In this document: piece after piece, positions 1 to 64,000 of the stretch
How the letters are laid out: each line of letters opens with the position of its first letter
Numbering within the stretch: position 1 is the stretch's first letter
Source of the DNA: an uncultured Actinomycetes bacterium
GTDB lineage: Bacteria; Actinomycetota; UBA4738; HRBIN12
DNA: 64,000 bases
Direction of reading: 5' to 3'
Assembly (NCBI GenBank): GCA_963751665.1
Contig: CAVVVF010000009.1
Span: 107,344 to 171,343, forward strand
The notes under the pieces: generated by a model
Told to the model about the DNA's origin: nothing
Seen by the model: the letters and a program-made list of their open reading frames with translations, nothing else
Databases searched by the model: none
Position numbers and translations under genes: made by a program

Positions 1-923
1 TCAAGTCGGCCGGCCTCCCGGCCGTCGTCCACGGCCGGGACCTCCTCCAGGCGAACGGGCTGTCGCAGGCCGGCGGGGCCATCTTCCAGGTCGTGGGGGG
101 CGGGGCGGCCCTCGTGGGCACGGCGATCGCGCCCTCGTGGATCGTCGCGCTCCTCGGCGCGGCCTGTACGTGGTGGCCGCGATCGTCGCGCGCTCCGTCG
201 ACCGGCTGGAGTACGAGCGCCGCACCTCCCGGTTCGCCGAGGAGGTGCGGCGCGTCTTCCGCGACATCGCGACCGGCCTGCGCGAGGTGTTCGGCCGGCC
301 GGCCGCGGCCCTCGGCGTGTCCGGCTTCCAGGCCCTGCGCATGGAGTTCTTCGGGTTTGTGGCCCTGGTCTTCGCGCTCCAAGCGCGCAACCTGCTCTCC
401 GGCTCCAACTCGGACAAGACCGTGGTCGCCATCGCCGGGGCGTGCGGGGCGATCGGCGCGGCGATCGGCCTGGTTCTGGCGCAGAAGCTCAAGGACCGGG
501 TCCCGCCGTACCGGCTGCTTGTGTCGGCCATGGCGGCGCTGGGCGTCGGGGTCATCTTGTTCGGAGGGGTCCAGACGATCGCCGGCTACTCGGCGCTCAC
601 GTTCGTCGGCGCGCTGGGCTTCTTCCTGGGCAAGATCTCGGCCGACACGATCATGCAGCAGGCGCTCCCCGACGACTTCCGGGGCCGGGGGTTCAGCCTG
701 TTCGACATCGCCTACAACCTGGGGTGGATCGTGCCGGCCCTCGTGCTGTCGCTCATATGGAACGATGACCGGGTGCGGGTCATCCTGATCGGCTCGGGCG
801 TCGTCTTCCTGGCTCGTGACGGCGGCCATCTCTCGGTGGGCGGCGAGCATCCGGGACCAGCTGGCCAGCCAGGACGACATCGGCGACCCGCAGGTCGCCA
901 CGGGCGACGGACGGGCCCGATGA
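1..923 (+). CDS. MFS-type transporter, C-terminal part (5' end outside window; frame changes near 168 and 812)
   Basis: Continuous TM-rich translation across three frame segments (..GGAALVGTAIAPSWIVALLGAA / LYVVAAIV..FGFVALVFAL..VSAMAALGVGVILFGG / WLVTAAISRWAASIRDQLASQDD). Stop TGA at 921-923 overlaps the next ATG. Confidence 0.55.
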
Positions 924-1491
924 TGCGGGCTCCCACGCCGGACCCGATCGGCGACCCATCCGGGTACCAGCGCCATCTGTTGTCGCTCCTGGGCGACGAT
1001 GACCCGGCCGAGGTGCAGGCGGCGACGCCGGCCGAGTGGCGATCCATCCTCGCGGAGGCGGGTGACCTCTTGGCCGTTCGGCCCGAGCCCAGTGAGTGGT
1101 CGGCGCTCGAATGCCTGGGGCACGCCACGGACGCGGAGATCGTCTACGCGGGGCGATACCGCTGGATCGTGGCACACGACGAACCACCGTTGGTCGGCTA
1201 CGATCAGGACCGGTGGGTGGAGCGACTGCATCAAGGAGCCGAGGATCCCGATGCCCTGCTGCTCGTGTTCGAGACGCTCCGGCAGGCCAACCTCGCGTTG
1301 TGGGCCCGGGCGACGCCCTCGGACAAGGCGCGTGTCGGCCTGCACGCCGAGCGCGGATCCGGGAGAGCCTGAACCTCTCGTTCCGGCTGATCGCCGGGCA
1401 CGACCGGTTCCAGCTGGACCAGGCCCGCCTGGGGCTCGCCCATCAGAACGGTGAGGCGCGGCAGATCCGTTCCTCGAACTCCGGGAAGTAG
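920..1491 (+). CDS. DinB-family protein (frame change near 1360)
   Basis: ..EWSALECLGHATDAEIVYAGRYRWIV..PPLVGYDQDRWV.., then after a frame shift ..LSFRLIAGHDRFQLDQARLGL, which is a typical DinB four-helix pattern. Confidence 0.55.
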
Positions 1492-1694
1492 TTCGAGATA
1501 ACGGAGACGTCGAAGGAGGGAAGGATCGACTCCTTCGGCTCCCGCTCCAGGAGGAACTGGAAACAGGCCCGGACGAATTCGTCGAGGGCCCGGAAATGCC
1601 GGCCGAGCCGTTCGAAGTCTGCCAGCGACACGGTGACGTCGTGGGTCGTGGTGGACCCGTCTTCGTCCGTGACGATGACGCGGAACCGCGGCAC
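1443..1694 (-). CDS. Small conserved hypothetical protein (83 aa)
   Basis: GTG start at 1694. VPRFRVIVTDEDGSTTTHDVTVSLADFERLG..FLLEREPKESILPSFDVSVISNYFPEFEERI has protein-like composition. The upstream part of the long ORF is an antisense shadow. Confidence 0.45.
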   Translation of the reverse strand: MPRFRVIVTDEDGSTTTHDVTVSLADFERLGRHFRALDEFVRACFQFLLEREPKESILPSFDVSVISNYFPEFEERICRASPF

Positions 1695-1787
1695 GAGATC
1701 CTCGCCGCCGCGCGCCTGACCTCGATCTCGGCCACGCGATGCCCCCCGGCGTGTATCGTACGCGAGCTCTCGAACGGAGGTCTTCCC

Positions 1788-2568
1788 ATGCCGGAGGTCG
1801 TCACCGAGGACGTCACCCTGCACTGCGAGGTGGACGGGGACGGCGACCCGGTCACGGTCGTCGCGCACGGCCTGACGAACAACTGCCGGGAGCTCGCGGC
1901 GCTCACGCCGCATGGTCCCCGGGACCAAGGTGCGGTTCGACTTCCGCGGCCACGGCCAATCGAGCGCGCCGAAGAACGGGTACCGGTTCCAGGACCTGGC
2001 GCGCGACCTCGTCGCCGTGGCCACCGCGTACGGAGCGACCCGGGCCGTCGGCACGTCGCTCGGTGCCGGGGCCATCGCCAACCTGGTGAGCCGGGAGCCC
2101 GACCGCTTCGAGCGGATGGTGTGGCTCCTGCCTGCCGCCCTGGACCTTCCGTTCGGGTTCAAGGACCGATACCTGGAGCTCGCGGCGAGCCTCGACGGCA
2201 AGACTCCCGAGGAGGCGCTCGCGGCGATCGTCTCGGATCCCGAGCGAGTGGCCCAGTACGTGCAGACGCCGTGGAGGCTGGAGATCGACAAGGTGATGTG
2301 GGAGCACCTCCACCCCGAGGGCGTGGCCCGGGCCATCCGGGAGATCATCGAGGACTGGCCGGTTCCCGACCGCGAGCTGCTGCGCAACGTGACGGCCCCG
2401 ACGCTCTTGATCTGCATCGAGGGCGACGACATCCACCCGGCAGAGCTCGGCCGGATCCTGCACGACCTCCTGCCGAGCTCTGAGCTCCTGATGTTCGAGA
2501 GCGAGATCGCGCTGTTCCAGGCCATCCCCATGCTCGTCCAGAGGGTTGGCGAGTTCCTCCTTCGGTAG
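1788..2568 (+). CDS. Alpha/beta hydrolase (frame change near 1910)
   Basis: GGAGG lies 8 nt before the ATG at 1788. MPEVVTEDVTLHCEVDGDGDPVTVVAHGL.. joins ..VRFDFRGHGQSS..AVGTSLGAGAI..; C-terminal half is intact. Confidence 0.7.
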
Positions 2569-2578
2569 GCTCTGCCGC

Positions 2579-3292
2579 GTGACCGAGGAGCTCTTCTCGA
2601 CCGACGCGTACGCGCGCACGTGCGAGGCGACCGTGACCGATGCCGGCGCCGACGGCGTGGTGCTCGACCGGACGGTGTTCTACGCGAGGAGTGGTGGACA
2701 GCCCGGGGACACCGGTTGGCTCACGTGGGACGGCGGCAAGGCCCGCGTGGCCGACACGTTCAAGAAGGATGGCGCGCTCCGGCACGCCATCGAGGGTGAC
2801 CCACCCCCCCTCGGGGCCCGCGTGACCGCCGAGATCGACTGGGACCGGCGGCACACGTTCATGCGCACCCACACCGCGCTCCACGCCCTGTCGGGGATCG
2901 TGTGGCGCCACTACGGAGCCAAGGTCACGGGCGGGTCCATGGATCTCGGCGTGGCCCGCATGGACTTCGAGCTCCCCAGCATGTCGGCGGAGTTCGGCCG
3001 GGCCGTCGAGGAGAAGCTGAACGAGGCGCTGGGCCGGGATCGCCCGGTGCACGTCTCGTTCGTACCGCGGGACGATGCCCTGGCCGACCCCGATCTCATC
3101 CGAACGAAGGTGAACCTGATCCCCGATCACGTCGATCCCATCCGCGTCATCGACATCGAAGGGGTCGACAAACAGGCCGACGGCGGTACCCACGTCCGCT
3201 CGACGGCCGAGGTTGGCCGGATCCGCGTGGTGAAGACCGAGAGCAAGGGCCAGGCCTTCAAGCGGATGCGGATCGAGCTTGTCGACCGGTAG
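2579..3292 (+). CDS. alaX: AlaX-type alanyl-tRNA editing protein (tRNA synthetase second additional domain)
   Basis: ..FYARSGGQPGDTG.., HTALHAL, ..DKQADGGTHVRSTAEVG.. (the HxxxH and CxxxH-like editing-site pattern of the AlaX family). Start is either GTG 2579 or TTG 2546. Confidence 0.8.
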   Translation: MTEELFSTDAYARTCEATVTDAGADGVVLDRTVFYARSGGQPGDTGWLTWDGGKARVADTFKKDGALRHAIEGDPPPLGARVTAEIDWDRRHTFMRTHTALHALSGIVWRHYGAKVTGGSMDLGVARMDFELPSMSAEFGRAVEEKLNEALGRDRPVHVSFVPRDDALADPDLIRTKVNLIPDHVDPIRVIDIEGVDKQADGGTHVRSTAEVGRIRVVKTESKGQAFKRMRIELVDR

Positions 3293-4202
3293 CGCCCGGG
3301 CCTCCGCGACGCGGGCCGAAGCGGTCGGCGGGGGGCTGGTCGCTTTGGCTGCCCTGTGCTTCGGCGCCGTCGTCGTCCTGGGGAAGCACGAGCTCGAGAG
3401 CGGCATCACCGTGTACTCGCTCCTCGCCATCCGATTCGGGATCGCCGCCGTCGTGCTCCTCGTGCTGCTGATCGCGCTCCGCCGTCCGCTCGCGGCGGCG
3501 GAGGGCGAGCGGGCCGGGCTCGCGGTGCTCGCCGTTTGCGGCTACGCCGTGGAGGCGACGCTGTTCTTCCTGGCGCTCGAGCACGGGACCGCGGCCGCCG
3601 TGACGCTGCTGTTCTTCGTCTATCCCGTGGTGGTGACGCTCATGTCGTGGATGGTGGGGAGCGGCCGTCCGAGGCCGCTCACGCTCCTCGCGCTGGCGTC
3701 CGCGGTGACGGGCGCGGTGGTGGTCGTGGTGACCGGGAGCGGACTGTCGATCCAGGCGCGAGGGGTGGTCGCGGCGCTCGGCGCCGCGACCACCTACAGC
3801 GCCTACCTGGTCGGGACCGATCGCGTGTTGCGTCGTACGAGCCCCCTCACGAGCGCGATGTGGGTGAGCGCGGGCGCATCGCTCGGCCTGTTCGCGTTCG
3901 CGACGCTCACCGGGAACGGCACGATCCCGTCCGGATGGAGCGAGTGGTGGCCGGTGATCGGCATGGGCTTGGCCACCGCGGCGGCGTTCGCCTGCCTCCT
4001 GGAGGGCATCCGGCGGGTCGGCGCCGTGCGGACGGCGATCGTGTCCGCGATGGAGCCGCTCGCCGCCGCGGCACTGGCCGTGCTGTTCCTCGGCGAGTCC
4101 GTCACCGGCGGCATCGCGCTCGGCGGCCCGCTGATCCTGGTGGGCGCTGTCGTCGCCAGCCTGTCCCGGCCCACGACGGTGCAGGAGCAGCAGGTCCCGT
4201 AG
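3279..4202 (+). CDS. EamA/DMT family transporter
   Basis: 307 aa with about 10 hydrophobic segments and a duplicated EamA-like layout. TTG start. Confidence 0.75.
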   Translation: MSTGSARASATRAEAVGGGLVALAALCFGAVVVLGKHELESGITVYSLLAIRFGIAAVVLLVLLIALRRPLAAAEGERAGLAVLAVCGYAVEATLFFLALEHGTAAAVTLLFFVYPVVVTLMSWMVGSGRPRPLTLLALASAVTGAVVVVVTGSGLSIQARGVVAALGAATTYSAYLVGTDRVLRRTSPLTSAMWVSAGASLGLFAFATLTGNGTIPSGWSEWWPVIGMGLATAAAFACLLEGIRRVGAVRTAIVSAMEPLAAAALAVLFLGESVTGGIALGGPLILVGAVVASLSRPTTVQEQQVP

Positions 4203-4254
4203 CCGGACGAGCGCGCGGCGGGCTGGAGTACGCTCAGGCCGGAAGGAGCCCCGG

Positions 4255-4932
4255 GTGGACCGGACGATCGCGTTCCTGTTCGACCTCGACGGCACGCTCG
4301 TCGACAGCGTGTACCAGCACGTCCTGGCGTGGCAGGACGCGCTCGACCACGTGGGCATCGAGCTCTCGGTGTGGCGGATCCACCGCAAGATCGGGATGAG
4401 CGGCGGCCTGTTCGCGAACGCGCTCCTTCGGGAGACCGGGCGCGAGGTCAGCGCCCAGGAGCGGGAGCGCCTGAAGAAGTTCCACGCCGAGGCGTACGAG
4501 CAGCGGGCCGGGCAGGTGCGCCTGCTGCCGGGCTCCCGCGAGCTCCTGGCGTACCTCTCGGACGCGGGGGTCCCGTGGGCCATCGCCACGAGCGGAGGCA
4601 TGGAGAGCGCCGGCCGCGTGCTGCCGCTCCTTCAGGTTCCCGACGACGTCCCCGTCGTGACGCGCGACCAGGTGGCCTACGCCAAGCCGGACCCGGACCT
4701 GTTCCTGGCCGCCGCCGAGCGATTGGGCGTCGACGTCACCGAGTCGGTCGTCGTCGGGGACAGCGTGTGGGACCTGCTCGCCGCTCGACGCGCCAGGGCC
4801 CTGGGCGTCGGCCTGCTCTCGGGCGGCTACGGGCAGGACGAGCTGGAGCGCGCCGGGGCCTACCGCGTGTACGAGGACCCGGCCGACCTCCTCCGCCACC
4901 TCGACGAGGTGGGCGTTCGTCACCGGGCATAG
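4255..4932 (+). CDS. HAD-superfamily phosphatase (beta-phosphoglucomutase-like subfamily)
   Basis: DLDGTLVDS motif I, ATSG motif II, VGDSVWD motif IV. GGAAGGAG RBS before the GTG at 4255. Confidence 0.8.
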   Translation: MDRTIAFLFDLDGTLVDSVYQHVLAWQDALDHVGIELSVWRIHRKIGMSGGLFANALLRETGREVSAQERERLKKFHAEAYEQRAGQVRLLPGSRELLAYLSDAGVPWAIATSGGMESAGRVLPLLQVPDDVPVVTRDQVAYAKPDPDLFLAAAERLGVDVTESVVVGDSVWDLLAARRARALGVGLLSGGYGQDELERAGAYRVYEDPADLLRHLDEVGVRHRA

Positions 4933-4965
4933 TCGTGCCATGCCGCTAGAGAGGCTGGCCGGAGT

Positions 4966-5871
4966 CTAGTCCGACCCCGGCTCGACGACCTCCTCGAGCC
5001 ATCCGGTCACGGCGGCCATCCACCGGTCGGGATCCTCGATCATCGGGACGTGTCCCACCCGCGGGAGCAGGCGAACCCGCCAGTTCGGGTGGCTGGCGAT
5101 GGCGGCCTGCGCGAACGCCACCGGCACCAGCCGGTCGCCGTAGCCGTGGATCACGAGGACCGGGCACTTCACGCGATCCAGGACCTTGCGGGCCAGCTCG
5201 CCGCGCTCGCCCAGGCGAAGGAGCGAGCGGGCCGCCTCCACAAGGGCTGGTCCGATGTCCGGATCCTTCTGCCGCTCGAGCAGCTGGTCGATGTGCGCCC
5301 TCACGAGCTCCTCGGGCACGGTGGAAGGGTTCACGGTGACGATCCGGAACCCCAGGCGCACGATGCGCTCGGCCGACATCGCGGTGAACCGCTTCCTGGC
5401 CACCCACTCGCCGATCCCCGGGGCTCGATACAGGGCGAAGCCGGTCAGGACCAGGGCCGACGGCACGCCCCCCCGGGCCCACGGGAACACCGACGAGCTC
5501 AGCACGACGCCCTCAGCCGACGCCGGCTCGTAGGCTGCCTGGAGCATGGCGATGGCGCCGCCCATGGAGTTGCCGACCAGGACCGCCGGCCCCCCGATCA
5601 CCTCGTCGATGAATCGCGCCAGCAGCACCTGGTTCGCGCTGAGCTTGCTGCTCCGCCCGTCGCGGGGCGTGCGACCGAAGCCGGCCAGGTCGAGCGCGAG
5701 CACCCGGCCGTGCTCGGACAGGCGCCGCCCGACCAGCGCCCAGCTGAGGTAGGAGCCGCCGAGGCCGTGGATCAGGACGAAGCTCCGTCCCGGGGGCCCC
5801 TCCCACTCCACGTAATGGACCGGTCCGTCCAGGTCGACGAACCGGCTCTCCGGGATGTCGAGCTCGCCCAC
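4966..5871 (-). CDS. Alpha/beta hydrolase
   Basis: HGLGGS oxyanion region, GNSMGG nucleophile elbow, C-terminal GHVPM. Confidence 0.8.
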   Translation of the reverse strand: MGELDIPESRFVDLDGPVHYVEWEGPPGRSFVLIHGLGGSYLSWALVGRRLSEHGRVLALDLAGFGRTPRDGRSSKLSANQVLLARFIDEVIGGPAVLVGNSMGGAIAMLQAAYEPASAEGVVLSSSVFPWARGGVPSALVLTGFALYRAPGIGEWVARKRFTAMSAERIVRLGFRIVTVNPSTVPEELVRAHIDQLLERQKDPDIGPALVEAARSLLRLGERGELARKVLDRVKCPVLVIHGYGDRLVPVAFAQAAIASHPNWRVRLLPRVGHVPMIEDPDRWMAAVTGWLEEVVEPGSD

Positions 5872-5939
5872 GGGCCAAGCGTACTGCCGGGACCCGGCGA
5901 GCAGGTCAGACCGTTCCGGACCGGTCGGCCAGCTTGCCG

Positions 5940-6320
5940 CTAAGGATTGACCACCTCGGTCTTCCTGGCGACGATGGCGGCCAAGACTTCCCGCTTTTCG
6001 CGCTCCGGCACTTTGAAGTGGTCGAGGGCGTTGGCGATCTCCGCGCCGACCTCGTCGAACTCCTCAGACGTGAGGTGGAGATCCTTGTGCGCTTCGTGCA
6101 TGTCCTTGCCGGTGTATTCGAAGGGCCCGCCGGCCGCTTGGCAGAGCCAGAGCGTCCGCATGAATTTCAGGCCTGGCAACTGACCCGATGCGTTCCATTC
6201 CTTCAGGTGGGGGTTCACATTCAGCTTCGGATTCTTGACGATCTCGTCGCTGAAGCGGTCGACGACCATGGCGATGGCGTTGACGCCCCCGATCCGTTCG
6301 TACAGGCTCTTCTCGATCAT
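5940..6320 (-). CDS. glbN: Group I truncated haemoglobin
   Basis: MIEKSLYERIGG..AIAMVVDRFSDEI..MHEAHKDLHLTSEEFDEV, a 2-on-2 globin signature. Strong GGAGGGAGG RBS. Confidence 0.8.
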   Translation of the reverse strand: MIEKSLYERIGGVNAIAMVVDRFSDEIVKNPKLNVNPHLKEWNASGQLPGLKFMRTLWLCQAAGGPFEYTGKDMHEAHKDLHLTSEEFDEVGAEIANALDHFKVPEREKREVLAAIVARKTEVVNP

Positions 6321-6454
6321 CGTTCCTCCCTCCACACACCGCGGACTATGTGTACTACGGGCGCGCGCCGCAGTCGGACTGAGTTTGGAATCGCGCCTGG
6401 TGTGACACCCTCCTCTCGAAGGCTCGACACGGATCGGATGAGGGGAGCGGATCG

Positions 6455-6844
6455 ATGAGGAAGCGTGTTGAGGCGAACCGGCCGTGGGCGAAGGTGATGG
6501 GCTACTCGCGCGCCGTGCGGGTCGGGAACGTCGTCGAGGTCTCCGGCACGGCGGCCGCCGCGCCCGACGGCAGCGTCCTCTCACCGGGCGACGTCGAGGG
6601 CCAGACCCGCGCGGCCTTGGCCACGATAGGAGAAGCGCTGGGAGAGCTGGGAGCCTCGTTCGCCGACGTGGTCAGGACCCGCGTCCTCCTGGCCGATGCG
6701 TCGCGCTGGGAGGAGGCCGCGCGGGCCCACGGCGAGGTGTTCCGCGACGTCCGTCCGGCCAACACGACGATGGGCGGCCTCGAGTTCATCGATCCCGCCA
6801 TCCTGGTCGAGGTGGAGGTCTCCGCCGTCGTCGAGCCCGGCTAG
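6455..6844 (+). CDS. RidA/YjgF family protein
   Basis: ..YSRAVRVGNVVEVSGT..QTRAALATIGEAL..VVRTRVLL..P.NTTMG... Confidence 0.8.
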   Translation: MRKRVEANRPWAKVMGYSRAVRVGNVVEVSGTAAAAPDGSVLSPGDVEGQTRAALATIGEALGELGASFADVVRTRVLLADASRWEEAARAHGEVFRDVRPANTTMGGLEFIDPAILVEVEVSAVVEPG

Positions 6845-6854
6845 ACTTCGCCGT

Positions 6855-8189
6855 ATGGCGATCGTGGCGCTCCGGCCCCCACTCCGCGACCTTGTGGGCG
6901 GGCGATGGGAGATCGAGGTCGAGGGCGCGACGGTGGCCGACGTCCTTCGGTCGCTCGAGCGCTCCAACCCCCGCCTCGCGGGCTGGGTCCTGGACGAGCA
7001 GGGCAGGATCCGAGAACACATCGCGGTGTTCGTGAACAAGGAACGGGCGGCGTCCGACGCCACGGTGTCCGCGTTCGACCGGGTCCACGTGCTCCCGGCC
7101 ATCTCCGGTGGCTCGGGCACGACCGAGGTGCTGGTGGGCACCCGCAAGGGCCTGTTCGTCCTGCGTGGGGAACGAGGTGGTTCCATGCACGTCGCCGCCC
7201 GGCGGTTCTCCGGACAGACCGTCGAGTTCGCCGTCCGCGATCCGCGGAACGGCCGCTCCTTCGCCTCGGTCACCCACGGCCAGTTCGGCCCCCGGCTGTA
7301 CTTCACCGACGACCCCACGGCCGAGGACTGGGAGCAGGCCGAGGGTCCGGCGTTTCCCGAGACCGACGGGGCGGCGGTGGAACGGATCTGGATCGTGCAG
7401 CCCGGCGAGGAGGACGGCGTGCTGTGGGCCGGGGTGGCCCCCGCCGCGCTGTTTCGAAGCGAGGACGGCGGCCGCACGTGGGCGCTGAACCGGGGTCTGT
7501 GGGATCAACCGGGGCGCGAGAACTGGCAACCGGGGCAGGGTGGCCTCGCCCTCCACTCCATCTGTCCGTGGCCCGGCGATCCGGACCGCATGGCCATCGG
7601 CATCTCCGCAGTGGGGGTCTGGCTGACCGACGACGGTGGGCGGAGTTGGCGCCACGGCAACAAGGGCCTCGTGCCCCGATACGTCCCGGAGGAGGCCCGT
7701 GAGACGACGCAGGATCTCTGCGTCCACAACATGTACCGGTCGCCGGTCGCGCCGGAGCGCCTGTTCATGCAGTTCCACGGCGGCGTGTATCGCTCCGACG
7801 ATTGCGGCGAGACCTGGCTCGACATCGCCGAGGGCCTGCCGTCGGACTTCGGCTTCCCGCTGGTCATGCACCCGCGGGACCCCGATCGAGCGTTCGTCAT
7901 CCCGCTGGTCGCCGACCGCGACCGGGTCACGCCCGAGGGCAAGGTGCGCGTGTACGAGACCGGCGATGCGGGCGCGACCTGGGAACCGCGAGGCCAGGGG
8001 CTCCCGAACGAACAGGCGTACCTGACCGTCCTTCGCCAGGCCTTCGGGCACGACGGCGGCGATCCGCTGGGCCTGTACTTCGGCGCTACGTCGGGCGAGC
8101 TGTTCGGCTCTGCCGACGGCGGCCGGACGTGGAGGACGGTGGCCCAGCACCTGGCCCCCGTGACCTCCGTCCGCGTCTGGTCTGCCTGA
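6855..8189 (+). CDS. MoaD/ThiS-like beta-grasp domain fused in frame to a BNR/Asp-box beta-propeller protein
   Basis: The first ~86 aa end ..VHVLPAISGG (ubiquitin-like GG). The frame continues SGTTEVLVGTRKGLF.. with repeated SxDxGxTW motifs (SEDGGRTW, TDDGGRSW, SDDCGETW, TGDAGATW, SADGGRTW). Confidence 0.7.
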   Translation: MAIVALRPPLRDLVGGRWEIEVEGATVADVLRSLERSNPRLAGWVLDEQGRIREHIAVFVNKERAASDATVSAFDRVHVLPAISGGSGTTEVLVGTRKGLFVLRGERGGSMHVAARRFSGQTVEFAVRDPRNGRSFASVTHGQFGPRLYFTDDPTAEDWEQAEGPAFPETDGAAVERIWIVQPGEEDGVLWAGVAPAALFRSEDGGRTWALNRGLWDQPGRENWQPGQGGLALHSICPWPGDPDRMAIGISAVGVWLTDDGGRSWRHGNKGLVPRYVPEEARETTQDLCVHNMYRSPVAPERLFMQFHGGVYRSDDCGETWLDIAEGLPSDFGFPLVMHPRDPDRAFVIPLVADRDRVTPEGKVRVYETGDAGATWEPRGQGLPNEQAYLTVLRQAFGHDGGDPLGLYFGATSGELFGSADGGRTWRTVAQHLAPVTSVRVWSA

Positions 8190-8665
8190 TGCCGGCGAAG
8201 GCGAATGCGAAGCTCCGGCCGCTGTGGGCCTGCCCACGGTGCGGGCAACGGTTCGTTTCGCCCAACATGTGGCACTCCTGCGTCCGGATGACCGTCGGCG
8301 ATCACATGCGGGGCCGCCCGAAAGAGGTAGTGGACCTGTACCGCCGGTTCGCCAGGATGGTTCGCGAACTGGGGCCGGGGGTGAAGGCGGTGGCGGTGAA
8401 GACCGGGATCGGATTCATGGTCCGGGTCCGGTTCGCCGGTGCCGTCCTGCAGAAGGGCGGCCTGCGCGCGAACTTCTGGCTGAAGAGGAGGATCGAGAGC
8501 CCGCGGTTCGCCAAGGTCGAGTTCATCCCACCGAACAACTACATCTACTCCTTCCACGTTCGCTCCCCGGACGACCTGGACGACGAGGTCCGCGGGTGGC
8601 TGGGGGAGGCCTACCGGGTGGGCATCCAGGAGTACCTGAGCTCGAAGGTAGCGGCGAAGCCCTGA
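8189..8665 (+). CDS. DUF5655-like protein with N-terminal CxxC zinc-ribbon
   Basis: The ATG overlaps the previous TGA. ..WACPRCGQRF..WHSC.. followed by a conserved-looking alpha/beta body. Family assignment is from memory. Confidence 0.5.
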   Translation: MPAKANAKLRPLWACPRCGQRFVSPNMWHSCVRMTVGDHMRGRPKEVVDLYRRFARMVRELGPGVKAVAVKTGIGFMVRVRFAGAVLQKGGLRANFWLKRRIESPRFAKVEFIPPNNYIYSFHVRSPDDLDDEVRGWLGEAYRVGIQEYLSSKVAAKP

Positions 8666-8692
8666 CGCTCCTCCCCGCGTAGCATCGCCATC

Positions 8693-9598
8693 GTGGTCAC
8701 GACCGCCGTGCCGAGCGTCTCCGGCGTGTTCCGAGGGTTCCCCAGACCCGTACCGGGCCGACCGGGTGACCCGGGCCTGTTCGGGCCGGGTTCCATGGTG
8801 TGGCGGGTGAACGGCGAGACCGCCATGCTTCTGGGCTCGGGGCGGGCCCTGCTGATGCAGATCGCCCATCCCATGGTCGCCGCCGGCGTGGCCGACCACA
8901 GTGACTTCGAGGCGGGAGCGTTCGACCGGCTATGGCGAACGCTCGACGCGGTCCTCACGGTGGCCTTCGGAGACACCGAGCAGGCGATCGCCGCGGCGGA
9001 CCACGTGACCGAGATCCACCGACGGGTGGGCGGAAGCCGCGGCGGACGGTCCTATTCGGCCCTCGACCCGGGCCTCTTGCTGTGGGTCCACGCCACCCTG
9101 GTGGACACGGCGCTCGTCACGTATCGGCGTTTCGTGGGACCGCTCGCGCCGGGAGACCAGGAGCGGTACTACCAGGAGATGAAGCGCTTCGCCGGCGCCT
9201 TCGGGGTTCCCCCGGAGATCCTGCCCGGGGATCTCGCCGGGTTCCGCCGATACGTGCAGGAGGCGGTGGCCACCCTCGAGGTGACCCCCCAGGCCCGCCG
9301 CCTTGCGAGCGGGATCCTGGCCCCTCCCGCACCCGCCCTCCTGGCGCCGGTCCGTGGCCTGCTCCGGGCGAGCACCGTCGGGCTCCTCCCAGGGCGGCTC
9401 CGAGGGGCGTTCGGCTTGGCCTGGGGCCCGGCCCGTGACCGGGCCCTGGAGTTGGCCGCCGGGGCCGTCCGTCGAACCCTCCCGGCGCTGCCGTCGAAGG
9501 TACGGATGTGGCCCCACGCCAGGGGCGGCGATGGCTCGTTCGGACCCGAAAAGCCGCTGGTAGCTGGGGGAATAGACCAGGTCGTCACGATGTCTTAA
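8693..9598 (+). CDS. MpaB/DUF2236-family oxygenase
   Basis: ..GRALLMQIAHPMVAAGVADHSDF..RLWRTL..HRRV..LLLWVHATL... Confidence 0.75.
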   Translation: MVTTAVPSVSGVFRGFPRPVPGRPGDPGLFGPGSMVWRVNGETAMLLGSGRALLMQIAHPMVAAGVADHSDFEAGAFDRLWRTLDAVLTVAFGDTEQAIAAADHVTEIHRRVGGSRGGRSYSALDPGLLLWVHATLVDTALVTYRRFVGPLAPGDQERYYQEMKRFAGAFGVPPEILPGDLAGFRRYVQEAVATLEVTPQARRLASGILAPPAPALLAPVRGLLRASTVGLLPGRLRGAFGLAWGPARDRALELAAGAVRRTLPALPSKVRMWPHARGGDGSFGPEKPLVAGGIDQVVTMS

Positions 9599-9610
9599 CA
9601 AGTGGCGGCC

Positions 9611-9639
9611 TTTACAAGGGGTGGGACCGCCCGTACCAT
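9611..9639 (+). promoter_or_regulatory. Candidate sigma-70-type promoter for the sigma-factor gene
   Basis: TTTACA (9611-9616), a 17-nt spacer, then TACCAT (9634-9639), about 135 nt upstream of the ATG at 9774. Pattern match only. Confidence 0.25.
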
Positions 9640-9773
9640 GGGAAACGCGGAATGCCACCGGTAGCTCCATTTTCGAGCGCCCGCCTGCCGACGTACTATG
9701 TAAGGTCCCCGAGACCTCCCCGAGCGAGTAACCACGCCCTGGGGAGACCCGGAGGAGGAGAGTGAAGGACTAG

Positions 9774-10703
<930 letters not shown>

Positions 10704-10726
10704 GGCGCCGCGAGCTCATCACCGGC

Positions 10727-10768
10727 GGGGGCCGGTCCGCGAACGCGGACCGGCCCCCTTTCGTTTCA
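10727..10768 (+). terminator. Rho-independent terminator between convergent genes
   Basis: Stem of about 14 bp with a few-nt loop (GGGGGCCGGTCCGC gaac GCGGACCGGCCCCC), followed by TTTCGTTTC. Confidence 0.55.
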
Positions 10769-10802
10769 CTGAGGCGGCCGACCGGCCGCCGGACCTTCGT
10801 TA

Positions 10803-11960
10803 TCAGCCGACGCCGGAGCCGACCTCGGTCTGCACCTCCTGGGGGAGCGACGTCGGCGAGGGTGGAGCGGGCGCCCGGCTCGCCGCGGCCGTCACGCCCG
10901 AGACGAGTGGCACGCTCGCGTCGGTACGAACGTCGAAGGCCGTGAGGTCCAGCGCCTCCCCACATCCTCCCGTGCCCACCAGCACCTGCGAGCGGTCGAG
11001 CCAGCCCAGCACCCGCGTGGGCCCGGACGCATCGGGAAGGACCGGGATCAGCCGGCGGTCCGCCCCACGTACCATGGCCCGGCTGTCGGCGCAGGAGGTT
11101 CCGAGCGTGAGTCCCAGGAATCGTCCCGTCCTGCTGGGCGGTTGGAACACCGACATGACGCGCTGGCCCGGCTGGCCCCTCCAGAGCCACCGGACGAAGC
11201 TGCGGTTCGCCAGGTCCAGGGCCAGGACCTCCGGGTGCCCGTCCGCGTGCTGGGCCGCGTAGACGAGCGCCCGCCCGTCCGGAGAGAACTCGAGCGCGCC
11301 GAACTCGGTCCCCTCCTTGCTGAACACCAGGCGCTTGGGGTCCTCCCCGAGGTTCGACGAGAGCCAGATCGATTGCCGGCCGTTGCGCTCCGCCACGAAA
11401 GCCAGGGCCAGGCCGGAGGGGTGGTAGGTCACGCTCAGATACGAGACCCCGTGCAACGGCGAGATGTCGAAGATCCCTTTTTGGTCGAGGTAGCGCTTGT
11501 CGAGCTCGGTCCCGTCGCCGGAGACGAACACCACGGCCGTGCCCATGGGATGGCCCCATGCCGCCGGGCCGGGCTGGACGTCGAGCGGGGCCCGGAGGGT
11601 CTGGCCGCCGATCGCCTCCATGTGCAGGCCGCCGAGGAGGACTCGATCCCCCAGCGGGCCCCACACGAAAGGCCCCGGGTCCGCTGCTTCGAACAGGCAG
11701 GTCAGCGCGCCGCTCGAGGGATCGAGGGCCCACGCCCGCCCCTCGGCGGCGAAGGCCACGGACTGGGCGGCCTTGGATGAGCGATTGGGACAGCCCTTGG
11801 GCAGCGGGTCTCCTGAGGCGAGGAGCGTCCGAACGCCTGGCGTCCCGGAGCCGGGCCCTCCGGTGTTCGGCGGGCCGCTGGGCGTGCCGGTCGAGGACGT
11901 GCAGGCCGCCAACACGACCAACGACGCGGCCAGTCCGGCTCGGAGCCTTCCCGCTCTCAC
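10803..11960 (-). CDS. Lipoprotein with TolB/PD40-like beta-propeller repeats
   Basis: GTG start at 11960. Signal peptide plus lipobox LVVLAAC. ..YHPSGLALAFVAERNGRQSIWL..LEFSPDGRALVYAA.. repeats. Confidence 0.6.
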   Translation of the reverse strand: MRAGRLRAGLAASLVVLAACTSSTGTPSGPPNTGGPGSGTPGVRTLLASGDPLPKGCPNRSSKAAQSVAFAAEGRAWALDPSSGALTCLFEAADPGPFVWGPLGDRVLLGGLHMEAIGGQTLRAPLDVQPGPAAWGHPMGTAVVFVSGDGTELDKRYLDQKGIFDISPLHGVSYLSVTYHPSGLALAFVAERNGRQSIWLSSNLGEDPKRLVFSKEGTEFGALEFSPDGRALVYAAQHADGHPEVLALDLANRSFVRWLWRGQPGQRVMSVFQPPSRTGRFLGLTLGTSCADSRAMVRGADRRLIPVLPDASGPTRVLGWLDRSQVLVGTGGCGEALDLTAFDVRTDASVPLVSGVTAAASRAPAPPSPTSLPQEVQTEVGSGVG

Positions 11961-12061
11961 AGACTCTCCCAACGGCCAACTGTACCGCCTGACCACCGCC
12001 GCAGGAGCCCGGTTCCCGCGCAGCGCGTGTTTGTGGTTCGCTGAGCCGTCGGAGGGTCGCG

Positions 12062-12685
12062 ATGAGCCAGGTCGAGATCGGGTCCGGCCGGGTCGCGCTG
12101 CCCGGCGAGCTGACGGTCCCTCCTGATGCCGTCGGGATCGCCGTGTTCGCGCATGGCACCGGGAGCAGCCGCCTGTCGCCACGGAACGTCGCCGTGGCCC
12201 GAGCGCTGAACGAACGGGGGATCGCCACGCTGTTGTTCGATCTGCTCACGCCGGCGGAGGCCAACGAGCGCGGGAACGTGTTCGACATCGATCTCCTGTC
12301 CGACCGGCTCGAAGCCGCCGTCCGGTGGGCCATGGCCCGGCAGGAAACGGCAGGGCTCCCCGTCGGCCTGTTCGGCGCCAGCACCGGCGCGGCCGCGGCC
12401 CTGGTCGTCTCGGCGCGCCTCTCGCCGGGGATCGCCGCCGTGGTCTCTCGAGGAGGTCGTCCCGACCTGGCGGGTGCGGCCCTGGAACAGGTCACCGGCC
12501 CGACGCTCCTCGTCGTCGGGGGCGAGGACCCCGTGGTGGTGGAGGTGAATCGTGAGGCCTTACTGCTGCTCCGCTCCAAGAAGCGCCTGGAGGTGATCCC
12601 AGGCGCGGGTCACCTGTTCGAGGAACCGGGAGCCCTGGAACGCGTCGCCGAGCTCGCCGCGGATTGGTTCCTCCGGCACTTCTAG
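12062..12685 (+). CDS. Dienelactone-hydrolase-like alpha/beta hydrolase
   Basis: ..VFAHGTGSSR..GLFGASTGAAAAL..VVGGEDP..PGAGHLF... Confidence 0.75.
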   Translation: MSQVEIGSGRVALPGELTVPPDAVGIAVFAHGTGSSRLSPRNVAVARALNERGIATLLFDLLTPAEANERGNVFDIDLLSDRLEAAVRWAMARQETAGLPVGLFGASTGAAAALVVSARLSPGIAAVVSRGGRPDLAGAALEQVTGPTLLVVGGEDPVVVEVNREALLLLRSKKRLEVIPGAGHLFEEPGALERVAELAADWFLRHF

Positions 12686-13372
12686 GCTGGAGTTGGGCCA
12701 GGCCCTTCGGCGAGGTTGCGGGCGGCGGCGACCTGCTCCGCGATCCGTGTCATCACGAGCGTCGTGAAGGCCTGGATGTCGTCGAGGGACGAGGGGTCGC
12801 CCTTCGGCTCGATGGGCGGGCCGAACGTGAGGGCCACCGACGGTCGGAGCGGCCGGCGGAAGGTCAGCCCGGTCCGGGGCCACCGGACCTGAGTCCCCCA
12901 GATGCCGACCGGGATGACCGGCGCGCCGGCGGCGAGCGCGATGCGGGCCACGCCCGTCCGTCCACGAAGGAGCGGGGCGCCCGGACGCGGGTTCACCGTC
13001 CCCTCGGGGAAGATCCCGGCGATGGCCCCGGTCTGAACGGTGGCAACCGCCTCGTCCAATGCGCCGGAATCGCCCATCCCCCGGCGGATGGGGATCTGCT
13101 TGAACCTCCGGAGCCAGAACCCGTGGAACCGCTTGTCGAAGAACTCCGCCGCCACGAGGTACCTGGTGGGGCGACCTCGCTGGGCCACCAGGTACGCGAG
13201 CAGGATGCCGTCGAGGGCACTCACATGGTTCGCCGCCAGGATGGCCGGGCCGCTTCGAGGGATCCGTTCGACGACCTGCCGACCGGATCCGGAAGAGGAG
13301 CCGGAGCGCCGGCCCGACGATGGCGAGCCCGGCCCGCCACCACCCGTTCAGCTCTGGCTCGGACCCCGGCAC
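12682..13372 (-). CDS. plsC: 1-acyl-sn-glycerol-3-phosphate acyltransferase family (frame change near 13270)
   Basis: ..AILAANH(M/V)SALDGILL (HxxxxD block) and ..IFPEGT.. block. The N-terminal 35 aa are in another frame. Confidence 0.7.
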
Positions 13373-13407
13373 GGCCGGATGCTACCGGCCGTGCCGGGGT
13401 CCGCGCC

Positions 13408-14793
13408 CTACTCGCTTCCCGTCCGGGCGACCTCGCCGTTCCCGGCCCGGGAGAGCTCCAGGACCCGGCGAGCCGTCTCCAGGAAGATGACCTCGGGGAT
13501 CTCGATCTCTCGGTCGCCGTCCCGGATCACGTAGGTGCCCTCGCCGGCAGCGCCGACCGGCGTGGCCACGCGCTCGGTCCAGGCGTAGGCGGCCTCGCCG
13601 TGCTGCGACAGGTCGAGCCCGACCTCCTCGTCGTCCTCGCTCGCGCGAAGGCCGACCAGCAGGTCGGTGACCTTCAGGATCAGCCACGTCGCGGCGAACG
13701 AGAAGACCAGCGTCACGCCGACGGCCACCGCCTGCCTGCCGAGCTGCGCGATGCCGCCCGCGGCACCCGCGGGGTTGATGGCCAGGCTGGCGAACACCCC
13801 GGTCAGGAGCGCTCCGAGGATCCCTCCGACCATGTGCACGCCGACCACGTCGAGCGAGTCGTCGTAGCCGAGCCGCGACTTCAGGCCGACCGCGACGTAG
13901 CACACCGCCCCTGCCGCCAGGCCGATTGCGATCGCAGGCAGCGGGCCCACGTAGCCGGAGGCGGGGGTGATGGCCACGAGCCCCGCCACGGCGCCGGTGG
14001 CCGCGCCGATCGTGGTGGCCTTGCCGTGCTGGAGCCACTCGGGGATCAGCCACCCGAGCACCGCCGCGGCCGCGCCGAGCTGCGTGGCCACGAACGCGCT
14101 GCTGGCCAGGCCGCCGGCGGCCAGGGCGCTCCCCGCGTTGAACCCGAACCATCCGAACCACAGGATGCCGGCGCCGAGGATCACCATCGGCACGTTGTGG
14201 GGGACGAAGGCCCTCGATCCGTGCCCCCGTCGCTTCCCCAGGTACAGGATCGCGGCCAGCGCGGCGACGCCCGCGTTGATGTGCACAACCGTTCCGCCTG
14301 CGAAGTCGATGGCCCCCACCCCGTTCGCTCCCAGGAACCCCCCGCCCCATACCCAATGCGCGAGCGGCGCGTACACCAGCACCGACCACAGAACCAGGAA
14401 CAGCAGGTACCCGGAGAACTTCATGCGCTCGGCGAACGCTCCGGTGATGAGGGCCGGCGTGATGATGGCGAACATCAGCTGGAACGCCATGAACGCGCTG
14501 GCCGGCACGGTGGGGGCGAGCGCGCTCGGCTCGGCGCCTACGCCGTTCAGTCCCAGGAAGTTCAGTCCACCGATGACCAGCCCGCGGTCCGGCCCGAAGG
14601 CCAGCGTGTACCCCACCAGGACCCAGACCACGGAGACCACGGACAGGGCCACGAACGACTGCATCACGATGCCAAGCACGTTCTTGGCCCGAACCAAGCC
14701 CCCGTAGAACAGCGCGAGGCCCGGGGTCATGAACATGACCAGCGCCGCGGCGGCCAGCAGCCACGCGGTATCGCCAGGAACGACCTTCGGCAC
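13408..14793 (-). CDS. amt: Ammonium transporter (Amt family) with a ~50-aa C-terminal extension
   Basis: ..MTPGLALFYGGLVRAKN..DFAGGTVVHINAG..WFGFNAGSA..GVHMVGGILG... GTG start at 14793 after GGGGG. Confidence 0.9.
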   Translation of the reverse strand: MPKVVPGDTAWLLAAAALVMFMTPGLALFYGGLVRAKNVLGIVMQSFVALSVVSVVWVLVGYTLAFGPDRGLVIGGLNFLGLNGVGAEPSALAPTVPASAFMAFQLMFAIITPALITGAFAERMKFSGYLLFLVLWSVLVYAPLAHWVWGGGFLGANGVGAIDFAGGTVVHINAGVAALAAILYLGKRRGHGSRAFVPHNVPMVILGAGILWFGWFGFNAGSALAAGGLASSAFVATQLGAAAAVLGWLIPEWLQHGKATTIGAATGAVAGLVAITPASGYVGPLPAIAIGLAAGAVCYVAVGLKSRLGYDDSLDVVGVHMVGGILGALLTGVFASLAINPAGAAGGIAQLGRQAVAVGVTLVFSFAATWLILKVTDLLVGLRASEDDEEVGLDLSQHGEAAYAWTERVATPVGAAGEGTYVIRDGDREIEIPEVIFLETARRVLELSRAGNGEVARTGSE

Positions 14794-14839
14794 GGCACAC
14801 CCCCTTTTGACCGGTTCTCCGGAGTTATAGGCGGTGGCT

Positions 14840-14877
14840 GTTTCGCCGCAATATCCGACGTGTTTCGAGTGCGTTAA
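14840..14877 (-). promoter_or_regulatory. GlnR-type box upstream of amt
   Basis: The minus strand reads TTAAC-n6-GAAAC-n6-GATAT-n6-GAAAC, the spacing and half-sites of the actinobacterial GlnR box (gTnAc-n6-GaAAc, duplicated). It lies ~47 nt upstream of the amt start. Confidence 0.45.
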
Positions 14878-14934
14878 CGATGCCAGGCCCGGCCTCGAAC
14901 CCCCGCCCACCGGCGCGCTCCTATACTTCGGCCC

Positions 14935-16108
14935 GTGGACCCCCAGGAGCTCCAGCGGATCGCCGCGCGCCGGTACGAGGACTTCCTCGAGGACCTCCGC
15001 GCCATGGTGAACGTGGACTGCGGCTCGTACACGCCGGAGGGCGTGAACGAGATCGCCGACCTGTGCCAGGCGCGGTTCGAGGCCGGCGGATGGAAGGTGG
15101 AGCGGATCCCGCACGCGCCGAGCGGCGGCGAGCCGCAGCTCGGCGACCTCGTGATCGGACGGCTCGACGGGGGAGGCGGTCCGCGCGTCCTGATGATCGG
15201 CCACACCGACACCGTCTTCGAGCCGGGAACGGCGGCCGAACGCCCCTTCCAGATCGAGGGCGACCGTGCGACGGGCCCCGGCGTCTCCGACATGAAGGGC
15301 GGCCTGCTCACCGGGTTCTTCGCGGTGGAGGTCCTTCGGGAGGCCGGGTTCGACGGGTTCGGCTCCATCACCTACATCTGCAACCCCGACGAGGAGATCG
15401 GCTCGCCCTTCTCCCGCTCGCACATCCAGCAGGCGGCCACGGACGCGGACGCCGCGTTCGTCCTGGAGGGCGCGCGGGAGAACGGGGACATCGTGTCGGC
15501 CCGAAAGGGGGTCTCGGACTTCCGGATCGAGATCCTCGGGCCGGGCCGCCCACGCCGGCGTCGAGCCGGAACGGGGACGAAGCGCGATCCTGGAGGCCGC
15601 CCACGAGGTCATCGCGCTGCACGAGCTGAACGGCCGGTGGCCCGGCGTCACCGTCAACGCCGGCGTGATCGAGGGTGGGACCAGGCCGAACGTCGTCGCC
15701 GAACGGTGCGTCCTGCACGTCGACGTCCGCTCCCCGCACGAGGACACGCTCGCGGCCGCCGAGGCCGAGGTGCGGCGGATCGCGAACGCCACCACCGTCC
15801 CGGACGTACGAGTGAACGTGGACGGCGGAGGGTGGCACCGGCCGATGGAGAAGAGCGAGGCCGGGGCCCGGCTCGCGGAGCTGGCCATCGGGGTGGCGAA
15901 GGACCTCGGGTTCGAGCTGCGCGACGCGGCGACCGGCGGCGCCTCCGACGCCAACACCACGTCGGCGGCGGGCGTCCCGACCCTGGACGGCCTGGGCCCG
16001 GTGGGCGGCGACGACCACGGACCGAGGGAGTGGATCGACCTCACGAGCGTGGTTCCTCGTATCTCGCTCCTGGCAGGGATAATCTCCAGGCTCGGCACGC
16101 TTCCCTAG
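14935..16108 (+). CDS. M20-family metallopeptidase (carboxypeptidase G2-like; frame change near 15545)
   Basis: ..LMIGHTDTVF..GPGVSDMKGG..NPDEEIGS.., then after the frame shift ..AAHAGVEPERGRSA..GGASDAN... Confidence 0.75.
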
Positions 16109-16120
16109 GGGGCTCCACCG

Positions 16121-16603
16121 ATGGACATCTCCACCGTCCGGTTCGAGAAGCCGGAGGAGCTGAACTTCATCCTCGGGCAGTCGCACTTCATCAAGACCGT
16201 GGAGGACCTCCACGAGGCGCTCGTGCAGTCGTCGCCCTCGCTCAAGTTCGGCATCGCGTTCTGCGAATCGAGCGGCCCGAGGCTGGTGCGGTGGAGCGGC
16301 AACGACCAGGAGCTGATCGACCTGGCGGTGAAGAACGCGAAGGCCATCGGGGCCGGCCATGCGTTCGTGGTCCTGCTGAAGGACGGGTTCCCCATCAGCG
16401 TGCTGAACGCCATCAAGTCGCTCCCCGAGGTGTGCACCGTGTACTGCGCCACGGCCAACCCCGTGGAGGTTGTCGTGGGGGAGACCGAGCAGGGCCGCGG
16501 GATCCTCGGCGTGATCGACGGGGGCTCGCCGCTCGGCGTGGAGAACGAGGACGACATCGGTGAGCGCAAGGCGATGCTGCGTCGGTTCGGGTACAAGCTG
16601 TGA
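16121..16603 (+). CDS. Adenosine-specific kinase family protein (former DUF355)
   Basis: ..[77 protein letters not shown] matches the family end to end. Confidence 0.7.
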
Positions 16604-16610
16604 GCGCGAC

Positions 16611-17285
16611 GTGAGCAGGCCCCAGCGGCGATCGATCCTGGCCCGGCTGGAGGAGGCCCAGGAGGAGGAGCGCCGCCGGATCGCCGCCGACCTGCACGAC
16701 GACTCGATCCAGGTGATCACGGCGGCCGACCTTCGCCTCGCCGCGCTCGACCGGATGCTGGAGGATCCCGCCCTCAAGCGCGAGGTGGCCGAGATCCACC
16801 AGACCCTCCAGCTCGCGGTGGACCGGCTCCGCAAGCTCCTGTTCGAGCTGCTCCCTCCGGCCTTCGACCGGGAGGGATTGTCCACGGCGCTGGAGACCTA
16901 CATCGCCCACCGCGAGCCTGGCCTCGCGTTCGGCGTGAAGGACGAGCTGGACGGCGAACCACCGGAGGAGGTCCGGCGGACGCTGTTCCGGATGGGCCAG
17001 GAGGCCATCAACAACGCCCTGAAGCATGCCGGCGCGGCGCGCCTCGACGTGGTGCTCTCCTCCCAGGACGGTGGGATCAGGCTCCTGGTGGCCGACGACG
17101 GCCATGGCTTCGACATCGATGAGCTGGGGAAGCCGGCCCCCGGCCACATCGGACTGCCCACCATGGTGGAGCGAGCGGCGCTGGCCGGAGGATGGTGCCG
17201 GATAGACAGCAAGCCCGGCGGCGGCACCACAGTGGAGACCTGGCTCCCGGCGAGCGCCGGAACTTCGGGCGAGCAACCCGTGTAG
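16611..17285 (+). CDS. Histidine kinase core only (HisKA_3 + HATPase_c), no sensor or TM region
   Basis: ..EEERRRIAADLHDDSIQ.. (H-box), ..QEAINNALKHA.. (N-box), ..DDGHGF.., ..GHIGLPTMVERA... Confidence 0.7.
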   Translation: MSRPQRRSILARLEEAQEEERRRIAADLHDDSIQVITAADLRLAALDRMLEDPALKREVAEIHQTLQLAVDRLRKLLFELLPPAFDREGLSTALETYIAHREPGLAFGVKDELDGEPPEEVRRTLFRMGQEAINNALKHAGAARLDVVLSSQDGGIRLLVADDGHGFDIDELGKPAPGHIGLPTMVERAALAGGWCRIDSKPGGGTTVETWLPASAGTSGEQPV

Positions 17286-17297
17286 CGAAGCCCGCGG

Positions 17298-18488
<1,191 letters not shown>

Positions 18489-18491
18489 GCC

Positions 18492-19517
18492 TCAATCCTC
18501 CCTCGTGGCGGCGCTCAGGGTCCGCGACAGACGCTCGTGGGTCAAGACAGTCCGGAGCCGGGCCTTGGAGGCCTCCGGCGCGTCCATCCTGTCCAACCCC
18601 AGGAGGGCGGCCCCGGCCACCGGTGGCGCGGACAGCACGGTGACGCGAACGTCGGGAGCGATCCGGCGCAGCCCTTCCTCGATCCGATCGAAGAACGGTG
18701 CGAAGTCGTTGTGGAAGATCCCGCCACCCAGCACCACCGGGACGTCGAGCTTCGCCATCCGCAGCTTGCGGATGGCGGTGCCGGCCATGGCCACGATCTC
18801 GTCGGCCTGCCGGTGAAGGATGCTGCGCGCCACAACGTCGTTGGCGGCGGCCGCACGGAACACGACCGGAGGCAGCTCGGCCAGGCGGTCCCTGTCTATG
18901 CGGCCGAGATGGATGGCCTCCATGACGTGCCGGGGGCGCTTGAGCGCGAAATGCCACGGGACGAGCCCGGCGAGCTCGGTCTCATCCCCACGCCCGTCCT
19001 CGGCGCGGACGGCATACCAGAGCGCCATCCGCCCGATGTCCATCCCGCCGCCCCAGTCGCCGGAGATGTCGCCGATCGCCGGGAACCGGAACGTCCGGCC
19101 GTCGGGGGCGACGGCCGAGCAGTTGGTCCCGTAGCCGCAGACCACGCCCACGCCCCACGTCCGATCGGTCCCCGCGCGGAGGATGGCGAAGGTGTCGTTG
19201 CGGACCACATCGTCCTCGGTCCAGCCGTGCTTGGAGACCCAGCGCAGGATGCGGCGATCGTCGGCGGGCAGGTCCGCCCCTGCCAGGCAGTACGTACCGA
19301 GCCGGGCGACCGGCCGGTGGTCGGGATCCATGCCGGCCTCCCGGCAGGCCGCCTCCACGGTGACGGCGACGCCTTCCAGGTACGAGTAGCTGTGGGGCCC
19401 GTCGTGATCGCTGTTTCGTATCCGCACCGCCCCGACCAGGTTCCCGTCATCCGCCACCAGGGCCGCGTCGACCTTCGAGCCTCCGCCATCGACCGCGAGC
19501 ACGGCCGGGGGTTTCAC
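18492..19517 (-). CDS. BadF/BadG/BcrA/BcrD-type ATPase (N-acetylglucosamine-kinase-like)
   Basis: ..LAVDGGGSKVDAAL..GVVCGYGTN..LGGGIF... The GTG start overlaps the upstream stop (GTGA). Confidence 0.7.
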   Translation of the reverse strand: MKPPAVLAVDGGGSKVDAALVADDGNLVGAVRIRNSDHDGPHSYSYLEGVAVTVEAACREAGMDPDHRPVARLGTYCLAGADLPADDRRILRWVSKHGWTEDDVVRNDTFAILRAGTDRTWGVGVVCGYGTNCSAVAPDGRTFRFPAIGDISGDWGGGMDIGRMALWYAVRAEDGRGDETELAGLVPWHFALKRPRHVMEAIHLGRIDRDRLAELPPVVFRAAAANDVVARSILHRQADEIVAMAGTAIRKLRMAKLDVPVVLGGGIFHNDFAPFFDRIEEGLRRIAPDVRVTVLSAPPVAGAALLGLDRMDAPEASKARLRTVLTHERLSRTLSAATRED

Positions 19518-20129
19518 GGCAGGGACTCCAGCTCGTCCACGGCGGCGAACCGGGCACCGTCCTCCGCCAGCTGCTTGAGGATCCGGGGGAGAGCGTCGGC
19601 GGTGGAGCCGGGCCACGTGTGCAAGAGGACGACGGCGCCATCGCCGTGCTCGGCGACGCCCTGGAGGGTGATCCGCTCGACGTCCTCGGGAGTTCGTGCG
19701 GGGTCCCAGTCGAGCCCCTCGACCTTCCAGTGGACGTTGCGATAGCCCAGGCCTTCGAGGGTCGCGAGCACCCGGAGATCGTCGCGGCCGTCCCCGAACG
19801 GGCACCGGAACCAGGGACGTGGATCGACGCCGGTGAGGTCGCGGATGGCCACTTCGGCCTCTCGCACGTCGGTTCGGATGCCCTCGTCGGTGAGCAGGGT
19901 CATGCGGGCGTGGTACTTCGAGTGGTTCGCGATCAGATGGCCGTCGCTGACGATCCGCTTCGCGCGTCTCGGGCTCCGACTCGGCCCACCGGCCCTGGAT
20001 GAAGAACGTGGCCCGGGCGCCGTTTTCGTCGAGGGCATCGAGGATGCGCTCGGCGTTGCCGGGTGGGCAGTGGGGGCGATCGGGGTGCTCGGCGTCGAAG
20101 GTGAGCGCGACGCGAACCCCGTCACTCAC
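19514..20129 (-). CDS. Polysaccharide deacetylase (CE4; frame change near 19975)
   Basis: ..VALTFDAEHP..ARATFFIQG.. in one frame, then ..GHLIANHSKYH..PWFRCPFG..LLHTW.. in the next. Confidence 0.7.
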
Positions 20130-21189
20130 GGGTCGTCACCTTCGACGCCCGGGTGTACACGCCCGGCGCGCGGCCGCCGGCGGCTGCGAGCTTCCACGCG
20201 AGGAGCTGCACCGGGACGATCGCGACGGCGGGCATCAGCGCGCGGTCCTGATAGCCGGTGGCCAGGGCGTGCGCGCCCTTCGGCGACTCGCCGTCGGGGG
20301 TGATGACCAGCACGGCGGCGCCCGCCTCCACCAGGTCGGCGGCCAGGCCGAGGTCCAGCTGCCGGGTCTCCGGCTCGGTGGCCAGGACCATCGCGGCCAT
20401 CTCCGGCCCGGCCAGCTCCAGGGGGCCGTGGCGGAACTGCGCCGGACTGAAGGACTCGGCCATGACCCCGCACTCCTTCAAAGTGAGGGCGCCCATCTCG
20501 GCCGCGGCCCGTGCGGGGCCGCGGCCGAGCACCACAGCACGCCCGTCCCGACCAGGAACTCCGCCAGCTCGGCGGCGCTCGCCTCCGGGTCGTCCAGCAG
20601 CCGCTCCACGGCCTGGGCCGCACCCTCGGCCGCGGTCCGGGTGCGATCGATGGCGGGTCACGCCATCGCCCGCCACCAGCCGGCGATGCCCAGAGCTGCG
20701 CCATGGCCGCGACGAAGGTCATCGTGGAGGGCCCGGTCTCCTTTCCCACCCGAGGTGTCGAGCGCGATGTCCGCCCGCTTGCCAGGTCGTTGTCCAGGCC
20801 GTTCGTGATCGACACGACCGTGGGCCGCCGTCGCTGCTTCGACAGCTCCCCCACCAGCTTGACGATCTCGGCGCTCTCGCCGGATTGGCTGACGATGATG
20901 AGCAGGGTCTCGCGCAAAAGGATCGGCCGGCGGAAGTGCAGCAGCTCGGCGGTGTCGACCAGGAGCGAGGGCACGCCTCGCCCGGCGAGGTCGTTCACCG
21001 CCGGATAGCAAGCGTCGTAGGAGCTCCCCATCCCGGTGAACACGACCGTGCGCGCCGTGGTGCCCGCTTCACGGATCTCCTCCAGGGCCGACGCTGCTCC
21101 AGCAGGGCCGTCGCGGCGCGCCGGAGGGCCTCGGGCTGGCGGGCGATCTCTCCCAGGAAAGGGTCAGGAAAGTTTCCTAACGATTTCAC
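20122..21189 (-). CDS. Double-SIS-domain sugar-phosphate isomerase/deaminase (GlmS C-terminal/AgaS-like; about 4 frame changes)
   Basis: MKSLGNFPDPFLGEIARQPEAL.. / ..FTGMGSSYDACYPA..IIVSQSGESAEIV..VVSITN.. / ..GALTLKECGVMAESFSPAQFRHGP.. are recovered from three frames. Confidence 0.65.
21164..21180. promoter_or_regulatory. Palindromic operator copy 1 (core AGGAAAGTTTCCT, 21166-21178)
   Basis: Perfect 13-nt palindrome in the 25-bp divergent gap and first codons between the SIS gene (start 21189) and the GH4 gene (start 21215). Confidence 0.7.
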
Positions 21190-21214
21190 CTGACGGAGTG
21201 TACGATGCCGCGCG

Positions 21215-22506
21215 ATGGGTGTGAAGGTCGCCGTGGTCGGGTGGCGGGAGCACCTACACGCCCGAGCTGGTCGAGGGCTTCGTCACTCCGCGCCGACCGC
21301 GTCCCCGTCGACGATCTCGTGCTCCTCGACATCGACCCCGAGCGGCTGGAGGTCGTCGGTGGCCTGGCGGGCCGGATGCTCGCCAAGGCCGCGTACGAGG
21401 GCAGCGCTCGACGCTCACCGGCGATCGCGACCGGGCTCTCGAGGGCGCCGACTTCGTGCTCGTCCAGCTTCGGGTCGGCGGCCAGGCCGCGCGGTACCTG
21501 GACGAGACCATCCCGCCGAAGTTCGGCTGCATCGGCCAGGAGACCACCGGGCCGGGCGGGTTCGCCAAGGCGCTTCGCACCGTGCCCGTGGTCCTCGAGC
21601 TCGCCGAGGAGACGGAAAAGCGCGGCGCACCCGGCGCGTGGTTCGTCGACTTCACCAACCCCACCGGGATCGTGACCCAGGCGCTCCTCGACGAGGGGCA
21701 CCGGGCCATCGGCCTTTGCAACGTGGCCATCGGGTTCCAGCGGCGGTTCGCGGCGGCGTTCGGCGTGGAGCCCGAGCGAGTCGAGCTCGAGCACGTCGGC
21801 CTGAACCACCTGTCGTGGGAGCGCGCGGTTCGGGTGGACGGCGTGGACCGGCTGCCCGAGATCCTTTCGGAGCGGATCGAGCTCGTCGCCGACGAGACCG
21901 ACATGCCGGCTGAGCTGATCCAGACCCTCGGCGCCATCCCCTCCTACTACCTTCACTACTACTACCTGACCGACGAGGTCATCGAGCGGCAGCGGACCGA
22001 GCGCACCCGGGCCGAGGAGGTCATGGATATCGAGGCCGGCCTGCTCGAGACTGTACCGGGATCCGGACCTCGCCGAGAAGCCGGAGCTCCTGGAGCGCCG
22101 GGGCGGCGCGTTCTACAGCGAGGCCGCGGCGCAGCTGATCGCGTCGCTCCACGAGGGGACCGGCGACGTCCAGGTGGTGAACGTCCGAAACGACGGGGCG
22201 ATGCCCGACCTCCCCGACGACGCGGTGGTCGAGATCCTCGCGCGCATCGACCGTGAGGGCGCGCATCCCATCCCCGTCGCGCCCCTCGCGCCCGAGATGC
22301 TCGGCCTGGTGGAGCACGTCAAGGCGTACGAGCGACTGGCCGTCCAAGCCGCGATGACCGGCGATCGGACCATCGCGCTGAAGGCGCTGATGACGAACCC
22401 GCTGGTCCGGGACTACCGGACGGCGGCGCCGCTCCTCGATGCGCTGCTGGAGGCGAACCGCAAGCACCTGCCCGGCTTCTTCCCAGACCGGCCGCCGTTG
22501 CCTTGA
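21215..22506 (+). CDS. GH4-family 6-phospho-beta-glucosidase-like hydrolase (about 4 frame changes)
   Basis: MGVKVAVVG / GGGSTYTPELVEGF / ..DFVLVQLRVGG..GQETTGPGG..FTNPTGIVT..GLCN..GLNHLSW.. / ..RGGAFYSEAA..VNVRNDGAMPDLPDD... Confidence 0.75.
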
Positions 22507-22545
22507 CTTTCGCCGGGGGCCGGGCGTATCGTGCGGGCCATCCGG

Positions 22546-22561
22546 TAGGAAAGTTTCCTAA
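22546..22561. promoter_or_regulatory. Palindromic operator copy 2 (core 22547-22559)
   Basis: TAGGAAAGTTTCCTAA, about 69 nt upstream of the binding-protein gene at 22628. Confidence 0.7.
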
Positions 22562-22627
22562 CTAAGTTCAGCGGCTCGCGCTTGCACTGCTTGCGGGGAG
22601 CCTCGGACGGGAAGCGAGGGGGCCGGG

Positions 22628-23917
22628 ATGAACGGGTTGGACGACCTCAGCCGGCGGGACTTCCTGAAGCTGACCGCCGCAGGCGCCGGCATGGCCAGCA
22701 TGTCGGCCATCCTGGCGGCCTGCAGCAGCGAGAGCAGCCAGAGCACCACCACGCTGAACGCCCTGTTCATGCAACAGGCGGCGTACAGCAACACCGACGT
22801 CCAGGGCATGGTTGACGCCTTCCAGAAGGCCAACCCCAAGATCTCGGTCAAGCCGACCTTCGTGGCCTACGAGTCGCTGCACGACAAGATCGTCACCGCG
22901 GCCCCGGCCGGCACGTACGACGTCGTGCTGATCGACGTCATCTGGCCGCCGGAGTTCGCCACGAAGAACGAGATCATCGACGTCACCAACAAGTTCCCGT
23001 CGAACTGGACGAGCGAGATCTTCCCCGGCGCGCTCCAGACCGCTGAGTACCAGGACAAGTTCTACGGGGTCCCGTGGATCCTCGACACCAAGTACTTCTT
23101 CTACAACAAGGACATCCTCAAGGCGGCGGGCGTCAAGTCCACGCCCAAGACGTGGGACGACGTCTTCGCCGCGGCCAAGCAGATCAAGTCGAGGCACATC
23201 ATCCAGTACCCACTGATCTGGAGCTGGGCCCAGGCCGAGGCCGTGATCTGCGACTACGCGCAGCTGCTGGGGGCGTACGGCGGGCAGTTCCTGGACTCGA
23301 GCGGCAAGCCCGCCTTCAACACCGGCGGCGGCCTCACGGCGCTCGAGATCATGAAGAAGAGCATGGACGACGGGACCACGAACCCGGCCTCGGCGGAGTC
23401 GCTCGAGACCGATGTGGTCAAGATCGTCTCCCAGGGCCAGGCGGCGATGGCGCTCAACTGGACGTTCATGTTCTCCTTGGCCAACGACCCGAGCCAGAGC
23501 CAGGTGGCCGGCAACGTCGCGGTTGCCCACACGCCGAGCGGCCCCGGCGGGGCGGCGCCCGGCTGCAACGGGAGCATGGCCCTCAGCATCGGCTCGGGGA
23601 GCCAGCACAAAGATGAGGCCTGGACGTTCATCCAGTTCATCACCAGCCAGGACATCCAGAACCAGTACGCGAAGCTGTCGCTCCCCATCTGGAAGAGCTC
23701 CTACGACCAGCCCGAGGTGGTGAGCACCCTTCCCGAGGTCGTGGCGGTGGCCAAGACGCAGCTGAACGACATGATCCTTCGCCCCCAGGTCCCGAGCTAC
23801 AACGAGGCGTCGGCGGCCCTCCAGCTCGAGATCCAGAACGCCCTGACCGGCAACAAGACGCCGAAGCAGGCCCTGGACGACGCGGCCGAGGCGTGGGGAG
23901 GGCTCCTCCAGAGCTAG
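22628..23917 (+). CDS. ABC transporter sugar-binding lipoprotein (family 1), Tat signal
   Basis: SRRDFLK twin-arginine motif, lipobox ILAACSS, and length and composition typical of family-1 SBPs. Confidence 0.85.
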   Translation: MNGLDDLSRRDFLKLTAAGAGMASMSAILAACSSESSQSTTTLNALFMQQAAYSNTDVQGMVDAFQKANPKISVKPTFVAYESLHDKIVTAAPAGTYDVVLIDVIWPPEFATKNEIIDVTNKFPSNWTSEIFPGALQTAEYQDKFYGVPWILDTKYFFYNKDILKAAGVKSTPKTWDDVFAAAKQIKSRHIIQYPLIWSWAQAEAVICDYAQLLGAYGGQFLDSSGKPAFNTGGGLTALEIMKKSMDDGTTNPASAESLETDVVKIVSQGQAAMALNWTFMFSLANDPSQSQVAGNVAVAHTPSGPGGAAPGCNGSMALSIGSGSQHKDEAWTFIQFITSQDIQNQYAKLSLPIWKSSYDQPEVVSTLPEVVAVAKTQLNDMILRPQVPSYNEASAALQLEIQNALTGNKTPKQALDDAAEAWGGLLQS

Positions 23918-23918
23918 C

Positions 23919-24833
23919 GTGCGCCGCAAGCGTCGGCTGGGCCCGTTCCAGGTTCCGGTGCCGGGCGCGGCGGGCACGGCTCTGCTGCTGCTCGTCCCCA
24001 GCCTCATCGTCGTCTTCGGGATCGTGGTCTATCCGCTGGGGCGCACGCTGTACACGTCGTTCTTCGACGTGAACAGCCCGTTCCCCGGCCACTACCCGTT
24101 CGTCGGCCTAGGGAACTACCGGCGGACGTTCACCAACCCCGCGTTCTGGGCCGCCATCCGGCGGACCGCGTACTTCACGGTCGTCTCGACGTGGTTCGAG
24201 CTCCTCCTCGGCATCCTGCTCGCCCTGCTGTTGAACGCGCGGTTCCACGGGCGAGGGGTCCTGCGGGCCATCGTGATCCTGCCCTGGGCCCTGCCGACGA
24301 TCGTCAACGGGCTGATGTGGCGGTGGATCTTCAACCCCGAGTACGGGGCTCTGAACGCGCTCCTCACCCAGCTCCACGTGATCTCGGGCTATCGGTCCTG
24401 GCTGGGGAGCCCGCTCCTGGCGCTGAACATGGTGATCGTGGCCGACGTGTGGAAGACCACGCCGCTCGCGGCGTTCCTGGTGCTCGCCGGCATGCAGACC
24501 ATCCCCCGGGAGCTCCACGAGGCCGCCCGTGTGGACGGGGCGGGGCCCATCCGGGGGTTCTTCAGGGTGACGCTTCCCTTGCTGGTCCCGAGCATCCTCA
24601 TCATCCTGGTCGTGCGGACGATCGAGGCGTTCAAGGTGTTCGACATCATCTACATCATGACCCGGGGAGGGCCGGCCAACGGGACCCAGTCCATCGCCTA
24701 CTACGCCTACATCCAGGCCTTCTCCAACCAGCTGTTCGGCTACGGGAGCGCGCTCGCGTACGTGATCGCGCTGTTCATCCTGGTGTTCGCGCTCATCTAC
24801 ATGAGATTGCTGAGGACCGAGTTTGCGTACTGA
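23919..24833 (+). CDS. Sugar ABC transporter permease
   Basis: 6 TM segments. EAA loop ..ELHEAARVDGAGPIRGFFRVTLPLL... Confidence 0.85.
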   Translation: MRRKRRLGPFQVPVPGAAGTALLLLVPSLIVVFGIVVYPLGRTLYTSFFDVNSPFPGHYPFVGLGNYRRTFTNPAFWAAIRRTAYFTVVSTWFELLLGILLALLLNARFHGRGVLRAIVILPWALPTIVNGLMWRWIFNPEYGALNALLTQLHVISGYRSWLGSPLLALNMVIVADVWKTTPLAAFLVLAGMQTIPRELHEAARVDGAGPIRGFFRVTLPLLVPSILIILVVRTIEAFKVFDIIYIMTRGGPANGTQSIAYYAYIQAFSNQLFGYGSALAYVIALFILVFALIYMRLLRTEFAY

Positions 24834-25710
24834 GGTGCTAAAGGCTCGCAGGAGGCGACGGCGCGGCAAGCGCGCCGCGTACCTGGTGTTCATCTACGCG
24901 GCGGCCGTCCTGACCGCGGCGATCGTCCTCGCGCCGTTCGCCTGGCTCTTGATCTCGAGCGTGGCCTCCCCGGTCGACCTGCTGGCCCGGCCCCTGAAGT
25001 GGATCCCGGCGCACATCTCGTTCGACCGGTACGCGAGCATCTTCCACGCGGGAACGAACGACGCGGCGGCCGACTTCCGCTCCGGGATGATCAACAGCGC
25101 CATCATCGCGTCGAGTTCCGTGGCCATCTCCATGGCCGTCGGGATCTTCGGCGCGTATGCCTTCGCCCGGATCGATTTCCGGTTCCGCCGCACGTCGCTG
25201 CTGTTCTTCCTGTCGACGTACATGCTTCCCCCCATCGCCATCCTGATCCCGCTGTACCTGACGATGGTGCGGCTCCACCTCCTCGACACGAAGATCGGGT
25301 TGATCATCGTGTACTGCTCGTTCATCACGCCGTTCGTCCTGTGGATCCTGAGCGGGCACTTCCGGACCATCCCCCGGGACCTGGAGGACGCGGCCAGGAT
25401 CGACGGGGCCAGCCGGCTGGGAGCGCTGTTCCGCGTCACCCTGCCGCTCGCCCGGTCGGGGCTCCTGGCGACCGCCCTGTTCGGGTTCCTCCTGGCGTGG
25501 GACGAGTTCCTGTACGCGCTGATCTTCACCAGCTCGGCGCAGGCGAAGACGATCCCGGTGGCCATCGCGGAGTTCCAGGGGCGGTTCACGGTCGATTTCG
25601 GGCTGGTGGCGGCGGGTGGGATCCTGGCGGCCATCCCACCGCTCCTGATCGCGTTCGCCTTCCAGCGCTACATCGTGAGCGGGCTCTCGTCGGGCGCAGT
25701 CAAGGGCTGA
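24823..25710 (+). CDS. Sugar ABC transporter permease
   Basis: EAA loop ..DLEDAARIDGASRLGALFRVTLPLA... Confidence 0.85.
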   Translation: MRTEVLKARRRRRRGKRAAYLVFIYAAAVLTAAIVLAPFAWLLISSVASPVDLLARPLKWIPAHISFDRYASIFHAGTNDAAADFRSGMINSAIIASSSVAISMAVGIFGAYAFARIDFRFRRTSLLFFLSTYMLPPIAILIPLYLTMVRLHLLDTKIGLIIVYCSFITPFVLWILSGHFRTIPRDLEDAARIDGASRLGALFRVTLPLARSGLLATALFGFLLAWDEFLYALIFTSSAQAKTIPVAIAEFQGRFTVDFGLVAAGGILAAIPPLLIAFAFQRYIVSGLSSGAVKG

Positions 25711-25728
25711 CTTCACGCAGCGCGGGCG

Positions 25729-26499
25729 CTAGCGGGCGGTCCAGCCCCCGTCGATCAGGATCGTCTCGCCGGTGATGAGCGACGCCGCCGGTGAGGCCAG
25801 GAACACCACGGCGCCCGCGACGTCCATCGGCTCGCCGATCCGGTGGAGCCCGGCGATCCGCTCCAGCACGTCGGCCCGGAACTCGGGATCGGCGAGCGCC
25901 GCCTCGGTTCCGGGGGTGGAGATGAACGTCGGCGCCACGGCGTTCACCGTTATGCCGTGCTGGCCCCACTCGACGGCCAGGCACTTCGTCAGATGCACGA
26001 TGGCGGCCTTGGTCAAGCAGTAGACGGACTCGGTGGGAAGGGCAACGAAGCCGGCCTGCGAGCTGAGGTTGATGATGCGCCCGTTCCCTTGCTTGATCAT
26101 GGCTCTGCCGGCGGCCTGGCTGGCGAAGAAGGTCCCCTTCACGTTCACCGCGACGGTCAGGTCGAAGTCCTCCTCGCGGACGTCCTCGGCCGGGTTCTCG
26201 GGCCCGAGTCCGGCGTTGTTCACCAGGATGTCGAGCCGCCCTAGCCGCTCCACGGTGTCGTCCACCGCGCGGAAGACCTGCTCCATGCGGGTCACGTCCA
26301 TCTGGAGCGGTAACGCGCGGTGGCCCAAGCGTTCGACCTCGGAGGCGACGTCGCCGGCGGCGTTCGCGTCGCGAAGGCCGAGCGCCACGTCCGCGCCGGC
26401 GTTCGCCAGCGCGAGCGAGATGGCGCGCCCCAGCCCGCGCGCGGCGCCGGTCACCAGCGCCACCTGCCCGTTCAGGTCGAAACGGGGGAACTCGTCCAT
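25729..26499 (-). CDS. SDR-family oxidoreductase (KduD/gluconate-dehydrogenase-like)
   Basis: TGAARGLGRA cofactor motif, NNAG, catalytic YCLTK. ATG at 26499 with a GGGAGGAG RBS. Confidence 0.85.
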   Translation of the reverse strand: MDEFPRFDLNGQVALVTGAARGLGRAISLALANAGADVALGLRDANAAGDVASEVERLGHRALPLQMDVTRMEQVFRAVDDTVERLGRLDILVNNAGLGPENPAEDVREEDFDLTVAVNVKGTFFASQAAGRAMIKQGNGRIINLSSQAGFVALPTESVYCLTKAAIVHLTKCLAVEWGQHGITVNAVAPTFISTPGTEAALADPEFRADVLERIAGLHRIGEPMDVAGAVVFLASPAASLITGETILIDGGWTAR

Positions 26500-26568
26500 C
26501 CGGCTCTCCTCCCGACTGCGGTTGTCTTGACCGCCGACGCCGGGGGAGCGTAGCATCCGCCCGAATAG

Positions 26569-26585
26569 TTAGGAAAGTTTCCTTA
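26569..26585. promoter_or_regulatory. Palindromic operator copy 3 (core 26571-26583)
   Basis: TTAGGAAAGTTTCCTTA in the divergent region between the SDR gene and the ROK regulator gene. Confidence 0.7.
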
Positions 26586-26586
26586 G

Positions 26587-27816
26587 CACTGGAACGAAGG
26601 GGGACGAACGGGCGCCGACCAGACCTTCGCGGCGGGCACACCGAGCCTGCTCAAGGCGATCAACGAGCGCACGGTCCTCGAGTTCATCCGCCAGGTCGGG
26701 CCGGTCTCGCGAGCTCAGATCGCCAGGGACAGCGGCCTGTCCAAGCCCACGGTCTCGCAGGCGCTCGTGGCCCTGGAGCGAGGTCGTCTGGTCCGGCCGG
26801 CCGGCCGGTCGATCGGGGGCAAGGGGCCGAGCGCGGTGCTGTACGAGCTGAACCCCCGGGCCGGCTGGGTGGTCGGGATCGACGTCGGAAGGTCAGTCGT
26901 CCGGGCCGCGATCGGCGACCTGAACGGCGACATCGTGGCGCGCCGCGACGAGCGGGCCAGGGCGACCAGGGCCGACACCCTCATCTCGCAGATCGGAGAG
27001 GTTGCCCGGGCGCTGGCCGACGAGGCCGGGATCAAGTGGAAGCAGGTCACGTTCGCCACGGTGGGGAGCCCGGGCGTCTTCGAACCCTCGCGCGGCCTCG
27101 TCTCGCTCGCCCACAACCTGCCGGGCTGGGGGCGTCACGGCCTGGTGGAGGCGGTCCAGCGGGAACTCGGCACGAACATCGCGTTCGAGAACGACGTCAA
27201 CCTGGCCACCGTGGGAGAGCAGTGGCGGGGCCTGGGCAAGGACGTCGCGAACTTCGTATACCTGCATGTGGGGACCGGCGTCGGGATGGGGCTGGTGCTG
27301 AACGGGGAGCTGTACCGGGGCGCGACCGGCGCGGCCGGCGAGGTCGGGTACCTCCCTCTCGCCGCCGCCGATCCCCACGACCCCGCGAACCGGCGCCGAG
27401 GCGCGCTGGAGTCGGCCCTCGGTGCAAAGGGCGTCGTGCAGGCCGCCCGCGCAGCTGGGATGACGGCGCCTCTCACGCCGAAGAAGGTCTTCGCCGCGGC
27501 CAGGAAGGGCGACGAGCGAGCCCGGGGCGTGGTCGCGCTCGTCGCCGAACGCATCGCGCTCGCCATCGCCGCTGTGGTCCCGGTGGTGGATCCGGAGCTC
27601 GTGATCCTGGGCGGCGGGATCGCCCGGAACGGCGATCTCCTCCTCGAGCCCATCGAACAAGAGCTCCGCGCCATCTCCCCGTTCCTCCCCAGGCTCGAGA
27701 TGTCGGCCCTGGGGGAGGACGCGGAGCTGCACGGGGCCGTGGCACTGTCGCTCCAGGCGGCCCAGGATCAGCTGTTCACTCGGACCCGATCGAGGACAGA
27801 GGGGGTAGTGGGATGA
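26587..27816 (+). CDS. ROK-family transcriptional repressor (CsnR/NagC-like); true start unresolved
   Basis: wHTH ..INERTVLEFIRQVGPVSRAQIARDSGLSKPTVSQALVALE.., then the ROK sugar-kinase fold ..VVGIDVG..GVGMGLVLNGELYRG..GEVGY... There is no canonical in-frame start between the TAG at 26584 and the GTG at 26767, although the HTH is encoded there. Confidence 0.75.
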   Translation, partial: HWNEGGRTGADQTFAAGTPSLLKAINERTVLEFIRQVGPVSRAQIARDSGLSKPTVSQALVALERGRLVRPAGRSIGGKGPSAVLYELNPRAGWVVGIDVGRSVVRAAIGDLNGDIVARRDERARATRADTLISQIGEVARALADEAGIKWKQVTFATVGSPGVFEPSRGLVSLAHNLPGWGRHGLVEAVQRELGTNIAFENDVNLATVGEQWRGLGKDVANFVYLHVGTGVGMGLVLNGELYRGATGAAGEVGYLPLAAADPHDPANRRRGALESALGAKGVVQAARAAGMTAPLTPKKVFAAARKGDERARGVVALVAERIALAIAAVVPVVDPELVILGGGIARNGDLLLEPIEQELRAISPFLPRLEMSALGEDAELHGAVALSLQAAQDQLFTRTRSRTEGVVG

Positions 27817-29144
27817 AGCGGATGCTTTGCGTCTTGGCCTCGTTCGCGCTGTTCGGTGCGGCCTGCACCGCAGGCGGCGGGAGCAAGGAGCCCGTGGAGA
27901 CGGTGAACCCGAGCGGGTCGCACGCGCCGGTCACGCTCACGGTCTGGGACTACTTCACCGAACGGGAGCTCAGCAACCTCACGGGCGTGCTGAACCAGTT
28001 CAAGGCGAAGTACCCGTGGATCACGGTGGACGTCGTTCCGGGCAAGCGGCCCATCGAGTTCGTGCGGGGGATCAACGCCGGTGAGACGTTCGACGTGGCG
28101 ATCGACTCGGAGTCGACCAACGTTCCCTTCTACTGCTCGACCGGGGGGCTGGTCGACTTGACGCCGTACCTCGAGGCCGACGGCATGGACCTGACCGCCA
28201 TCATCCCGCCCGCGGCGCTCAGATACACGAGCTATCAGGGCGCGCAGTGCACGCTGCCGCTGCTCACCGATGCGTACGGGCTGTACTACAACAAGGACAT
28301 GCTGGCGGCCGGGGGCTATTCGACGCCGCCAAAGACCCTCTCCGAGCTCACCGCGATGGCCAAGAAGCTGACCGTGCGCAACCCGGACGGGTCGCTCAAG
28401 GTCGTGGGCTTCATGCCGCTCTCGACGTTCTACGAGAACACCAACATGTACAACGGGAACGCATGGGGTACCGAGTGGTACCAGGAGGACGGGAAATCGG
28501 CATTCGCGACCGATCCGGCGTGGAAGGGCATGCTCGCGTGGAACAAGGAGATGGTGGACTACTACGGGTACAACGACCTCCAGACGTTCTTCCAGCAGCT
28601 CGGCGGTCCGAACTCGGAGTGGTCCTCCGCCCACGGCTTCGAGCAAGGGAAGATCGCGATGCTCTACGACGGGGAGTGGCGGGGGACCTTCATCTCGGAC
28701 GACAAGTCAAAGGTCGACTTCGGGACGGCACCGTTCGCGGTCGCCGACGACAGGCCTGAGCTGTACGGCTCCGGCCAGGTGGGCGGAACCGTGGTCGGCA
28801 TCCCGAGGACGGCCGAGCACCCCTCGGAGGCCTGGCTGCTGGTCAAGTTCCTGACCACGGACACCAAGGCGGTGGAGACGCTGGCCAACCTGTTGGGCAA
28901 CGTGCCGACGACCTACGAGGCGCTCAAGGATCCAAAGCTCGCCAACGACCCCCTGTTCAAGCCGTTCATGGAGATCTTCCAGAACGAGCACTCCTACCTC
29001 CTGCCGCTCACGCCGGCGGCCTCGGCGCCCGCCGACCTGCTGGCGGACTTCCAGGGGAAGTGGGAGGCGGGCAAGGTCTCCGACCTCCAGGCCGGGCTGG
29101 AGGATCTGGCCAACGCGGTCGACCAGCAGGTGGGCCTGGGGTGA
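27813..29144 (+). CDS. ABC transporter sugar-binding lipoprotein (family 1)
   Basis: Signal peptide plus lipobox FGAAC. The ATG overlaps the ROK stop (ATGA). Confidence 0.85.
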   Translation: MKRMLCVLASFALFGAACTAGGGSKEPVETVNPSGSHAPVTLTVWDYFTERELSNLTGVLNQFKAKYPWITVDVVPGKRPIEFVRGINAGETFDVAIDSESTNVPFYCSTGGLVDLTPYLEADGMDLTAIIPPAALRYTSYQGAQCTLPLLTDAYGLYYNKDMLAAGGYSTPPKTLSELTAMAKKLTVRNPDGSLKVVGFMPLSTFYENTNMYNGNAWGTEWYQEDGKSAFATDPAWKGMLAWNKEMVDYYGYNDLQTFFQQLGGPNSEWSSAHGFEQGKIAMLYDGEWRGTFISDDKSKVDFGTAPFAVADDRPELYGSGQVGGTVVGIPRTAEHPSEAWLLVKFLTTDTKAVETLANLLGNVPTTYEALKDPKLANDPLFKPFMEIFQNEHSYLLPLTPAASAPADLLADFQGKWEAGKVSDLQAGLEDLANAVDQQVGLG

Positions 29145-29164
29145 GGGTGAGGGCGGGCGGCTGA

Positions 29165-30127
29165 GTGGCGACGACCCTGAGCGCGAGGGTCGGCGGGGCG
29201 GCGCCGGCGGCGATCCGCCGGCGCCGCCCCCGCAGCGGGCGGTTCCGACGCATCGCGATCGTGTTGCTGTTCATGTCGCCGTGGATCATCGGGTTCTTCG
29301 CGTTCATCCTCTACCCCATGCTGGCCAGCCTGTATTTCTCCTTCACCAGGTACAACCTGCTTCAGCCTCCTGAATGGGTCGGGCTGTTCAACTACAAGTT
29401 CATGTTCCTGCACGATCCGCTGTTCTGGCAGTCGGTCAGGAACACGGTCTGGATCGTCGTCTTCGGCGTTCCGGTCTCCATCGTGTTCGCGGTGGGGACG
29501 GCGATGGTGCTCACCCGGGTCAAGGTGGGGTCCAGCGTCTACCGGACGATGTTCTTCCTGCCGACCATGGTCCCCGCCGTGGCGGCCACGCTGGCGTTCG
29601 TGTTCCTGCTCAACCCCTCGGGCCCCATCAACACGATCCTGCGGCTCCTGCACATCCCCCAGCCTCTGTGGTTCGCCAGCCCGCAGTGGTCCAAACCGGC
29701 GCTGGTTGGCCTGAGCCTGTGGGCGATCGGAGAGACCATGATCATCTTCCTCGCGGCCCTCCTCGACGTGCCGCGCCAGCTGTACGAAGCGGCCGACATG
29801 GAGGGCGCGGGGCCGTGGCAGAAGTTCCGGCACGTGACCCTGCCGATGATCTCGCCGGTCATCTTCTTCTCGGTCGTCATCGGGGTCATCTTCGGGTTCC
29901 AGTACTTCACCCAGGCCTACATCGCCTCCGGCGGCCAGCTCCACCTGGGCGAGCCCCAGGGGTCCATGCGGTTCTACGCCGTGTGGATGTTCCAGCAGAT
30001 CCAGTACTCCCACATGGGCTACGCGTCGGCGCTCGCGTGGGTGCTGTTCCTGGTCGTCATGGCGTGCACCGTGGTGCTCATCAAGGCGTCCAGGCGGTGG
30101 GTCCACTACCAGGGAGGGTTCCGATAG
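29165..30127 (+). CDS. Sugar ABC transporter permease
   Basis: EAA loop ..QLYEAADMEGAGPWQKFRHVTLPM... Confidence 0.85.
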   Translation: MATTLSARVGGAAPAAIRRRRPRSGRFRRIAIVLLFMSPWIIGFFAFILYPMLASLYFSFTRYNLLQPPEWVGLFNYKFMFLHDPLFWQSVRNTVWIVVFGVPVSIVFAVGTAMVLTRVKVGSSVYRTMFFLPTMVPAVAATLAFVFLLNPSGPINTILRLLHIPQPLWFASPQWSKPALVGLSLWAIGETMIIFLAALLDVPRQLYEAADMEGAGPWQKFRHVTLPMISPVIFFSVVIGVIFGFQYFTQAYIASGGQLHLGEPQGSMRFYAVWMFQQIQYSHMGYASALAWVLFLVVMACTVVLIKASRRWVHYQGGFR

Positions 30128-30213
30128 CCACCGCCTCCGTCACCGGCCCGGCCATCCGCAGGCAGATCGTGCCTCGGGCCATCCCCGTCGAAGAACGGCG
30201 ACGGCGCCTGCTG

Positions 30214-31027
30214 ATGGCGGTGGCGAATCACTCCATCGCCATCGTCATCTCGGCCGTCTTCGTCCTGCCCTTCTTCTTCATCCTGGTCACCGCGCTGATG
30301 ACCCAGCAGCAGGCCCTGACGACCCATCTGTGGCCCAGCCCGTTCCAGTGGGGGAACTTCGCCAAGGTCTTCAGCGAGATCCCGCTGATCCGATACACGT
30401 ACAGCACCCTGGTGTACGCCGTGCTGGCAACGATCGGCGTGGTGGCGTCGTCCATCCCGGTGGCCTACGCGCTCTCTCGGATGAGCTGGCGAGGGCGCAA
30501 CGTCGCGTTCCTGCTCGTGATCTCGACGCTGATGCTGCCGGTTCAGGTCACGATCGTGCCCCTGTACGTCGTGTTCGTGCGCCTCCACTGGATCGGCTCC
30601 TTGAAGCCGCTCATCGTGCCGGCGTTCTTCGGCGACGCGTTCACGATCTTCCTGCTGCGGCAGTTCTTCCTGACGATCCCGCAGGAGCTCTCCGACGCCG
30701 CCCGGGTCGACGGAGGGGGGGAGTTCCGGATCATGACCCGGGTGATCATGCCGCTGGCGAAGCCGGCCATCGCGGCGGTGGCGCTGTTCCAGTTCCTCTA
30801 CTGCTGGAACGACTTCTTCGGGCCGCTGCTGTATACGCGGGAGCAACCCCAAGATCTGGACCCTGGCCGTCGGCCTGTCCCAGTACAGCGAGACGGTGCA
30901 CCGAAGCGTGCTGTGGAACATCCAGATGGCCGCCTCGGTCCTGTTCATGCTGCCGGTCATCGTCCTGTTCTTCCTGGCCCAACGGGTGTTCGTCGAGGGC
31001 GTCACGTTGACGGGCGTGAAGGGCTGA
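30214..31027 (+). CDS. Sugar ABC transporter permease (frame change near 30845; start may be further upstream)
   Basis: ..ELSDAARVDGGGEFRIMTRVIMPLA... The C-terminal ..WTLAVGLSQY..VFVEGVTLTGVKG is recovered in another frame. Confidence 0.75.
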
Positions 31028-31064
31028 GCGCAAGCCGTTGTCGGCGATCCGCCCGACGCATCCG

Positions 31065-32094
31065 TCACCGGCACTTGACGGTGGTCGTGCTGGCGTCGGT
31101 GAAGTTGCCCGGCTGACCGGCGGCCGTGGCCCACTCCCAGGAGTAACCCGCCCGCCGGATGCGTGATCCGCAGGATCCCGAAGGCGGCGTCCTGGGCCAC
31201 GGCCAGGTTGGCCGGCCTCTGGCCGGTGGGCAGCGGGTACTTGCTCGCGCCTCCCGTCCCCACCACGAACTCGCGGATCCCATGGCCGGGGGCGAACCGC
31301 CCGCCCGGAGCCTGGGGCCTCCACCGCTGGTAGTTGTGGGAGTGGCCGTTCACCACGACGTCGGCATGCGCTCGGTACAGCAGGCGCCATAGCGGCCTCA
31401 TCGCGGGTGACTCGCCGCTGCCGCTCGAGAACGAGAACAGCGGGTGGTGCCAGTAGGCGAGGGTGCAAGCGTAGGCGGAGGCCGGGTGGTCCGAGAGGTT
31501 CTGCTTCAGCCACTCGTGCATCTTGTTCCCGAGCCCCGGATTGGCCGGATCCGATGGGGCGCCGCAGCCGCCGCTGGCGAAGCAAAGCTCGGAGGAGAGC
31601 GCGATGAAGTGCCAGCAGACACCCTGCCCGGGAGTGCATCCCTGGGGCACGTCGAAGCTGTAGTAGCCCAGGCCGTCGGGCCCCTTCACCCGGTCCCCGA
31701 AGTACCGGAAGTACCCACGCGGTGTGGAGCTCGGATCCTGCGCGTACTCGTGGTTCCCGGGAACGGGATTGGTGTTCGCCAGGTACTGGCCCCATGTGGG
31801 GTCGTAGTAGGTCGTGTACCCAGTGTAGGAGCCGGTCGGGTACTGGTTGTCGCCGAGGGCAAGGATCAGGGTGAGCCCGGTGAGCAGGTCGGCCGTGTCG
31901 TCGTACTGGCAGTTGTCCGGCTTGGTCTCGGGGTACGGGTCGGCGTTGCAAGCGATGTCGCCGGCGGCCCCGATGACATACGAGGTCGCGGCTTGGGAGG
32001 GGCCGGCCGGGCCGATCTGCTCGGCCCGCGCGGGCGACGGCGATGCTAACGAGCCGAGCAGGAGGATCCCGAGCACGAACGCGAGCTTCTTCAT
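31065..32094 (-). CDS. Secreted calcineurin-like metallophosphoesterase (frame change near 31150)
   Basis: Signal peptide MKKLAFVLGILLLGSLASPSPARA. GDIAC, GDNQY, GNHEY, ..VVVNGHSHNYQR.. motifs. Confidence 0.7.
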
Positions 32095-32192
32095 CTTGGG
32101 TCGACCGATCGTGGACCCACCGAGGATACGGCGACCTCCGGCCCGGAGTGGGCCGGAGGTCGCGCCCCTCATCAGGAAGCGTGTTCTCCGAG

Positions 32193-33612
32193 TCAAGAGC
32201 ATGTCGCGCCGACACACTTCCGCATGGCCGCGAGATCAGCCGCGAGAGGCCCCACGGACGGGTCGTTCCCCGGCGTACCGTCGTGGAGGAGATTCACCAG
32301 CTCCCACGGATCCGCGGTGAGGTCATAGTACTCGCGGAACACGACCGTCCCATCGGGTCGGTAGTACTGGATGTAGTGGTAGGTCCTCGTCCTGAGCGAG
32401 GCCCAGGTCGGCGGGTCGGTAGGCTTCGGACGCCAGTACTCCGTCAGGATCTGGTCCCTCCTCCACGTAGCGTCGAAGGAGCGACCGCCCATCCATGGGT
32501 GTCGCCGCATCCTGTGGTATGCCTGCGGCCGCGAGGATGGTCGGCGCGATGTCAATGTTCGCGACGAAGCGATCGTCCACCGACCCGGACCGCACGTGCC
32601 CCAGCCAGCGCATATAGAAGGGAACGCGGATGGAAGGGTCGTACGCGTGCATCTTCGCCCTGAGCCCGTGCTCGCCCCACAAGAAGCCGTTGTCGGATAG
32701 GAAGAAGGCCAGGGTGTGGTCGAGCTCGCCCGTCGCTGCAAGGGCTCGCAAGACCTTGGCAACGAGGTCGTCGACGGACATCAGGGTCCGGAGCTGCTTC
32801 GTGCGGGTGGCCAGGATGCCGCCCATCCCGGCCGGGGTGCTCCGCCGAAGGTACCGTGGCTTGTCGCTCCGATCGGATTCTCGGATGGCGGGGCTCGTGT
32901 GGAACGACGGCACCTGCGCATCGGAGTATGCGGGCTCTGGGACGGCTCGCAGATGCGGCGCGTACACGGCGAGCTCCAAGAACCAGGGCTGGGCATCGCT
33001 CGATTCCTGGTCGGTGATGTACCGCACCCCTTGCTCTGCGATGAAGTCGCTTGAGTACCGATCGACGGTGCGGAGGGTGCCCTCGACATTCCAGGTGCCG
33101 CCGTAATAGCCGCTCGAATGGTGGCTGGGCGAAGTGATCGCCCACCGATCGAAGTGCGGCGGGTTGTCGACCACGGGCCACAGGTTGAGGTACTTGCCGA
33201 ACAACGCCGTGCGGTACCCAGCGTCCTGGAGGTACCGCTGCACGGTCGTCCCCTGATCCAGCACGTCGGGGGCGTGCCTCGCGTTGCTCTGCACGCCATG
33301 GTTGTGCGCGTAGCGTCCGGTGAAGATCGATGAGCGGGACGGGCAGCAAAGAGGTGTCGTCGCGAAGGCGTGGGGGAACGTCGTCCCTTGGTCGGCGAAG
33401 CGTAGGAGGGTCGCCGGCATCACGTCCATCGTGCCGATCCGCTGATCATCGGTGAGGATGATGAGGACGTTCGGCTTGCCGGCAACGACGGCAGCCGGCC
33501 CTGCCGCCGACTCGGGGCTGGCGGCGGGGGTAACCGAGATCAGGGTGGCGATCACGACGGTGAGAACCACCGCGATCACCAATGCGCGCATCGCGGATCG
33601 CTTGCGGGCCAA
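32193..33612 (-). CDS. Secreted sulfatase (formylglycine type; frame change near 32480)
   Basis: ..ILTDDQ..PLCCPSRSSIFTGRY.. (CxPSR signature), ..FLSDNG... TM/signal at the N-terminus. Confidence 0.8.
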
Positions 33613-33832
33613 CGGATGGCGAAGTGGTCGCGCCCTCTGGCCGATCCGGCCGCACAGCGAGCATCCGGATCGTAGTGGGGGTCAGGATGAGCCTCATGTT
33701 CGATCGCCTCCGTCCTCTCGTGGCCCTCGCTGGGGCCTGGAGGCGACGCTAGGGACGGAGGTGTTGTGGGAAACCCGCGGGACTACGCGCGTTTGGTCGC
33801 GCGACTACCTAGGAATGCGGCGATGGCTCGAT

Positions 33833-36624
33833 CTAGTCGAAGAAGAGCGCGAGCTCCGTGCGTGAGCGGACGCCGAGCTTCGCATACGCGTGTGAGAGGT
33901 GGCCCTCGACCGTCCGAACGCTCATGAAGAGGGCATCGGCGATCTCGCGATTGGTCCTTCCGGCGGCAGCGAGCTTCGCCACGCGCGTCTCGGCCTCGGT
34001 GAGCTGCCCCGCGGCGGATCGTCGGCCACCGATCCGGGCGAGCTCAGCGCGAGCCTTGTCGGCCCACAACGGAGCACCGAGCCGCTCGAAGATCGCCAGG
34101 GCCTCCTCGAGCGCCTCCCGCGCGGGCCGCTTCTGTTTGGCACGGCGCCGGATCGTGCCCAGGACCAGCATCGTCCGGCCGAGCTCGAAGGGCATGGGCA
34201 GGCGCTCATGCTCCTTCAGCGCCCGGTCGAGAGAGGCGAAGGCGGTCTGGAAATCGCCATCTGCGGCGGCAAGCAGGCCGCGGTAGCGGGCTGCGACCGC
34301 GAGCGCCCACGGCCGGTCGAGGGCCTGGCCCCGTTCCTCGAGCCAGTCCAGGACTTCGACGGGCTTCGTCATGCTGGCCCAGTTCGATCAGGGCTTCGGC
34401 GTGATCGGCGACGAAGAAGAACATGGCCGGCTCCCCGATACCCCATCCGCGGTGGAGTTGCCACGCACGCGCGAGGTGTGTGTTCGCGCCGGCGGCACGC
34501 CCAAGCGAAAGCTCGACGAGCCCCAGCGTCGACCGTGCGACGATCTCCGTAAATCGGTATCAGCTTCGACTAGGGATTTAGCAACCTGTTCGGCACCTGC
34601 CGTGGCGGTTTCGATGTCGCCCACGTAAGCTTCCAGGTCTCCCATCTGACCCAGCAGCGTGTCGTCCGGGCGCGACGCCCGAGCGTCGACTGGCGAATGG
34701 TGCGTCCGAGCGAAGCTTCCCAGTTGCCCGCAGCAAGTTCTATCCGACCCAACTCGATTGTGCAGCCTCGGCGATCGAATCTTCGACTCCCATCGCGTTC
34801 GCATCGTCCAGGAGTGCGAGCGCAGATTTCCCTGGCCTCGTCGAGATCCCCTGCCCAAAGACGTCTGGTAAGCGCGGTCCGCGCGTGGTCGGCCGCCGAC
34901 GAAGAACTGGCTTGGATGCTTCCCTCCAACATCAAGGCGCGCTCCATAAGACTTGCCGAGATCTTCTTGCCGAGCGCCGCTTGCATCGCAGATCATGGTG
35001 CTGAGCGCTTCGAACGAGCGAGGGTGGGTCTGCATCGAGCTCTGCTAGCTCGAGGGCTTCTCTCGCGTGCCGCTCCGCCTCTTGGAGGTCGCCCCAACCA
35101 CCACACGGCCCAGCGCCCGACATGCGTGGATCACCACTGAGTACCTTCCTTGGGACACCACCCTCGCATGAGGGCGTCCGCGAACGCATTCGACGCTCCA
35201 CGGTCGTCGTCTAGGCGTTGGAGGACCCGGCCGAGGACGCAAAGAGCGCGTCCGCTCGTTCCGGACCGGGTTGAGCATCCATCACGACCGGCTTGAGGAG
35301 TTGCTGCGCGCGTTGAGCGTCGCCAGCAAGGAGAAGGTAGTTTGCGGCTGACATCTTCAAGCGCCGCACGGCGGATACCTCCTCGAAAGGCGTGAGCCGC
35401 ACGGCCAACTCACAGAGCTCGGAGGCCGCAATGGGCGAACCTCGCAGCGACCGCTGCCTGAGCTGCGACTTCGAGGGCGGCGGCCGCTTCCGGGTCTGGA
35501 TCATCCGTGCCCAGTGCGAGGTGCCGGGCGCGTTCCTCCGGATCTTCGATAACCTCCGCGAGCTGTCGATGGACTCGGTGCCGATGCTCGCGAGATGCTT
35601 CAGCGTAGATCGCTGAGCCGTACAAGGGGTGCGTGAAGCTCACCCCGTCACCGTCGATTTCCACGATGCCCGCATCCACCGCTTTCGTTAGATGCCCGGC
35701 CACATCCGTGGATCCAGCCACCGCCTCGAGCAGTTCGACGGTTGGTCGCGAGCAGGCCGACGCGTACAGCAATATCTCGCGGTTGGAGGAGGGAAGAGCT
35801 CTCAGCCGGTCGCGGAGTAGGTCTTCCCGCAGTGTCTGCGGGACGGGAAGCGCCGCCCCTGTGGGGCGCAGCTCCCCCCGCAGTTCAGCTCGGGCGATCT
35901 CGAGGGCGAAGAACGGATTGCCGCCCGACATCTCGTGCAGGCGCTTGAGGGTCGGACGGGGGAGGCTGGCGCCGAGTCGGGCGTGCAACAGCACGCCCAG
36001 GTCGTCGACGGACAGCGGCTCCAGACGGATCCGAGCGATTCGGTCCTCGGGGAACGCCCGAGACAGTCCGAACGGAAGCGCCGCTCCGGCTTCGCGCCTC
36101 GCAAGGAGGAGCCCGATCGGCTCGCTCTCCAGCCGGCGGACCGCGAACCCCAGCGCTGAGGCGGTGGAGGGATCGAGCCACTGCACGTCGTCGAGCGCGA
36201 TGAGCACGGGACCCGCAGCCGCTGCCTCACGAAGCGCGGTCAGCACGGCCGCGGAGACGGCTCGCGCGTCGGATGACGAGCCCTCCTCGGGCCCGGCCCT
36301 GAGCAGTGCCACCTCGAGGGCGTTCCGCTGGGGGTCGGGGAGGGCCTGGATCACGTCGTCGGATGCTTCGAGCAGGTCGGCCAGGCCGGCGTACGAGAGC
36401 TTGGCCTCGGACTCGGCGGGCCGGGTGGAAAGCACGCGCCAACCGCGCTCGGCCGCGGCGGCCACGCCCCGTTTCCACAGGGTCGTCTTCCCGATCCCGG
36501 ACTCGCCCTCGAGCAGGAGGACGGCCGGGCCGTGGGCGACATCGTCCATGAAGGCGTCGAGCCGGGAGAGCTCGTTCCCCCTCCCGACGACGCGGTCCGC
36601 GCCCGAGGACGAGACTGGAGTCAT
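33833..36624 (-). CDS. LAL-type regulator (AAA/NACHT-like ATPase + TPR-like middle + LuxR HTH), multiple frame changes
   Basis: N-terminal Walker A GESGIGKTTL and ..LIALDDVQWLD... C-terminal ..LTEAETRVAKLAAAGRTNREIADALFMSVRTVEGHLSHAYAKLGV... The 34.4-35.5 kb middle is recoverable only piecewise from three frames. Confidence 0.7.
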
Positions 36625-36713
36625 CGCGGAACCGGCCTCATGCTGGCCCGAGGGTTTCTCGCGGTCAACCCGCCCCTATCCGGGCCTGTCGCCGGAGTGT
36701 TACAACCGGCCCC

Positions 36714-38902
36714 ATGGGAGTCGATCCCCGGGTCGGAACCGAGTTGGCCGGCCACCGGATCCTTTCGGTCATCGGCCGCGGGGGCATGGCCGTCGTATAC
36801 CTGGCCGAGCACCTCCGCCTGGGCCGCAAAGTAGCCCTGAAGGTGTTGGATCCCGAGATGGGCGAGGACGAGGACTTCCGAGAGCGGTTCATCCGGGAGT
36901 CCCGGATCGCCGCCGGCCTGGACCACCCCAACGTGGTCACCGTCTACGACGCCGGGGAAGCGGACGGGGTCCTGTACCTGTCCATGCGGTACGTGGAAGG
37001 GACGGACCTCGAGCGGCTGCTCCGAGGCGTGACCAAGCTGGAGCCGCCCCGAGCTGTGTCGATCATCTCCCAATGCGCCGCAGCCCTGGACGCCGCCCAT
37101 GCCGAGGGCCTGGTCCACCGGGACGTGAAGCCGGCGAACATCCTGCTCTCCTCGGAGGGGAGGACGCCCAGCGATCGGGTATACCTCTCGGACTTCGGGG
37201 TGACGAAGCGCCTGCACTCGGGGGCGGGGCTCACCCGAACCGGCCAGTTCGTCGGCACCGTGGACTACGTGGCGCCGGAGCAGATCCGGGGGAAAGACGT
37301 GGACGGCCGGGCCGACGTCTACTCGCTCGGGTGCGTCCTGTTCCGGTGCCTGACTGGCGGTGTGCCGTTCCCTCGTGAGACCGAGGTGGGGACGATCTAC
37401 GCGCACCTCGAGGACGACCCACCCTCCGTGAGCGAGCTCTTGCCCGCGCTCGCGGATGTGGGCGACGTGGTCGCGCGGGCGATGGCCAAGTCCAAGGACG
37501 ATCGCTTCGCGACATGCCGCGAGTTCGCGGTCGCTGCCGGACGCGCGACCGGCGCTCCTGCTCCGGCGCTACCGCCCGCCCGCGCTCCTGAGGGTGCGCG
37601 ACCGGGGACGCGATCGCGCGCGAGACAGGCCCGCCGACGACGCGTCGCGGTGGTCTCGGGCGCGGTCGTCACCGGCGTCGCAGTGCTGATGGGCGCGGCC
37701 CTGCTCTTCGGATTATTCCGCCACCCTCCCGAGAGGGGTGGACCGACTGGCCCCGGGGATCCCCTTCAGTATCGGTTGCACCCCTCAAGCTCTCGTGGAT
37801 CCCCGTCCCGGACGTCCGCAACGTCCTGGGCGGCCCCCTGAACCAAGCGCTGTCGGCGGCGACCAAGGTGGATGGAACGCTCGTGGCCGTCGGTCACGAT
37901 GAGTCGGGAGGCACCGACGACGCGGCCGTCTGGACCTCGTCGAACGCGACCCGATGGGAACGGGTCCCAAGCGATGCCTTCGTGAACAGCGGCGAGGAGC
38001 ACATGGATGGGATCGCAGTGCTGGATGGTCTGTTGGTTGCGGTCGGGGCGGAGGTCATCGGGGGTGACACCGACGCCGCCGCGTGGACGTCCTCGGACGA
38101 CGGCTCGAGGTGGCACCGGGTCGACTCCCCGACGAGCGGGCTGCATGACCTCGGCAACCAATTGATGCATCGAGTCGTGCGCGGGCCCGAGGGTCTGGTG
38201 GCCGTGGGTCACGTGGTCACCACTGAGAGCATCGACGCGAGGGTATGGAAGTCCGGCGACGGGATGGACTGGACCAGCCTCACCACTGCCTCCTTCAGTG
38301 GCCCCGGCCACGAGGAGATGCTCGACGCCGCGGCCATGGGAGCCGAGGTGTTCGCGGTGGGCTTCGTGACCACCGACGCGGGCGATCGCGATGCGGCCAT
38401 ATGGGTCGAGTCGGGAGGCGGATGGTCCATGGTCGACCAGGACTCACTCCGTGGTTCGGGGAACCAGCAGATCAACGCGGTCCTGCGGGCCGGGCCGGGC
38501 CTGGTGGCGGTGGGAACCGACGATGCAGGCGGCGATAGGACGCGGCGGTGTGGACCTCGACGGACGGTCGGATCTGGACCCGGGTCCCTCACGTGGAGGA
38601 CACATTCGGTGGACGCGGAGCGCAGTGGATGTCATCGCTATGCGTCTTCGACAAGAGCATCATCGCCGCGGGATACTCCGAGACCGCCGCCGGCGACTCC
38701 AACGGCGCGATCTGGCTCTCGACGGACGGCACGAACTGGACGAGACAAGGTCCCGTCGCGTCGTCACCCCTCGGGGGCCAGGGGCGGCAGCGGATCAACG
38801 GCCTCGTCGTGCTGGGGACAGAAGCTCATCGCCGTCGGTTCGGAGACCAGGGCGTTCGACGACCAGGGGGCCGTGTGGATCGGCAAGGTGAAGACGGGCT
38901 AG
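36714..38902 (+). CDS. Ser/Thr protein kinase with TM segment and extracytoplasmic Asp-box beta-propeller (about 3 frame changes)
   Basis: GRGGMAVVY, VALK, HRDVKPANILL, DFG, VAPE. TM VAVVSGAVVTGVAVLMGAALLFGL. Repeats AAVWTSSNATRWERV / AAAWTSSDDGSRWHRV / ARVWKSGDGMDWTSL / AAVWTSTDGRIWTRV / GAIWLSTDGTNWTRQ. Confidence 0.75.
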
Positions 38903-38935
38903 TCGCGAGCAGGCACGCCGCCGGGACCGGCCTGA

Positions 38936-40972
38936 TCAGGCGAAGCCGATCTTCGTCACGAACGCATCGCGGTCGCCCTTGTTGACCTCTCCCTCGAACG
39001 CCCCGTGGGTCTCGCCGGCCACGTAGGCGGCCTCCGCGCTCGCGGCGAGGGCCGATCCAGTGTCGAAGTCGCCCGTCCCGAACTGGGTCGTCCACAGTTG
39101 CACGCCACGGGCGTTGTACTTGGCCAGGAACGCGTCGGTCTCGCCGAGCAGGGTCTGGTCGGGGATGGCTCCGTCGGTCGAGCCGGCGACGAAGATCCCG
39201 TCGGCCGTCACGTCCACCCCGTGGACGTCGTCGGTCCCCTGTGAGCCGAACTGCCGCGTCCACACCTCGTTGCCGCGGTGGTCAAGGCGCCGGACGAACC
39301 CGTCGATCCCTCCCTGCGCCACCTGCTCCGGGAACGTCCCGTCGGTGGAGCCCGAGACGTAGATCGCCGAGGGCCCGGCGGCAACGCCCCGGATCCCGTC
39401 CGTGCCGGTGGTGCCGAACTCGGACACCCACCGCTTGGCCCCGTTCGGCCGGTACGCCGTGACGAACGCGTCGAGCCCTCCGGCGCTCGCGTGCTCGAAC
39501 GCCCCGTCGGTCGAGCCTGCGACGTACACGCCGAGGAAGTCCACGGCGACGGCGCGGACATCGTCGGTGAGCGTTGTCCCCACCTGCTTCGTCCACAGCT
39601 CAGTGCCCGTCTGACTGTACTTTCGAACGAAGCCGTCCACGCCTCCCCGACGGGTGTCGCCGAGCCTGCCGTCGGTGGTGCCGGCGACGTACACACCCCC
39701 GGCGTTCACGGCCACGGCCAGGGCCCGGTCGTCCCCGGTCGAGCCGAACTCGCGGGTCCACAGGACGTCGCCCCGGAGGCTGTAGGCCCGGACGAAAGCG
39801 TCGATGCCCGCCCGATGCTTCTGCCCGTGGAGAGCCCGATCGGTGGAGCCGGCCACGAAGATGGTGCTCCCGGTCGCGGCGACGGCGAACGCCTGGTCGA
39901 TCCCGGATGTGCCGAACTCGTCGGTCCACAGCTCTCGGCCCTTCGAGCCGTACGCCCGGACGAAGGCATCGGTCCGGGCTCGGAAGTCCTGGCCGGGGAG
40001 GGCAAGGTTCGTGGACCCCACGACGAAGACCCGGTCGGCCGCCTCGGCCAGCCCCAGGGCCAGGTCATAGCGCAGGGTCCCGAACTCCTCGGTCCATTCG
40101 GGCTTGGGTGCTGGCGTGACCGAGCCGCAGCCAACGTGGGCCACCAGGCAGTCCGCCACGAGCTGGTCCAGCCTGGGCTGCTGCCAGGTGTTCCAGAAGT
40201 CCGCGTGCAGGGTGTAGTAGGCGCCGCTCGAGAGCGTGAGGCCGACGGTCCCGTCCGGGTTCAGCGGGTTCATCACCCCGAAGTGGATCCGCTCGCTGAC
40301 CCTCGCCAGCACGTGGTCGAAGCCCGAGGGACACGCTCCTCCGACCGGGTAGACGACGTTGGAGGGCTCGAGGCCGACGCCGTCCCAGCAGTTGGGGAGG
40401 TCCACCACCCCGACCACGCCATCGACGAACCGGTACTGCGCCCACGGCCCGCAGTCGTACGGTGCATCCATCTTCGGCGTCTTCACCGAGACCGTCTCTC
40501 CGCAGTACCAGAACACGTGAGGGTTCTCGGCCGGGGAGAGGGCATCTTTGTTGCCCCCGATCACCTTCAGGCCCTGGGGGATCGTCTCGACCGCGACGTC
40601 CTTCACCCCCAGGTAATAGATGCGCATCACCGGCGGCTTGATGGTCACGCCGCCGACGGACGCCGTGGGGGACCAGTACCCCGCGGTGTCGCTGGGGATC
40701 CGGCAATTCGTGGCCCCGGCGAGCATCGACGCCTGCGTGGAATTGGCGTTCGTCGTCTTGTTGCCGAAGAAGTCGTGCATGTGGGAGGCACCGGGCTGGC
40801 CGGGGAAGACGATGGGATCGTCCATGGCCGCGTGCGAGAAGCGGCACCGGACCCAGAACTGGCCCGCCGGCTCGTCGGCCCCGGCCCCTGACGGGACGAG
40901 CGCCGCGAGCACCGCGAGCATCGCGATCGAGGCAAGACGGCGAGAACGCGGTCCGATCGGCTTCCTTCGCAC
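38936..40972 (-). CDS. Secreted DUF1996 domain protein with about 8 C-terminal SBBP-type beta-propeller repeats
   Basis: GTG at 40972 after GAGGGGG. Signal peptide. ..FWVRCRFSHAAMDDPIVFPGQPGASHMHDFFGN.. (DUF1996). The repeat unit is DAFV..Y...G...WT..FG..G.D......(V/A)...G.YVAG.TDG. Confidence 0.7.
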   Translation of the reverse strand: MRRKPIGPRSRRLASIAMLAVLAALVPSGAGADEPAGQFWVRCRFSHAAMDDPIVFPGQPGASHMHDFFGNKTTNANSTQASMLAGATNCRIPSDTAGYWSPTASVGGVTIKPPVMRIYYLGVKDVAVETIPQGLKVIGGNKDALSPAENPHVFWYCGETVSVKTPKMDAPYDCGPWAQYRFVDGVVGVVDLPNCWDGVGLEPSNVVYPVGGACPSGFDHVLARVSERIHFGVMNPLNPDGTVGLTLSSGAYYTLHADFWNTWQQPRLDQLVADCLVAHVGCGSVTPAPKPEWTEEFGTLRYDLALGLAEAADRVFVVGSTNLALPGQDFRARTDAFVRAYGSKGRELWTDEFGTSGIDQAFAVAATGSTIFVAGSTDRALHGQKHRAGIDAFVRAYSLRGDVLWTREFGSTGDDRALAVAVNAGGVYVAGTTDGRLGDTRRGGVDGFVRKYSQTGTELWTKQVGTTLTDDVRAVAVDFLGVYVAGSTDGAFEHASAGGLDAFVTAYRPNGAKRWVSEFGTTGTDGIRGVAAGPSAIYVSGSTDGTFPEQVAQGGIDGFVRRLDHRGNEVWTRQFGSQGTDDVHGVDVTADGIFVAGSTDGAIPDQTLLGETDAFLAKYNARGVQLWTTQFGTGDFDTGSALAASAEAAYVAGETHGAFEGEVNKGDRDAFVTKIGFA

Positions 40973-41098
40973 CGCACCCCCTCGAATCAGGCCCTTCCGA
41001 TCAGGCGCCGGTCGGGCGCCCAGATCGCGGACCTGGCCAGCATAGACAAGGCCTCGGCGGTGGCAAGCATCCCCGCCGAGTCTAGGTACGATCGCGTA

Positions 41099-41837
41099 GT
41101 GACGCGACCGATCAGGGCGGCGCTGGCGTTCGTGGCGTGCACGGCGCTCCTCGTTCCGGGCCCCCAGGCGCTGGGTTCCGCAGGGCAGCATGCAGCCCGG
41201 CTCGTCGACCCGTCCTCGCTGAAGCCCACCATCGTGTGGAAGAAGATCCCGTTCGGCGCGCAGCGCAAGCGGCAGATGGCGGCGTACTCGAAGCGGCATT
41301 ACGGCGAGCGCACGTGGGAGCTCACCGACCCCCACGTGGTGGTTGAGCACTACACGGACGGGCCGTCGTTCTCGAGCGCGTGGAACACCTTCGCCGCGAA
41401 CAGCCTGCACCTGGGCGAGATGCCCGGCGTGTGCTCGCACTTCATCGTCGACACCGACGGCACCATCTACCAGCTCGTGAACTTGGGGATCCGATGCCGG
41501 CACGCCATCGGGATGAACTGGACGGCCATCGGCATCGAGATGGTCGGGACGAGCGACCGGGAGATCCTCGACCGCATGCCGCAGCTCCGAGCCGCGCTCA
41601 AGCTGACGCTATGGCTGCTTGCCAAGTTCGGGATCGAGGTCCGAAACGTGATCGGGCACGCCGAGACCCTGATGAGCCCCTATCACCACGAGCTGTATCC
41701 GTCGTGGCGGTGTCTGACCCACAGCGACTGGCAGCACCGCGGACATGCGGATCTTCCGGCGGAAGCTGAAGCGGATGGCCAACCAGGCCGGGGTGCCGAT
41801 CGGCCCGCGGCCGCAGTGGGTCGACCCGAACTGCTGA
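41099..41837 (+). CDS. N-acetylmuramoyl-L-alanine amidase (Amidase_2/PGRP type; frame change near 41745)
   Basis: Signal peptide. ..VVVEHYTDGPSF..CSHFIVDTDGTIYQLV..HAIGMNWTAIGIEMVG..VIGHAE... Confidence 0.7.
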
Positions 41838-41854
41838 GAGAGCGAAACGAGAGA

Positions 41855-41890
41855 CGAGCCTCGGGACGCACGGGTGCGTCCCGAGGCTCG
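41855..41890. terminator. 16-bp perfect hairpin between convergent genes
   Basis: CGAGCCTCGGGACGCA cggg TGCGTCCCGAGGCTCG. No clear U-tract on either side. Confidence 0.4.
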
Positions 41891-41912
41891 CCCTCTCGAT
41901 GGAACCCGCTCG

Positions 41913-42405
41913 TCAGGCGCCGGTGCCGATCTCCTTGGCGCTCTGCTCCATCCGGTCGCCGGCCTCCTCGACGCGTTCGCCGGCCTTCTGGATCTTGCGG
42001 CCGGTGTGCTCGACGACGTCGCCCGTCTTGTAGCCGGCCTCAGAGGCCTTCTCGGTGCCCTGTGCGGCCATCTCGTCCATCTGGCCGCGCATCTCGTTGA
42101 TCCACCCCTTGACCCGGTCGAAGGCCCCGGTGCGGGTGCCGACGGCGTAGATCGCGCCGGCCGCGAGGAGCAGCCGGAACACGCGGAACCGGCGCTTCTT
42201 GGGCTCCTCCACCGTGAACTGCGGCCTTCTCCAGCAAGTCCATGACGCGCTGACGCTCGGAGCGGTTCTCCTCGAGCTCGTCGCGGAGCACGCGGTTCTC
42301 CGCCTTCAGCTGCTCGTTCTGGGACTCGGCCCGATCGGCCTTCATCTCCATCATGCGCTGCCTGGCTCCGCTGCGCACGCGTTCCATCCTGCCCGTGATG
42401 TCCAT
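41913..42405 (-). CDS. Coiled-coil / single-TM / YtxH-like small protein (frame change near 42225)
   Basis: MDITGRMERVRSGARQRMMEMKADRAESQNEQLKAENRVLRDELEE.. joins ..EEPKKRRFRVFRLLLAAGAIYAVG..GWINEMRGQMDEMAAQG... Confidence 0.45.
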
Positions 42406-42536
42406 GATCGCCCTCCTTAAGGAGACGTCCCGTCCTCCCTACCGTACCCCTTGGGGCCTGCTTCTACCCATCGGTTTCCACAGGCTGGGGCACGGGTACA
42501 GGACGCACACAGACCGCCAAGAAAAGGGGAGACGAG

Positions 42537-42986
42537 ATGCCCGACCAGCGGGACGAGGTGCCAGACCACCAGAGCAAGCACCGACGGCCCACGTTCGATC
42601 GGTTCGCCACCCTGGCCGCCCGATGGATGGGTCATGGCCTCACGTTCGGGGTCGCGGTCCTGTTGACGCTCGCCTGGGCGCTCTCCGGACCCATCTTCCA
42701 TTTCTCCAATGCTTGGCAGCTGATCATCAATACGACCACCACGGTCCTCACCTTCCTCATGGTCTTCCTCATCCAGAACACGCTGAACCGGGATTCGGCC
42801 GCCATCCACGTGAAGCTCGACGAGCTGATCCACGTCACGGAGCAAGCCCGGGATCAGTTGGTCGGGGTCGAGCACCTCGGGGACAAGGAGCTCGAACGAC
42901 TCCGTCAGGCCCAAGAGGATGGTGCGGTCTCCGAGGTCTCGAACGACCGGTCGCGGGTGACGACCCCTCGTCAGTTCACGGCCTGA
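42537..42986 (+). CDS. Low-affinity iron permease (Fet4-like) family protein
   Basis: ..FDRFATLAA..GPIFHFSNAWQLIINTTTTVLTFLMVFLIQNTLNRDSAAIHVKLDELI... Confidence 0.7.
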   Translation: MPDQRDEVPDHQSKHRRPTFDRFATLAARWMGHGLTFGVAVLLTLAWALSGPIFHFSNAWQLIINTTTTVLTFLMVFLIQNTLNRDSAAIHVKLDELIHVTEQARDQLVGVEHLGDKELERLRQAQEDGAVSEVSNDRSRVTTPRQFTA

Positions 42987-44103
42987 GCCGGTAGAAGCGC
43001 AGGAAGTCGTGCTCGACCTGGTCGAGGATCTCGACCTCCTCGAACCCCGCCTCGCCGGCGTACCGCCGGAACGTGTCGGGACGCATCACGGTACCCGTCC
43101 CCACTGAATGCTCCTCCGACAACCCGGCCGGAAGGCACACCAGGAAGCTGAACCCGTACATCAGCCGTTCAACCGGGTCACCGGGGGCGGTGAACGACTC
43201 CGCCACCTTCTCGTCGGCCACGATAGGGTCCCCGGGAGCCAGGCTGTCCCGGATCGCCGCGAGCACCTCGACCGGCCGGGCCATGTCGTGGATCGACTCG
43301 ATCACGATGGCCAGGTCGTACGGCCCTCGTTCCCGAGGGTGGCACCGTCGCGGACCTCGAACCGGACCCGGTCGCTCACCCCGGCCTCTTGGGCGAGTCC
43401 CCGCGCGATCTCGACGGAGGACTCGTCCGGGTCGAAACCGTCCACCCTCACCGTGGGATAGGCCCGGGCGATGGCGATGGAGGCCCAGCCCACGCCGCAA
43501 GCCACATCGGCCACGCGGGCCGGTGGGTCGGACTGGAGACGCTCGTGGACGTCGGGGATCGACGGCAGGTACTCGGTCCCCAAGAGGCTCAGGATCCACG
43601 GCCGGTTGAAGTCTCCCTGCGACTCGATCATGTCCGGACCGAAGGCGGACCACGGAACGCCCCCTCCGTTCGCGAACGCGTCCATCAGCTGGGGAGCCGC
43701 CTGGATCGCCGCCACGAAGGCCCGGGCCAGCGGCGTGATGGAGAACATGCTGTCCAGGTCGATCAGGGCCTCGGCATGGGCCGGGAGGAAGCGAGTACCT
43801 TCGCTCGCCCTCCGGCTTCGCCTGGTCGTCGACCTCCAGGATGCCCGTCACCGCCTGCTGCTCCAGCCACTCGCGAGCGTACCGCTCGTGGATGCCGGCC
43901 CGGGACGCGAGCTCCGCAGGTGTCGATGCACCGGAATCGGCAAGCGCCCGATAGAGCCCCAGGCGGTCACCGAGGTACACGGCGACCATGTCAACGGCGC
44001 CCAATGCGGCCTCGAACAGCCGCTCGACCAGAGCCGCGGTCCTCTCCTCGTCCATGCTCACGGGCGAAGCTTCGGTCGGATCAGTCGTGCTTTCCATCGT
44101 CAT
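42976..44103 (-). CDS. Class I SAM-dependent methyltransferase with N-terminal winged-helix domain (about 2 frame changes)
   Basis: ..YLGDRLGLYRALADSGASTPAELASRAGIHERYAREWLEQQ.. / ..VADVACGVGWASIAIA.. (motif I) / ..YDLAIVIESIHDM... Confidence 0.7.
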   Translation of the reverse strand: MTMESTTDPTEASPVSMDEERTAALVERLFEAALGAVDMVAVYLGDRLGLYRALADSGASTPAELASRAGIHERYAREWLEQQAVTGILEVDDQAKPEGERRYSLPPGPCRGPDRPGQHVLHHAAGPGLRGGDPGGSPADGRVRERRGRSVVRLRSGHDRVAGRLQPAVDPEPLGDRVPAVDPRRPRASPVRPTGPRGRCGLRRGLGLHRHRPGLSHGEGGRFRPGRVLRRDRAGTRPRGRGERPGPVRGPRRCHPRERGPYDLAIVIESIHDMARPVEVLAAIRDSLAPGDPIVADEKVAESFTAPGDPVERLMYGFSFLVCLPAGLSEEHSVGTGTVMRPDTFRRYAGEAGFEEVEILDQVEHDFLRFYRLRP

Positions 44104-44143
44104 CGTGTCTCCCCCCCGATCGGATGCTGAATGTATACGCAGG

Positions 44144-44232
44144 TGGCGGAGGCGAAGGTTACAGCGTACGAACCGGGTGAGCCCGGCCCAGAGCTCTGGG
44201 TGGGGGGCCATTCGTGGGGCCGAGTGGCCTGA
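44144..44232 (+). repeat. 90-nt module copy R1 (89 nt, 1-nt deletion relative to R2)
   Basis: TGGCGGAGGCGAAGGTTACAGCGTACGAACC..TGGGTG..TGGGGCCGAGTGGCCTGA. About 87% identical to R2 by hand count. Confidence 0.8.
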
Positions 44233-44350
44233 GAGGGTTGCCGCTCTCACCAAAGGGTTAGGCGGGTGAGCGGCCCCATGAGGTTTCCATCAGGCGGACA
44301 CCAACCCCGAAGGATAGTGCACGCCCTTCGTGGACGAGAGGTCGATATGG

Positions 44351-44386
44351 AGCATGCCGCCGCAGTCAGGACGACGGCGGCATGCT
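44351..44386 (-). terminator. 12-bp hairpin downstream of the DsrE-like gene
   Basis: AGCATGCCGCCG, a 12-nt loop, then CGGCGGCATGCT. No U-tract. Confidence 0.3.
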
Positions 44387-44424
44387 GGCAAGGGCGGGTT
44401 GAGGACGCATCAGCCCAGCTGCCA

Positions 44425-44790
44425 TCAGGCGAACGCCACCGCCTTCGCGCCCGCCACGATCTCCTCGACGACCTTTGCGGCTCCAACGATCGTGGCTCCC
44501 TTGACCACGTGGTCCTCCGTGATCCCCCGTGGCTTGGTGCAGGCCCCGCACAGCCAGACCTGCCCTCCGTTCTCGATGAACTCCGTGTACAGGTCCGCCA
44601 AGACCGGCAGCCCCTCGTACGCGATTCCATCGGTGCCGCCCTGGGCCCCCAACCAGACCGCGTCGATCGTGCAGAGCACCACCGCCTCCTGCCCCGCTGT
44701 GGCGGCCACGTTCGCGGCCACGAAGGGCAGCGTCGCCCGCTCTGGGTCTTCCTTACCGTGCGTGCAGGTGAAGATCAGCTTCTCGCTCAT
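44425..44790 (-). CDS. DsrE/DsrF-family sulfur-relay-like protein
   Basis: MSEKLIFTCTHGKEDPERATLPFVAANVAA..VWLCGACTKPRG... Confidence 0.75.
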   Translation of the reverse strand: MSEKLIFTCTHGKEDPERATLPFVAANVAATAGQEAVVLCTIDAVWLGAQGGTDGIAYEGLPVLADLYTEFIENGGQVWLCGACTKPRGITEDHVVKGATIVGAAKVVEEIVAGAKAVAFA

Positions 44791-45399
44791 TTCACTCGCT
44801 CCACTGTGATCTGGAGCCGCCCGTCATCGAGCGACTCGACCGAACGAACCGTGTTGCCCAGCAGCCGTGCCAGGGGAGGGAGCTCCTCCTTCGCGGCCGG
44901 ATCCCGGGTCGCCACGACAAGCGCGTCACCCACCGGGATGGCCCGGATGCGGCGCCGGAACTCCTGAGCCAGCCCATCCGCGCAGCCCAGCTCGCCGGCG
45001 TCGAAGCGGTGGACGTCCCCGGCCTCGGGTTCGGCGACCGGTCGGAACCCCGAACACACCAGGTCGATCCGCTCGATCCGCCCATCGTCGACGTCACAGA
45101 AGGCCTAGCTGTTCGATGACCGCCCAGCCCTCCTCGTCGTGCAGACGGAACCGATAGCTGATCCGGAGGCGGTCGGCCACGTCCTCCGCGCCGCTCCCCT
45201 CGACCTCGAATGCGTCGGGCTCCTCGAACCAGCTTCTGAGCTGATCCGTGACCGCGGCGGCGCCGCTCAGCTCGCGAAGGCCGCCCGGCAGCAGCCCACG
45301 GAACCGGATATCCGGATCAAGGCTCGCCTCTACTCCCTCGAAATCGCGCGACGTGAGCGCCTCCAGGAACGCCTTGCCCGGGATCTGCTGCCCCTCCAC
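44787..45399 (-). CDS. NTF2/SnoaL-like domain joined to a TusA-like domain (frame change near 45100)
   Basis: ..FLEALTSRDFEGVEASLDPDIRFRGLLPGG..GWAVIEQ / ..AFCDVDDGRIERIDLVCSGF.., then ..FDAGELGCADGLAQEFRRRIRAIPVGDALVVATRDPAAKEELPPLARLLG... Confidence 0.55.
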
Positions 45400-45513
45400 T
45401 CCTCTTCACCTCCTCCCTCGTCGTGACAGACGTGACGTTAGGTCGGTGAGAAGCATCGAGGAACGGCGAGATTGCCGTATTTCCGGGGTTCCGCCCCCGA
45501 ATCTCCGAAGCCC

Positions 45514-48395
45514 CTACCCGGCCGCGGGCTCCAGAAGACCGAGCTCCTCCGCCTTCCGCACCGCCTCGAGGCGCGATCGGCAGCCGAGCTTGGCGAGGAT
45601 GTTGCGGACGTGCATGTCGACGGTCCTGGCGCTGAGGAATAGCTCGCGCCCGATCTCCCGATTGGTCCGGCCCAGCTCGAGCAGACGAATCGACCTCCAG
45701 CTCGCGCCTGGAGAGTCCACCTCGCTCCAGGTCTGCGAGAGCCCTCCGGCCGAGCCGCCGCTCCACCTTCTCTCCCAGTGACGCCAGCTCCTCGACCGCA
45801 CGGGCCGCGAGGGGTCGGGCCTTCAGCTTTCGGGCCGCCCGGTATGCGGACACCAAGTGCTCGATCCCACGGTCGCGTCTTCCGGCGGCGACGAGCGCCA
45901 CAGCCGCCCGCACTTGTATCTCCGCACGATCGTGCGGAACGGTGAGCCCGGAGAGAGCGTCGAGAGCCCGCTCGAAGTGGCCCGTGGCACGCTCCCCGTC
46001 GTCCTCCATGAGCGCGATCTCGCCCAGGGCGTGGGCGAGCGCTGCAACGGTCTCCGACGTGCCACCGGTGGCGGCCATGCTGGACAGCAGCTCCGCGCAC
46101 GCGGCGGCTTGGGCCTGCTCGCCTCGTCGAGCGAAGAACGTCGTCGCCCAGCGGAGCGCTTGGCACGGAATAGTGTCGCTCCTCCTTGGCCCAGCACCGC
46201 TCCACCAGTTCGGTGGCTCGCTGTGCGGCCGAGACGTCCTTCCCTTCCAGGTCATCCAACCGGGAGAGTCCGAGTAGACCGTGGATCTCCATCGGGAAGA
46301 GCTCGCTGGCCCGACCGAAGGCAAGCGCGGAGGCGAGCAGCCGGCGAGCGGACTCCGTCTCGCCGCGCAGCGCGTGGATCATCCCGAGCTCCACCATCGC
46401 CGCGTGGCGGGCCACCGGTGGCGCCTGGGCTTCATTCAGAACCTGTCGGCATACGGCGACCGCTCGATCCCACTGGCCGATGTGCATGAGGACCGGGGAA
46501 AGGCAGGCGAAACACACCTGAGCCGCGTCTCGGAGGTCCTTCGCCTGACAGAACTGGAAGGCCGCGGTGTACGCATCGATGGCCGCCGGGTAGTCTGGCG
46601 AGTTCTCGAGCGCGTCCGCCATCAGGAAGTAGGCCTGGGCCGCCACCCCGGGCAGGTCATGTGCGAGGGCCAGCGAAAGACCCTCGCGGCAAAGCTCCAC
46701 ACCTGCGCGACCTTGCCCGAGCTTGGCCCGCACGCCACCCTCGATCGCTAGGGAGAGTGCCCTCAGGTCCGGACGGCCGGCTCGCTCGACCTCTGAAGCA
46801 GCGACGGTGATCAGATGGAGTGCGGCGGTCAGATCGCCGGCCGATCGGAGATGAGAGGCAGTGGCCAGGCGCTCTGAAGCAGCCTCGCCGGGTAGGCCTG
46901 CCCGCGCGAACTCCTCGGCCGCGCTCGCGCGCGCCGCAAGCGCCCGCTCCCAGTTGGCCTGGAGCTCATAGAGGCTTGCAAGGCGGCGTTCTGCCTCCGC
47001 AAGGGCTTTGCTGTCGCGAGTGGCCCGGCGGCCCTCCGCGACTTCCTCATACGCCCGAATAGCCTGGGAAAGCTCGCCGCACAACTCCGCGCACTGCCCC
47101 AGGCGCTCCACTGCGGCAAGCCGTCCGGGCTCGTCCTCACCTTCGGGCCAGACTTCGAGCGCCCGGCGAAGGGCGCGAGCCGCCTCCCGGTAGCCATGAA
47201 GGGCGAAGAACGATTCGGCGGCGGCGAGGAGCATCGGTCGGGCCCGACGGGGTTCCCGAGCGGCCACCCAATGCTCGGCGATCGCCCCAGGCGGCGCGCC
47301 CAGAGCCTCGAGGCGTTCGCCGAGCAGACGATGGTGAGCGCGCCTTCTCGTCCAGGGAATATCCCGGTACAGCGCCTCTCGAACCAGGTCATGGTGAAAG
47401 GCCGCGGCCCGGTCGAGCGTCTCGACAAGGAGTCCTGCCTCGATCAGCTCCTCGAGGTCATCGTCATCCACAAGGTCGTTGAGGACATCCGGATCGACGT
47501 GAGTCCCCGACGCCGCGGCGAGCTCCAGAGCCCTCCGGCCTCCCTCAGAGATCCCATCGGTCAGCAGGAGGACCGCGTCCCTGATCGTTTGAGGGAGCGG
47601 CACGTCCTCCGCCGAACGGAGATCCACGACCTCGCCCCCGTCTCGAAGTCGTCGGGTGGAGGCGAGGGCGGCCGTGAGCTCCTCGATGAAGAACGGAAGG
47701 CCCTCGGTGCGCTCGTAGACGGCAGTCGCCAGGGCGCTAGTGGGAGCCTTTCCGAGGATGCGGGCCACCAGCTCCGCTGTGTGCGACGCGTCGAGGGAGT
47801 GGAGGAGCACCTCCCGGAATCTGTTCGCTCGCCGCAACTCGGCGCGAAGCCGGCGCAGCGGATGCCCCCGAGGGATCTGGTCGGTTCGATAGGCGGCCAG
47901 GACGAGCAGTCGCTCGTCCTCGAGCGAGACCGACAGCCCGTCGAGCAGGTCGAGGGTTGCCTCGTCGGCCCGATGCAGATCATCGAGGAACACCACCGAC
48001 GCGTCGCGGCGGCCGATCTCGTGGAAGGCCCGCCGGATGGATTCCACCAACGTTTGCATGTCCGGCCGTTCCGGCGCCGAGCCGAGCTCGGGAAGAAGCA
48101 GCCCGAGGTAACGTTCGAGGGGTCCAACGCCCCGCAGGCCGTCGGGCACGGCCCGCAGGTACGCACGCAGCACGCCGACGATCGGTCCGTAGGGCGTGCC
48201 TTCCGGCGGGGCCGACCCTCGCAGAACGAAGAGCTCGCTGCGGGCGAGAACTTCGTCGGCAAGTCTGGTCTTCCCCACTCCTGGCTCGCCCGCGATCAGG
48301 ACGAGCCCGCCCTTGCCACTCCGAACCTCGGCCAGGACATCCGTCAGCATCGAAAGCTCTGCTTCCCGGCCGATCAGCTCGACCTCGTAGGCCAT
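45514..48395 (-). CDS. LAL-type regulator (ATPase + TPR + LuxR HTH), about 3 frame changes near the 3' end
   Basis: Walker A GEPGVGKTRL, ..VVFLDDLHRADE.., a long TPR-like region, and C-terminal ..LELGRTNREIGRELFLSARTVDMHVRNILAKLGC... Confidence 0.75.
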
Positions 48396-48512
48396 AGGGG
48401 CAGTGTATGGATGCCACGAACTCCCCGGCCAGGGCCGACGCGTCCTGGATCGGACCGATAGCACGAACCCAATCGGGGCTCCGGGCTCTCGGACGCATGT
48501 GCCTCCTACGCG

Positions 48513-48858
48513 GTGAACTTCCCGGAGGCGCGAACGACGCTTGAGGCGGAAGGTGATGCCCTGGAGGCGGAGCGAGATCTGGCACCGTCGTCCCCTTCGG
48601 CTTCGCTCCTCGGGGACATCCGGGGAAGAGTGGCTGAGGCGGTCGCGGCCAGCGGGCCGGAGCAGGTCAAAGAGCTCCTCGCTGCCGTTGTCAGCTCTGT
48701 CGTCGTGGAGTCACGCGCATCGATCCAGCCGTCCTTTCGTCGCGCCCGGTGTTCGTACTCTGGAACCTTCGCGGAGGCGAAGGGAACACTGTAAGAACCC
48801 AAACGCCCCAGGTCGGAGTGTGTGGGTGAGCGCCCGAGGGTGGGGTCCGCTCGGTTGA
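48513..48858 (+). pseudogene. 3' relic of a serine-recombinase-like gene (contains module copy R3)
   Basis: ..LEAEGDALEAERDLAP..RGRVAEAVAASGPEQVKELLAAVVSSVVVESRASIQPSFRR.. resembles the coiled-coil and C-terminal tail of large serine recombinases. There is no catalytic N-terminus and no start. Confidence 0.4.
48769..48858 (+). repeat. 90-nt module copy R3
   Basis: TCGCGGAGGCGAAGGGAACACTGTAAGAACC..TGGGTGAGC..TGGGGTCCGCTCGGTTGA. 64/90 identical to R4 by hand count. Confidence 0.8.
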
Positions 48859-48932
48859 CCGTTCGGCCGAGCTGACACCGGCTCTGGGGGAAGCCACCGA
48901 GCGGATCAGTGTTCGGCCTCGTATCGCAAGGA

Positions 48933-51412
48933 TCAAGCCTGCGTCTCGCCTGCATTCGTGACCAGGTTGATCAGCCGGTCAGGAACGAAGATCACCTTCC
49001 TCGGATCGCGATCCATGAGGTGGCGGCGAACCTTCTCCCTGCCCTTCGCTCGCTCGAGCGCGTGCTCCTTGCCGAGCCCGGCGGGCACTTGGATCCTGTC
49101 GCGGGTCTTGCCGTCGACCTGGATCACCAGTGTCACCTGAGCGTCGACAAGCGCGCGCCGGTCGAAGGCCGGCCAGCGCTGTTGGTGAACCGAGTACTCA
49201 CCGCCGATCCTCGACCAGAGCTCCTCCGCGAGGTGCGGGGCGAGCGGTGCTAGGAGCAGTACGAGCGAGCTTGAGACCCTGGCCCACTCCTTGCTCGACA
49301 TCTTGTCGCGCTCTCGCCGAGCCCATCGGCCAAGCTCCATGAGCGAGGCGATCGCGGTGTTGAACCTCATCTCCCCTAGGTCGCTCGCCGATCGCCGCGA
49401 TGGCTCGGTCCACCTGGCGAAGATCCACCCCGCCGCCTCCTGGTTCGTGAGGCTCAGTCACGAGGCGCCAGGCGCGTCGGAGGAATCGCTCGATGCCGGC
49501 GATGCCAGCGTCCGAGAAATCGCCGCCCTCATCCCACGGTCCGATGAATAGCAGGTACATCCGGGTGACGTCGGCGCCGTGCTCGGCGATATAGCGATCG
49601 GGGTTCACGACGTTCCCCCGACTCTTGCTCATCTTTGCGCCGTCTTTGGTGAGCATCCCGTGGAGCCGAAGGTGCGGGAACGGCTCCGCGAAGGGCACCA
49701 GCCCGAGGTCGTTGAGGGCGTGGGTTACGAACCGCGCGTACAGATGATGTCGCATGACATGCTCGGGCCCGCCCGCGTAGGAGTCCACGGGCAGCATCCG
49801 CTCGGTCCGGTTCGGGTCCCACGCTCGATCATGAACGTCACTCGAGGGATACCGCAGGAAGTACCAGGCAGAGTCAAAGAAGGTGTCGGAGACGTCGGTC
49901 TCGCGCCTCGCGGATCCGCCGCAGGAGGGGCAGTCGGTGCGCACGAAGGACTCGGCGCTGGCGAGAGGCGAGACGCCGGTGCCGGTCGGCCGGAAGTCGT
50001 CGACGTGGGGAAGGACGACGGGGAGCTCATCCTCCGGAACCGGCACCGTGCCGCAGTCGGGGCAGTACACGATCGGGATAGGAGGTCCCCAGTAGCGTTG
50101 CCGCGAGATCAGCCAGTCCCTGAGCCGGTACCTGACGACACTCCGGCCGGAACCGCGTGCCTCGAGCCATCCGGCGATCGCATCGCGAGCCGTTTCGGAG
50201 GGCATACCGGAGAACGGACCGGACTCGATCAGCACGCCCTCGCCGGTCCAGGGCCCGTCCCCTCGGGCTTTCGCATCCACGGGTGGCCGGATCACCTTGA
50301 CGACTGGGAGGCCGCTCATCGCCGCGAACTGGAAGTCACGCACGTCGTGCGCCGGCACGCCCATCACGGCACCGGTGCCGTAGGCCGCAACCACGTAGTC
50401 GGCGACGTAGATCGGAACTCGGTCTCCGGTGGCGGGATGGACGGCGTACGACCCTGTGAACGCGCCTCGTTGTGGAGGAAGCCCCGCCGCGCCGCTGCGC
50501 CCGAAGGCCGAGACACGGTCGCGCAGGGCCTCCTCGACGAATCGGCGAACGTCCGGCTCCATACCGGTTCCGCTCGTGAGCGCGTTGAGGTCCGGATGCT
50601 CGGGGGGCAGAACCAGAAACGTCACGCCGAACAACGTGTCCGGCCTGGTCGTGAACGCGCGAAGGTGGAGTCCTGGGTCCGGGACCTCGAAATCGATCTC
50701 GACACCTTCGGTCCGCCCGATCCACTCGCGCTGTGCATTCTTGGCCGACTCGGGCCAGTCGATGTGGTCCAGGCCTCGGAGTAGCTCCTCTGCATACGCG
50801 GTGATCCTCAGGAACCACTGCTGCATGATCCGCTGCACAACGCGGGTTCCGCAGCGCTCACAGCGGTCGCCCTCGAGCTGTTCGTTCGCGAGCACCGTCA
50901 GACAGGATGGACACCACACGACCGAGGCCTTGCGACGGACCGCCAGCCCCGCCCGGTACAACTTGACGAAGAGCCACTGCGTCCACCGGTAATAGGAGGG
51001 GTCGCTAGTCACGATCTCGCGGCTCCAGTCCCATGCCGCACCCAGGGATCCGAGCTGCCGCCGGTAGTTGGTGATCGTGCGTCTCGGTCAAGGTGCCGGG
51101 GTTCTCGCCGACCCTGAGGGCGTAGTTCTCGGTGTGGATCCCGAAGGAGTCAAAGCCGATCGGTTGGAAGACCTCCCGGCCCCGCATCTTCAGGTAGCGA
51201 CCGTAGGTGTCGGCCCCCGAATACGTGTATGCATGCCCGACGTGGAGACCCTCGGCTGAGGGGTATGGGAACTCGACGAGGTTGTAGAACTTGCGATCCG
51301 GTGGAACGTGCTCGACGTCGATCTCCCACAAACGAGTCGCGGCCCAGCGGGCCTGCCACCTCGACTCGATCGCTGACGGATCGTACCCGTCGTCCTCTGA
51401 TGGTGCGGTCAT
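48933..51412 (-). CDS. leuS: Leucyl-tRNA synthetase (frame changes near 51085 and 49385)
   Basis: ..FPYPSAEGLHVGHAYTYSGADTYGRY.. (HIGH-type), ..CERCGTRV.., ..KMSKSRGN.. (KMSKS), and C-terminal ..VTLVIQVDGKTRDRIQV... Confidence 0.9.
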
Positions 51413-51765
51413 GTGTGGGCCTCCCTGTCCTCAGGGTGATCGGGTGCACGCGATGAACGGCGCGGGGCCGCTGTGTCTACCCGGCGGAAGAGAGCTGACG
51501 GCTCCGAGGGAGACAGCCGAGGATGCCGCGAGCGCTTGACCGCGCTCGCGGCTACGTAAGGACGAGGGTCGCTCGACCGACCGCTCTGGTCACGCCAACA
51601 TTATGCGCTGCCGCGTCGCTGGGGGTCGGGCGTCTGATGCGAGGACAGAAGACCCTTGCCTATCGGCCTCAGGTCGCCGTCCAGGGTCTTCGGCTCAGCG
51701 ATCGGGCCCGCGCCCCGGTTCTTACAACTGTTCCCTTCGCTCGCGCGTTTCCGCTGGTCACGGCG

Positions 51766-51855
51766 TGGCGGAGGCGAAGGTTACAGCGTACGAACCGCGG
51801 TGAGCCTGGCCCGGAGCTTTGGGTGAGCACGCGTTCCTGGGGCCGAGTGGCTTGA
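51766..51855 (+). repeat. 90-nt module copy R2
   Basis: TGGCGGAGGCGAAGGTTACAGCGTACGAACCGCGGTGAGCC..TGGGTGAGC..TGGGGCCGAGTGGCTTGA. Confidence 0.8.
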
Positions 51856-52119
51856 GACATGGCCCGATTCTTCGCCGGCGGTCATGCGGCCGGAGCCGTG
51901 GGCGTAAAGGATCCGTGGGGATCCTGTCGCGGCCGAGTTGTCTCGCGACCGAGCCGTGCCGCTCCTTGCTTGACGATTCACGATCCGCCAACTGGCGGAG
52001 TCGGGCGGGTAGGCTTTACACCCTTCCTGACCTGGAGAGAGAGTGCGCCAGGCTTATCGAACTCGGCTCCCGGTCCGCCGTGGCCAGTCCGACTACTCAG
52101 GCCGACGCCGGCGGCTACG

Positions 52120-52932
52120 ATGCGCACGAAGGAGGGGCGCTCGATAAGGTACGCGGACGCAGGTGGTGTACGGATCGCGTACGACGACCAGGGACCCCGC
52201 GTCGATACGGCCGTGCTCTGCCTGACGGGGTGGTGGATGAATCGGGGTTTCTACGCCCCGCTCGCGGAGCGCCTGAGCGCTCGACACAGGGTGATCACGC
52301 TGGACTGGCGCGGGCACGGGGACTCCGGTCGACCACCCCAGGACTTCGGCCATGGGGAGCTGGCCGATGACGCGATGGCCGTCATCGAGGCGAGCGGCGC
52401 CCGCCGCGTTGTGCCGGTGACTCAGGCGCACGGCGGCTGGGCGGCGATCGAGCTCCGCCGCCGCCTCGGTGACCGGGTGGAGAAGATCGTCGCGTCAAGC
52501 TGGCTCGTGCTCGATCCGCCGCCGCAGTTCGCTGCCGTGCTGGAGGCGCTTCAGGACAAGGTGCGGTGGCGTGAGGCTCGCGAGCAGCTCTACTCGATGT
52601 GGTTGACGGGTGCTCCGGAGGGCGTCGTAGAAGAAATACGCCGGGAGATGGACGTCTACGACTTCGACATGTGCTCGCGGGCGGCGCGCGCGATCACGGC
52701 CGACTACGCGCAGTATGGAAACCCGCTGCGCACGCTCTCGGAGATCGATCCGAAGCCGAACACCCTGCACGTGTTCGCGCAGCCGCGCGCCCCCGAGTTC
52801 CTCGCAGCGCAGGAGGCCTTTTCGGCCGCGAACCCATGGTTCTCGGTCAAGCGCCTCGATGGGGTGAGCCACTTCCCGCCGCTCGAGCTGCCGGACGTGA
52901 CGGCGGCCGAGATCGAGCGCTTCATCGGATAG
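52120..52932 (+). CDS. Alpha/beta hydrolase
   Basis: ..LCLTGWW..LDWRGHGDS..VTQAHGGWAAIEL..GVSHFP... Confidence 0.8.
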   Translation: MRTKEGRSIRYADAGGVRIAYDDQGPRVDTAVLCLTGWWMNRGFYAPLAERLSARHRVITLDWRGHGDSGRPPQDFGHGELADDAMAVIEASGARRVVPVTQAHGGWAAIELRRRLGDRVEKIVASSWLVLDPPPQFAAVLEALQDKVRWREAREQLYSMWLTGAPEGVVEEIRREMDVYDFDMCSRAARAITADYAQYGNPLRTLSEIDPKPNTLHVFAQPRAPEFLAAQEAFSAANPWFSVKRLDGVSHFPPLELPDVTAAEIERFIG

Positions 52933-52989
52933 GGCGGAGCTTATTACGGCCTTGGCTCCCTCTACCTCCTGAATTAGATTCCTGTCATT

Positions 52990-53079
52990 CAGCGGAGGCG
53001 AAGGGAACACAATAAGAACCACGTAGCTCCGGGTCAGGGGGTGTGGGTGACCGCGAACGAGTGGGGTCGAGTGGCTTAG
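52990..53079 (+). repeat. 90-nt module copy R4
   Basis: CAGCGGAGGCGAAGGGAACACAATAAGAACC..TGGGTGACC..TGGGGTCGAGTGGCTTAG. Confidence 0.8.
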
Positions 53080-53586
53080 CTGGTTCCTGGAAAGCCCCCG
53101 CCTCTTCTGCCCAGACGAGCCAGGCGCCTCGATTTCTTGCGATTTCCCCTCCTCCACCTCCCTCTGTCCTCCCTCCGGCCTCGCCGTTTCCTGCCCGATC
53201 TCTCCCCCAGGAGACCCAAGACCAGCGGCTATGGACTAGAAGGAAGAGGGGTCCAGGACTCGCTGAAGCCGGCCGGGGGGAGACGTGGCGCCGTTGCACC
53301 CTCGCGCGCCTCGGGTGCGGACATATACGCTCGCCTCCCGCTCGATCCTGGCGACCACCAAGTCTTGTCCTGGGACCGGACTGTCAACCACGTCCTGGTA
53401 CCAGACAACGACCTCAGGCTCTGCACTGCCGAATTTGGCTCTACAGGATCAAGGGCGCCGGCTCACGCCGGCGCCAGCGGCCGGCTTACCCTCCGCTCCG
53501 AGCCTCCGGCCCTCCGACGGCGGCCGCCGACCGCGGCGGCGACGTCGGCTGGACGCTGGGCGCCTCACCGCGCAGCGAGCGCCTGC

Positions 53587-53617
53587 CAGACCCCCGTTAC
53601 GACGTAACGGGGGTCTG
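53587..53617 (-). terminator. Perfect 14-bp hairpin just downstream of the oxidoreductase fragment
   Basis: CAGACCCCCGTTAC gac GTAACGGGGGTCTG. No U-tract. Confidence 0.35.
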
Positions 53618-53631
53618 CTGTCTGCGGGTCG

Positions 53632-53936
53632 TTATGGACGAACGCTGATGATCGTCTTCCCCTTGTGTCGCTCGGTCGGGTTGAGGGCCGCAACGGCATC
53701 GTCGAGGGTCGCGACGTTGCCGATGTTCGTCCGCAGCCGTCCGTCACGCACCCGCCGGACGATCTCACTCAGTTGGACGCGATCGGACTCGACAACAAAG
53801 TCGATCGCCAGGCCGTCCGCGGGCCGCGCCTCGGGCGGCCCGACAACGGTCACCAGCGTTCCTCCGGCTCGAACCAGACCCGCGGACCGCTTCTGGATGT
53901 CGCCACCGATGACATCGAAAACCAGATCGACTCCGC
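53632..53936 (-). pseudogene. 3' fragment of an MDR-family (quinone-oxidoreductase-like) NAD(P)-dependent oxidoreductase
   Basis: ..GVDLVFDVIGGDIQKRSAGLVRAGGTLVTVVGPP..IDFVVESDRVQLSEIVRRVRDGRLRTNIG..GKTIISVRP. The N-terminal ~200 aa (GroES-like domain and GxGxxG) are absent. Confidence 0.6.
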
Positions 53937-53972
53937 GCTCCAGGGTATGCGGTCTTGAAGAACTTCTTCGCC

Positions 53973-64000: not shown

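Follow-up and report, generated by a model that had tools for sequence, protein, structure and literature searches.

Repeated 90-nt modules of uncultured Actinomycetota as probable attachment half-sites of serine recombinases that target tRNA-Sec

Four copies of a short module occur in the window, the 64-kb stretch of DNA analyzed here. Sequence comparisons indicate that the module is probably the P' side of an attP site, belonging to integrative elements of uncultured Actinomycetota. In this reading a large serine recombinase (LSR) mobilizes the elements, and their primary chromosomal target is the selC (tRNA-Sec) gene at its 3' end. The module is neither a structured RNA nor a free-standing gene. 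Its odd signal would be explained if a recombination half-site were joined to that terminal part of the recombinase gene which is exchanged, and modules look protein-coding because that gene itself runs across the attachment site. Solo modules would then be footprints of past recombination, not genes or RNAs.

Module copies and segments in the window

The four plus-strand copies described by the first-pass annotation were recovered by nhmmer (E 2e-21 to 8e-25; Table 1). Exact matches to the 13-mer GCGGAGGCGAAGG number four in 64 kb and are confined to these copies; with up to two mismatches there are 21 matches in the window, versus 8.0 ± 2.6 in shuffles. The invariant blocks GAACC, TGGGTG, and TGGGG were likewise confirmed. 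Two subtypes do exist, but their pairing had been mislabeled, with R2 and R3 swapped relative to coordinate order: type A consists of the copies at 44144 and 51766 (78/90, 87% identical) and type B of those at 48769 and 52990 (65/91, 71%), with 64-69% identity between the types. The shared frame and stop that had been assigned to all four are intact (28 codons plus stop) in three copies and broken by a 1-nt gap in the copy at 44144.

Table 1 Modules, recombinase relic, and candidate segments in the window
Feature	Coordinates	Strand	Details
Type-A module, copy 1	44146..44237	+	nhmmer E 2e-21; core GCGGAGGCG, P' half-site GCGAAGGTTACAGCGTACGAACC, tail-coding part
Type-B module, copy 2	48771..48862	+	nhmmer E 8e-23; tail RRRREHCKNPNAPGRSVWVSARGWGPLG, then stop
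Type-A module, copy 3	51768..51860	+	nhmmer E 8e-25; 28-codon tail frame intact, TGA stop
Type-B module, copy 4	52992..53085	+	nhmmer E 1e-23; tail frame intact, TAG stop
Inverted partial type-B module	51705..51767	-	Core-like sequence and half-site GCGAAGGGAACAGTTGTAAGAACC, then 27-nt spacer, then copy 3
Recombinase relic	48366..48780	+	C-terminal ~135 codons of LSR gene; ends in P arm
Candidate element segment	44146..48772		Type-A P' at left; type-A P arm and recombinase relic at right
Segment from copy 2 to inverted type-B arm	48771..51767		leuS as sole gene, - strand

The copies differ in their surroundings. The left flank of copy 1 is unrelated DNA, the start region of a minus-strand methyltransferase gene, and homology of this copy with loci L013 and L017 begins exactly at 44146 and extends to 44295. 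Copy 2 together with the P arm to its left forms an attP-like P/P' junction, its class in the junction census below (a slash marks the point of joining), and its tail is in frame with a recombinase relic, the upstream reading being ..RPFVAPGVRTLEPS/RRRR. Copy 3 lies 3 nt before an ORF with a hydrolase Pfam match at residues 116-350, the real alpha/beta-hydrolase part beginning ~260 nt further on. The left flank of copy 4, classed as 'other' in the census, is again unrelated DNA, and the copy lies 57 nt past the hydrolase stop. Two partial inverted copies (the first ~25-35 nt) that the first-pass annotation had missed lie on the minus strand at 48749-48772 and 51705-51740, each immediately upstream of a full copy. 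The second is matched by nhmmer at 51740-51705 (model positions 8-45); this inverted type-B arm, the 'class 2' left arm, is found again in eight or more other loci, and its arrangement is seen in L002, L003, L008, L011, L023, L024, and L058.

The recombinase relic that had been annotated upstream of 48769, the only one at a window copy, was borne out by tblastn, which matches it to residues 391-521 of the intact LSR of L036 and to residues 296-361 of protein P0019 (51% identity). Its P arm (48746-48772, GTTCGTACTCTGGAACCTTCGC) is the inverted partner of the type-A P' half-site; positions 48751-48772 are 91% complementary to 44152-44173, the type-A P' arm of copy 1. Between these arms lies cargo entirely on the minus strand, with a 127-aa ORF and Pfam matches to TusA-like, SnoaL-like, and AAA_16/TPR LuxR-type regulator genes. 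The label DsrE previously given to 44247-44630 was not supported by any Pfam hit; the TusA-like gene is its neighbor. The same cargo block also follows modules in L016 and L022. This layout is that of an integrated element (P', cargo, then LSR and P), and we infer that 44146..48772 is one element.

The segment from copy 2 to the inverted type-B arm may be mobile in itself, or it may be native DNA enclosed by two sites. Its leuS is split into three ORFs in this assembly (Pfam matches), and the type match of the bounding arms is weak evidence because class-2 arms are always type B. Neither a tRNA gene (ARAGORN), for Sec or otherwise, nor a tRNA-Sec fragment was found in the window, and the 64 kb hold no intact recombinase, only the C-terminal relic. 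The connection to selC runs through related contigs and one backbone block shared with L009. The four window copies appear to be footprints in an island that lost its recombinases, leaving one relic of ~135 codons.

The module family: 5' edge, codon signal, and recombinase tail

A genome scan with the 5' motif yielded 31 loci, nearly all in Actinomycetota metagenome-assembled genomes (MAGs), and a profile search followed. Because the scan pattern fixed most of the 5' motif, the invariance of that motif in the first 31 loci is in part a product of the selection; the arm is the same, with greater variability, in copies recovered afterwards by profile or via the recombinase (L056-L059). The search in related genomes that had been suggested as a check on the module gives a family of 53 full copies on ~30 contigs of uncultured Actinomycetota, typically as arrays of 2-4 copies per 8 kb in the same orientation and spaced 1-4 kb apart.

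The 5' edge of the module is sharp and falls on the same base in 53/53 copies. To its left lies the native selC flank in 18 copies and, in ~25, DNA that is neither selC flank nor P arm, so that most modules adjoin sequence without relation to any recombinase. Homology between genomes starts exactly at module base 1 in seven pairings (L020/L028, L020/L026, L004/L009, L002/L020, L008/L025, L013/window, and L017/window), and one module with its hydrolase cargo is preceded on the left by a P arm in L020 and by selC flank in L026 and L028. The sharp edge and the homology breakpoints argue for the P' side of a site after strand exchange, not for gene decay.

These data bear directly on the main reading of the first-pass annotation, that each copy is the last 90 nt of a separate recombinase gene that was inserted and then deleted. 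The ~135 relic codons at copy 48769 fit that account, as do relics preceding modules in L001, L007, L009, and L020. Random deletion would leave ragged 5' ends, however, rather than one shared starting base; in-frame stops immediately precede the module in L008, L014, and L019, and 18 copies adjoin native selC flank instead. Given this uniform edge and the prevalence of flanks unrelated to recombinases, the copies are not mainly such stumps, and we consider plain gene relics unlikely.

Conservation within the module falls into two parts. The first ~33 nt are conserved at the nucleotide level, whereas the last ~57 nt show clear codon periodicity. Mean column entropies for codons 10-28 are 0.75, 0.89, and 1.39 bits at phases 1, 2, and 3 across module copies, and those for codons 1-9 are flat (0.26-0.33), with a non-synonymous style of variation and no periodicity. 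A stop stands at codon 29 in 27 of the 53 copies (TGA 23, TAA 3, TAG 1). The first-pass annotation had proposed weighing codon constraint against covariation: the former is found in the last ~57 nt and the latter nowhere in the alignment by RNAalifold, which gives no consensus fold across the 53 copies (-0.34 kcal/mol, 3 pairs, 0 compensatory changes). Folding z-scores of single copies range from -1.8 to +1.7, and Rfam searches at gathering and relaxed thresholds returned nothing relevant to the module.

The structured element offered as an alternative in the first-pass annotation is rejected on the lack of a consensus fold and of an Rfam match. A related account, in which a small structured RNA or a free-standing gene for a ~28-residue peptide is repeated intergenically, would draw on the resemblance of GGAGG to a ribosome-binding site, the conserved frame and stop, and the position of modules between genes. 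It is nevertheless hardly credible given the missing fold and Rfam match, the lack of an in-frame start codon past GGAGG, and the behavior of codons 1-9. Moreover, the only ORFs with the tail among 5.8 billion predicted proteins are 12 singletons, 38-98 aa long, whose N-termini are unrelated.

The codon signal is instead that of a recombinase. The C-terminal LSR sequence (..VVDKIVVEGRDHIQPYFFVPGV..S) and the module share one uninterrupted frame in L032, L034, L056, and L057, as well as in proteins P0003 and P0006, in agreement with the earlier suggestion that the module frame encodes an LSR C-terminal tail. When the recombinase gene abuts the module, the last ~57 nt encode the final ~19 of its 28 tail residues. 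We infer that the 5' third is fixed at the nucleotide level because it is a protein-binding half-site with the crossover; the 3' two thirds would evolve like codons, being selected while within the recombinase gene in the attP state. The recombinase encoded next to the site in L036 (527 aa) carries PF00239 (2e-41), PF07508 (3e-17), and PF13408 (6e-13) plus a coiled coil, and P0019 shares the Resolvase, Recombinase, and Zn_ribbon_recom architecture of the intact relatives; both thus have the domains of serine integrases. Intact recombinases were recovered for the type-A-like arm class (L036-L042, L047) and none for the type-B arm class. No phage integrase in the phage collection exceeds 32% identity.

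Attachment-site geometry and the tRNA-Sec target

The recombinase gene lies at one extreme of the element, and its reading frame continues through attP. The codons just ahead of the crossover make up the P arm (for example GGTTCTTACAGTGTTCCCTTCGC), the crossover itself falls within the common core GCG-GA-GGCG, and the first 23 nt past the core form the P' mirror arm (GCGAAGGGAACACTGTAAGAACC), followed by the ~57 nt for the remaining tail residues and the stop. With the P arm read from L022, L052, and L059 and the P' arm from modules, GGTTCTTACAGTGTTCCCTTCGC GG/AG GCGAAGGGAACACTGTAAGAACC is a ~50-bp palindrome centered on GG/AG, around which the arms give a perfect 23-bp palindrome. The inverted arm that pairs with the first ~33 nt of the module lies at the 3' end of LSR genes. 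A miniature transposable element (MITE) or insertion sequence was rejected as an identity for the module, which has one arm per copy with inverted partners outside and upstream, and shows no visible flanking duplications in 53 aligned copies.

Recombination with attB, composed of the native selC flank and antisense tRNA-Sec, would place the module at the far end of the element as attL (flank/module). The recombinase gene would then be joined to the tRNA as attR, its ORF ending in ..RRRTGIEPAWELSPPHRF and a stop; this attR-state stop is complementary to the Sec anticodon. All four junction types (attP, attB, attL, and attR) were found, sharing the short core GCGGAGGCG: the census counts 6 B/B', 18 B/P', 17 P/B', and at least 5 P/P'.

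In related loci, though not in the window itself, the layout is of the Islander type. In L035, L044, L046, L051, and L058, the LSR arm adjoins a full-length tRNA-Sec (ARAGORN) encoded on the other strand, and module arrays lie left of tRNA-Sec in L004, L018, L021, and L059, each of which also has an unoccupied-looking flank/tRNA-Sec site to the right of the array. The distance from array to tRNA-Sec is 0.2-3.5 kb in L002, L003, L004, L018, L021, L029, and L032. The proposal of an integration hot-spot therefore held up for this type of locus, which in related genomes is the 3' side of tRNA-Sec.

The first ~40 nt of the module themselves resemble antisense tRNA-Sec (GCGGAGGCGAAGGGAA..GAACCCG versus GCGGAGGCGGACGGGAATCGAACCCG). 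We rejected the module as a tRNA-Sec gene or pseudogene: ARAGORN reports none in the window, the 5' acceptor strand and anticodon arm are missing, and the similarity is confined to the antisense acceptor and T-arm region with an expanded T loop. The resemblance could also be read as tRNA-Sec 3' fragments displaced by tyrosine-integrase islands at selC, the module being a decayed tRNA 3' half, and true 3' fragments of 34-60 nt do occur in islands L011, L022, L023, L030, and L058. The difference from the tRNA is a conserved displacement rather than decay, however. In 52 of 57 P' arms the GAACC motif begins at +21, compared with +16 in 29 of 30 tRNA (B') arms, and P arms carry GGTTC at -25. The remainder of the module bears no relation to tRNA and has a codon signal, the module is mirrored in the end of a serine recombinase gene, and the genes scanned, cargo included, revealed no tyrosine recombinase. 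Displaced fragments are accordingly a very improbable source.

For the attachment-site reading, the 5-bp GAACC offset agrees with the attP/attB rule of serine integrases, whose zinc-ribbon domain binds 5 bp nearer the center on attB than on attP (10.1101/2025.05.02.651858). The B arm (selC flank) contains no clear mirror of the B' motif.

Known systems and the origin of module arrays

The closest parallels are the att sites of serine integrases such as phiC31, Bxb1, and Listeria A118/LI. Shared features are the Resolvase, Recombinase, zinc-ribbon, and coiled-coil architecture, a ~50-bp imperfect palindrome with a non-palindromic central dinucleotide, four att sites with only a short core in common, and a distal motif 5 bp nearer the center in the attB-type arm. 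The family differs from them in its tRNA-gene target, in an attP inside the recombinase ORF, and in arrays that suggest reactions beyond attP x attB. On sequence grounds, tRNA genes appear to serve this LSR family as attB. Serine integrases were not known to target tRNA genes according to a 2015 survey of islands linked to tRNAs (PMC4383910), and tRNA sites of mycobacterial prophages belong to tyrosine integrases (PMC10654092). Our literature search found no report of a serine integrase targeting tRNA-Sec. The sites are short and precisely bounded (a 50-bp palindromic attP and a flank/tRNA-Sec attB) and obey the 5-bp rule; they might serve as new orthogonal integrase/att pairs.

An attP inside the integrase gene is also known from IntP/attP of the myxophage Mx8, which likewise targets a tRNA locus, and from SSV-type integrases. 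There, an integrase ORF that runs across attP acquires a new 3' end on integration (PMC6070905, PMC4383910). Those enzymes are tyrosine recombinases, whereas here a serine recombinase exchanges only its last ~28 codons, and the integrated-state tail comes from antisense tRNA-Sec, its stop being the anticodon complement. Tycheposons and selC islands resemble the present loci as well, selC being a classical hot-spot of enterobacterial islands. As in these and other tRNA-linked (Islander) islands, a variable island lies at the 3' side of a tRNA gene, with same-orientation repeats at its ends and tandem units, many without an integrase. The repeat here is not a copied tRNA fragment but a P'-type mimic with a 5-bp displacement and recombinase tail codons, and the enzyme is serine, not tyrosine.

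Hybrid sites are described as inert for serine integrases unless a directionality factor is present. Arrays of flank/module units and internal P/P' junctions are not products of canonical attP x attB recombination alone, and the sequences of B/P' arrays and chromosomal P/P' junctions hint that the attP x attB restriction may not hold. Arrays lacking a recombinase suggest that hybrid sites may be substrates for these enzymes or for helpers. Tn4451 and Tn5397 offer an analogy: their recombinases (TnpX, TndX) are encoded at the element end, cross over at a GA dinucleotide, and are capable of both excision and insertion outside strict attP x attB rules. Similar behavior would fit the non-canonical junctions, although Tn4451/Tn5397 elements use many target sites and have no link to tRNA.

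The arrays also recall integron cassettes in their short cargo units, recurring one-orientation recombination site, and scarcity of units with their own recombinase. They differ in lacking an IntI-type tyrosine recombinase, RYYYAAC...GTTRRRY cores, and a folded single-strand form, and in carrying cargo genes on both strands. An attC array in the strict sense was rejected, since the arm ends GGTTC.TAC ... GTA.GAACC have the opposite arrangement to RYYYAAC/GTTRRRY and no conserved fold exists. A looser, integron-like extension of the attachment-site reading is possible, though we give it the smaller chance. Recombinase-less units of module, cargo, and selC-type flank would themselves be mobile: flank/module circles would excise and insert beside tRNA-Sec or another module with a serine recombinase acting in trans, and arrays would grow cassette-wise. 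Several observations point this way. Arrays hold 2-4 flank/module units with no recombinase between them, flank copies in one array are only ~65-80% alike, so each unit seems to bring its own, and arrays stand beside the unoccupied-looking flank/tRNA-Sec sites mentioned above. A hydrolase unit and a methyltransferase unit recur across arrays and break at the core, and the cargo is accessory metabolism and regulation. Against it, apart from the hybrid-site restriction and the two-strand cargo, in a flank/module x flank/tRNA reaction B would meet B and P' would meet B', circular forms were not observed, and the right-hand boundary of a unit is inseparable from the general likeness among flank copies.

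In its full form, this extension would make the 3' side of selC a cassette-collecting platform in this Actinomycetota lineage, a serine-recombinase counterpart of the integron, which we advance only tentatively. At the GCG-GA-GGCG core, recombinase-less units would be acquired, rearranged, and passed between genomes. Each reaction would swap the last ~28 residues of the recombinase, giving it the module tail when free and the antisense-tRNA tail when integrated. If so, the tail swap would be a built-in sensor of integration state, and the enzymes would form a clear serine integrase family targeting tRNA genes, at tRNA-Sec and, for a relative, at tRNA-Ile.

The module family and its coding signal

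The first-pass annotation had described four plus-strand copies of a ~90-nt module in the window, and each is recovered by nhmmer with E values between 2e-21 and 8e-25 (see table). The exact 13-mer it had singled out, GCGGAGGCGAAGG, occurs four times in the 64-kb window, always within a module copy. Two partial inverted copies were missed. The type A pair (44146/51768) is identical at 78 of 90 positions and the type B pair (48771/52992) at 65 of 91, with 64–69% identity between types. The reading frame and stop proposed for all four hold in three (28 codons) and break in copy 1, which carries a 1-nt gap. Past the stop of copy 1, ~60 more conserved nucleotides (44238–44295) are common to the related loci L013 and L017; they were not found after the second type A copy (51768).

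Module copies and neighboring features in the window
Feature	Position	Strand	Remark
Module copy 1 (type A)	44146–44237	+	nhmmer
Module copy 2 (type B)	48771–48862	+	nhmmer
Module copy 3 (type A)	51768–51860	+	nhmmer
Module copy 4 (type B)	52992–53085	+	nhmmer
Partial inverted module copy (first 25–35 nt)	48749–48772	-	just upstream of copy 2
Partial inverted module copy (first 25–35 nt)	51705–51740	-	just upstream of copy 3
Recombinase relic	48366–48780		upstream of copy 2; matches residues 391–521 of the L036 enzyme; 51% identity to database protein P0019
eCIS core domain protein	53973–55682	-	
ORF, AAA-type ATPase-like by eye	55971–57551	-	no Pfam match
Pvc16_N protein	57772–59526	-	

The search of related genomes suggested in the first pass proved productive, and the evidence drawn from it is comparative throughout. 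Scanning one genome per species for GGAGGCGAAGGNNACNNNNTANGAACC returned 31 loci, nearly all from MAGs labelled Actinomycetota, and a profile made from these gave 53 full module copies; this first set was chosen by a 5′ motif. Many contigs are short. Arrays mostly hold 2–4 modules per 8 kb in one orientation at a spacing of 1–4 kb (e.g., L005, L011, L019, L020, L021, L028, and L030), with genes on both strands between them. The cargo ORFs scanned encode no recombinase; their products include a cyclase, a chromate transporter, a monooxygenase, a sigma factor, an MFS transporter, and the like.

The 3′ two thirds of the module evolve in a codon-like manner. Mean column entropy over codons 10–28 is 0.75, 0.89, and 1.39 bits at codon positions 1, 2, and 3, the bases following TGGGT and TGGGG each vary four ways, and 27 of the 53 copies have a stop (TGA, TAA, or TAG) at codon 29. 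Codons 1–9 hardly vary at any of the three positions and lack periodicity. A free-standing small ORF was rejected, as the module has no in-frame start codon and a stop directly precedes the first Arg codon in L008, L014, and L019. Opposite-strand coding was also set aside, the antisense frame in the right phase having a conserved TGA (from GGTCAG). The tail protein search proposed earlier, run with the 28-aa tail, doubled, against 5.8 billion predicted proteins, returned just 12 singleton ORFs of 38–98 residues and hence no long non-recombinase family, while two of its hits, P0003 and P0006, gave the lead to a recombinase.

The structured element offered as an alternative in the first pass was not borne out. 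RNAalifold on 53 copies gave -0.34 kcal/mol, three pairs, and no compensatory changes; single copies on both strands fold no better than shuffles, the four-copy consensus is likewise unstructured, and Rfam held nothing relevant to the module at gathering or relaxed thresholds. Three more readings were dropped on sequence grounds: the core arrangement is wrong for an integron attC, a MITE is at odds with the single arm, and a promoter with the missing GGAAC motif in type A. A tRNA pseudogene was rejected on negative ARAGORN results, with similarity confined to the antisense 3′ ~40 nt.

A serine recombinase at tRNA-Sec

The small ORFs P0003 and P0006 carry ...LKQLLAYVVDKIVVEGRDHIQPYFFVPGV...S ahead of the module, and in L032 this is the C-terminal end of a large serine recombinase (LSR) with a zinc ribbon and coiled coil. 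Homologues have Resolvase, Recombinase, and Zn_ribbon_recom domains and end in ...PYFFVPGVLTVFPS-RRRTGIEPAWELSPPHRF, a tail that is the antisense translation of the tRNA-Sec 3′ half, with a TGA stop that complements the UCA anticodon. When the element is integrated, antisense tRNA-Sec supplies the end of the recombinase ORF as far as that TGA (L046 2126–2218, L052 4655–4712, P0015, P0016). Two tail isoforms occur, ...WGRVA* and ...TGIEPAWELSPPHRF*. In L002, L003, L004, L018, L021, L029, and L032, ARAGORN places tRNA-Sec 0.2–3.5 kb right of the modules, on the opposite strand.

A metagenome scan using the recombinase alignment added 25 further loci. Intact enzymes of 504–527 aa are found in L036 (Pfam-confirmed), L037, L038, L040, and L042, and in L035, L044, L046, L051, and L058 the end of the recombinase lies over a full-length tRNA-Sec (ARAGORN). 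The recombinase ORFs of L056 and L057 instead enter type-A-like modules, giving the tails ...RRRTGKHTNPGAPGPTLWVTTQAWGRCS* and ...LWVTTRGWGRVS... Searching PDB sequences with the ORF from L052, a query mostly out of frame and hence uninformative, returned no match. In L035–L043 the recombinase is joined to the tRNA-Sec 3′ half and then to AT-richer sequence, with ARAGORN calling tRNA-Sec just in L035. Fragments of the tRNA-Sec 3′ end (34–60 nt, module-oriented, several ending at the anticodon loop) lie at L011 3726, L022 609, L023 5665, L030 7822, and L058 2780; to their left are P arms, class-2 arms, or selC flank. A relative with 45% identity, in which the Resolvase, Recombinase, and Zn ribbon domains are all intact (Pfam), ends over an antisense tRNA-Ile(GAT) (L053 7608–9193), and tRNA targeting thus seems to be a trait of a wider recombinase clade.

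Tandem tRNA-linked islands are common. The recombinase shares at most 32% identity with phage integrases and, by its predicted architecture, is a typical LSR, but a distant one. An integrase ORF crossing attP is known from Mx8 and SSV-type integrases (PMC6070905, PMC4383910); attP lies inside the integrase ORF there as here, but those enzymes are tyrosine integrases and this one is a serine recombinase. In mycobacterial prophages, tRNA sites likewise belong to tyrosine integrases (PMC10654092), whereas here tRNA genes would be the attB of serine recombinases. The unusual point is that a family of serine recombinases has tRNA genes as its predicted attB. A 2015 survey of islands linked to tRNA genes stated that no serine integrase was known to target them (PMC4383910); in the literature covered, which is incomplete, we found no report of a serine recombinase at tRNA-Sec.

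Anatomy of the probable attachment sites

The P arm, or left arm of attP, consists of the 23 nt of the recombinase gene that directly precede the core, e.g., GGTTCTTACAGTGTTCCCTTCGC, and matches exactly the reverse complement of the P′ arm in the module, GCGAAGGGAACACTGTAAGAACC. GGAG separates the two, which sets the symmetry center between GG and AG. The B′ arm is the start of the true antisense tRNA-Sec, GCGGAGGCGGACGGGAATCGAACCC. The B arm (the "class 1" left arm) is the native downstream flank of tRNA-Sec, a nested hairpin and then ..CTCCCCGATCTCTCCAC, and adjoins a real tRNA-Sec in L004, L018, L021, and L059. The census of junctions stands at 6 B-B′, 18 B-P′, 17 P-B′, and at least 5 P-P′, which we read as attB, attL, attR, and attP, respectively; just GCGGAGGCG is common to all four.

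Of the 57 P′ arms, 52 have GAACC beginning at +21 from the center; of the 30 B′ arms, 29 have it at +16. In P arms, GGTTC begins at -25. In phiC31 structures the zinc-ribbon domain binds 5 bp nearer the center on attB than on attP (10.1101/2025.05.02.651858). The 5-bp offset between P′ and B′ is what separates a serine-integrase attP from its attB, and the 5′ third of the module accordingly looks like the T arm of the tRNA, its distal motif shifted outward by 5 bp.

The nested hairpin of the selC (tRNA-Sec gene) flank, GGAGAG..GTGGAGTC-loop-GACTCCAC..CTCTCC, is present at L004 2100–2200, L018, L021 7680–7782, and ~20 module copies (e.g., L030 6360–6431) and accompanies the module in arrays. 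Its stems show compensatory substitutions between copies (L019, L029, L030), and it is probably the tRNA-Sec terminator, seen on the other strand. A further recurrent left arm, ..GAACAAGATTCGATTCCCGATC/GCGG (L013 4990–5038, L023 285–331), comes close to mirroring the tRNA-type B′ arm (16/19) and stands with a type A module in one genome and type B in the other.

Breakpoints, arrays, and the window

In pairwise blastn, homology begins at module base 1 while the left sides differ (L020/L028, L020/L026, L004/L009, L002/L020, L008/L025, and L013 and L017 each against the window), marking the module edge as a likely site of recombination breakage. To the left of one and the same module with alpha/beta-hydrolase cargo lies a recombinase-relic P arm in L020 and selC flank in L026 and L028. 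Directly past the module, L008 and L025 are inverted relative to each other, which suggests site-specific inversion between head-to-head sites. The gene-bearing segment past these homologous modules (L008 5593–7355, L025 6104–7857, module-oriented) lies on opposite strands at 80% identity.

Canonical attP x attB recombination yields one attL and one attR. In L021, L030, and L059, arrays of flank-module units, each with its own diverged selC flank, stand beside an unoccupied-looking flank-tRNA site, and ~25 modules have unrelated left flanks. Canonical recombination would not by itself be enough for these arrays, the chromosomal P-P′ junctions, and the unrelated-flank modules. Either the recombinases act on hybrid sites, in a cassette-like capture, or deletion, inversion, and homologous exchange may contribute. 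In an alignment aimed at the right-hand boundary of a cassette, similarity among all selC-flank copies is about as high as in the cargo, so that no boundary stands out.

In the window, the relic ends in a type A P arm followed by copy 2, making 48746–48799 an attP-like P-P′ junction. Segment 44146–48772, with type A P′ on its left and a type A P arm plus the relic on its right, has the layout of a putative integrated element. It carries a 127-aa ORF plus TusA-like, SnoaL-like, and AAA_16/TPR regulator genes, cargo that is found after modules in L016 and L022 as well. The P/P′ types match across this segment; for 48771..51740 a match says nothing, class-2 arms being of type B in every case. Such a recurrent class-2 arm, an inverted partial type B module plus a 27-nt spacer, lies left of copy 3, and copies 1 and 4 adjoin unrelated DNA. 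The window holds no tRNA (ARAGORN), no tRNA-Sec/selC fragment, and no intact recombinase. Left of the array, the window and L009 have a 2.2-kb backbone block (40745–42955) in common, and the module-linked cargo of L009 recurs in L004 and L018, both ending at tRNA-Sec; by this chain, the window locus is probably the same selC island site.

The Rv2258c-like methyltransferase (42976–44253) and the AAA_16/TPR/LuxR regulator (45317–48464) are split over two to three frames, and leuS, carried by segment 48771–51767, is in three pieces (48933–51412). These breaks could be long-read sequencing errors or real pseudogenes; with many split genes in the assembly, they are not readable as pseudogenes. Their origin matters for judging whether the leuS copy lying between two att arms is functional.

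Large LuxR-type regulators (AAA_16 + TPR + GerE) are present as two paralogs ~10 kb apart (33833–36675 and 45317–48464), one of which falls within the putative integrated segment. The array is followed directly on its right by minus-strand genes for an extracellular contractile injection system (eCIS; 53973–59526).
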